Shown piece by piece: positions 1 through 32,000 of a stretch of DNA of 32,000 bases. The number at the start of each line of letters is the position of its first letter. Position 1 is the stretch's first letter. Origin of the DNA: Formosa sp. Hel1_33_131. Its GTDB lineage: Bacteria; Bacteroidota; Bacteroidia; Flavobacteriales; Flavobacteriaceae. The stretch is from NCBI RefSeq assembly GCF_001735745.1, contig NZ_CP017260.1:1200001-1232000 (forward strand). Reading direction: 5' to 3'. Both the position numbers and the translations under genes were made by a program. Below the pieces are notes generated by a model, which saw only the letters and a program-made list of their open reading frames with translations, did not search any database and was not told the origin of the DNA.

Positions 1-1467
1 GTGACTTAAATAGGCAGCTAAGGTTTGCCATTTTGAACCGTCTGGATAACGAGACGCAATCGCTTCTTTGGCGTTGGTATCGATGTTTGTTTTGTGTCCC
101 GTCGAGCCCACTCTATTGTATATATACTCTGTTCCGTAAGAGATGTTAGAGCTATTGGAAAGTGTTTTGTAAAAATCAAAGTTCAATGAAACTGCATCCA
201 CATTTTCTTCTCGAATTTTACGGGTATCAGAATCAAATCTTCTATTGATTCGACTCTCTTTAAAGTTTTGATAGGCAGCAGATATTTTAATTTTATCATA
301 CAAGCTAGAACCGCTACTTAGTTTTGTCATTTGTAAGTTGGCAAGAAACCAATCTTGAGGGCCATAATTCCATTCAGCATAGTGTAAAATACCATCCGAT
401 CCGTAGTTCGACAGTCGATCGTATCTTGGGTAATCGGAGGTGGTCGAATAATGAAGCCCTAGGTCGAATTTTAGATCGTCATTGGCTTTATAGAGCACTT
501 TTTGAGCAAGATGCATTTGACGGAAATTAGTAAATTTCTGAACTCTTGGGGTCGTATTGGAAACCATAATATCTTGCCCGTTCACATACTGAGCGTAATG
601 AAGGCTTAAGTAGTCATCAGGTCCATTGGCTCCCATCTTTAAATCTCCAAAATCAGAGACACTCACACTGCTGTGAAATCCCCATTTTTGAAATCCTAAG
701 TTGAAATCCAGATGAGCAGTTTTTTCATTATTTGCAGAGGCATATCGAACGGTGCTACGAGCGGTCAAATTTGGAGTAGTGGATTCGGATAGTTTTGGGG
801 TGGTGGTATAAAAATTCATGACCCCACCAATGGCATCACTTCCATAAATAACAGATCCAGACCCAAGAATAACTTCTGTTTTTTCAACATTAAAAGGATT
901 TATTGACAATACATTTTGAACATTTCCACCTCTAAAAATGGCATTATTCAGACGCACTCCATCTATCGTGATTAGAAGTCGGTTTGTAGAAAACCCACGA
1001 ATCATTGGACTCCCACCGCCTAATTGACTTTTTTGTACAAAAACACGTCCGCTATTGCTTAGTAAATCGGCACTCGTTTGTGGATTGGATAATTGAACAT
1101 CTTTGGAGTTGATGCTAATAATATTTTGGGGAACTTCTTTTTTGTTTTGTTCAAATTTAGAGGCCGATATCACAACCTCGTTTAAACTTGTTGCTTTTGG
1201 AGACAAAAAAACAGTGTCTTGAATGGACGGTTTAAGAATTGAAAGATTATGATAGGAAAGGTGTTGAAAATAAATTTTATCAAACTCACTAAATGCATCC
1301 AAATTAACATGCCCATCAAAATCGGTAATTGCTGTTTTGGTTTTAAGGTTGTTAAAAACCGCAACCCCTGGGATGGGTTGGTCATCGGATTCATCGACCA
1401 CAACAGTTTGCTGAGCAGAGGTACTCAATATAAAAAAAGAGAAAATAGAAAGTAAAAAACGATTCAT
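1..1467 (-). CDS. TonB-dependent receptor, N-terminal part (C-terminus lies beyond window start)
   Basis: Missed by the ORF track because there is no stop in the window. My minus-strand translation from ATG at 1467-1465 is open to position 1: MNRFLLSIFSFFILSTSAQQ (signal peptide), a carboxypeptidase-regulatory-like stretch, then a plug region (NEVVISASKFEQ...GGGSPMIRGFSTNRLLITIDGVRLNNAIFRGGN...EVILGSGSVIYGSDAIGGVMNF). The short track ORFs 324-530, 1182-1403 and 1249-1455 lie inside it in other frames. Confidence 0.8.
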   Translation of the reverse strand, partial: MNRFLLSIFSFFILSTSAQQTVVVDESDDQPIPGVAVFNNLKTKTAITDFDGHVNLDAFSEFDKIYFQHLSYHNLSILKPSIQDTVFLSPKATSLNEVVISASKFEQNKKEVPQNIISINSKDVQLSNPQTSADLLSNSGRVFVQKSQLGGGSPMIRGFSTNRLLITIDGVRLNNAIFRGGNVQNVLSINPFNVEKTEVILGSGSVIYGSDAIGGVMNFYTTTPKLSESTTPNLTARSTVRYASANNEKTAHLDFNLGFQKWGFHSSVSVSDFGDLKMGANGPDDYLSLHYAQYVNGQDIMVSNTTPRVQKFTNFRQMHLAQKVLYKANDDLKFDLGLHYSTTSDYPRYDRLSNYGSDGILHYAEWNYGPQDWFLANLQMTKLSSGSSLYDKIKISAAYQNFKESRINRRFDSDTRKIREENVDAVSLNFDFYKTLSNSSNISYGTEYIYNRVGSTGHKTNIDTNAKEAIASRYPDGSKWQTLAAYLSH

Positions 1468-1468
1468 C

Positions 1469-2185
1469 TTAACTGTAAACTTGATTTAAAACGGTTAACG
1501 ATCGGGGGTGCTTAAAGGCGTGTAAATGTAATTTAAAATAGTCTAAAATCATATTAAGTAACTCATGCTTTTGTGAGGAATTTAGCTCCTGAGTCATTGT
1601 AGTATCAAATTTTGTGCCCAAAAAAGGTTTTAGCAGTTTTAATTTTGAACCCGTAACACAATGTGCTCCATTTTGGAGTTGAAAATTACCGTTTTCTAAA
1701 TTAAAATAAGGAAGAGATTCATTGGTTGTATCAGGGTTAATTCCTAAAAATTTTGTCAGACCCATTAAAAATTGTTGGTGAAATGTTCCTGTTTTTTCTA
1801 CGGTATCAAACCACAATAAAGTTGTTTCAAGATATTCAAAAAGAGGAGGATTTGCTTCTTCTTCATTTAAAATCATGGACAAAATTTCAGCTAAAAATAA
1901 TAAAACAGTCGATTTAAAAACATTGGTGTGCAGAGATTCGTAGGGTTTGTACAATCGGACTTCTTTAAAATAATGCAAGCTGCGATTGTCTTTGTGTTCC
2001 GCCTCAATATCGAGTAACGTGAGCAGTTGAAAATAGGCGGGTTTTAGTTTCCCTTTTTTAGATTTAAGTGCGTTTTTAATCACATAACTTTTCACCCCAA
2101 AAGATGCTGTATAGCATTTGACAATAAGGTCGTTGTCGTTATATTTAATCTTTGAGATGACAATTGCTTTTGTTGAGACCACCAT
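1469..2185 (-). CDS. recO: DNA repair protein RecO
   Basis: 238 aa. The N-terminal OB-fold pattern (TKAIVISKIKYNDNDLIVKCYTASFGVKSYV...) and the length are typical of flavobacterial RecO. Confidence 0.8.
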   Translation of the reverse strand: MVVSTKAIVISKIKYNDNDLIVKCYTASFGVKSYVIKNALKSKKGKLKPAYFQLLTLLDIEAEHKDNRSLHYFKEVRLYKPYESLHTNVFKSTVLLFLAEILSMILNEEEANPPLFEYLETTLLWFDTVEKTGTFHQQFLMGLTKFLGINPDTTNESLPYFNLENGNFQLQNGAHCVTGSKLKLLKPFLGTKFDTTMTQELNSSQKHELLNMILDYFKLHLHAFKHPRSLTVLNQVYS

Positions 2186-4548
2186 TAACGTATGATCATT
2201 ATTTTTGAAACGTTCGTTTCAAGTGTATCAAAATCAGAAAAAAGCACTAAATATACTCCTGAAGCGACTGTATTATTTGCTAAATTTTTACCATTCCAAT
2301 AGGCGGTTCCGCCATCAATTTCTAAGTTGTAATTTTTATACCTTAAATTAACATTGGATTGTGCTTCGGCAACCAAATTACCTTCAATATCTGTTATTTT
2401 AATGTTGACATTATCACTTATATTTTTAATTTTAATTTTATCCTCTGCCATATTAAATCCAGGCCTTACAGGGTTCGGGTAGACATATACATCTTCGAGT
2501 GATTCTGCAGTACTTGAGCCGCCCGTAGTAAAAGCAACCAAGCCACGAGTGGTTCCAAAATAGACAATCCCATTTTCGGAATCTAACGCCATGGCATTTA
2601 CTCCATTTGACGGTAGTGGAGAGTTGTCTTTGGTGAAATGATGAATGGTTTTTTGCCCATCTGAAGACACGTAAAATACCCCCGCATCTGCTGTGGAAAT
2701 CCATTTATTGTTAGATCCATCCACGATGATATCTGAGATAAACTGTTGTGCTAATAGTTCTTGTGGAAGGCCGTCTTCAAGGATAATAATAGGTTCCGTT
2801 CTCACAACTTCTTCACTGAAAAAATTGGAAGTATTATACAGAACTCTGAGTCCTCTATAAGTGCCAATCCAGAGTACATTGTTTTTATCTAGAGCTAACG
2901 CTTTTACTGCGGCTGAAGGAAGGTTGGCAACATCTTTGTCGTTTATGTTTTTTAATAACATTCCATCTTCATTGAAACCAATCAAACCAGATTTATAACC
3001 TCCAATCCATTTGGTTCCATCAGATCCAATAGCAATATCGCTAAAGCCAAGTTCATTTCCTGAAGGGTCTGGTATGATTGGCGTAAAATCATAAGAAGTC
3101 CATTGATTCGTACTTGGATTAAGTTTTTTGAGAGGATTTTTTACTTTAGAGTTTAGTACCCACAAATTAGCTTCATTATCAAAAGAAGATCCTGAAATAC
3201 GAATGGTAATATAATTGGGGTTCGGTTCATATATTTGAGACTCTAACCCACTGTTTGCTGGATTTAAAAGTTCTATAGAGTCCTCCGATTTAATACTCAA
3301 CAAACCGCTATGAAAAGAGCTTATGAATACTTGACTTGGATCTAATGGATTTATAGCGATTTCATTTAGGTTGTAAACATCCGATTGAATTGTATTTTGA
3401 ATACTGTCATATCTAATATTTTCCCATTCAGTATTGTATAAACGGCTAACTCCTCTTTTCTGTAATGGGCTTGGGTTAAAGAATATTGTGTAGGCTCCAA
3501 AACTAACCCATAAATTATTATATCCGTATTCTAAAGAAAACACACTGTTTAAAAGTGGTCCTTGTGGGTGAATTTCTTCATATTCAGATGTTGATGTGGT
3601 CTTAGATCTTAGAACCCCAAAGTCAGTAGTTCCAATATAAATGACGTTATCAATTGTAAGAGCACTTGTAAAACTAGTTTGAAATTCAGGGTTGGTCGTA
3701 TAAGTGTCTATTATATTGAACCCAGTCGCATACTGATACAGTTTAGAGGGTGTTGTAACTAACAGGCTGTTATCTGACACTTTTAGGTCTGCAACAGATT
3801 GGGGATAAACAAATAAAGGATTCAAACTTGTTCCAACTATCTCAAAAATTCTATTACTAGAGTTCACTGTGTAAAGTTGACTGCCAAAGGCTGCCACGTT
3901 CGTGAAATTACCAGTAATCAGAGTTGTCCAAAATTGGAAATCTATTAAATTTGGATTGGATAAGCTCGCTTTTTTTATACCCATATTAGAACTACAGGCA
4001 GCATAAATTTCGTTATTAAAAATCGTGGTTTGATTGACTTTAACTTGACTCCCATTTGTACCAATATAATACGTATCCCCAAACTCTAAATCGGCTAAGT
4101 TATAAACTGAAATACCATAGTCTGTTGCAATATAAACAACCTCATCAATTTCATTAAAATGGTTAATTTTTTTTTGTGACGGTGGAATTGTTGTTTTGTT
4201 TATGATGTCAATAACTTTAAGCAATTCCTGATCGCTTTCTTTATAAACCTCAATTAAGCCGTTTTCATACCCAATTAATAATAGTTCGTATTGAGTGCTG
4301 TAATATATGGTTGAAATTAATTCCCCCGATAGCCCATTGATAGTTGTAATGGTACTAAGTTGATTACTAAGTGGGTCGTAGGAAAAAATTGCATTTTCAG
4401 AGGCTGCATAGAATTTAGTGTCTCCATAAACGACTTCTTTAATATCTAAATATGAGAAATGTCCAACCCAAGAAGTGTCATAGTTTTGACTCCAAGATGA
4501 TGGGACAAAAGCAAGAAGAAAAGTAATTATAAAAAAATATGTTTTCAC
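2185..4548 (-). CDS. PorZ-like two-propeller protein with T9SS C-terminal sorting domain
   Basis: 787 aa. Signal peptide (MKTYFFIITFLLAFVPSSWSQ), repeated beta-propeller-like segments along the whole length, and a C-terminal T9SS-type domain (VYVYPNPVRPG...GVYLVLFSD...SKIMIIR). The CDS itself is solid; the PorZ assignment is by architecture only. Confidence 0.6.
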   Translation of the reverse strand: MKTYFFIITFLLAFVPSSWSQNYDTSWVGHFSYLDIKEVVYGDTKFYAASENAIFSYDPLSNQLSTITTINGLSGELISTIYYSTQYELLLIGYENGLIEVYKESDQELLKVIDIINKTTIPPSQKKINHFNEIDEVVYIATDYGISVYNLADLEFGDTYYIGTNGSQVKVNQTTIFNNEIYAACSSNMGIKKASLSNPNLIDFQFWTTLITGNFTNVAAFGSQLYTVNSSNRIFEIVGTSLNPLFVYPQSVADLKVSDNSLLVTTPSKLYQYATGFNIIDTYTTNPEFQTSFTSALTIDNVIYIGTTDFGVLRSKTTSTSEYEEIHPQGPLLNSVFSLEYGYNNLWVSFGAYTIFFNPSPLQKRGVSRLYNTEWENIRYDSIQNTIQSDVYNLNEIAINPLDPSQVFISSFHSGLLSIKSEDSIELLNPANSGLESQIYEPNPNYITIRISGSSFDNEANLWVLNSKVKNPLKKLNPSTNQWTSYDFTPIIPDPSGNELGFSDIAIGSDGTKWIGGYKSGLIGFNEDGMLLKNINDKDVANLPSAAVKALALDKNNVLWIGTYRGLRVLYNTSNFFSEEVVRTEPIIILEDGLPQELLAQQFISDIIVDGSNNKWISTADAGVFYVSSDGQKTIHHFTKDNSPLPSNGVNAMALDSENGIVYFGTTRGLVAFTTGGSSTAESLEDVYVYPNPVRPGFNMAEDKIKIKNISDNVNIKITDIEGNLVAEAQSNVNLRYKNYNLEIDGGTAYWNGKNLANNTVASGVYLVLFSDFDTLETNVSKIMIIR

Positions 4549-4612
4549 GACTTGTTAATTAAACTCAAATATATTTATTACAAACGAGAAATGAACTCAT
4601 TATTGTACATAA

Positions 4613-4646
4613 ACAAAAAAAGCTTTCAAATCAATGAAAGCTTTTT
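4613..4646 (-). terminator. Rho-independent terminator downstream of gdhA
   Basis: Perfect 8-bp stem agctttca/tgaaagct (4621-4628 / 4635-4642). On the minus strand it is followed by a T-run (complement of caaaaaaaa at 4612-4620). Confidence 0.55.
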
Positions 4647-4666
4647 GAGCGTAGGTCTGGTAGTTA

Positions 4667-6013
4667 TTACACCACGCCTTGTGCGAGCATTGCGTCAGCT
4701 ACTTTTACAAAGCCTGCAATATTGGCGCCTTTAACATAATCTATATACCCTGTTTTTTCGTCTTTTCCATATTCGATACACGCATCATGAATATTAGACA
4801 TGATGTCTTTTAGCTTTTCATCCACTTCGGCTCTTGACCAGTTGTAGCGTAAAGAGTTTTGTGTCATTTCAAGTCCAGAAGTGGCGACACCCCCTGCATT
4901 GGATGCTTTTCCTGGTGCAAATAAAATCTTTGCTTCATGAAATTTAGTAATTGCAGCTTTTGTCGAAGGCATATTGGCTCCTTCACTCACACAAATACAA
5001 CCATTTTTCAACAACATGTCGGCATCATTTTCATTTAACTCATTTTGAGTTGCGCATGGCAACGCAATGTCACATTTAACTTCCCAAGGCGTTTTGTTGG
5101 CCACAAAGGTCGCTTTTGGATAGGTCTTAACATATTCACTTATACGTGCTCTTTTGACGTTTTTAAGTGTCATTACAAATGTAAGTTTGTCGGGATCAAT
5201 ACCCTCATGATCTACAATGTAACCAGAAGAATCTGATAACGTGATCACTTTTCCTCCTAAATGAATTGTTTTTTCTGCAGCGTATTGCGCTACATTTCCA
5301 GATCCAGAAATTACGACAGTTTTTCCTTTAAAACTGTCCCCTTTCGTCTGCAACATCTTATCTGCAAAATAGACGGTTCCATATCCGGTAGCTTCAGGAC
5401 GGATGAGCGAGCCTCCCCATGTCATTCCTTTTCCAGTAAGCACTCCGGTAAATTCGTTTCTAAGTTTTTTATACATTCCAAAAAGGAATCCTATTTCGCG
5501 TCCTCCTACTCCTATATCGCCTGCGGGGATATCGGTGTTAGAGCCAATATGACGAAACAATTCGCTCATAAAAGCATGGCAAAATCGCATGATTTCATTA
5601 TCACTTTTTCCTTTAGGGTCAAAATCGCTTCCCCCTTTTCCACCGCCCATTGGCAGGGTGGTTAAACTATTTTTAAAAACTTGCTCAAAAGCTAAGAATT
5701 TCAAAATGCTCATAGTAACCGATGGGTGAAATCGAAGTCCTCCTTTGTAAGGGCCGATCGCAGAATTCATTTGAACACGGTACCCACGATTTACCTGAAT
5801 TTCTCCTTTATCATCTACCCAGTTAACTCTAAAAGTAATAGCGCGTTCGGGTTCCACCATTCTTAAAAGAATGTTTTTGCCGTGATAAATATCGTGTTGA
5901 ACGATATAAGGCAGAACAGTTTCTGCAACCTCTTCTACGGCTTGAATAAATTCAGCTTCGTGGCCATTTCGTTCTTTAACTAAATCTAAAAAACCTTTAA
6001 TTATTTCTTCCAT
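4667..6013 (-). CDS. gdhA: NADP-specific glutamate dehydrogenase
   Basis: 448 aa with the classic Glu/Leu/Phe/Val dehydrogenase motif LPMGGGKGGSDFDPKGKSDNEIMRFC and a Rossmann GSGNVAQYAAEK. Confidence 0.95.
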   Translation of the reverse strand: MEEIIKGFLDLVKERNGHEAEFIQAVEEVAETVLPYIVQHDIYHGKNILLRMVEPERAITFRVNWVDDKGEIQVNRGYRVQMNSAIGPYKGGLRFHPSVTMSILKFLAFEQVFKNSLTTLPMGGGKGGSDFDPKGKSDNEIMRFCHAFMSELFRHIGSNTDIPAGDIGVGGREIGFLFGMYKKLRNEFTGVLTGKGMTWGGSLIRPEATGYGTVYFADKMLQTKGDSFKGKTVVISGSGNVAQYAAEKTIHLGGKVITLSDSSGYIVDHEGIDPDKLTFVMTLKNVKRARISEYVKTYPKATFVANKTPWEVKCDIALPCATQNELNENDADMLLKNGCICVSEGANMPSTKAAITKFHEAKILFAPGKASNAGGVATSGLEMTQNSLRYNWSRAEVDEKLKDIMSNIHDACIEYGKDEKTGYIDYVKGANIAGFVKVADAMLAQGVV

Positions 6014-6179
6014 ATCAAAATGTTTGGGGTGTTAAAATTTAAATATTATACGGTACAAATATATAATATCTTTAAAAATAATGGTCTATTTTTTTGTATA
6101 TGATAATTACGATGAGATAATTAAGATATGAATTCGGAATATGATGTTTTAATGGGGATTATTTAATGAAATATATAAT

Positions 6180-6284
6180 TCATTGCATAAAATGCTGATT
6201 TAAGGCCTGTTTCAAATCCTCCATTAAGTCCTCAGTATCCTCAATTCCAAGACTTAATCGGATTATCGAATCTACAACGCTTGT
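6180..6284 (-). pseudogene. Relic of the 3' end of a Cys/Met-metabolism PLP-dependent enzyme (MetB/MetC/MetY-like)
   Basis: Minus-strand translation ending at the stop at 6182-6180 reads TSVVDSIIRLSLGIEDTEDLMEDLKQALNQHFMQ*. This matches the conserved C-terminal (I/V)RLS(V/L)GIED.EDL..DL.QAL motif of that family. The frame is closed by a stop just upstream, so only about 34 codons survive. Confidence 0.45.
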
Positions 6285-6360
6285 TTATTTCGATCACCAA
6301 CGACGTTCATTTAATCATTTCCTTGGGCATCAAAACTTCGATATGGAAGTTTTATAAAAT

Positions 6361-6816
6361 TTATAAGCTATTTTTCATTGCTAAGATGTATCCAAGATGG
6401 ATCCCTTCATGAAATGTATTAAAACTGATCGCTTCCTCAACAGTCGAAAGCGTGACATTTAAAGAAGTCGTATAGGGCATGTAATTTTTAAAAAAATCAT
6501 TTTCGTAATCAATTTTGGTTTGCTCAACAGTCGAAAACAAAAGGGTTTTTATTTCCGCCAACTCTGTTTCTGTGGCTTCGTGGACGGTTTTAGTGTCTTT
6601 CCTGTAGGTTTTCACCAATTCAGAATCTACTAAAAAAGGTTGATTGGACAGCCCATAAACCAGCAATTGCTGTGTTACAATAGTGTGAGCAACGTTCCAA
6701 AAAATGGAATTTCGATACCCTTTAGGAACGGTATTGAGTTGAGCTAAAGAAAAATTTTCAATAAGTTTCAAGAGAAGTGTTCTGTTTTGCAGTGTAACGT
6801 TGTGATTCCAGTCCAT
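6361..6816 (-). CDS. DinB-family (DinB_2 / YfiT-like) protein
   Basis: 151 aa with conserved His positions in helix-bundle context (WNVAHTIVTQQ ... FHEGIHLGYILAM). Confidence 0.65.
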   Translation of the reverse strand: MDWNHNVTLQNRTLLLKLIENFSLAQLNTVPKGYRNSIFWNVAHTIVTQQLLVYGLSNQPFLVDSELVKTYRKDTKTVHEATETELAEIKTLLFSTVEQTKIDYENDFFKNYMPYTTSLNVTLSTVEEAISFNTFHEGIHLGYILAMKNSL

Positions 6817-6884
6817 AATATTTAAAGTTTATTTAGTTCTTTGTAAAGAAATGATTTTCTTTGTAAAAATAAGAAAAGAATCTC

Positions 6885-7244
6885 ATGAAAAAATTCTATT
6901 TTTTGAATAGCTGTAATACGTGTCAACGAATTTTAAATCACTTGGAGTTAGGGGCAGATTTTGAACTACAAGACATCAAGAAAACTCCGATGACGGCTGA
7001 GGAACTAGAACACTTAAAAACTTTGTCAGGCAGCTATGAGGCTCTATTTAGTAAGCGTGCTAAACTTTACAAAGAGTTAGGTTTAAAAGAAAAAGCTCTC
7101 CAAGAGGAAGATTATAAAAATTATATTTTAAAACATTATACGTTCCTAAAAAGACCCGTGCTCGTTTTAGATGATCAACTGTTTGTTGGAAATAGCTCTA
7201 AGGTCATCAACTCCGCAATAACGGCACTCTTGAATGAAAAATAA
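6885..7244 (+). CDS. ArsC/Spx-family thioredoxin-fold protein
   Basis: 119 aa. N-terminal FYFLNSCNTCQRIL and C-terminal LKRPVLVLDDQLFVG are typical of the ArsC/Spx/YffB family. Confidence 0.65.
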   Translation: MKKFYFLNSCNTCQRILNHLELGADFELQDIKKTPMTAEELEHLKTLSGSYEALFSKRAKLYKELGLKEKALQEEDYKNYILKHYTFLKRPVLVLDDQLFVGNSSKVINSAITALLNEK

Positions 7245-8133
7245 TACGTTTGCGCTCTTTGCGCTTATATTGGTGCAGCTTTTTTATGGCGTCACTTTTA
7301 CCTTTGCCAACGATGTCATCGATGGTGGCTACATGCAGCCCTTCGGCTTTATATTGTTTAGAGTCTCTCTTGCAGCCGTTCTATTTTGGGTGTTTAGTAT
7401 TTGGGCGCCTAAAGAAAAAATTGATCGAGCAGATTATCCTAAATTCATGCTTGCTGCCTTTTTTGGTGTGGCACTTAACATGCTTGCGTTTTTTAAAGGA
7501 CTGCAATTCACCACCCCTATTAATGGGTCTGTGATTATGGTCACCACCCCTATTATCGTCTTGGTATTATCCGCTATTATTTTAGGAGAAAAAATCACAA
7601 AGATTAAAGTTTTGGGGATTTTTGCTGGGCTTTCAGGCGCCTTAATTTTAAGTATTTACAACCGTTCGTCCAGTTCTGGAGACAATGTTTTATTAGGTAA
7701 TTTATTAGTACTTGTCAATGCAGCATCCTATAGTTATTACTTGATTTTGATAAAAAAATTAACCAACAAATACCATCCGTACACCTTTATTAAATGGTTG
7801 TTTTTGTTTGGAACTTTCTTTGTACTTCCTTTTGGCTACAACGAACTTGCCGCAGTTAACTGGGGTAGCTTCACGCCTTACATTTGGTTTTCAATCTTAT
7901 TCGTAGTGGTTTGCGCAACCTTTGCCACCTACTTATTGAACCCGCTCGCCTTGCGGAAATTGAGTGCCACAACAGTAAGTACGTTTGTATATATACAGCC
8001 TATTTTTGCAGGGGTTTTTGCGATTATAATGGGGAGTGATAGTTTAAACACTGTTAAGGTAGTGGCGGCAGCTTTAATATTTTTAGGTGTATATTTGGTT
8101 TCTAAAAATCCGAACCTTCAAGCGACTAAATGA
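7234..8133 (+). CDS. EamA/DMT-family transporter
   Basis: 299 aa with about 10 hydrophobic spans arranged as two EamA-like halves. Confidence 0.75.
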   Translation: MKNNTFALFALILVQLFYGVTFTFANDVIDGGYMQPFGFILFRVSLAAVLFWVFSIWAPKEKIDRADYPKFMLAAFFGVALNMLAFFKGLQFTTPINGSVIMVTTPIIVLVLSAIILGEKITKIKVLGIFAGLSGALILSIYNRSSSSGDNVLLGNLLVLVNAASYSYYLILIKKLTNKYHPYTFIKWLFLFGTFFVLPFGYNELAAVNWGSFTPYIWFSILFVVVCATFATYLLNPLALRKLSATTVSTFVYIQPIFAGVFAIIMGSDSLNTVKVVAAALIFLGVYLVSKNPNLQATK

Positions 8134-9269
8134 GTTCTTTCATCACCTCTTTATACCCTTCTGTTGACCTTATAGACCCTGTTGTTTTTAAAGAAGTGAA
8201 TGCTGATCAAAACGTCTATTTTTCAAAATCATTCTTAAAAGCTTTTGAAATTTCAAACCCCCAAATTGAGTTCAAATACATTTCTGTTTCTGATGCCGAA
8301 AAAAATACAGTAGCCCTTGGACTTGTTCAAGTGATCAACTTAAGTGTTGAAGGGACGTTAAAAAACATTAAAGTAGCACCCTTTGTTCGAAAATTCCTAG
8401 GTCTATTCTTCTGTAACGAACATATAAAAATAATGTTTTGTGGAAATGTATTTCTAAGTGGTGAGCATGGAATTAGCAGTTCCAATCGAATTTCTAAAGA
8501 GGAGATCATGACTCAAATCGGCACTGCTTTAGATGCCGTTGCGGCCAATACAAAACCGCTTCATGCCATTTTTATAAAAGATTTTAAGGCTAAATCCCTG
8601 AAAGCTACACGTCAATTTTTAAATTTTGGGTATAGCGAAATCAAAGTGGAGCCCAATATGATCATTCAACTGCAGCCACAGTGGAAGTCTTTTGAAAATT
8701 ATAAAAACATATTAAAATCAAAATACAGAGTAAAAGCGAATAAGGCCGACTCAAAAAGTAGTGCTTTAGAAACCCGTTTGTTTACAGAGCATGACTTTGA
8801 AACTTATAAAGATGAGCTGCAAGCTTTGTATCAAAACACCATTGCCAATGCCAGTTTTAACGCACAAGTATTAAACCTAAATACATACATCCATTTGCGG
8901 GCTACATTGAAGGATGATTTCATCGTGAAGGCGTATTTTTTAGACCACAAACTCGTTGGGTTTTTGACAGCCCTTGTCAATAAAAATGCGTTGGACGCCC
9001 ATTTTATTGGATTGGATTATGATTTAAATAAATCACACGCCATCTATCCTCGTATTTTAAATGATTATGTACGTCTTGGTATTGAAAAACAAGTGTCTTC
9101 TATCAATTTAGGCCGAACCGCCTCCGAAATAAAAACCACGATTGGTGCCAATCCTTTGGAATTGAGTTGTTATATAAAGCATAAAAACCCTTTTTTAAAC
9201 TCCTTAATAAAACCCTTTTTTAGACGCATTAAAATCAAAGATTTCAAGCAACATTCTCCTTTTAAATAG
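8130..9269 (+). CDS. Hypothetical protein, possibly GNAT/FemAB-like (BioF2-like) acyltransferase fold
   Basis: 379 aa, start overlaps the upstream stop by 4 nt. The C-terminal half (VGFLTALVNKNALDAHFIGLDYD...IYPRILNDYVRLGIE...INLGRTASEIKTTIGA) resembles GNAT-type domains. The function call is weak. Confidence 0.4.
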   Translation: MSSFITSLYPSVDLIDPVVFKEVNADQNVYFSKSFLKAFEISNPQIEFKYISVSDAEKNTVALGLVQVINLSVEGTLKNIKVAPFVRKFLGLFFCNEHIKIMFCGNVFLSGEHGISSSNRISKEEIMTQIGTALDAVAANTKPLHAIFIKDFKAKSLKATRQFLNFGYSEIKVEPNMIIQLQPQWKSFENYKNILKSKYRVKANKADSKSSALETRLFTEHDFETYKDELQALYQNTIANASFNAQVLNLNTYIHLRATLKDDFIVKAYFLDHKLVGFLTALVNKNALDAHFIGLDYDLNKSHAIYPRILNDYVRLGIEKQVSSINLGRTASEIKTTIGANPLELSCYIKHKNPFLNSLIKPFFRRIKIKDFKQHSPFK

Positions 9270-9311
9270 AAAAAAAGACCGAAGCCTTTTTTTCTATTTA
9301 TTGTTAAAAAT

Positions 9312-9755
9312 TTACACTGGCCAACCATTGAGCGCACCGCCCATAAGTGCTAAAGAAACAATCCAATAAAATACATTTATAAAGATGTATTTAGCCGATT
9401 TCATTTCAAATATGGCATTGGTGGCTAGGACTGGAAGTGCCACAAAAATTCCTAGAAACGCTCCGTGCGCAGCACCGTGTTTAAACGTCATAAATAGTTC
9501 TTGACCGTGCCGCATCTCATCGGGACCGCCTATCAAAACGTTTATGTATAAGTAAAAAGAAAGAATTACCGATAAAAGGACGGCTACAATATAAGCCTTT
9601 GCAGGTGACATGGTTTTAATTTTGGCTTCTGTAATTCCTGTGGCGTGCATCCAAGCTGTTCCAAATACTTTGGGGTGGTACCAGATGGCTCCGATAATTA
9701 AAGGGATCAACGCTGACACAAGTATTGCCAACCAATTCATTGAAAAATTTTCCAT
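9312..9755 (-). CDS. DUF1761-like small membrane protein
   Basis: I prefer the start MENFSMNWLAILVSALIPLIIGAIWYHPKVFG (ATG at 9755-9753) to the longer track ORF. Four hydrophobic spans. Confidence 0.55.
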   Translation of the reverse strand: MENFSMNWLAILVSALIPLIIGAIWYHPKVFGTAWMHATGITEAKIKTMSPAKAYIVAVLLSVILSFYLYINVLIGGPDEMRHGQELFMTFKHGAAHGAFLGIFVALPVLATNAIFEMKSAKYIFINVFYWIVSLALMGGALNGWPV

Positions 9756-9898
9756 AATAGTTAGGTTTAGAGTTAGTTGAACACAATATACAAATAATTT
9801 AAAAAACACGTATCCGCACTGCGTAGAAGAGTTGAAATTCTCCTTGGGTATACTTATTGGTTTTCAGTATCTTTGAAAAAAGTTTTTAATACCAAAGA

Positions 9899-10756
9899 AT
9901 GATACATTCCATGACGGGCTACGGTAAGTCTGTATTACAATTGCCAAGCAAAACCATCTCCATTGAGATCAAATCGTTGAATAGTAAAACCTTAGACCTC
10001 AACATGCGCATGCCGTCTATGTACCGATCTAAAGAGTTGAACCTTCGAAAACTCATTGCTTCTAGATTAAACAGAGGTAAAGTAGATTTTTCATTGTATT
10101 TTGAAAACACTGGGGGAGAAACGTTTGCAAAGGTCAACCCTACGGTGGTAAATAAGTACATGACACAATTGGAAGGATTGGCGACTGGAAACAGAATGCA
10201 GCTTTTGCAAATGGCCATCAAAATGCCGGATGCTATTAGTACCGAACGTGACGAAATAGACGAAACAGAATGGGCGGACATTCAAAATGAAATCCATAAA
10301 GCGTTGGACAATATTGCGCTGTACCGATTGGAAGAAGGCAACGTATTGGAAGCGGATTTCACAAAACGAATTGCCATCATATCGGACTTGCTAGATCAAG
10401 TGCTTACCATAGATCCGGAACGCATCACAAATGTACGAGAGCGTTTGCACAAAGGAGTTTCAGAACTGAAAGAAAAATATGATGGAAACCGCTTTGAACA
10501 AGAGTTGGTGTATTACATCGAAAAATTTGACATTACCGAAGAAAAAGTGCGCCTTCAAAACCATTTGGAGTACTTTATAAAAACCTTAAATTCTGACGAT
10601 TCTAATGGTAAAAAATTAGGGTTTATTTCTCAAGAAATTGGTCGCGAAGTGAATACCATTGGATCGAAAGCTAATTTTGCACCCATGCAAAAATTGGTGG
10701 TTCAAATGAAAGATGAATTAGAAAAAATTAAAGAACAATTACTCAATGTCCTCTAA
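9899..10756 (+). CDS. YicC-family stress-induced protein
   Basis: Contains the MTGYGKS N-terminus and the C-terminal FISQEIGREVNTIGSKAN motif. The true start may be the MTGYG Met at 9911. Confidence 0.85.
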   Translation: MIHSMTGYGKSVLQLPSKTISIEIKSLNSKTLDLNMRMPSMYRSKELNLRKLIASRLNRGKVDFSLYFENTGGETFAKVNPTVVNKYMTQLEGLATGNRMQLLQMAIKMPDAISTERDEIDETEWADIQNEIHKALDNIALYRLEEGNVLEADFTKRIAIISDLLDQVLTIDPERITNVRERLHKGVSELKEKYDGNRFEQELVYYIEKFDITEEKVRLQNHLEYFIKTLNSDDSNGKKLGFISQEIGREVNTIGSKANFAPMQKLVVQMKDELEKIKEQLLNVL

Positions 10757-11327
10757 GATGCCACAAGGAAAACTAATTGTATTCTCGGCACCGTCGGGAT
10801 CAGGAAAAACAACGATTGTAAGACATTTGTTGGCTCAAAAAGAATTGAATTTAGAGTTTTCTGTGTCGGCAACCTCCCGTGAAAAAAGAGGGACTGAAGT
10901 CGATGCAAAAGACTATTATTTTTTGTCGAGTGATGCGTTTAAACAACACATAAAGTCCGACGATTTTCTGGAATGGGAAGAAGTCTATAGAGATAATTTT
11001 TATGGCACACTCAAGTCCGAACTAGAACGCATTTGGGCCTTGGGAAAACATGTTATTTTTGATATAGATGTTTCTGGTGGCTTGCGGATTAAACGTAAAT
11101 TTCCAGAGCAGACTTTGGCAATTTTCGTAAAACCTCCAAGCATCGATGAATTAAAGATTCGTCTCAAAAAACGACAAACAGAAACCCAAGATAAAATCAA
11201 TATGCGGGTGGCGAAGGCGTCGGCAGAACTTGCCACTGCGCCTTTATTTGACTGCATCATTGAAAATGATGTTTTAGAAACGGCTCAGAAAGAAGCTTAC
11301 GATAAAGTTACTGAATTTATTAACTAA
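10746..11327 (+). CDS. gmk: Guanylate kinase
   Basis: P-loop SAPSGSGKTT, TSREKRGTEVDAKDYYF and the expected size. Confidence 0.9.
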   Translation: MSSKMPQGKLIVFSAPSGSGKTTIVRHLLAQKELNLEFSVSATSREKRGTEVDAKDYYFLSSDAFKQHIKSDDFLEWEEVYRDNFYGTLKSELERIWALGKHVIFDIDVSGGLRIKRKFPEQTLAIFVKPPSIDELKIRLKKRQTETQDKINMRVAKASAELATAPLFDCIIENDVLETAQKEAYDKVTEFIN

Positions 11328-11333
11328 GAATCG

Positions 11334-11915
11334 ATGAATATTGGACTCTTTTTTGGAACGTTTAACCCCCTACATGTTGGGCATCTTGTCATTGCCAATC
11401 ATATTGCGGAGCATTCCGATTTGGACCAAGTTTGGATAGTGGTTACGCCACAAAGTCCCCACAAAAAAAAGCAAAGTTTGTTGGACAATCACCAGCGCTT
11501 AGAAATGGTGTATCTAGCGACTAAAGAGTATCCAAAACTGAAGCCGAGTGCGATTGAATTTGATTTGCCTCAGCCTAATTATACGGTGCATACATTGGCA
11601 TATTTAGAAGAAAAACACCCCGAACACCGCTTTGCGCTTATTATGGGAGAGGATAATTTAAAGTCCTTACCAAAATGGAAAAATGCAGAGGTGATTCTCA
11701 AAAGCTATCCGATTTACGTGTATCCTAGAAGCTCCAGCACGTCCAAAAAAACAGCGGTCTTGGAAACAGACGCGAACATCATTAAAATAGATGCTCCCAT
11801 AATGGAGTTGTCTTCGACCTTTATTCGTCAGTCAATTAAGGCGGGTAAAAATATTAGACCAATGCTTCCCGATGCAGTTTGGGAATACTTAGATGAAATG
11901 AATTTTTATAAATAA
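11334..11915 (+). CDS. nadD: Nicotinate-nucleotide adenylyltransferase
   Basis: GLFFGTFNPLHVGH (HxGH nucleotidyltransferase motif) and the C-terminal SSTFIR motif. Confidence 0.9.
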   Translation: MNIGLFFGTFNPLHVGHLVIANHIAEHSDLDQVWIVVTPQSPHKKKQSLLDNHQRLEMVYLATKEYPKLKPSAIEFDLPQPNYTVHTLAYLEEKHPEHRFALIMGEDNLKSLPKWKNAEVILKSYPIYVYPRSSSTSKKTAVLETDANIIKIDAPIMELSSTFIRQSIKAGKNIRPMLPDAVWEYLDEMNFYK

Positions 11916-11918
11916 CAG

Positions 11919-12911
11919 ATGGTTAAAATTGGTTCCATAGAACTTCCCGAATTCCCTTTATTGCTTGCACCCATGGAAGATGTGAGCGACCCTCCTTTTC
12001 GTGCCTTGTGTAAAGAGCAGGGAGCCGATGTGGTTTACACGGAATTTATTTCGAGTGAGGGCTTGATTCGTGATGCGGTTAAAAGCACCATGAAATTGGA
12101 TATTTATGAAAAAGAACGTCCGGTGGGCATTCAGATTTTTGGGGCTAATTTGGACAGTATGTTACAAGCGGTTGAGATTGTTGAAAAATCCAACCCAGAT
12201 ATTATTGATATTAATTTTGGCTGTCCCGTTAAAAAAGTAGTGAGTAAAGGTGCCGGTGCCGGTATTTTAAAAGACGTTTGTTTGATGGAAAAACTCACGG
12301 CTGAAATGGTGAAACGCACCAATTTACCTATTACGGTCAAAACCCGTTTGGGCTGGGATCATGATTCCATTCGGATAGTGGAAGTGGCGGAACGACTGCA
12401 AGATGTAGGCTGTGCGGCGATTTCTATTCACGGGCGCACCCGTGCCCAAATGTATAAAGGCGCTGCCGATTGGGCGCCGATTTCGGAGGTTAAAAACAAT
12501 CCGCGTATGCACATTCCAATTTTTGGAAATGGTGATGTCAACACACCGGAGCGTGCCATTGAAATGCGCGATCAGTATGGATTGGATGGTGCTATGATTG
12601 GACGGGCTACGATTGGGAATCCTTGGTTTTTTAAGCAAGTCAAACACTTTATGCAAACGGGGCAACATTTGGGGCCGATTAGCATGTTAGAACGTGTGGA
12701 AGCTGCCCGACGTCATTTGCAAATGGCAATTGATTGGAAAGGAGAAGTTTTGGGTGTGTTAGAAACCAGACGTCATTATACCAATTATTTTAAAGGCATT
12801 CCAGATTTTAAACCGTTCAGAACAAAAATGGTAACCAGCGATCACAGTGCCGATGTTTTTGCGGCCTTTGACGAAGTGGAAGCCGTCTTTGGTGGCTATC
12901 AGTTTGTTTAG
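11919..12911 (+). CDS. dusB: tRNA dihydrouridine synthase
   Basis: LLLAPMEDVSDPPFR, DINFGCP and HGRTRAQMYKGAADW motifs. Confidence 0.9.
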   Translation: MVKIGSIELPEFPLLLAPMEDVSDPPFRALCKEQGADVVYTEFISSEGLIRDAVKSTMKLDIYEKERPVGIQIFGANLDSMLQAVEIVEKSNPDIIDINFGCPVKKVVSKGAGAGILKDVCLMEKLTAEMVKRTNLPITVKTRLGWDHDSIRIVEVAERLQDVGCAAISIHGRTRAQMYKGAADWAPISEVKNNPRMHIPIFGNGDVNTPERAIEMRDQYGLDGAMIGRATIGNPWFFKQVKHFMQTGQHLGPISMLERVEAARRHLQMAIDWKGEVLGVLETRRHYTNYFKGIPDFKPFRTKMVTSDHSADVFAAFDEVEAVFGGYQFV

Positions 12912-14107
12912 GCGTTTAGCTGCGCTTTAGCGATCCGTTGGGACGCAATGCGTGAGGCTAATACTCCTAAAATAAAAATAGTTCCGAATACAATTCCGAT
13001 ATTGCTTAGCTGTAAATCTACTGGATATGGTAAGGAAGGTGTAATCATCACCAAAGCATGTTTTTGTTGCAGCCAGATGGCGACCACGCCAATACCGAGT
13101 CCTATGCCTCCACCCATCAGCGTCATTAAAATACCTTGGTAATAAAAGATGCGTCGCAATTCTTTGACGGTCGCCCCTAAATTGTATAAGGTTTTCAAGT
13201 TCTTATTCTTATCTAATATCATCATAATGATGGATCCAATAATATTAAACAAGGCGATGATCAGAATCAATGTGAAAATCAAATAGACCGCCACATGCTC
13301 TGTATTGAGCATTTTATAAAGCGCGTCGTTGAGTTGGAGGCGGTTCTTTATCGTAATTTTATTGTCAAAAATAGATTGAAGGGCAGGTCTTACGCTGTCT
13401 TCATCAACAGCCGGTTTTAGATAAATATCTATTGCACTGAGGGTTTCGGCGTCGTAGTTTAATAAATATTTCGCGTTTTCAATAGAAGTAAATACCGTTC
13501 CGTTATCAAGGGTTTCATTGACTTGAAAAATACCTGCATTGGCAACTTTTAGGCTTGTAAAAGCACTTTTTACAGAGGTCTGTTGTCCAGTGCCTGGTTT
13601 GGGCGCATAGAGTTTAATGACTTTGGCGACATCAAAAATTCCAAAACCTAGTTCGTTGGTGATGCCCCAACCGGCTACAATTTGAGAGGTGTTGGGTTCA
13701 AACCATTGTCCATACACCAAAATAGAATCAATGGTGGCTTGGGGATAGTTTGCATCCACACCTTTAAGCGTGACGGCCAGATGTTTGTTCTCGCAGTTCA
13801 TTAGCATCCGCTCCTCCACAACTTCTGTAAAGGAGTCGACACTGTTAAGTGCTGTGAGTGCTTTTTTTTGAGCCGGCGTAAACTGAATTGTTTTGGTGGT
13901 GGTGGGTACGATTTTTAGGTCAGGATCCGCAAAAGAGGTGAATTCTAAACTGAAATTTTTAAGTCCCGAGAAACCCGAAAGCACTATAAACAGGGCTGCG
14001 GTTCCTATAATAATCCCAAAGCCAGCAATAAGAGTGATAAAATTGATGGCGTTGTTATTGCTTTTAGAAAACAAATAACGTTGGGCGATATAGAGCGGGA
14101 ATTTCAA
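12908..14107 (-). CDS. FtsX-like ABC transporter permease (LolC/E family)
   Basis: 399 aa. N-terminal IAQRYLFSK...AINFITLIAGFGIIIGTAALFIVLSGFSG, a large periplasmic loop and three C-terminal TM spans. Confidence 0.8.
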   Translation of the reverse strand: MKFPLYIAQRYLFSKSNNNAINFITLIAGFGIIIGTAALFIVLSGFSGLKNFSLEFTSFADPDLKIVPTTTKTIQFTPAQKKALTALNSVDSFTEVVEERMLMNCENKHLAVTLKGVDANYPQATIDSILVYGQWFEPNTSQIVAGWGITNELGFGIFDVAKVIKLYAPKPGTGQQTSVKSAFTSLKVANAGIFQVNETLDNGTVFTSIENAKYLLNYDAETLSAIDIYLKPAVDEDSVRPALQSIFDNKITIKNRLQLNDALYKMLNTEHVAVYLIFTLILIIALFNIIGSIIMMILDKNKNLKTLYNLGATVKELRRIFYYQGILMTLMGGGIGLGIGVVAIWLQQKHALVMITPSLPYPVDLQLSNIGIVFGTIFILGVLASRIASQRIAKAQLNA

Positions 14108-14500
14108 TTATGCCTTTTTTCGTTTCTCTAACAATTCGGGGTTTTCAATTGGATTTTCGGTGCGTTTGAGTGATTTGTCTATTTGATCGATGTATTCCAA
14201 AGAGTCATCAATATAAAAAATTAATTGCGGCATGCGACGCAATTGGTGCTTGGTCCGTTGCGACAGCTCATGCTTAATGAGCGGAGCGTTTGACTTGATG
14301 CCTTCTAAAAGCTCAGCACCTTTATCAATCGGGAAAATACTCAAATACACTTTGGCGATCGAAAGATCGACAGTAACATTGACCTTTGTGACCGAAATAA
14401 GTATGCCTTTCATCCCACCCTGAGTGGCTGCGCCTTGTAATACCTCAACGAGATCACGCTGTAAAACGGAGGCTATTTTTTTTTGTCTTTGACTTTCCAT
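14108..14500 (-). CDS. rbfA: Ribosome-binding factor A
   Basis: 130 aa with QRQKKIASVLQRDL...VTKVNVTVDLSIAKVYLS...RRMPQLIFYID. Confidence 0.9.
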   Translation of the reverse strand: MESQRQKKIASVLQRDLVEVLQGAATQGGMKGILISVTKVNVTVDLSIAKVYLSIFPIDKGAELLEGIKSNAPLIKHELSQRTKHQLRRMPQLIFYIDDSLEYIDQIDKSLKRTENPIENPELLEKRKKA

Positions 14501-14567
14501 GGGGTAAAAATAATATATTTCTGGGTGAATTGTTTAAAAGCTAGTCCTTTTCGGTTAAATTTGTGGT

Positions 14568-14981
14568 ATGCTGAAGAAAATAGAACATATTGGCATTGCC
14601 GTAAAAGACCTAAAAGCTTCTAATGAATTGTTTGAAAAGCTCTTAGGCGTGCCGCATTATAAAACCGAAGCGGTGGTATCTGAAGGAGTGACAACTTCTT
14701 TTTTTGATGTGGGAACGCATAAAATTGAGCTGCTGGCAGCGATGGACGCCAACAGTCCTATTGCTAAGTTTATTGCTAAAAAAGGCGAAGGTGTGCATCA
14801 CATTGCTTTTGAGGTAGAGGACATTGCCGCCGAATTGGTACGTTTAAAAGCGGAAGGCTTTGAATTGATACATGAAACTGCCAAAGAAGGCGCAGATAAT
14901 AAGCGTATTGCGTTTCTACATCCGAAATCTACCAATGGGGTTCTGATTGAACTCTGTCAAGAACACTCTAATAAAGATTGA
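14568..14981 (+). CDS. mce: Methylmalonyl-CoA epimerase (VOC/glyoxalase fold)
   Basis: 137 aa with IEHIGIAVKDL...GEGVHHIAFEVEDI...AFLHPKSTNGVLIELCQ. Confidence 0.85.
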   Translation: MLKKIEHIGIAVKDLKASNELFEKLLGVPHYKTEAVVSEGVTTSFFDVGTHKIELLAAMDANSPIAKFIAKKGEGVHHIAFEVEDIAAELVRLKAEGFELIHETAKEGADNKRIAFLHPKSTNGVLIELCQEHSNKD

Positions 14982-15028
14982 TTTTCTTTTTATAATTTTA
15001 AAAAACGTTGTAATATTGCAGCCGTATT

Positions 15029-15102
15029 GGTCCCATAGCTCAGTTGGTTAGAGCATCTGACTCATAATCAGAGGGTCCATGGTTCGAGCCCATGTGGGAC
15101 CA
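15029..15102 (+). tRNA. tRNA with anticodon CAT (elongator Met, or Ile2 if lysidine-modified)
   Basis: Hand-folded cloverleaf: acceptor ggtccca/tgggacc, D arm gctc-agttggtta-gagc, anticodon arm tctga-ctCATaa-tcaga, variable gggtc, T arm catgg-ttcgagc-ccatg, discriminator a. It lacks initiator features (no 3 GC pairs in the anticodon stem). The C4:G69 and C5:G68 pairs resemble tRNA-Ile2, so its identity is ambiguous. Confidence 0.9.
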
Positions 15103-15110
15103 CAAATAAA

Positions 15111-15134
15111 AGCAGCTCTAGGGCTGCTTTTTTA
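15111..15134 (+). terminator. Terminator-like hairpin after the tRNA, repeated in every array unit
   Basis: agcagc-tctagg-gctgct followed by tttttt. Copies at +391 steps (15502, 15893, 16284, 16675) and at 24154. Confidence 0.6.
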
Positions 15135-15150
15135 TATCAAAACCAGATCG

Positions 15151-15438
15151 ATGCCCTTTTGTTATATCATATACAGCCCTCAAATTGATTCGTATTACAC
15201 AGGATCGTGTGCTAATTTTGACCTCAGACTGAAAGCTCATAACTCCAAAAAATATGCTTCTTCTTACACCTCACAGTCTGACGACTGGGAACGCTTTTTG
15301 GTAATTCAAACAGAAACCAACAAACATGCTCTTCAAATCGAACGTAAAATTAAACAAATGAAAAGCCGTGTTTTCATTGAAAATTTGAAAAAATATCCTG
15401 AACTAGTAGATAAAATAAAAAAGCAAACGTGCATCTGA
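15151..15438 (+). CDS. GIY-YIG nuclease-family protein (YhbQ/URI-type), array copy 1
   Basis: 95 aa from MPFCYIIYSPQIDSYYTGSCANFDLRLKAHNS...HALQIERKIKQMKSR. The pattern (hydrophobic-Y strand, YTG, RLxxHN, ALxxExxxK) matches small GIY-YIG/URI domains. The 119-aa track version starts inside the tRNA T arm and is rejected. Confidence 0.75.
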   Translation: MPFCYIIYSPQIDSYYTGSCANFDLRLKAHNSKKYASSYTSQSDDWERFLVIQTETNKHALQIERKIKQMKSRVFIENLKKYPELVDKIKKQTCI

Positions 15439-15541
15439 CTCCCCCGATAACTATCGGGGCAGAGGGTCCATGGTTCGAGCCCATGTGGGACCACAAATAA
15501 AAGCAGCTCTAGGGCTGCTTTTTTATATCAAAACCAGATCG

Positions 15542-15829
15542 ATGCCCTTTTGTTATATCATATACAGCCCTCAAATTGATTCGTATTACACAGGATCGTG
15601 TGCTAATTTTGACCTCAGACTGAAAGCTCATAACTCCAAAAAATATGCTTCTTCTTACACCTCACAGTCTGACGACTGGGAACGCTTTTTGGTAATTCAA
15701 ACAGAAACCAACAAACATGCTCTTCAAATCGAACGTAAAATTAAACAAATGAAAAGCCGTGTTTTCATTGAAAATTTGAAAAAATATCCTGAACTAGTAG
15801 ATAAAATAAAAAAGCAAACGTGCATCTGA
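15542..15829 (+). CDS. GIY-YIG nuclease-family protein, array copy 2 (protein identical to copy 1)
   Basis: Same as copy 1. The nucleotide sequence appears identical by eye. Confidence 0.75.
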   Translation: MPFCYIIYSPQIDSYYTGSCANFDLRLKAHNSKKYASSYTSQSDDWERFLVIQTETNKHALQIERKIKQMKSRVFIENLKKYPELVDKIKKQTCI

Positions 15830-15932
15830 CTCCCCCGATAACTATCGGGGCAGAGGGTCCATGGTTCGAGCCCATGTGGGACCACAAATAAAAGCAGCTC
15901 TAGGGCTGCTTTTTTATATCAAAACCAGATCG

Positions 15933-16220
15933 ATGCCCTTTTGTTATATCATATACAGCCCTCAACTTGATTCGTATTACACAGGATCATGTGCTAATTT
16001 TGACCTCAGACTGAAAGCTCATAACTCCAAAAAATATGCTTCTTCTTACACCTCCAAGTCTGACGACTGGGAACGCTTTTTGGTAATTCAAACAGAAACC
16101 AACAAACATGCTCTTCAAATCGAACGTAAAATTAAACAAATGAAAAGCCGTGTTTTCATTGAAAATTTGAAAAAATATCCTGAACTAGTAGATAAAATAA
16201 AAAAGCAAACGTGCATCTGA
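15933..16220 (+). CDS. GIY-YIG nuclease-family protein, array copy 3
   Basis: Differs from copies 1-2 by I->L and Q->K plus one synonymous change. Confidence 0.75.
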   Translation: MPFCYIIYSPQLDSYYTGSCANFDLRLKAHNSKKYASSYTSKSDDWERFLVIQTETNKHALQIERKIKQMKSRVFIENLKKYPELVDKIKKQTCI

Positions 16221-16323
16221 CTCCCCCGATAACTATCGGGGCAGAGGGTCCTTGGTTCGAGCCCATGTGGGACCACAAATAAAAGCAGCTCTAGGGCTGC
16301 TTTTTTATATCAAAACCAGATCG

Positions 16324-16611
16324 ATGCCCTTTTGTTATATCATATACAGCCCTCAACTTGATTCGTATTACACAGGATCATGTGCTAACTTTGACTTAAG
16401 ACTGAAAGCTCATAACTCCAAAAAATACGTCGCTTCTTACACCTCCAAGTCTGACGACTGGAAACGCTTTTTGGTAATTCAAACAGAAACAAACAAACAT
16501 GCTCTTCGACTTGGAAGTAAAATTAAACAAATGAAAAGCCGAGTTTTTATTGAGAATTTGAAAAAATATCCAGAACTAGTAGATAAAATAAAAAAGCAAA
16601 CGAGCATCTGA
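16324..16611 (+). CDS. GIY-YIG nuclease-family protein, array copy 4 (probably inactive variant)
   Basis: Second subfamily (YVASYTSK, WKRF, HALRL). It reads RLGSK where every other copy has (I/L)ERK, so the conserved Glu of the AL..E..K motif is lost. Confidence 0.65.
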   Translation: MPFCYIIYSPQLDSYYTGSCANFDLRLKAHNSKKYVASYTSKSDDWKRFLVIQTETNKHALRLGSKIKQMKSRVFIENLKKYPELVDKIKKQTSI

Positions 16612-16714
16612 CTCCCCCGATAGCTATCGGGGCAGAGGGTCCATGGTTCGAGCCCATGTGGGACCACAAATAAAAGCAGCTCTAGGGCTGCTTTTTTATA
16701 TCAAAACCAGATCG

Positions 16715-17002
16715 ATGCCCTTTTGTTATATCATATACAGCCCTCAACTTGATTCGTATTACACAGGATCATGTGCTAATTTTGACCTCAGACTGAAAGC
16801 TCATAACTCCAAAAAATACGTCGCTTCTTACACCTCCAAGTCTGACGACTGGAAACGCTTTTTGGTAATTCAAACAGAAACAAACAAACATGCTCTTCGA
16901 CTCGAACGTAAAATTAAACAAATGAAAAGCCGAGTTTTTATTGAGAATTTGAAAAAATATCCTGAACTAGTAGATAAAATAAAAAAGCAAACGTGCATCT
17001 GA
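16715..17002 (+). CDS. GIY-YIG nuclease-family protein, array copy 5 (mosaic of both subfamilies)
   Basis: Subfamily-2 central part (YVAS, WKRF, RLERK) with subfamily-1 5' and 3' nucleotide markers (aattttgacctcaga, cctgaactag, acgtgcatc, gataactatc). Confidence 0.75.
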   Translation: MPFCYIIYSPQLDSYYTGSCANFDLRLKAHNSKKYVASYTSKSDDWKRFLVIQTETNKHALRLERKIKQMKSRVFIENLKKYPELVDKIKKQTCI

Positions 17003-17060
17003 CTCCCCCGATAACTATCGGGGCAGAGGGTCCTTGGTTCGAGCCCAAGTGGGACCACCC

Positions 17061-17093
17061 TGAAAACCCTTCTTTATTGAGGGGTTTTTTGTT
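17061..17093 (+). terminator. Terminator-like hairpin after the last tRNA 3'-half copy of the first array
   Basis: aaaaccc ... gggtttt stem followed by a T-run (tgaaaacccttctttattgaggggtttttt). Confidence 0.4.
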
Positions 17094-17286
17094 GCTCTCA
17101 CTCTCTAACCAGTCTCGAAAAGCTTCTAAAAGCCATCTCTTACTTAATTTCTAAACATCTCAAAGAACAGTCCAAATTTACTAAAAACTGACAGACTTTT
17201 GACAGACAATTCTGTTCTTTTCGCTTTTAGCCCTTTTCTCAACACGCTTTGTTCCAAAGCTACTGAGCTAATTGTTTCTTATGGGC

Positions 17287-18669
17287 TCAATCAACAACAC
17301 CTTCCTCAAAGCATTTTTTAAAGTATGCATTCATTTGAGTTTTTTCAAGCATATGGTCTGGTATTGAAACTAAACTTGTTTTAAACAGTTTGTCTAAATT
17401 ATGATGTTCTAGTATTACATCACTAAATAGTTTACGAACTCTATCTTCTAATAGGTTTTTTACAAGCAAAATATCCTTTTCAGTAGTTAAAATACAATCG
17501 TGTATGATTAATGCAAATTTATCATTTGGTATTTTTTTATACACCTCAACAAATATATCAGCTTCTGCACTTTGTCCTAGAAAACTCACTTTCTTGTAAC
17601 CCGAGTTCTTTTTAATTGCATTAACCCACATCATTACATTAGGGAATAACCTACTTAATTCTTTATTTGGTTGAGTTGGTTTATTTTCTGCATTAATTGC
17701 TGATAGAATACTCTTTTTAAGTTTCTCATAACTTAAACCTTTAAAGTATCCAGAGTTCTCTTGAACATATACATATATACCTCCACTTAAAAGAAGTTTA
17801 AGGCAATGGTTGTATTCCTTTTCAACGTGTTTGATGTTGTTCTTTTGAGCGTATTTTAACCATTCTAAAAAAATAATTGACGGTTGAGCTGAACACATAT
17901 CTACTTCCCAAATTAACTCATTAGACTTGGTTCTGATGCTTTCTCTAATTAGTTTTGGCATTGAGGCTATCACGTGATATATTCTACCAGATTTAGAAAT
18001 GGTAGGTGTATAATTTATGGAAGAGTTAAATAATACTTTTGGGTCTGTAACCTTGTTAAGTGCATAAAAGGAATTGTAAAACGCATCATATCGGTCAACT
18101 CTAAATTGGTTTACGGGTTCAGAGATGTCTACTTGACCATTTTTAGTTTCAACATAGATTGAACTTGGCAATATTCTTTCAACGTAATAAAACGGTTCTT
18201 CTACAACAAACAACTTTGATGTATTAACTAATATTTTCCTTAATACAGGATTTGAAAAAGTGTCTTCATAATTAAGTTCTTTTAAAGCATTTAATTTTGT
18301 GTTGAACTTTTTAGAATATACAATAGTATTTTTGACGCCTAACTTAATTGCTTTTGGGGTTAAAGCAAATGATTTTGAGAATTTACTTGTTGAATATTTA
18401 GGATTTTCTATTATGATGCCTAATCCAATCAAACATAATTGAATGTCTTTATATGTCCTATCGCCTATATATTTTTTTAATAATTGTGATTGTAGATTAA
18501 GGTGTTTACCATATGGTTCATTTAGTTTTATGTGTAACCTTATAATAGAAGATATAAGCCAATTACACCTGTCAAGCAATAACAGTTTTTTATCTCTTGT
18601 TTTTTGATTATTAAACTGTGTTGAGGTTATAAGTAAATCAGCAAAACCCTTTATGGTATATTGTTTCAT
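17287..18669 (-). CDS. Hypothetical protein with family-A (Pol I/T7-like) polymerase-like motifs
   Basis: 460 aa. By-eye motif series in the expected order: SGRIYHVIASMPKLIRES (cf. TGRLSS..PNLQNIP), EVDMCSAQPSIIFLEWL (cf. DYSQIELR motif A), KKSILSAINAE (cf. RRSAKAINFG motif B), FALIIHDCILT (cf. VHDE motif C). No search was run. Confidence 0.35.
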   Translation of the reverse strand: MKQYTIKGFADLLITSTQFNNQKTRDKKLLLLDRCNWLISSIIRLHIKLNEPYGKHLNLQSQLLKKYIGDRTYKDIQLCLIGLGIIIENPKYSTSKFSKSFALTPKAIKLGVKNTIVYSKKFNTKLNALKELNYEDTFSNPVLRKILVNTSKLFVVEEPFYYVERILPSSIYVETKNGQVDISEPVNQFRVDRYDAFYNSFYALNKVTDPKVLFNSSINYTPTISKSGRIYHVIASMPKLIRESIRTKSNELIWEVDMCSAQPSIIFLEWLKYAQKNNIKHVEKEYNHCLKLLLSGGIYVYVQENSGYFKGLSYEKLKKSILSAINAENKPTQPNKELSRLFPNVMMWVNAIKKNSGYKKVSFLGQSAEADIFVEVYKKIPNDKFALIIHDCILTTEKDILLVKNLLEDRVRKLFSDVILEHHNLDKLFKTSLVSIPDHMLEKTQMNAYFKKCFEEGVVD

Positions 18670-19035
18670 AAAACTGCACTACATATGATATGTTAGGACA
18701 CTAAATTAAAGTAAAATTATGAACTTTAAGTGGACTAGCATATTAGAAACTATTATTTCATTTGTATATGTGAGAATTCAGTATAAAATCAGTTAACTAA
18801 ACATTTAATTTTGAATTATATAACAGCAGTGGTTTTTTGAAGTCCTCAAAGACGCAAAAAAACATTTAGCTTAATAGATAGAAAAAAATTACCTAAACAA
18901 ACAGCTAGAAATAAAATTAGGTCTTTCTTAAATCTTTAATCTAATTGAAAAAACATTGATTAATCAAACTCTTTTTATGATGTAAATTGTTTAATTTTAA
19001 TTAGATTTGTTTGAACAAAATAAATTATGAATTAA

Positions 19036-19737
19036 ATGAAAAAACTACTCTTAGTCTCTACTTTACTTGTCTTTGGCTTTAGTTTTTCCCAGACACTTAC
19101 AGTTGTTGAAGGTAGCATTATTACCATTGACGCTAATAGTTCAGTAACAATAGACGGACTTCAGTTAGCGCCAAGCACTACTTATACTATTGCTGGTCCC
19201 AATGCATTTGATCATACATCAACCCCAATTGTTGTGGGGGATAACTCCAGCATTGAAAGAGTTTATGAGTTGTCTGAAGAATTATCTGATTATTCAGGAC
19301 TAATTTCTTTTCGTTATTTAGATTCTGAACTCAATGGTATTGACGAAGCAGAATTAGTTCTAGAAGTATTGGATGCCAACGATGTTTGGAACAATGTTGC
19401 TCCAAACATTGATGATACAAACAACATATTGAGTTATGATTTCACAGAACTTGTTGGATTTAAAAAAATTACTGCAAGTGCTTCATCAGCAACACTCACC
19501 ATAAAAACAGAAACACTAAATGATATCGTACGTGTTTACCCAAATCCAACAACCGATAAAATAATTATAGTTTCTAATTTTGCGCAACACTCAACATTGT
19601 TCAATACAGCAGGTCAAAAAATATTAGAATCAAATGCCTTAGAACTGGATGTTACAGACTTACCAACAGGTGTTTATTTACTGAATTTACAAAACACACA
19701 AAACCAAATTTCAACATTTAAAATCATAAAACAATAA
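19036..19737 (+). CDS. Secreted protein with T9SS C-terminal sorting domain
   Basis: Signal peptide MKKLLLVSTLLVFGFSFSQ and C-terminal VRVYPNPTTDKIII...GVYLLNLQN...FKIIKQ. Confidence 0.75.
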   Translation: MKKLLLVSTLLVFGFSFSQTLTVVEGSIITIDANSSVTIDGLQLAPSTTYTIAGPNAFDHTSTPIVVGDNSSIERVYELSEELSDYSGLISFRYLDSELNGIDEAELVLEVLDANDVWNNVAPNIDDTNNILSYDFTELVGFKKITASASSATLTIKTETLNDIVRVYPNPTTDKIIIVSNFAQHSTLFNTAGQKILESNALELDVTDLPTGVYLLNLQNTQNQISTFKIIKQ

Positions 19738-19738
19738 G

Positions 19739-20599
19739 ATGAAAAAAATCACATTAATAGCACTTATGCTGTTCACAGCATTGGGTTACGCACAAGTAGG
19801 TATCAACACAAATAACCCTGATGCCTCTTCGGCATTAGAGATTGAATCCACTACAGGTGGAATTTTAATTCCAAGACTCACAGAGACCCAGCGTGATGCG
19901 ATTAGCTCTCCAGCAACTGGATTAATGATATACCAAACAGATGGTACAGTAGGTTTTTACTATTACAATGGCAGTAGTTGGGCTAACGTTGGTTATACAG
20001 AAGCATTGGTTTCAGCCAATACAGATGTAGCAGCTAACACATTAAAAGTAGGATATACAGAAGCATTAGTTTCTGCAAATACAGCTGTAGCAGCAAATAC
20101 CGCTAAGGTTGGTGTTACAACACACGCCATTGGTGATAGCTTTGGTGGAGGTATTGTGTTTTTCGTGTATGATGGCGGACAACATGGCTTAATTGCTGCT
20201 ACTGCCGACCAAAGTGCAGGTATCCGTTGGTATGGAGGTTCATATACTTATACTCGTGCCAGAGCAGATGGTATTGGTGCTGGTTTAAAAAATACCGCCA
20301 TCATTATTGCTAACCAAGGCCCGGTTGACGGTAGTGCTTTTGCGGCAACTGTTTGCAACGAGTATTCAGTGACTGTAGATGGTGTTACTTATGGCGACTG
20401 GTATTTACCCTCTAAACACGAGTTAGACTTATTGTACATAGAAAGAGATACGGTTGGCGGTTTTACAACCAATTACTACTGGAGTTCTACGGAGGGCGAT
20501 AACATAGTCGTGTGGGTACAGGTTTTCGGCAATGGTGCTCAGAACAACGACGGTAAGGGCAGCACGGCCAATAGCGTGCGTGCAGTTCGAGCTTTTTAG
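19739..20599 (+). CDS. DUF1566/C-type-lectin-fold protein, candidate DGR target A
   Basis: Signal peptide, conserved N-domain (AQVGINTNNPDASSALE...[21 protein letters not shown]), two 20-aa repeats, and C-terminal WYLPSKHEL...YYWSSTE...WVQVFGNG...SVRAVRAF. Confidence 0.8.
   Translation: MKKITLIALMLFTALGYAQVGINTNNPDASSALEIESTTGGILIPRLTETQRDAISSPATGLMIYQTDGTVGFYYYNGSSWANVGYTEALVSANTDVAANTLKVGYTEALVSANTAVAANTAKVGVTTHAIGDSFGGGIVFFVYDGGQHGLIAATADQSAGIRWYGGSYTYTRARADGIGAGLKNTAIIIANQGPVDGSAFAATVCNEYSVTVDGVTYGDWYLPSKHELDLLYIERDTVGGFTTNYYWSSTEGDNIVVWVQVFGNGAQNNDGKGSTANSVRAVRAF
19991..20110 (+). repeat. Two tandem 60-bp (20-aa) repeats inside target A
   Basis: GYTEALVSANTDVAANTLKV / GYTEALVSANTAVAANTAKV, absent from paralog B. 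Confidence 0.9.
20474..20572 (+). other. DGR-type variable region (VR-A)
   Basis: 99 bp aligned codon-for-codon with 21833-21931, with 24 differing positions. 22 of the 24 fall at codon positions 1-2. Setting each differing position to A yields an inferred template with nine AAC and two AAT codons. Confidence 0.65.
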
Positions 20600-20630
20600 T
20601 TATTTAATTATTTATCAATTTAATTTAATG

Positions 20631-20642
20631 CCGCGTAAGCGG
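20631..20642 (+). promoter_or_regulatory. GC stem with GNRA-type loop downstream of VR-A (DGR hairpin-like)
   Basis: ccgc-GTAA-gcgg lies within a segment (20573-20667) that is nearly identical to the segment after VR-B. Confidence 0.45.
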
Positions 20643-20719
20643 ACGATTTTTATTTTTTAAAAATGGTAATAAAACAATTACTAAAAGATCAAACACACTA
20701 TAAAAAGCGAAACACACCA

Positions 20720-20896
20720 ATGAAACAATTATTCACATTTTTAGCGGCAGTATTATTAACTGCAACAACGTATGCCCAAGTGGAAAGCCCTTCACAGAAA
20801 GAGACACTATCTACAGTAGGTTTGAAGACTGGAGTTTACATCTTAAAAGTACAGGCAGAAAACATTGTTTTCACAAAAAAATTAGTCATAGAATAA
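20720..20896 (+). pseudogene. Deletion remnant: signal peptide fused directly to the end of a T9SS sorting domain
   Basis: [21 protein letters not shown], near-identical at the nucleotide level to the start of the 21116 gene, is followed after a short linker by GVYILKVQAENIVFTKKLVIE. There is no mature domain between them. Confidence 0.5.
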
Positions 20897-20905
20897 GCAT
20901 TCCAC

Positions 20906-21070
20906 ATGAAAAAAACAGAAAACACACCTAACGGTACCGATGATATCAGTAGAAAAGAGGCCATAAAGAAAATGGGAAAGTATGCTGCACTCACAGCGAT
21001 GGGAACATTTATGATTCTAAACCCTAAAAAGGCACAAGCTGCATCTGTACCTCCAAGTCCTGGTTGGTAA
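20906..21070 (+). CDS. Unannotated 54-aa ORF (Tat-signal-like / leader-like small protein)
   Basis: ATG at 20906, double stop taataa at 21068. MKKTENTPNGTDDISRKEAIKKMGKYAALTAMGTFMILNPKKAQAASVPPSPGW. Below the ORF-track size cutoff. Confidence 0.35.
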   Translation: MKKTENTPNGTDDISRKEAIKKMGKYAALTAMGTFMILNPKKAQAASVPPSPGW

Positions 21071-21115
21071 TAAAAGAAACTAAAAAAAGAAAAACAACTA
21101 TTAAAAAACACACCA

Positions 21116-21958
21116 ATGAAAAAATTATTCACATTTTTAGCAGCAGTATTATTAACTGCAACAACGTATGCCCAAGTGGGTATAGGCACAACAACTCCAG
21201 ACGCTTCGTCTGCTTTAGATATTACCTCTACCACAAAGGGGTTATTAATGCCAAGAATGACAGCAGCCCAGCGTGATGCGATTAGTCCAGCAGCCACAGG
21301 ATTAATGATATACCAAACAGATGGTACAGCAGGTTTTTACTATTACAATGGTAGTAGTTGGGAGGGGTATTATTCTAAAAATGAGGTAGACACATTGATT
21401 GCCAATCTTCAAACTCAGATTACTCAGATTACTAATAATGCAATCAGTGTAGGTGATTTTCTCCAAGGCGGCGTTGTTTTTCACCTATTTGAAGAAGGAG
21501 AAACAGGTTATGTTGCAGGACAAATCCACGGTTTGATTGCAGCAGTAGCAGACCAGAGTTCTGGTATACGATGGTATAATGGCAGTTATGATACTACAGG
21601 GGCAACAGGGACTGTTATAGGCACAGGAGCTACCAATACAACGACAATTATAAGTGAACAAGGCCCAACCGAAACATCTTATGCAGCAGGCCTGGCAAGG
21701 GCATATACTGGAGGAACAACACATACAGATTGGTTTTTACCCTCAAAAGATGAGTTAAACAAAATGTATTTAAATAAGGCAACTATAAACACTACAGCTG
21801 CAGCAAATAGTGGTAGTGATTTTTCTGCTAATAACTACTGGAGTTCTACGGAGTACGATAGCAATACCGCGTGGGTACAGTATTTCGGCAATGGTGGTCA
21901 GGGCTACTACGATAAGGTCAACACCTACGTTAGCGTGCGTGCAGTTCGAGCTTTTTAG
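21116..21958 (+). CDS. DUF1566/C-type-lectin-fold protein, candidate DGR target B
   Basis: Same architecture as target A but without the 20-aa repeats. C-terminal WFLPSKDEL...[41 protein letters not shown]. Confidence 0.8.
21833..21931 (+). other. DGR-type variable region (VR-B)
   Basis: See VR-A. Nucleotide similarity between the paralogs starts abruptly at the VR and continues past the stop codon. Confidence 0.65.
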
Positions 21959-21988
21959 TTATTTAATTATTTATCAATTTAATTAGTG

Positions 21989-22000
21989 CCGCGTAAGCGG
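21989..22000 (+). promoter_or_regulatory. GC stem with GNRA-type loop downstream of VR-B
   Basis: The same ccgcGTAAgcgg element as at 20631, located between the target stop and the Avd-like start. Confidence 0.45.
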
Positions 22001-22020
22001 ACGATTTTTATTTTTTAAAA

Positions 22021-22209
22021 ATGGCATTACACACAGCGCTTCCTGTATATAGGGATACATATAAATTGGTATTAGAAATTTTTGTAAGTACCAAAAATTT
22101 CCCTAAAGAATACAAGTATAGTTTGGGTAGAGATATGGAGCGTGATGTGCTGGTTTTAATGCGCTGTATATATCGTGCGCTGTTAAAACGTAACTTTAGT
22201 TTCCAGTAA
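22021..22209 (+). pseudogene. Truncated four-helix-bundle (Avd / 23S rRNA-IVS-like) protein
   Basis: MALHTALPVYRDTYKLVLEIFVSTKNFPKEYKYSLGRDMERDVLVLMRCIYRA matches the first half of Avd-type proteins. It then diverges and stops at 62 aa, about half the usual length. Confidence 0.55.
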
Positions 22210-22340
22210 CCTAACTTTTAGAACACAATATAACCCATTTCCAGTTATCTTTTTATACCTCCCGAGCAACCTTTGGAGCAACTCTAAAAACCAAAAAACC
22301 CGTAAATCATTGTTTATAAATGAGTTACGGGATTATTTTG

Positions 22341-22361
22341 TGGTACCTCCAGGAATCGAAC
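22341..22361 (-). other. Isolated 3'-terminal fragment of a different tRNA (T loop to discriminator); att-core remnant
   Basis: The reverse complement gttcgattcctggaggtacca reads as T loop, 3' T stem cctgg, acceptor aggtacc and discriminator a. The matching 5' T-stem strand is absent, so this is not a gene. It lies about 160 bp upstream of xis. Confidence 0.6.
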
Positions 22362-22523
22362 AGAAGTTTATTTATCAACATAATTCGTGCACTAATATTT
22401 TACAAACTTCTCTAACACCAATCAACTTAAATTAATCTAAATGCCGCATAAAAACTGGGCTTATTTTAAATTTGGGGATTGATTTTAAAAATAATTTTAT
22501 GTATACTTTTAAAAAAGAAAAGG

Positions 22524-22742
22524 ATGGATAAACGATTAATCACAATTGGAGAAGCTGCTACTTACTTAGGTATTTCCGTTTCACATTTATATAAAATGTG
22601 TTCTATGAGGAGTATCGATTTTTATAAGATTGGGAGGTCTAATAAGTTTTTAATTGCAGATTTAAATGAATTTATATCAAAAAATAAAATCAGCAAAAAG
22701 AAAGAATCAATGGTTAAGTTAAAACTTTCAATAAAAATATGA
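22524..22742 (+). CDS. Helix-turn-helix excisionase/AlpA-like DNA-binding protein
   Basis: 72 aa from MDKRLITIGEAATYLGISVSHLYKMC...FYKIGRSNKFLIADLNEFI. The stop overlaps the integrase start. Confidence 0.7.
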   Translation: MDKRLITIGEAATYLGISVSHLYKMCSMRSIDFYKIGRSNKFLIADLNEFISKNKISKKKESMVKLKLSIKI

Positions 22743-24013
22743 CAACAATAAAACAAGTATTTGATTATAGAACACCGAGAGTAAATGGAGAAATTCCTGT
22801 ACGATTGCGGGTGACACACAACCGAAAAACAACCCACATTTCATTGAATGCGTCTTTAACTGAAGTTCAAATAAAAAAGATAGAACAAGGTAAGGTCGAT
22901 AAAGAATTATCTCATTTCATAAAGGAATTGAATGATCTTACTTATAACGCTCAAAAAGTAGCTGCAAAATTAGAACCATTTTCAATAAGTGAATTGAAAC
23001 GTCAACTTTCAAATTCCAATACTTCAAAAAACAATAAAGATCATTTACTCGTAGATATCATTCAACTGAAAATAAAGAAACTTGAAGAAAATCAGCAATA
23101 TAAATCTAAGGGTCATTATAAGACACTTTTAAACATGATTACAACCTTTGATTCATCTCTACTATTAAAGGATGTAGATCAAGATTTTTTACACGATTTT
23201 GAACAATTTTACATAGACGGAAGAATCGAAAAAGATGGAGAAAGTCAATTAGAAAATTACTATAATACCTTAAGTATTTATTTTAGAAACCTTAAAGCGG
23301 TTATAAATTTAGGTGTAGATCACAAAATGTTAGATCATACCTACGAGTTTCCTTTTGGGAAGAACAAATACATCATTAAAACATATAATACAGAAAAAGA
23401 AATCTTTTCTGTGGATCAGGTTAATAGTTTAATGACTTTTAACTCTTTTGATACAAAATACCAAGAGAACGCACATGACCATTGGAAAGTCTGTTTTTTG
23501 TGCAACGGCAGTAATATGTCAGATGTTTTACAATTCAAATGGACCGATATAGATGATGATATTATTTCATTTGTGAGACAGAAAACTGAGAATAGAACAA
23601 AGACCGTCAGGAAACTCTCTATCCCAATTATAAAACCTTTAAGAGAATTAATAGACAGAATAGGAAATAGAGAAAGTGAATACATCTTTGGAGGATTTAG
23701 AACCCCACCCAAGAAGACAACAATACAAAATAAGGTTTCTAAAATGTGTAAAGGATATAACAAACACCTAAAAGTGATAGGAGTTAAAATTGGATTACCC
23801 ATTCCTTTGACCATATCCACCTCAAGACATAGTTACGGGAATTACCTTGCTAAAAATGGAGTTCCATTAGAAAGGATTGCAGAAATGATGGGTCACAAAG
23901 ATAAACAGCGGTTTACAACATATCATTACATCGGTAGTTTGGATAAAAAGATATTATTCGAAACGAAACAAACAAACATGCTCTTCGACTCGAACGTAAA
24001 ATTAAACAAATGA
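22739..24013 (+). CDS. Tyrosine-type site-specific integrase; the last ~19 codons, including the stop, are read from array-unit sequence
   Basis: 424 aa with the catalytic region ...SRHSYGNYLAKNGVPLERIAEMMGHKDKQRFTTYHYIG. From about 23957 the ORF runs into GIY-YIG unit sequence in another frame (…ETKQTNMLFDSNVKLNK*). Confidence 0.8.
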   Translation: MTTIKQVFDYRTPRVNGEIPVRLRVTHNRKTTHISLNASLTEVQIKKIEQGKVDKELSHFIKELNDLTYNAQKVAAKLEPFSISELKRQLSNSNTSKNNKDHLLVDIIQLKIKKLEENQQYKSKGHYKTLLNMITTFDSSLLLKDVDQDFLHDFEQFYIDGRIEKDGESQLENYYNTLSIYFRNLKAVINLGVDHKMLDHTYEFPFGKNKYIIKTYNTEKEIFSVDQVNSLMTFNSFDTKYQENAHDHWKVCFLCNGSNMSDVLQFKWTDIDDDIISFVRQKTENRTKTVRKLSIPIIKPLRELIDRIGNRESEYIFGGFRTPPKKTTIQNKVSKMCKGYNKHLKVIGVKIGLPIPLTISTSRHSYGNYLAKNGVPLERIAEMMGHKDKQRFTTYHYIGSLDKKILFETKQTNMLFDSNVKLNK

Positions 24014-24536
24014 AAAGCCGAGTTTTTATTGAGAATTTGAAAAAATATCCAGAACTAGTAGATAAAATAAAAAAGCAAACGAGCATCTGACTCCCCCGAT
24101 AGCTATCGGGGCAGAGGGTCCTTGGTTCGAGCCCAAGTGGGACCACAAATAAAAGCAGCTCTAGGGCTGCTTTTTTATATCAAAACCAGATCGATGCCCT
24201 TTTGTTATATCATATACAGCCCTCAACTTGATTCGTATTACACAGGATCATGTGCTAACTTTGACTTAAGACTGAAAGCTCATAACTCCAAAAAATACGT
24301 CGCTTCTTACACCTCCAAGTCTGACGACTGGAAACGCTTTTTGGTAATTCAAACAGAAACAAACAAACATGCTCTTCGACTCGAACGTAAAATTAAACAA
24401 ATGAAAAGCCGAGTTTTTATTGAGAATTTGAAAAAATATCCAGAACTAGTAGATAAAATAAAAAAGCAAACGAGCATCTGACTCCCCCGATAGCTATCGG
24501 GGCAGAGGGTCCTTGGTTCGAGCCCAAGTGGGACCA
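23957..24536 (+). repeat. Second part of the 391-bp array: 3' ~40% of one unit plus one complete unit and the terminal tRNA 3' half
   Basis: tRNA 3'-half copies at 24112-24145 and 24503-24536, both the cttgg/ccaag T-stem variant. The unit sequence belongs to subfamily 2. Confidence 0.9.
24194..24481 (+). CDS. GIY-YIG nuclease-family protein, array copy 6
   Basis: 95 aa, subfamily 2 (YVASYTSK, RLERK, C-terminal QTSI). Confidence 0.75.
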   Translation: MPFCYIIYSPQLDSYYTGSCANFDLRLKAHNSKKYVASYTSKSDDWKRFLVIQTETNKHALRLERKIKQMKSRVFIENLKKYPELVDKIKKQTSI

Positions 24537-24786
24537 CCCTGAAAACCCTTATTATCTTGTCATCAATAATAAAATGAATCCCGTAAGGAAAGACTTTTAA
24601 ATGTGCGATCCGTATTGTTTTATACCTGTACGGATACTGTAAAGGATTTTCTTTAATAGCGTCTATTTTATTCCAAAACTCATTATGAAATCTGTCAGCC
24701 AATTCTACTGATATTTTTTCATACTGCCCAATAGTGTTGTTGAAGTTTGCTAAAGAGGCTTCTTCAAACTTTATAGTGTGTTTCAT
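24349..24786 (-). CDS. RelE/ParE-family toxin whose native 3' end is replaced by array sequence
   Basis: Residues 1-84 (24786 down to about 24535), MKHTIKFEEASL...FPYGIHFIIDDKIIRVFRV, fit the Bacteroidota RelE/ParE pattern. The remaining ~60 aa (VPLGLEPRTLCPDSYRG...) are the antisense reading of the tRNA half and the GIY-YIG unit. Confidence 0.6.
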   Translation of the reverse strand: MKHTIKFEEASLANFNNTIGQYEKISVELADRFHNEFWNKIDAIKENPLQYPYRYKTIRIAHLKVFPYGIHFIIDDKIIRVFRVVPLGLEPRTLCPDSYRGSQMLVCFFILSTSSGYFFKFSIKTRLFICLILRSSRRACLFVSV

Positions 24787-25034
24787 TTACGAGTGGTTCG
24801 TTTCCGAAAATCTGATTCACTAATATAATTTAATTCACCCTTTTTATTCTTATCAAGCATCCCATCCATCATCATCTTATAGTCTTCAGTTAACTCAAAA
24901 CTATTGGCTTTTTCACGTAAAACATGCTCCATATAGTTTTTAAGTTTTCTCCCTTCTTTTTCGGCTTGAATTTTTAATATGGCCAATGTATCATTTTCTA
25001 AAGAGACTTCCTTTCGGTGTTTAGTTTGTAACAT
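24783..25034 (-). CDS. Antitoxin partner (ParD/RHH-like)
   Basis: 83 aa, 4-nt overlap with the toxin start. The pattern VSLENDTLAILKIQAEKEGRKLKNYMEHVLREKA is typical of Bacteroidota antitoxins. Confidence 0.6.
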   Translation of the reverse strand: MLQTKHRKEVSLENDTLAILKIQAEKEGRKLKNYMEHVLREKANSFELTEDYKMMMDGMLDKNKKGELNYISESDFRKRTTRK

Positions 25035-25220
25035 GTTCGTTTGTTTTACTGCTAATATACGTATAAATTACGGAATCAAAATTTGCTGCTTCAAAAAAAC
25101 TCCACCAAATATTGTGAATTTCTTGGCACTCATTTGGTGCTAATGCTTTTCCCAACACGGGTTGTTCCAAAGCTACTGAACTAATTATTTATTATATTTG
25201 AAGTATAAACCAATTTGATT

Positions 25221-25647
25221 ATGAAAAATTTTATTTATTTATTTTTCACTGTACTTATCGTTGCTTGTTCAAGTGATGATAGTGATAATAACTCTTCTAA
25301 TCAGACTTTTTTTAGAAAGATATGCTGGTATTGTTTGGGAAGTTAATTCACCAGAAGGAGAATTTGCTTTAGGACTTTCGTTTAATTTAGAAGGATTCAA
25401 AAGGGGTACAGAAGATAGTTGCAACGAATATGTTTGGGGTATCCAAAACTCTACAAATGGTCAAACATGGAATATCGTGGAAAACAATTATGATAATTTA
25501 ATAATTAATAAAGAAACAGAAGATGGAGAAATTGATTTTACGAGTAGAATTACTGTTTCTGATGATGAAAATATATTAACAGAATATATCTCTGATGATG
25601 AAATTTATACAGCAATAAGAACAACTCGAACAGACCCTTGCGAATAA
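25221..25647 (+). pseudogene. Lipoprotein gene interrupted by a frameshift at a T7 homopolymer
   Basis: The ATG at 25221 gives MKNFIYLFFTVLIVACSSDDSDNNSSNQTF (lipobox VAC) and hits a stop at about 25341. The long ORF (to 25647) is in the +1 frame. Removing one T from the run at 25307-25313 joins them as ...NQTFLERYAGIVWEV.... Confidence 0.6.
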
Positions 25648-25978
25648 AAAAGGCAGATTTTAAGCTTTCAAAAAATAAACCACCTATAAACACAAATATA
25701 GCATAAAGTTAGTGTATGTAAGTGATGAGTCCCCTCCCAACAGAGCCCCCACACCTAACTTGCTGTGTTGGGTGTATCCCCTCCATTTTGTTATACTGGA
25801 GTAAATTTTGATCCTTTAGTTTAATTTTTATAAGTTTGTAATGCATCAGGAACGTTAATAGCGTACCAACCGACTTCCTCGAAGCACGGTGGTTTAGAAT
25901 GCGGGAACTCTCCAAAAATTAACGAGTCATCCACATCCTTACTTGTTGCAATTTATGTCTAACTTAAATTGTAATACA

Positions 25979-26107
25979 ATGAAAAACGAAGAAAAAATTA
26001 CCTTATCAGAAGCGGAAAACAAACGCCTTAACGAATTACGCATGAAAGAGCATTATGCTCGATTATGGTTACAACAACAAATTTGGTTAGAGGAGGAAGA
26101 GGGTTAA
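25979..26107 (+). CDS. Small hypothetical ORF (42 aa)
   Basis: MKNEEKITLSEAENKRLNELRMKEHYARLWLQQQIWLEEEEG. No recognisable family. Confidence 0.2.
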   Translation: MKNEEKITLSEAENKRLNELRMKEHYARLWLQQQIWLEEEEG

Positions 26108-26176
26108 TACTTACTATACTTATGAAGTATTAAAATGAAATATTAGAAACTAAGATTAATAAAAACTATTGAAATT

Positions 26177-26383
26177 ATGGATAATGAAACATATTTGAAA
26201 GAAATGGCAAAACACGCACAGAGAAACACTACTAACCCAAAAGAGAATACTCTGAATCAAAAGAAAATTCAGGTTTCGATGTACAAAAAAACAAAGATTG
26301 AAGATTTAGATATAGATTCTTTGGAACTTTATAGACAGATGATGGTGGACAGGTTTGGCGGTCACAGTAATGAGGATGAGTAA
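26177..26383 (+). CDS. Small hypothetical protein (68 aa)
   Basis: Track ORF, hydrophilic, no recognisable family. Confidence 0.3.
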   Translation: MDNETYLKEMAKHAQRNTTNPKENTLNQKKIQVSMYKKTKIEDLDIDSLELYRQMMVDRFGGHSNEDE

Positions 26384-26514
26384 TTGTTTATTTTAACCGT
26401 AAATTAGTCTTTAGTAATAGCTTCTTCCTTTAATTCAGCTATTTCTAGACCTCGTAAATAGGTTAAACTTACGGTTTGGTATATTACTTGCAAAATAACA
26501 GTTATATTTGGATT

Positions 26515-27441
26515 ATGAAAAAACTAATTCTGCTATTGTTATTTGTTCCACTTCTATCTTTTGGGCAGGAACAAAATTACCCTTACAAATGGCCTATGTA
26601 CAATGACACTAATGTCAATTTAGAGGTTGAAGACCCTACATTTGAAATTAATGATGGGCCGTTAATTATGTTTGACTCAACTCACAAAAACTTTTTTATA
26701 CAATCTCATTTGATAAAACCTCTTGTGGACTTATTGATAAATGATGGATACAGAGTAGCATTCCTTGACAAAGAGTTTTCTAAATCAAGTTTAAGTCAAG
26801 CCAGCGTTCTAGTCGTTATTACGGCATTACCGTTTGATTTTGCTACTGAAAACTCAGCAGCAGATAAAAACACTTTTTCTGAAAATGAGCTTGATGAATT
26901 ACAAAACTGGGTAACTGATGGAGGCTCACTTTTGGCCTTCAGCGAACACGCCCCATTTGACCAGGCCATAAACCCATTATTACGAAAATTTGACATTGAG
27001 TCATCTATTGGAACAACTGTAGATACAATTAATTACGAAAGTAAATACGGTCCAGGAATGATAAAATTCGAAAACAAAAATTTGAACACGAATCACCCTA
27101 TTGTAAACGGAAAGTATAAAGTAGAAAAATTAGTTTCATTTGGAGGAAGTGCTCTTTTAGGCTCTAAATATGAAAATATACTAAAACTTGATGAAAGTTC
27201 ATTTAATGTGAAACACTCTACAGGCATAGGACCAGAAGGAAAGGGAAATTCTCAAGGGTTAGCAGGTATGTATGGCTCTGGAAAAGTTGCTGCTTTTGGG
27301 GATTCAAATGGTTTTACTGCAATGGTTTTCAATATGGATGATGGAACTAAAATGTATGCTGGAATGAATACTGAAGGATATGACTGGAAAAATTTTGTTT
27401 TAAACACTTTTAGATGGCTTACTAATTATTCAGAGGAGTAA
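26515..27441 (+). CDS. Secreted hypothetical protein (possibly DUF4350/GATase1-like fold)
   Basis: Preferred start MKKLILLLLFVPLLSFGQ at 26515. The pattern LIMFDSTHKNF...VLVVITALPF...LQNWVTDGGSLLAFSEH suggests a DUF4350-like domain. The function call is weak. Confidence 0.4.
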   Translation: MKKLILLLLFVPLLSFGQEQNYPYKWPMYNDTNVNLEVEDPTFEINDGPLIMFDSTHKNFFIQSHLIKPLVDLLINDGYRVAFLDKEFSKSSLSQASVLVVITALPFDFATENSAADKNTFSENELDELQNWVTDGGSLLAFSEHAPFDQAINPLLRKFDIESSIGTTVDTINYESKYGPGMIKFENKNLNTNHPIVNGKYKVEKLVSFGGSALLGSKYENILKLDESSFNVKHSTGIGPEGKGNSQGLAGMYGSGKVAAFGDSNGFTAMVFNMDDGTKMYAGMNTEGYDWKNFVLNTFRWLTNYSEE

Positions 27442-27536
27442 ACCATAGGCATATTTTCTCTTTCAGTTCAGGGGATTCTAAAGCTTTTAAGTAGATTAGA
27501 CTAATCATTATATTTAAATTATAAACCAATTTAATT

Positions 27537-27767
27537 ATGAAAAAACTATTCTTAGTTTCCGCTTTATTACTCTTCGCTTGTTCTGGTGGGGATGATAATG
27601 AGAACACACCCAATATGTGTATTGATGAAACACTGATTGATTTAGAAAGTGTGTGTATCGAAATCTTTGAACCGGTTTGTGGATGTGATGGCATTACATA
27701 CGACAATAGTTGTATGGCTTTGAATTGGAACGGGGTTATAGCCTATGAAGATGGTCCATGCGATTAA
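27537..27767 (+). CDS. Kazal-type inhibitor-domain lipoprotein
   Basis: Lipobox LLFACSGG, followed by C...C......PVCGCDGITYDNSCMA......C, the Kazal cysteine pattern. Confidence 0.7.
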   Translation: MKKLFLVSALLLFACSGGDDNENTPNMCIDETLIDLESVCIEIFEPVCGCDGITYDNSCMALNWNGVIAYEDGPCD

Positions 27768-27905
27768 TTAATTTTTTACAATATAAAAATAGTTGGGGTT
27801 TGAAAATTATTAATAAAAAACGCACCAAACTACAGGCGCATATTGGTCCCTAAGTTCAGAGAGTTCTAAACTGCTAAAAATTAAAATACATTATCAAATT
27901 TTATA

Positions 27906-30900
27906 TCAAAACTTGACAATGCGTTTTACGGTCGTTGTGTTCTCGGTGCTTATTTTTATCAAGTAAATGCCTTCATTAAACGAGCTCACATCAATTTCAC
28001 TGGAATTGGATGCAGTCATCACACGCTGACCGAGCAATGAATACACTTCAATATCATATCTTTCTGAATTCCCGGCTATGTAAAGCGTGTTGTTAACAGG
28101 GTTCGGATAGACTGTTATCGAATGAGGATCGAGATCATTAATGGAAAGTCCACCACTATTGACGGCATTTGGACTTCCATTGTCATTGATACAACTCCAG
28201 TTTTCTGGCAATTCGTTGTCTAAATCTGGTGTAATCAATTCCAATGTATTTCCAGTTTCATCTGCACACGTCGGCCAAGGTGCTATTGAATCGTAAGACA
28301 CATCGTCCATGAGTTTGCTATCGGAATTGTACACTCTAACAGCATCCGACCCTCCAAATCCAAAGTCCAATTCCCCTATGTATGGAATGTTTGGAAATAC
28401 ACTACTAAAAGCAGCTGCATCTTTAACAAGTACCAAAAATCCATTACCTGCTATTTGAGTTCCTTCCGGAATGACAAATACATGGGTGTCATTGTCGTCT
28501 TTTATTTGCCAATTTGAAATGTCTATAGTCCCTGCTTTTGGATTGTACAATTCAATCCAGTCGCCGGGATTGAACGTAACACTTGATTTGTAATTAATTT
28601 CGTTAATGACCAGTCCTTCAACTTCAATTGGAACATCCACTTCATATGAACAGATGTCCGCAATATCTTTTACAACGACATTATAGTCGCCTACGGCTAA
28701 GTTGGAAAATACATTGTTTTGACTAAAGGTTTGACCTCCATCAATACTATATTGATAAGGACCAACTCCTGAAGTAGGAGTAATGACAATAGATCCATTT
28801 GTTGAAACAACAGATGACACTGCAGTCGCTTCGATATCGACTGAGATAAAATTACAGGATTCTACTGAAACGGTTTCCTCAAATGAGCAAAGCCCCGCAG
28901 CTCCTAAAACAACTACGTTGTAATCCGCTGGTGCCAAATTATCGAATGTATTAGAATCCGTAAATGTTTCTCCTCCATCAATACTGTACTGATATGAACT
29001 CAGTCCAGAATTCGTGTTAATTGTAATAACACCATCATTGGCAGAAGATGAGGTTGCGTGTGATATGTTGATATCCACTGTAATATCACACTCAGATTCA
29101 TCAAGACAAAATACTTCTTTTACGAAGTTGTCAAATTCACCATCATTTGTAAGGATTGTATTCCCTGATGCGTCTATGATTTGAAAATTTCCTTCGCCAA
29201 AGCCACAGCAAATTCCATCTCCGTATGAATCGTAAAAATAAAGAGTAAAGCAAGAGCTATAATTCACACAAATGTCTTCCGAATAAAACTCAGTACCATT
29301 GCTTAAAGAACCCGTGTTTATGATTTGATTGGCTTCATCAACAAGTTTCCAAGAGGTTTCCTGAGGATAATTATCGGCATTGATAATCAGTGTAATCGTA
29401 TCATAATTTGAATCGAGGGTTGTTGTTGTGGAAGCTGAATTGTTAGTTCCGTCTCCATCTATTTGGTTGTTTACGTTTAACACGTTTAGTGTAATGGTAT
29501 TGTTTTCTTGAAGGTTGTTGTCAATCATTATTGTAACTGTTGCTTGTTCCAAAAATGGGATGTCAACAGCAGCATTGAGCATCTCTACGACTGAACCATT
29601 AACGACGACCTCAATTTGCACGTCGGTAATAGTAGTGTAGCCTTGGTTGGCAATGCTTGCACTAACTTCAACCACATCATCACAAAGAACCGATACTTCC
29701 CCAATTGAAAGTGCGGCATCTAAGACGTGAACTTTACTTAAAACTACGTTTAAAGTGTCGTTGTTTTCGTATTCATCATCTGGATGACTCACAATTGCTG
29801 TGACACTATATTCTCCAATAGCTGAAAAATCTTGTGGCACTGTGAATTGAAAATCAGCTTCAGTAAAAGGTTCAATTGTTTGGGAAATTGTAATTGTTTC
29901 CATCGATTGACCGTCCACGACCAACTCGATATCAAAATTACTCATCGGGTTTAACCCTTGATTGGCAATTGTGATTGTTACAAGTTCATTGCTTCCAAGG
30001 TTAGAGGAAGATTGCGGCTCTGTAATTGCTGTAATACCCAAATCATTATCGCCATTAATATTTGCCCAGAATGAAACCCATGGTCTTGCTTGTTTAATTA
30101 CCAACTGATCTTGTGCTGTTACTTTATATTCGATGTCTATTCCAAAGTCATCGGCTCCTACAACATCATAGAGCACTGCAAATCCATCATGAATAACCGT
30201 AAGGAAATCTCTCATTTGATCGATATACACTTGATCCATTACCAGCTCCCCTGGATTCACTAGGTTGGACAGTCTTAACACAAGATATCCGCCGCCTTGT
30301 GTAGGGTCTTCATACAATAAAAGCTCCTCTGGCACCGAGTTCGGATCGGGGTTTGTGATCAAGGACTCTCCTACTTGGGTGTTTAGATAAAAGGTGTCTT
30401 CTGTTTCGTAAATAGGATCGATACTAATGCCGACGCCATTTGATTTTTCCTCTTGAAAATTGGGGTGACAGAGCAGTCCCATCGCTGCTATAAAGTGGTT
30501 CACACGGTAAAAATCTCTTTCCTCATAAGCTCTAAAATTCCACATGCTGGCATAGACCTGTTTGATAGATTTAGAGATATGACCTTCGTCTAGGTATTGC
30601 GTTTTAGAGGTGTATAAACCTGCGCCACTAAATCCGGGTAAATCTTCGTTATTCGTGCTGGATCGACACCTCACGGCCGTCCCTTCTGGAAAATCGTCGT
30701 GCATAACTTGTAAATTGTCCAACATCCATTGCGGCATTGGCGCATCTTTAATGGCTCTTCTAAAATCTTTTAGACGATCAATTCGAAAGTTTAAATCCGT
30801 TTGGAAGCTAGGATTATCGATCATGATTTGTGCCTCTTGATAAAAATTATTGAATTGCATAAATTCATCATAGTAGTAAAATGGAATTCCAAAACCATCA

Positions 30901-32000
30901 GGGATGGTACCCGCTGGAAGTTCAAACGACCTCATAGTGGCAACGTTGGCACACTTTGCTCCAAACGCCGTCGACATTTCAAACGCAATGTCGTCTAAGG
31001 GCATGATTTCCGTGATGCTTAAATCTCGTATTGGCGTTTGTGGTTCTGTGGGTCTCAGTTCTTCATACCAGTCATTCACTTCTGTTAAAGTAGCTTCTCG
31101 TATTTCATACTGCTCGTTTTCTACTTTGTAATAAATATAGCCTCCTAACAGATTTGCTATGGCATCATTGGCTAAAGGATTTGCGATGTATGCATTTGGG
31201 ACATTGTCTTGAATGGCTCTTAGGTTCACGTGCGACAAAGGCGTTTGTATAACAGACGTTATGATGCCTCCCACTCTAGGCAGTGAATTTGGTAGTGCGT
31301 CATAGAGCACAATATCTCTACTTCCAGGAGTTTCATTAAGATCCGTCATGTGTTTAAAAAATCCGTATCCTTCTGCTTCATGAAAAGGGATGTAATTGAT
31401 TTCCGCAAACACATCCGATTCTAAAACCACATCAATTCTAGAACCTACAAAATCATCGGCGTGATTATTGATATGGTCGTTTTCATCAGATTGACCAATA
31501 AAGTGGTTCATGTTATTTTGAAGAAAAGGCATGCTGGCTGCCAATAACTCATACGTTCTTTGAGTGGCCTCAAAATCATAGGCGTTTCCAAAAGAAAAAT
31601 TGACCGAATAGGTTCCTATCACACCACTTGGAAGGATGTCGTTGGGATTAAAAACAATCTCCCCAGAACTGTCATCTCCAGTGACAGATGCACCAATGCC
31701 CCCCCAAAAACTGGCGTGGATGGTATAGGTATTGCTATTGATAAAATAGACCTGTGGTTCGGTGGTATCTCTGTCAAGTATTCCAAACTTAACATACATT
31801 TGATCGTCAAGGAATGGCGCCCAACCCACATTATTTATTGTTGCCAACTCCATAAAAGTTTCAACATCTGGTATTGAGGTTGACCCGTCAATAAGTTCAA
31901 TAGGCGGTGCAAAGTTGAAAGGCGCATCCGTTGGCATGTTATTAAATTCTGTAATGTCATCTATGCCATCTCCATCATAATCGTCAGGAGCTGATACATT
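27906..32000 (-). CDS. Giant T9SS-secreted multidomain protein; N-terminus beyond the window
   Basis: The frame stays open from 31937 to 32000 (NVSAPDDYDGDGIDDITEFNN upstream of the track Met), so the gene is partial. Domains by eye, N- to C-terminal:
- PEP/pyruvate-binding ATP-grasp-like (FGAKCANVATM...GFGIPFYYY...VRCRSSTNNEDLPGFSGAGLYTS...SMWNFRAYEERDFYR...NGVGISIDP)
- CARDB-like repeats
- two SprB-type repeats (…GVITINTNSGLSSYQYSIDGGETF… / …GSIVITPTSGVGPYQYSIDGGQTF…)
- lamin-tail domain (VINEINYKSS...DWIELYNP...ISNWQIKDD)
- T9SS sorting domain (ITVYPNPVNNTLYI...GIYLIKIS...VKRIVKF). Confidence 0.8.
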   Translation of the reverse strand, partial: NVSAPDDYDGDGIDDITEFNNMPTDAPFNFAPPIELIDGSTSIPDVETFMELATINNVGWAPFLDDQMYVKFGILDRDTTEPQVYFINSNTYTIHASFWGGIGASVTGDDSSGEIVFNPNDILPSGVIGTYSVNFSFGNAYDFEATQRTYELLAASMPFLQNNMNHFIGQSDENDHINNHADDFVGSRIDVVLESDVFAEINYIPFHEAEGYGFFKHMTDLNETPGSRDIVLYDALPNSLPRVGGIITSVIQTPLSHVNLRAIQDNVPNAYIANPLANDAIANLLGGYIYYKVENEQYEIREATLTEVNDWYEELRPTEPQTPIRDLSITEIMPLDDIAFEMSTAFGAKCANVATMRSFELPAGTIPDGFGIPFYYYDEFMQFNNFYQEAQIMIDNPSFQTDLNFRIDRLKDFRRAIKDAPMPQWMLDNLQVMHDDFPEGTAVRCRSSTNNEDLPGFSGAGLYTSKTQYLDEGHISKSIKQVYASMWNFRAYEERDFYRVNHFIAAMGLLCHPNFQEEKSNGVGISIDPIYETEDTFYLNTQVGESLITNPDPNSVPEELLLYEDPTQGGGYLVLRLSNLVNPGELVMDQVYIDQMRDFLTVIHDGFAVLYDVVGADDFGIDIEYKVTAQDQLVIKQARPWVSFWANINGDNDLGITAITEPQSSSNLGSNELVTITIANQGLNPMSNFDIELVVDGQSMETITISQTIEPFTEADFQFTVPQDFSAIGEYSVTAIVSHPDDEYENNDTLNVVLSKVHVLDAALSIGEVSVLCDDVVEVSASIANQGYTTITDVQIEVVVNGSVVEMLNAAVDIPFLEQATVTIMIDNNLQENNTITLNVLNVNNQIDGDGTNNSASTTTTLDSNYDTITLIINADNYPQETSWKLVDEANQIINTGSLSNGTEFYSEDICVNYSSCFTLYFYDSYGDGICCGFGEGNFQIIDASGNTILTNDGEFDNFVKEVFCLDESECDITVDINISHATSSSANDGVITINTNSGLSSYQYSIDGGETFTDSNTFDNLAPADYNVVVLGAAGLCSFEETVSVESCNFISVDIEATAVSSVVSTNGSIVITPTSGVGPYQYSIDGGQTFSQNNVFSNLAVGDYNVVVKDIADICSYEVDVPIEVEGLVINEINYKSSVTFNPGDWIELYNPKAGTIDISNWQIKDDNDTHVFVIPEGTQIAGNGFLVLVKDAAAFSSVFPNIPYIGELDFGFGGSDAVRVYNSDSKLMDDVSYDSIAPWPTCADETGNTLELITPDLDNELPENWSCINDNGSPNAVNSGGLSINDLDPHSITVYPNPVNNTLYIAGNSERYDIEVYSLLGQRVMTASNSSEIDVSSFNEGIYLIKISTENTTTVKRIVKF

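Follow-up and report, generated by a model that had tools for sequence, protein, structure and literature searches.

Why should one tRNA gene be followed by a row of copies of its own 3′ end, each accompanied by a small nuclease gene? In the window, the 32,000-nucleotide stretch of DNA analysed here, a single intact tRNA-Met(CAT) gene (ARAGORN and Rfam; 72.6 bits) leads into five exact 391-bp units spanning 15069-17023, and TRF reported a repeat of period 391 with 5.1 copies and 97% matches over 15069-17058. We find that the units are insertions at a precise site in the tRNA, with exact boundaries, and that the spare tRNA parts they bring are of foreign origin. They are best read as members of a family of minimal selfish cassettes, spread throughout the Bacteroidota, whose home is the tRNA gene.

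Architecture of the array and the neighbouring island

Each 391-bp unit consists, in this order, of tRNA positions 41-75, a terminator-like hairpin, a gene for a 95-aa GIY-YIG protein, an 11-nt repeat of the 5′ strand of the anticodon stem that contains the TGA stop of the ORF, and an 18-bp perfect palindrome (PAL), which in every displaced copy stands in for anticodon-loop bases 36-40 (Table 1). Positions 41-75 occur eight times at the locus, the intact gene included, and the array ends with the original tRNA 3′ part and its native terminator. By our own reading of its sequence the tRNA appears to be a non-initiator, with a G-C 1-72 pair and an anticodon stem lacking GGG/CCC. No promoter is evident for the 95-aa ORF, which sits behind the hairpin with about 16 nt between the T-run and the ATG in every unit. 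Rfam gave no match other than tRNA for the hairpin, PAL or the pseudo-tRNA, the remaining hits lying at E of 0.08 or above and below the gathering score. A preliminary description of this DNA had already recognised the intact tRNA(CAT) with five periodic units behind it, the eight tRNA 3′ ends against one 5′ half and the ~16-nt spacing, all of which these searches bear out; PAL and the 11-nt 5′-side repeat, present in each unit, had escaped it.

Table 1. Features of the tRNA-linked array and of the adjacent island, in window positions.
Feature	Position	Strand	Details
Intact tRNA(CAT)	15029..15103	+	ARAGORN type Met; positions 1-40 resident, positions 41-75 supplied by the first 35 nt of unit 1
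Unit 1, 391 bp	15069..15459	+	tRNA 41-75 15069-15103; hairpin 15108-15131; ORF 15151-15438
Unit 1, distal end		+	short arm gcatctgactc 15431-15441; PAL 15442-15459
Unit 2	15460..15850	+	same sequence as unit 1; ORF 15542-15829; PAL 15833-15850
Unit 3	15851..16241	+	4 differences from unit 1; ORF 15933-16220; PAL 16224-16241
Unit 4, second lineage	16242..16632	+	ORF 16324-16611 with E64G/R65S; PAL 16615-16632
Unit 5, mosaic of both lineages	16633..17023	+	ORF 16715-17002; PAL 17006-17023
Original (resident) tRNA 41-75, displaced by the array	17024..17058	+	T-arm variant CCTTGG/CCAAG, as in most empty sites
Native downstream flank	17059..17282	+	native tRNA terminator 17067-17090; last 50 nt (17233-17282) are the island attL
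Separate 7.9-kb integrative island, outside the array	17283..25195		flanked by 50-bp attL/attR; attR 25146-25195
Island: 460-aa gene of unknown kind		-	
Island: secreted-protein genes			
Island: HTH_17	22479-22742		
Island: tyrosine integrase	22739-24013		
Island: small two-gene pair	24560-25034		
Island-borne copy of the array end	23957..24550	+	partial unit, full unit 6, tRNA 41-75, flank
Partial unit	23957-24111	+	begins mid-ORF, just past the catalytic region of the integrase
Unit 6, full	24112-24502	+	ORF 24194-24481
Island tRNA 41-75 copy	24503-24537	+	followed by 13 nt of native terminator flank, 24538-24550

The same description had placed about 1.4 additional units at 23957-24536, across a 6.9-kb insertion. 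The repeat search, which gives the array the register seen by TRF, does find 1.4 further units (23956-24537), but they belong to a separate island with its own attachment site, and the array is uninterrupted. An array split by the 6.9-kb insertion was rejected: the array closes at 17058 with the native 3′ part, the native flank that ends at 17282 resumes at 25196 by comparison with the related contigs L002 and L092, and L092 has as its attB just the recombinant that the two 50-bp repeats of the island would be expected to give. A look-up by exact match returned no other copies of the island's integrase.

Compared with unit 1 (U1), the other units carry 0 (U2), 4 (U3), 25 (U4), 15 (U5) and 23 (U6) differences. 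The identity of U1 and U2 suggests that one was duplicated locally. The units fall into two lineages, U1-3 and U4-6, with a dS of ~0.23 between them, and the U1-3 group lies nearer to units of another genome; a second subfamily, of units 4-7, had been proposed earlier. The mosaic U5 shows that units recombine, and because of it the gradient of divergence away from the tRNA, also proposed earlier, is rough and non-monotonic. U1 and U6 are separated by 11 synonymous and 9 non-synonymous changes (dN/dS 0.18), close to the original count of about 10 and 8, and dN/dS values range from 0.12 to 0.24. In U4 the catalytic Glu, otherwise invariant, is gone (E64G, R65S), and the T stem of its tRNA 3′ half is a mismatched hybrid.

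Empty and occupied sites among relatives

We compared 45 related metagenome contigs that share the promoter and tRNA start of the window. About 37 of these sites are empty, with the native terminator directly 3′ of the tRNA, and 7 are occupied by one or two units; L002 has a single unit, and L001 carries, besides one unit, a second that is truncated. Removing the array from the window leaves a sequence identical at 140/140 positions to the empty contig L092, and the distal tRNA 3′ half in the window (17024-17058) agrees with the empty sites in T-arm variant and flank. The insertion is present or absent at one precise site among close relatives, as is expected of homing genes.

The arms of the tRNA tell native from inserted parts. 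A non-native arm was found at 9/9 occupied sites with an intact ORF versus 7/37 empty sites, the other 30 of the 37 having the native arm. In L002, L089 and L097 the T arm reads CCGAGG/CCTCG in the rebuilt tRNA and CCATGG/CCATG in the displaced half, and L002 shows compensatory T-stem changes between the two; in the window the rebuilt tRNA has CCATGG and the displaced original CCTTGG. The displaced copy has its loop destroyed by PAL, and the rebuilt tRNA is intact. An endonuclease ORF together with a duplicated gene end, the native end displaced and the inserted end foreign, is the arrangement of the mobile endonuclease ORFs (mORFs) of mitochondria. These results agree with the initial proposal of a tiny tRNA-targeting cassette that carries a replacement 3′ half and shifts the old half downstream, and the empty sites and variable copy number that it pointed to as informative were both found in relatives.

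A single-domain nuclease, a palindrome and a family of loci

The 95-aa ORF of each unit matches the Pfam GIY-YIG family (PF01541, E=2e-11), in keeping with its first assignment, and structure prediction supports a GIY-YIG fold. The AlphaFold model (pLDDT 94) has a core and two short helices; its best structural matches are the GIY-YIG structures At-HIGLE, UPF0213, Slx1 and I-TevI, and for the UPF0213/SLX1/HIGLE lineage Foldseek matched 7wme, 7cq3 and 4xlg and a profile search 1zg2 (E=0.0065). Y5, Y16, G18, H30, E64 and N78 are invariant in the family alignment and R26 is nearly so. On sequence and model, the protein is a single-domain member of the GIY-YIG superfamily, of the SLX1/UPF0213 lineage, and its conservation and constraint show that the predicted nuclease is a real gene. 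Like UPF0213, SLX1 and HIGLE, its best matches in sequence and structure, it consists of one catalytic domain; unlike them it has a C-terminal motif of its own (K-x-M-K-S-x-x-[FY]-I-E-N-L-K-K-Y-P-E-L), which forms the two extra helices, and is tied to tRNA genes and PAL. Characterised GIY-YIG homing enzymes such as I-TevI and the Seg proteins join their catalytic domain to a separate DNA-binding domain, which is absent from the 95-aa protein; family members span ~95-130 aa. No PHROG family matched. We rejected a phage or plasmid vehicle, since searches of GenBank phages, PLSDB plasmids and IMG/VR turned up no relatives for the protein, and also a known anti-phage defence system, with no match among the PADLOC models.

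The cassette design recurs at 81 Bacteroidota loci, and nuclease relatives fall into 597 protein clusters at E<=1e-10. The tRNAs targeted are those for Met, Leu, Asn, Phe, Thr and Val, entered at the D, anticodon or T loop and on either side of the tRNA, and the protein tree tracks tRNA identity. The neighbour is not always tRNA(CAT), a point raised at the outset: six tRNA identities are involved, and a co-oriented tRNA lies within 250 nt at 66/81 loci. PAL adjoins the ORF at 73/81 loci, two or more nuclease ORF matches occur at 19/81, and an integrase-like ORF lies within 3 kb on either side at only 1/81. At some loci the cassette is upstream and supplies a new 5′ part, sometimes with the promoter. 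Tandem arrays that hold the nuclease gene and tRNA sequence were found in the window and at L049, L062, L065, L009, L026 and L017; the largest have at least 8 nuclease-gene units (L049, with 8 units and 11 ORF-less minis) or at least 18 PAL-bearing units including ORF-less minis (L009, at least 18 PALs). Decayed copies are represented by U4 in the window and by L100. We found no description of the cassette element, its palindrome sequence included, in the full-text literature available without subscription.

PAL lies, at the family loci, always in a D, anticodon, variable or T loop with the arm stem retained on both sides, and PAL and the flanking stem make up one long composite hairpin. It is near-invariant among protein clades only ~45% identical. 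Double changes that compensate each other keep it symmetric at three arm pairs, and the two central bases vary freely, as in a loop. Within the window and the 6-kb loci, PAL hardly occurs outside tRNA-derived sequence, and some pseudo-tRNAs (at L052 and L033) have a clean PAL in each of two loops that no ORF separates. In viral contigs PAL is 6-50 times commoner than two composition-matched control palindromes; these copies sometimes sit in terminator loops or nest within one another, with the nuclease gene absent, and 8/51 have an obvious hairpin around them. Co-evolution of protein and palindrome was rejected, as the switch from GATAGCTATC to GAAAGCTTTC is not convincingly followed by any alignment column (best p=6e-4, uncorrected). 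Like REP/RAYT, mitochondrial GC clusters and double-hairpin elements, PAL is short, symmetric, dispersed, sometimes nested and nuclease-linked; unlike them it is an 18-bp perfect palindrome at tRNA loops, and its linked enzyme is GIY-YIG rather than an HUH transposase.

How the cassettes may move

The best reading, and in our judgement a probable one, is a mobile nuclease cassette of the homing type, which gives its target tRNA gene a new end. Such a cassette comprises a tRNA spare part, a weak terminator-like hairpin, the promoterless 95-aa GIY-YIG gene and PAL. The nuclease would break the loop of the tRNA gene in a cassette-free copy, and repair of the break by recombination from cassette-bearing DNA would copy the spare part into the site along with the gene and PAL. 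At the loop, spare part and resident part together make an intact tRNA; the resident remainder is displaced with its loop bases swapped for PAL, which destroys the loop of that fragment, an effect comparable to that of the intron in collaborative homing. The nuclease gene is probably expressed by read-through from the tRNA promoter. We infer in this scheme the cleaving enzyme, the position of the cut, the role of PAL and the mode of expression, and also that the nuclease is the mobilising enzyme. T arms of the intact and the displaced tRNA are identical at 11/14 Met loci and the rebuilt tRNA keeps the presumed target, so under the homing model the host would not be immune to its own nuclease; arrays would grow by re-invasion and by nuclease-stimulated unequal recombination of the SegB kind. 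A spare part whose T-stem variant resists its own nuclease fits the population of the window and was rejected as a general rule, given the identical arms at 11/14 other Met loci. The idea that a circle is cut at PAL and integrates ends-in was rejected on paper, as gap repair would erase PAL.

Spread of this kind would work as in the mitochondrial mobile endonuclease ORFs from which atp6 or cox2 receives a new 3′ end. Fungal mORFs (Allomyces atp6; Glomus atp6, atp9, cox2 and nad3) pair a free-standing LAGLIDADG or GIY-YIG ORF with a foreign gene 3′ end; the hybrid gene still works, the native 3′ end, now a fragment further downstream, matches cassette-free relatives, and the inserted end is divergent (PMC3630166). 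The cassettes share the nuclease ORF, the foreign gene end and the downstream displacement of the native end. They differ in residing in a bacterial chromosome, in entering a tRNA gene at its loop with a 95-aa enzyme that has no extra domain, in marking the displaced fragment with a conserved palindrome, in replacing 5′ or 3′ parts from either side, and in the frequency of arrays and ORF-less minis. SegB, a free-standing GIY-YIG enzyme of the T4/T6 phage tRNA cluster, cuts within tRNA genes at the motif RAWTSGAAC, and tandem amplification of a segment with its gene and a tRNA requires both nuclease activity and homologous recombination (PMC13096335). In the cassettes, too, a GIY-YIG gene adjoins a tRNA and tandem arrays contain the nuclease gene and tRNA sequence; SegB, however, is phage-borne, larger and equipped with a DNA-binding part, its arrays hold whole tRNAs and are unstable without selection, and it has neither a palindrome nor the splitting and rebuilding of the tRNA. 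We take the SegB motif to resemble T-loop sequence. In the collaborative homing of cyanophage psbA, a free-standing endonuclease acts with an ORF-less intron, a separate insert that lies within the target of the nuclease and moves together with its gene. By analogy PAL could serve as the interrupting insert, although it is unspliced and the tRNA gene stays functional through a duplicated part instead of through splicing.

Could the units have arisen without movement? A host gene that is resident next to the tRNA, possibly serves in tRNA or DNA housekeeping and was amplified in place by unequal crossover would account for the identity of U1 and U2, for identical units in many other arrays and for the recombination that U5 records. 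We consider it very improbable in view of the roughly 37/44 closely related sites that are empty, the native arm and flank of the displaced half, the dS of the two array lineages with U1-3 grouping with another genome's units, the same design at six tRNA identities and the existence of decayed copies. As the sole explanation, in-place amplification, which the preliminary description had offered as its alternative, is already contradicted. A collapsed or over-expanded repeat in the assembly is hardly credible: the identity of U1 and U2 means that their exact number is not verifiable from sequence alone, but U3, U4 and U5 are distinct from each other and from U1/U2 and anchor the order, comparable arrays occur in the complete genome CP012155 and in a 3-Mb contig, and independent metagenome contigs have one or two units at the corresponding site. 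An integrase acting in trans, a tyrosine recombinase encoded elsewhere that places integron-like or satellite cassettes at tRNA loops with PAL or the tRNA arm as att site, is quite improbable. Islands that target tRNAs by tyrosine integrases insert at the anticodon or T loop, bring a replacement 3′ part, leave a displaced fragment and can stack. The cassettes do likewise in supplying a tRNA part, leaving a fragment and stacking; the anticodon and T loops are reportedly classical crossover positions for such integrases, the array is youngest near the tRNA as in an integron, the island of the window has its 1.4 units straight after the integrase gene, and L113 and L087 retain remnants of another insertion at tRNA position 41. 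Yet the cassettes measure 0.4 kb against many kb and have no tyrosine or serine integrase of their own, the single ORF and sole conserved gene being a nuclease under purifying selection, and an integrase is near just the one locus noted above. No integrase adjoins the array and every cassette has the one gene, unlike in an integron; the island uses its own 50-bp site, as the L092 attB proves; and the swap of PAL for the loop removes the overlap region that an integrase would need. Cassettes also enter the D loop and lie on both sides of the tRNA, upstream ones replacing the 5′ part, and this mirror-image symmetry fits break repair better than integrase action.

Several observations count against the homing-type reading: the protein lacks the separate DNA-binding domain of characterised GIY-YIG homing enzymes, its nearest structures are structure-specific nucleases and not homing enzymes, the rebuilt tRNA keeps the presumed target, PAL occurs in viral contigs without the nuclease, PAL is near-invariant where a mere loop-blocker needs no conserved sequence, no protein column clearly varies along with PAL, and the ORF behind its hairpin has no evident promoter. 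In another account, in our view unlikely, PAL is itself the mobile or recognised module and the SLX1-like nuclease acts on hairpins or cruciforms formed by PAL or by the PAL-extended tRNA arm. Insertion would be directed by structure into stem-loop tips, with tRNA arms as one target class and the tRNA duplications as survivors of hits on an essential gene. The compensated arm pairs with free central bases, the composite hairpin, the ORF-less pseudo-tRNAs, the viral enrichment with its nuclease-free terminator-loop and nested copies, and the kinship of the protein with branched-DNA nucleases speak for it. The scarcity of hairpins around viral copies, the failure to find protein-PAL covariation, the near restriction of PAL to tRNA-derived sequence and the foreign spare parts, which this account alone leaves unexplained, speak against it; to our knowledge, moreover, there is no mechanism for PAL mobility or for insertion of an 18-bp duplex by a GIY-YIG nuclease. 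We regard as unlikely, too, the broader proposal that PAL and an SLX1-like mini-nuclease form an unrecognised mobile system that reads DNA shape, namely stem-loop tips, rather than sequence, PAL invading the hairpin loops that tRNA genes, terminators and phage genomes offer and the nuclease gene persisting beside PAL in tRNA genes that the cell must rebuild.

If the homing-type reading holds, the cassettes would be a new class of small bacterial mobile element, of ~0.4 kb and one gene, resident in essential tRNA genes across a phylum and following a logic earlier documented mainly for protein genes of fungal mitochondria. The arrays would be a chromosomal counterpart of the SegB-driven amplification recently shown in phages, and the 95-aa nuclease with its 18-bp palindrome could yield a minimal site- or structure-specific nuclease. 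The cassettes explain many of the "partial tRNA" fragments and tandem repeats beside Bacteroidota tRNA genes, which confuse annotation and assembly. The compensatory T-stem variants show that the cassettes also exchange tRNA halves across lineages, a route for the horizontal evolution of tRNA genes.

A tandem array of nuclease cassettes behind tRNA-Met

The preliminary description reported an intact tRNA(CAT) followed by a 391-bp periodic array, each unit bearing a constrained 95-aa GIY-YIG ORF about 16 nt after a hairpin, with about 1.4 further units at 23957-24536, and our analysis bears this out. ARAGORN identified tRNA-Met(CAT) at 15029-15103 as the sole tRNA of the 32-kb window, in agreement with Rfam (72.6 bits), Tandem Repeats Finder placed the array at 15069-17058 (period 391 bp, 5.1 copies, 97% matches), and a repeat search of the window found the extra 1.4 units in the same register at 23956-24537. 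The ORF matches Pfam GIY-YIG (E=2e-11), and a 16-nt leader could be read in each unit. Two elements had been overlooked. The 11 nt gcatctgactc, within which the ORF stop TGA falls, repeat tRNA positions 25-35; directly behind them PAL, an 18-bp perfect palindrome (CCCCGATA(A/G)CTATCGGGG), stands in place of tRNA bases 36-40 (ATAAT) in every displaced copy, the tRNA remainder pushed aside by a cassette. The displaced copy is thus tRNA 25-75 with its anticodon loop swapped for PAL and, as RNA or single-stranded DNA, folds so that a single long composite hairpin precedes the T arm.

Coordinates and parts of the cassette unit, the island and three arrays in other genomes (unit parts were read from sequence)
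Feature	Location	Position	Strand	Description
Unit part 1	each unit			tRNA positions 41-75
Unit part 2	each unit			hairpin AAAAGCAGC-TCTAGG-GCTGCTTTTTT
Unit part 3	each unit			leader, 16 nt
Unit part 4	each unit			ORF, 288 nt with stop, 95 aa
Unit part 5	end of unit			palindrome PAL
460-aa gene	island	17287-18669	minus	no family match
Lcl paralogues	island	19739-20599 and 21116-21958		two secreted proteins, Lcl C-terminal domain
HTH_17 protein	island	22479-22742
Tyrosine integrase	island	22739-24013		island's own
Array-end copy	island	23957-24550		partial unit from mid-ORF, unit 6, tRNA 3' half, 13 nt of native terminator
Small overlapping gene pair	island	24560-25034	minus	83 aa and about 75 aa
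L049 upstream array	L049	1553-2432		11 ORF-less units of 80 bp, PAL sitting in the D loop of each unit's tRNA 5' part
L049 downstream array	L049	2508-5790		8 ORF units of 410 bp, PAL in T loop
L009 array	L009, 3-Mb contig	2534-6285		tRNA-Met, then at least 18 PAL-bearing units

The family alignment revealed invariant Y5, Y16, G18, H30, E64 and N78, with R26 nearly so, which we take to correspond to the GIY-YIG catalytic set (I-TevI Y6, Y17, G19, R27, H31, E75 and N90). Structure prediction, suggested earlier as a check, yielded a confident GIY-YIG core (AlphaFold pLDDT 94, pTM 0.83) and two C-terminal helices bearing KxMKSxx[FY]IENLKKYPEL, the family's most conserved motif, with no separate DNA-binding domain in the 95-aa protein. 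The closest solved structures are At-HIGLE, UPF0213 protein BH0048 and Slx1, placing the protein in the structure-specific nuclease lineage, followed by the I-TevI catalytic domain and UvrC. Searches of PADLOC, PHROGs, GenBank phages, PLSDB plasmids and IMG/VR returned no match. dN/dS is 0.12-0.24 across all informative unit comparisons, and the cassette's only gene is a nuclease gene that is both constrained and catalytically complete.

Relative to the first array unit (U1), we counted no differences in U2, 4 in U3, 25 in U4, 15 in U5 and 23 in U6, the full unit carried on a downstream island (dS U1 versus U6, 0.23), consistent with the earlier observation that units 1 and 2 are identical and unit 3 differs at few sites. 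The proposed second subfamily among distal units holds in part: in a tree of all units from the window's population, U1-3 are sister to two units of the related contig L087 and U4-6 fall outside, indicating at least two lineages within one array, but U5 is a mosaic of both types, and units therefore recombine with one another. U4 is probably inactive, as its ORF (16324-16611) lacks the invariant catalytic Glu (E64G with R65S, ERK to GSK); the 3' half preceding it has a mismatched hybrid T stem (CCTTGG/CCCATG). Non-coding positions differ at 3 of 103 sites versus 23 in the 288-nt ORF, so that hairpin, leader and PAL are either constrained or homogenised.

Empty sites, occupied sites and a separate island

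Scanning metagenome contigs with the 33-nt tRNA promoter plus the tRNA start yielded 45 contigs from close relatives. About 37 of these are empty, with the terminator cctgaaaacccttcttaattgaggggtttttt directly 3' of the tRNA, and seven are occupied by one or two units. The insertion polymorphism is precise, as window 15029-15068 joined to 17024-17123 is identical (140/140) to the empty contig L092. At the far array end (17024-17090) we found the T-arm variant CCTTGG/CCAAG that is present in 30/37 empty sites, together with their flank. The tRNA is rebuilt from resident and cassette parts and the native part displaced, as the preliminary description had proposed. Copy number varies among syntenic loci: L002 has a single unit, and L001 carries a truncated second unit as well.

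In three contigs (L002, L089, L097) the rebuilt tRNA has T arm CCGAGG/CCTCG and the displaced half CCATGG/CCATG; empty sites with the latter arm and its flank also exist (L094, L103). These compensatory T-stem changes indicate that both versions were once working tRNA parts, and hence that the cassette came with a spare part from another lineage, making the spare part foreign in some loci. One contig (L100) holds a decayed cassette about 400-430 nt downstream of the tRNA start, its ORF frameshifted and PAL and displaced 3' half deleted as far as the native terminator. A further degenerate tRNA-Met 3' half, starting at tRNA position 41 and preceded by cttgactacttataatctag, lies about 1.2 kb past the unit(s) in L113 and L087 (about 1660-1740 and about 2060-2140 nt past the tRNA start, respectively), and resembles what an insertion of another type would have left behind at this position.

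The extra units had been placed across a 6.9-kb insertion in the array, a reading that the flank alignment overturns. Aligned with L002 and L092, native flank runs on through 17059-17282 and resumes at 25196, and imperfect 50-bp repeats (17233-17282 and 25146-25195) bound the interval. The single L092 site is their exact recombinant, the left part of the first joined to the right part of the second; this attB/attL/attR relation indicates site-specific integration of a 7.9-kb island (17283-25195) that is unrelated to the array. The island's array-end copy begins just past the integrase catalytic region, within the final ~20 codons of the called integrase ORF, which extends about 57 nt into the partial unit, and shows one way units could travel between genomes. 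The Lcl paralogues share DNA repeats 74-81% identical and a near-identical signal-peptide region, the first containing a 60-nt tandem repeat (19985-20104), and the C-terminus of an adjoining 233-aa ORF resembles, by eye, a type IX secretion sorting tail. The small gene pair is arranged in the manner of a toxin-antitoxin pair, the one supporting hit being a weak match of the 83-aa protein to Omega_Repress (E=0.002); PADLOC and PHROGs gave no match. Beyond the island lies a SAM-I/IV riboswitch aptamer (25838-25929, plus strand; 49.9 bits, gathering score 41.1).

A cassette family with a conserved palindrome

Relatives of the nuclease are present in public data: a profile search of 1.84 billion representatives returned 597 cluster representatives at E<=1e-10, all about 95-130 aa. 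From a one-genome-per-species scan giving at least 396 loci we analysed the best 80 plus L001, nearly all from Bacteroidota. A co-oriented intact tRNA lies within 250 nt in 66/81 loci (50 upstream, 16 downstream), PAL adjoins the ORF in 73/81, and 19/81 have at least two nuclease ORF matches. The link to tRNA(CAT) extends to other tRNAs: targets comprise tRNA-Met, four Leu isoacceptors, Asn, Phe, Thr and Val. In a neighbor-joining tree of 91 proteins, clustering follows tRNA identity (Met; Phe; Asn with Thr; Leu with Val), and loop and side of insertion vary inside groups.

Cassettes recur in two layouts: that of the window (tRNA, hairpin, ORF, short arm, PAL, old 3' part) and its mirror image (promoter, old 5' part, PAL, short arm, ORF, intact tRNA), in which the promoter is also duplicated in some loci. 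Arrays and decay are frequent, and ORF-less miniature cassettes also form arrays. Bacteroidetes bacterium UKL13-3 (L049; complete genome CP012155) has arrays on both sides of one tRNA-Asn, in each of which divergence is greatest in the units at the end away from the intact tRNA; the L009 array mixes ~140-bp ORF-less minis with three ORF units and extends past the fetched locus end. Five loci (L008, L032, L034, L036, L064) carry copies of tRNA-Met 1-35 plus PAL upstream of the intact gene. On its downstream side, L008, L036 and L064 have a nuclease unit and displaced 41-75 half (only 41-62 in L064), so the same gene was rebuilt from both sides; the downstream fragment in L032 and L034 is degenerate or differently arranged.

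Across examined loci PAL has the consensus YCCCGATAGCTATCGGGR and always lies inside tRNA-derived sequence, replacing 3-5 nt at a D-loop, anticodon-loop, variable-region or T-loop position, with the arm stem kept on both flanks (~10 nt towards the ORF, a long tRNA part opposite). Complementarity at the nine arm pairs holds in 116-125 of 125 distinct copies, and three pairs show compensatory double changes (TA/CG; CG/TA/GC; TA/AT, 111 versus 11). The two central bases vary asymmetrically in 29/125 copies, and the bases just outside the nine pairs do not match. Both a hairpin or cruciform and a symmetric dimer site are compatible with this pattern. The exact 16-mer occurs in 51 IMG/VR contig stretches (L127-L177; at most five per contig), compared with 9 and 1 for two composition-matched control palindromes; the contigs lack any relative of the nuclease, and tRNAs are almost absent from the vicinity. 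Of the 51 copies, eight lie within the loop of a longer hairpin such as a terminator, versus 2.3% of random controls. Copies in L150, L176 and L158 are in terminator loops, a few are nested inside another PAL (L168, L171), and short tandem repeats such as aattgataattgataat flank several. Two near-complete pseudo-tRNA-Leu (L052 3275-3370, L033 3300-3395) have PAL cleanly in both D and T loops with no ORF between, implying that PAL can come to occupy a loop by itself.

Mechanism and precedents

We propose that the nuclease breaks a tRNA-gene loop, that repair from cassette-bearing DNA copies the cassette in, and that PAL takes the loop away from the displaced copy. Transcripts starting at the tRNA promoter and passing the weak terminator would express the ORF, which has the orientation of the tRNA in every case and too little space ahead of it for a promoter, and arrays would arise partly because the rebuilt tRNA stays cuttable. 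Break and repair copying is the most economical reading given two precedents. In fungal mitochondria, mobile endonuclease ORFs supplant the 3' end of atp6, atp9, cox2 or nad3, leaving the native end downstream (PMC3630166). In phages, SegB cleaves inside tRNA genes, and tandem arrays of segB plus tRNA result from its catalytic activity and the phage's recombination proteins (PMC13096335).

The main weakness of this break-and-repair model is PAL itself, because an insert that simply blocks the loop should have no need of sequence conservation, nor should it occur, as PAL does, in phage contigs without the nuclease; we therefore keep alive a PAL-centred, structure-directed mechanism. Mobilisation by an integrase in trans, raised in the preliminary description, is unlikely, as an integrase-like ORF is nearby in only 1/81 loci and the attachment site of the window's island is a different one. 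Unequal crossover, its other alternative, may contribute, as units do recombine (U5), but the empty sites in relatives and the two lineages within the array contradict amplification in place as the sole cause.

In the full-text literature searched, mostly outside subscription journals, we found no description of tRNA-embedded GIY-YIG cassettes, of PAL (including its sequence) or of such arrays in bacteria. The logic of an endonuclease ORF with a replacement gene end is already known, the cassette sharing it with the mitochondrial ORFs; like the window array, SegB arrays join a GIY-YIG nuclease gene to tRNA sequence, but they are phage-borne. New here are the bacterial chromosome as host, tRNA loops as targets and a minimal single-domain enzyme, together with the conserved palindrome, two-sided insertion, and the arrays and ORF-less minis.

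Follow-up and report, generated by a model that had tools for sequence, protein, structure and literature searches.

Probable fossil variable regions of a DUF1566-type DGR at a tRNA-Phe site in Formosa sp. Hel1_33_131

Two neighbouring genes of Formosa sp. Hel1_33_131 differ over most of their length and end in almost the same sequence, which raises the question of whether these 3′ ends are variable regions (VRs) that a DGR has written from a template repeat (TR), and whether they are still being rewritten. We addressed this question in a window of 32,000 nt (contig NZ_CP017260.1, positions 1,200,001 to 1,232,000 of the forward strand; coordinates below count from the first nucleotide of this stretch), for which a sequence-only reading had proposed that both genes are, or recently were, diversified from a single template. 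We consider it probable, with a likelihood of roughly 0.7, that 20474-20596 and 21833-21955 are fossil VRs of a known DUF1566/CLec2-type DGR, the cassette of which was deleted and the alleles of which are frozen.

In an ungapped comparison, 20474-20572 and 21833-21931 aligned without gaps over 99 nt with 24 mismatches (22 at codon positions 1-2, two at position 3), as had been described, and the genes were indeed diverged 5′ of the repeats (33% identity over the 150 nt upstream, in the same register). Past position 99, no mismatch was found up to the stop codons (20597-20599 and 21956-21958) and for approximately 30 nt further, where a 1-nt indel is followed by identity through GCCGCGTAAGCGGAC and a T-run; identity of the flanks ends at AAAAATGG (20666 and 22024), with ATGG approximately 65 nt past the stop codons. 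The repeat that matches the template is 24 nt longer than the 99 nt first recognized, running to 20596 and 21955, and the added nucleotides form the invariant G+C-rich end AGCGTGCGTGCAGTTCGAGCTTTT. The number of variable sites with A in one copy, given earlier as 16 of 24, had to be corrected to 15, and that of sites with two different non-A bases from eight to nine. The features of both genes and their 3′ ends are as follows.

19036-19737, plus strand: T9SS-sorted protein of 233 aa, directly 5′ of gene 1 (Por_Secre_tail, 41.5 bits)
19739-20599, plus strand: target gene 1, 286 aa; signal peptide, PTL_trimer-type N-terminal domain, VGYTEALVSANT repeats, DUF1566/Lcl_C C-terminal domain
20474-20596, plus strand: VR1; diversified over 20474-20572, invariant G+C-rich IMH-like end at 20573-20596
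20597-20666, plus strand: VR1 3′ flank; stop codon, A+T-rich spacer, hairpin GCCGCGTAAGCGGAC (20630-20644), T-run, ATGG
21116-21958, plus strand: target gene 2, 280 aa; signal peptide, PTL_trimer-type N-terminal domain, DUF1566/Lcl_C C-terminal domain
21833-21955, plus strand: VR2; diversified over 21833-21931, invariant IMH-like end at 21932-21955
21956-22020, plus strand: VR2 3′ flank; stop codon, A+T-rich spacer, hairpin GCCGCGTAAGCGGAC (21988-22002), T-run

Judged from their sequences, both genes appear to encode secreted or surface-located DGR targets of the DUF1566/Lcl_C (CLec2) class that carry the VR at the end of the C-terminal domain. The DUF1566 membership proposed for them was confirmed in profile searches: gene 2 scored 48.7 bits against Pfam Lcl_C, over the cut-off of 34.9, and gene 1, at 30.7 bits (residues 202-284) under that cut-off, scored 80 bits against the C-terminal part of NCBIfam adhesin_Lcl. 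Residues 194-280 of gene 2 match PDB 8q4e_A in sequence (E = 2.5e-5), and homologues of gene 1 carry PF26696 and PF07603. In all intact relatives, a T9SS-tailed protein lies upstream of the target in the gene order.

The ATGG that ends the VR1 flank equals the first 4 nt of the avd start in relatives, and the VR2 flank is the same as that in the related loci L084 and L063. After most related VRs the motif CCGC-GTAA-GCGG is kept, with compensatory stem variants. Folding of the VR1-flank hairpin yielded a 4-bp stem and a GTAA loop (z = -0.8), stems of the motif overall measure 4-5 bp (z from -0.8 to -1.6), and the terminator scan did not call the hairpin. Because the folding energy was not significant, we dropped the hairpin as a demonstrable structure; sequence conservation alone stands.

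Both VRs contain an extra AGC codon at their 3′ end, a feature that the sequence-only reading had not named, and searching metagenomes for a TR end with this codon led to L084 and L083; the predicted TR type was thus recovered. L084 is a metagenome contig with a complete DGR consisting of a DUF1566 target, avd, TR and a reverse transcriptase (RT) gene; in profile searches its Avd scored 65 bits against bAvd and its RT 66 bits against RVT_1, and the RT contains IGNLTSQ, an instance of the I/LGxxxSQ motif of DGR-clade RTs. TR variants are present at about 15 further loci. All TRs compared are heterologous, that of L084 sitting on another contig and not coming from this genome. Relative to the L084 TR, VR2 was changed at 21 of 50 adenines and at none of 72 other bases, agreeing with this AGC-codon TR at all non-adenine positions, and VR1 was changed at 22 of 50 adenines and at two of 72 other bases (T>A at 20506 and C>T at 20511). 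Of the template adenines, 42 fall in the diversified zone. With both VRs pooled, 43 of 45 changes from this independently found template fall on adenines, and the concentration of changes on adenines of a consensus TR identical in three genera gave a Fisher p of ~2e-6 for each VR. The G+C-rich VR end is identical to the end of the L084 TR.

These comparisons bear out the DGR reading: relatives carry cassettes of target, avd, TR and RT, and the mismatches of VR1 and VR2 to such a TR concentrate on adenines. The template that had been reconstructed by placing A at each differing site agrees with the L084 TR at 89 of 99 positions and departs from it at 10. The assumption behind it holds at 21 of 24 variable sites, which are adenines in the TR of relatives, and fails at three, where the template has T (20474/21833 and 20506) or C (20511). 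The proposal of one template for both genes stood, as VR1 and VR2 look like independent products of a single TR. The descent of both from one already diversified VR was rejected, because the two share the same non-A base at seven template adenines, compared with 5.1 expected (P = 0.2). Family-wide, 131 of 165 homologue tails of the two common lengths are unique, and these tails hardly vary where the TR codon has no more than one adenine but vary strongly at AAC/AAT codons.

According to the model that we favour, each VR would have been written by mutagenic retrohoming, with the RT copying a TR RNA of ~123 nt and inserting wrong bases opposite roughly half its adenines; the TR-derived cDNA would then replace the VR. 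The acceptor site would be marked by the G+C-rich end AGCGTGCGTGCAGTTCGAGC, possibly together with the small hairpin that lies 33 nt downstream. The template would be of the type seen in L084, with VR1 and VR2 as separate products; a TR of this type was probably their actual donor, and the hairpin is a candidate recognition element.

Downstream of gene 2, only remnants of such a cassette were found.

22021-22179, plus strand: avd stub, codons 1-53; the ORF reads on past the gene to a stop at 22209
22180-22202, no strand assigned: deletion junction, from the alignment of the window with L063, L015, L032, L046 and L084
22203-22361, minus strand: tRNA-Phe(GAA) downstream region, terminator hairpin and last 21 nt of the tRNA (22341-22361), from homology to L015 and L046
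22479-24013, plus strand: excisionase (22479-22742) and tyrosine integrase (22739-24013), with HTH_17/excisionase, Phage_int_SAM_5 and Phage_integrase matches

The 62-aa ORF that follows gene 2 is an avd pseudogene. It covers positions 7-51 of 107 in the bAvd profile and 1-48 of 104 in DivGenRetAVD (E ~1e-4), and over residues 1-53 the stub shares 94% identity with the intact Avd of L073 (119 aa); an intact avd was not found beside the target, where 53 of 119 codons remain. Approximately 2.0 kb of L046 is missing from the window, comprising avd codons 54-119, TR, RT and a 55-aa minus-strand ORF, and the intact order avd, TR, RT, 55-aa ORF, tRNA-Phe is present in L046 and L096-L099. The window shares the deletion junction with three other genomes (L063, L015 and L032). 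From the cassette formerly between gene 2 and tRNA-Phe, these approximately 2 kb have been lost, and the orphan VRs would now be inherited as fixed alleles that are exchanged by ordinary recombination, most likely without further diversification.

Among the 30 ORFs of the 32-kb window scanned against Pfam (every ORF of at least 100 aa not nested inside a longer ORF), none had an RT domain, and the repeat search of the window returned the two coding VRs only, with neither a TR nor a third VR copy. These 32 kb are the part of the genome covered here; a cassette that acts on the VRs from elsewhere in the genome is unlikely. A 20-mer present in every TR seen had no TR-type match in OX044355.1, a Polaribacter MAG chromosome with the deletion junction of the window. 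A phage origin was discarded, the TR 20-mer core being without a match in the viral contig collection. The excisionase/integrase element is inserted at the tRNA-Phe 3′ end and is context, not part of the DGR. It displaces the remaining part of the tRNA: ARAGORN called an intact tRNA-Phe in L015 and L046 and none in the window, and homology breaks off at 22355 for L063 and L085 and at 22361 for L087. Gene 2 and the integrase had no match in exact look-ups, and the glutamate dehydrogenase occurs on many marine contigs, there with other neighbouring genes.

Comparison among strains was informative for the present state of the alleles, with the qualification that invariance here refers to the consensus sequences of assemblies, in which minority variants within a sample are hidden. 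Cassette-less contigs come from the metagenomes ERZ10646654, ERZ10646659, ERZ10646689, JGI 3300025637 and 3300025880. VR2 is nucleotide-identical in L085, L086, L087 and L088 and, save two small indels, in L063, with differing downstream contexts; L086 is a near-duplicate contig of L085, and the further independent assemblies number four. We dropped the identical VR2 of L063 as evidence of freezing, because its VR-proximal kilobase is 99-100% identical (91% had been assumed) and the contig has indel errors. In the 90% protein cluster of VR2 type, six of eight members have the same VR with varying N-termini, and one change among the near-variants of VR2 (GIDGQ and GFDGQ) affects a template G. 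On 17 contigs the VR1-type protein P0124 is found unaltered, and its six listed places are spread over six samples. In L089, the one locus read at the DNA level, VR1 equals that of the window save one codon, GCC in the window versus AAC in L089, at two adjacent template-adenine sites; this difference could reflect adenine mutagenesis that took place once the alleles had separated. Because L089 also has both non-adenine changes of the window VR1, these changes are old.

In sister strains whose cassette at the same tRNA-Phe/coaX site is intact, nearly every target gene has a different VR. As a positive control, we used such cassette-bearing strains from the same sample series, all with the identical RT protein P0370; eight of their VRs could be aligned cleanly and were all distinct, with 18-25 adenine-site changes and 0-2 other changes each, seven being mutually unrelated and two tandem copies differing at only two sites. 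VR hypervariability between strains was thus found in the cassette-bearing sisters and family-wide, but not for the VR1 and VR2 alleles. Given the deletion of TR, RT and the remainder of avd at this locus and the invariance of both alleles, of the earlier wording 'are, or recently were, diversified' we keep the DGR origin and prefer 'were' to 'are'. VR2 is without non-adenine changes and both IMH-like ends and flanks are intact, which points either to a recent freeze or to sites that can still be used.

A tentative alternative is that the present variation arises mainly from homologous recombination, which would swap whole pre-made VR modules between paralogues and strains in a form of cassette switching that outlives the DGR; the crossover sites would then, just as tentatively, be the invariant YWSSTE and VRAVRAF plus the 3′ flank. 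The VR2 allele occurs on P0002, P0007, P0012 and P0042, in which the VR is 100% and the adjacent 120 aa 72-95% identical; P0003, P0005, P0006 and P0009 have a VR in common but different N-termini, as do P0123, P0125, P0127 and P0128; and L015 and L032 combine the deletion junction of the window with other VRs or gene bodies. This pattern was inferred, however, from a handful of assembled contigs, in which assembly chimeras across near-identical repeats could mimic swapping, and module exchange complements a DGR origin rather than replacing it.

It is unlikely that an intact avd-TR-RT cassette at another place in the genome, outside the window, or on a co-resident mobile element still diversifies the VRs, the stub being a scar of target-module duplication. 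Remote targets are established for chromosomal DGRs (Wu et al. 2018, PMC5758913), and in other genomes many VRs are followed by avd stubs 18-72 codons long. One such VR, L002 of Patiriisocius sp. Uisw_017, is changed at 16 of 48 adenines and at none of 72 other bases relative to the single genomic TR, and the VRs with stubs of this strain (L002 and L045a) have 0-1 non-adenine mismatches to that TR. Because these stub-flanked, apparently serviceable remote VRs match their TR at non-adenine bases, an avd stub is no proof of inactivity, and we dropped it as proof of decay. The clean non-adenine record of VR2, the IMH-like end shared with the L084 TR and the confinement of the VR1 difference in L089 to two template adenines also fit ongoing diversification. 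Against it stand the constancy of VR2 and P0124 across assemblies while cassette-bearing sisters differ at nearly every VR, the age of the two non-adenine changes in VR1, the template-G change among the VR2 near-variants, and the lack of a TR-type 20-mer match in OX044355.1. Moreover, the cassette that co-occurs in the same samples has another TR end, with no AGC codon and with GCTGTTCGGGC instead of GCAGTTCGAGC.

More doubtful still is the idea that orphan VRs with an intact IMH-like end and flank are latent acceptor sites that an incoming L084-type cassette island re-diversifies in trans, the stored alleles being shuffled among paralogues between visits. If true, marine Flavobacteriaceae would share their DGR diversity as a community resource, supplied by intermittent, horizontally acquired retroelements and not by a resident one. 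Ordinary paralogous 3′ ends shaped without any retroelement, by gene conversion at the ends and positive selection at ligand-contacting codons, are highly improbable: selection would also concentrate changes at codon positions 1-2 and paralogue recombination is real (P0012 is a chimera of a gene 1 N-terminus and a gene 2 C-terminus, and L015 a VR-avd mosaic), but neither the adenine bias against an independent template, nor the avd fragment, nor the full avd-TR-RT cassette at the same site in homologous loci is explained.

The fossil VRs that we favour resemble well-known systems. According to Wu et al. 2018 (PMC5758913), category 'd' DGRs have DUF1566/DUF823/Fib_succ_major targets with CLec2 VRs, an example being the Legionella pneumophila DGR with its target LdtA, and short DUF1566 proteins make up about half of the category 'd' targets. 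The window targets share with this category the DUF1566/Lcl_C end, the VR at the extreme C-terminus and the signal peptide, and the relatives of the window share the avd-TR-RT gene set and the AAC/AAT-rich TR. By contrast, the window has an avd stub and neither TR nor RT, its host is a marine member of the Flavobacteriaceae, a T9SS-sorted protein leads the target operon, and the lineage is known from sequence alone.

The experimental prototype, the Bordetella phage BPP-1 DGR (mtd, avd, TR, brt), likewise has adenine-specific TR-to-VR transfer, a G+C-rich invariant VR 3′ end and avd between target and TR. Under its target-site rules (Guo et al. 2011, PMC3240598), the VR is followed at 4-34 bp by an inverted repeat with a 4-nt loop, and the candidate hairpin here has a corresponding position and loop length. 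However, the stem measures 4-5 bp here and 7-10 bp in BPP-1, the loop is GTAA/GCAA and not of the BPP-1 consensus GRNA, and the folding energy here is indistinguishable from that of shuffled sequence. The target here is a DUF1566/CLec2 protein instead of Mtd, and the element is chromosomal or island-borne, whereas that of BPP-1 is phage-borne. The Treponema denticola DGR, with seven non-adjacent targets, exemplifies the multi-target or remote-target chromosomal DGRs, for which action in trans is documented (Wu et al. 2018, PMC5758913). As in these DGRs, paralogous targets share one TR and target 3′ modules are duplicated around the genome, but neither a TR nor an RT can be assigned to the two VRs of the window, whose alleles do not vary from strain to strain. 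The passages of that paper considered here do not mention recurrent avd 5′ stubs after remote VRs.

The relic is genuine yet unexceptional and stems from an already known system. Because its mechanism and target class are textbook DGR biology, the finding mainly adds annotation: two genes labelled 'DUF1566 domain-containing' are former DGR targets, and the 62-aa ORF becomes an avd pseudogene. In addition, one metagenome series contains natural versions of the same tRNA-Phe/coaX site both with the cassette and lacking it; the VRs vary from strain to strain in the former and are fixed in the latter, from which the cassette was deleted. This clean natural contrast allows one to ask how fast DGR diversity decays and which variants survive the loss of the diversifier, a modest value of an evolutionary kind.

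Two short ORFs lie between the target genes.

20663-20896, plus strand: mosaic ORF, 77 aa; copy of the gene 2 signal-peptide region (20710-20783) joined to the end of a T9SS sorting domain
20906-21070, plus strand: conserved ORF, 54 aa; precedes gene-2-type targets in related islands

The mosaic ORF, which contains repeat D7 (97% identical) and positions 37-75 of 75 of Por_Secre_tail, marks a rearrangement between target modules. The 54-aa ORF had no family match in profile searches and is 98-100% identical in L085, L087, L089 and L091.

The sequence-only reading had taken the paired repeats for products of a diversity-generating retroelement (DGR), and we conclude, with a probability of about 0.95 for a DGR origin, that both are genuine variable repeats (VRs), adenine-biased against an independently found template repeat (TR) and accompanied by a remnant of the accessory gene avd. 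They belong to the known DUF1566/CLec2 class of DGRs (PMC5758913), here in decayed form. Two things were beyond the reach of that reading: the local cassette (avd, TR and reverse transcriptase, RT) is lost, with an avd pseudogene as its remainder, and the two alleles are stable from strain to strain; diversification of the two VRs has probably ceased at present. The main value of the locus lies in the natural contrast between its cassette-bearing and cassette-less versions.

19739..20599 (+), gene 1, intact ORF of 286 aa, signal peptide and C-terminal Lcl_C (DUF1566) domain
20474-20596, VR1, 3' end of gene 1, first 99 nt diversified
21116..21958 (+), gene 2, intact ORF of 280 aa, signal peptide and C-terminal Lcl_C (DUF1566) domain
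21833-21955, VR2, 3' end of gene 2, first 99 nt diversified
22021-22209, 62-aa ORF, avd remnant

As described previously, the two copies align codon for codon over 99 nt with 24 differences, all but two at codon positions 1-2, and the sequences upstream are diverged. Our alignment is ungapped and gives 33% identity in the same register over the preceding 150 nt. From position 100 the copies match across the stop codons, then over an A+T-rich spacer, the motif GCCGCGTAAGCGGAC and a T-run as far as AAAAATGG, with one 1-nt indel. Our recount found A in one copy at 15 of the 24 sites instead of 16. A repeat search of the 32 kb returned no third copy, and none of the 30 window ORFs scanned carries a reverse transcriptase domain.

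We scanned the invariant 20-mer ACTACTGGAGTTCTACGGAG against one genome per prokaryotic species, which matched 77 loci (here and below, L-numbers denote related loci or contigs), mostly in Flavobacteriaceae (Polaribacter, Psychroserpens, Patiriisocius, Formosa and others) or Chlorobiaceae; about fifteen have a version of the repeat that is non-coding and adenine-rich. In L073, L013, L041, L046, L025 and L023 a T9SS-tailed protein comes first and a DUF1566 target with terminal VR second; avd (119 aa), the TR and an RT of ~400 aa follow. L077 has this order up to the RT start. The TRs of Flavobacterium, Psychroserpens and Polaribacter are identical to one another and have A at 21 of the 24 variable sites; against this TR the changes in the window VRs concentrate on adenines (Fisher p ~2e-6 for each VR).

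Because these TRs lack an extra codon (AAT AGC) that stands ahead of the G+C-rich end in VR1 and VR2, we looked among metagenome contigs for a template end predicted to read AGCGTGCGTGCAGTTCGAGCTTTTCAAAC; two contigs matched. The 6.3-kb L084 is a complete DGR, with a 695-aa target that shares 87% identity with gene 1 over its final 550 nt and whose 3' flank is that of the window, a full-length avd (bAvd, 65 bits), a 123-nt TR and an RT (RVT_1, 66 bits) containing IGNLTSQ, the DGR-type motif.

Changes in the window VRs relative to the L084 TR
VR1: adenines changed, 22 of 50; other bases changed, 2 of 72 (T>A at 20506, C>T at 20511)
VR2: adenines changed, 21 of 50; other bases changed, 0 of 72

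The all-A template proposed earlier equals the L084 TR at 89 of 99 positions; the ten that it missed are three non-A template sites and seven template adenines at which both VRs carry the same non-A base. Since 5.1 such coincidences were expected (P = 0.2), the pattern fits two independent homing events from a single template. By this comparison VR1 and VR2 appear to be independent mutagenised copies of an L084-type template, and we infer the donor TR from a template located on another contig.

The avd remnant, which begins 62 nt past gene 2, matches only the N-terminal half of Avd (bAvd positions 7-51 of 107; NCBIfam DivGenRetAVD positions 1-48 of 104); over residues 1-53 it shares 94% identity with intact Avd, and beyond them it diverges. 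In L046 the target is followed by avd, TR, RT, a 55-aa minus-strand ORF, a terminator and tRNA-Phe(GAA); in the window the stub is followed by the downstream region with the last 21 nt of a minus-strand tRNA-Phe, then an excisionase and a tyrosine integrase. Because homology to L046 resumes just ahead of its terminator, ~2.0 kb were replaced by 23 nt (22180-22202), and because L063, L015 and L032 share this junction, the deletion was one older event. Homology at the tRNA-Phe end reaches 22355 in L063 and L085 and 22361 in L087, and in the window the excisionase/integrase element split the tRNA-Phe later. Behind VR1 the flank is kept only as far as the ATGG of avd, followed by a mosaic ORF (20663-20896, 77 aa) that joins a 97% copy of the ribosome-binding/signal-peptide region of gene 2 (20710-20783 copies 21106-21179) to a T9SS sorting-domain end (the last ~38 residues), a scar of recombination between target modules. 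Deletion and mosaic ORF together indicate that the locus was rearranged more than once.

An avd stub by itself is no proof of a dead element. Stubs of 18-72 codons, comprising the avd 5' end, trail many VRs in other genomes of Flavobacteriaceae and also Chlorobiaceae, and occur away from a cassette in L002, L007, L025 (6515-6634), L029, L034, L035, L036, L040, L043, L047 and L066; these stubs of varying length suggest that duplication of target 3' modules, or cassette deletion, takes the avd start along. The complete genome of Patiriisocius sp. Uisw_017 has one full cassette (L025), against whose TR the stub-trailed VRs of L002 and L045a show 0-1 non-adenine mismatches and the VRs of L036 and L045b six. 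Service of remote targets in trans is established for chromosomal DGRs (PMC5758913). L083 keeps avd and an L084-type TR, with the RT gene replaced directly past its start (L083 340-420), and in L104 (3581-3700) the TR position, with TR-type flanks, is occupied by a mutagenised, VR-like sequence that may be an assembly chimera or the result of homing into the TR.

As a control we took contigs encoding the identical RT protein P0370 (at least 24, some sharing a sample with L086), in which the cassette at this tRNA-Phe/coaX site is intact. Eight of their VRs aligned cleanly and no two are alike, each with 18-25 adenine-site changes and 0-2 others, and seven are mutually unrelated; the pair that differs at only two sites, both adenines, belongs to tandem 217-aa targets of L097 (1624 versus 2393). 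Among 165 homologue tails of the two common lengths, 131 VRs were unique; AAC/AAT codons of the template are highly variable, those with one adenine or none hardly at all.

Judged on assembly consensus, with several comparison contigs being long-read assemblies with indel errors, VR2 is nucleotide-identical in four metagenome assemblies (L085, L086, L087 and L088; L085 and L086 are near-duplicates) and identical save two small indels in L063, a contig that carries indel errors. The VR2-bearing loci have three different downstream contexts. The same VR is found in 6 of 8 members of the VR2 90% protein cluster, whose N-termini vary, and its 41-residue tail also sits on gene bodies with no more than 72-95% identity close to it, one carrier being a chimera of gene 1 N-terminus and gene 2 C-terminus. 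The VR1-type protein P0124 occurs with every residue the same on 17 contigs, and six of these occurrences come from six samples. L089, the only VR1 locus read as DNA, has the VR1 of the window with both of its non-adenine changes and departs from it at a single codon, a template AAC (GCC at window 20567-20568, AAC at L089 9464-9465); a different, shorter avd stub follows, with no TR or RT after it. Because re-homing of a whole VR would lose the other ~20 mutated sites, such 1-2-site differences point to point mutations or very short conversion tracts. At the level of assembly consensus, VRs thus vary with a cassette and are fixed without one.

The invariant VR end AGCGTGCGTGCAGTTCGAGCTTTT equals the TR end, beyond which VRs continue with TAG... 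and the TR with CAAAC..., a layout as described for IMH and IMH* in the prototype, the Bordetella phage BPP-1 DGR. The sequence CCGC-GTAA-GCGG, 33 nt downstream, is conserved after most related VRs, with compensatory stem variants (GTCGC...GCGAC in L029, CCGCC...GGCGG in L036). Hairpins after VRs have 7-10 bp stems and GRNA loops, 4-34 bp away (Guo et al. 2011, PMC3240598); because the window stem is shorter, its folding energy is indistinguishable from that of shuffled sequence and a terminator scan did not call it, we rank it as a candidate cis element only.

Directly upstream of gene-2-type targets, a 54-aa ORF (MKKTENTPNGTDDISRKEAIKKMGKYAALTAMGTFMILNPKKAQAASVPPSPGW, 20906-21070) is 98-100% conserved in L085, L087, L089 and L091; a profile search gave no family match for it, nor for a 460-aa ORF at 17287-18669 (-). 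Over 210 aa the latter shares 25% identity with a 314-aa protein that lies ahead of the HTH_17 gene in two DGR-bearing islands (L089 and L091); on this resemblance it could be an island gene for replication or mobility. At 15029-17058 a tRNA-Met(CAT) gene precedes five 391-nt units in tandem, each with a 119-aa GIY-YIG ORF and a duplicate of the final 35 nt of the tRNA, and a further 1.5 units at 23956-24537 overlap the 3' end of the integrase ORF; the arrangement suggests that a very small GIY-YIG element inserted serially, in tandem, into a tRNA 3' end. Finally, 50-nt direct repeats (88% identical, 17233-17282 and 25146-25195), which contain the tRNA-like stretch ACTGAGCTAA and could be attachment sites, flank a 7.9-kb island with the DGR targets, the integrase and the extra GIY-YIG units.
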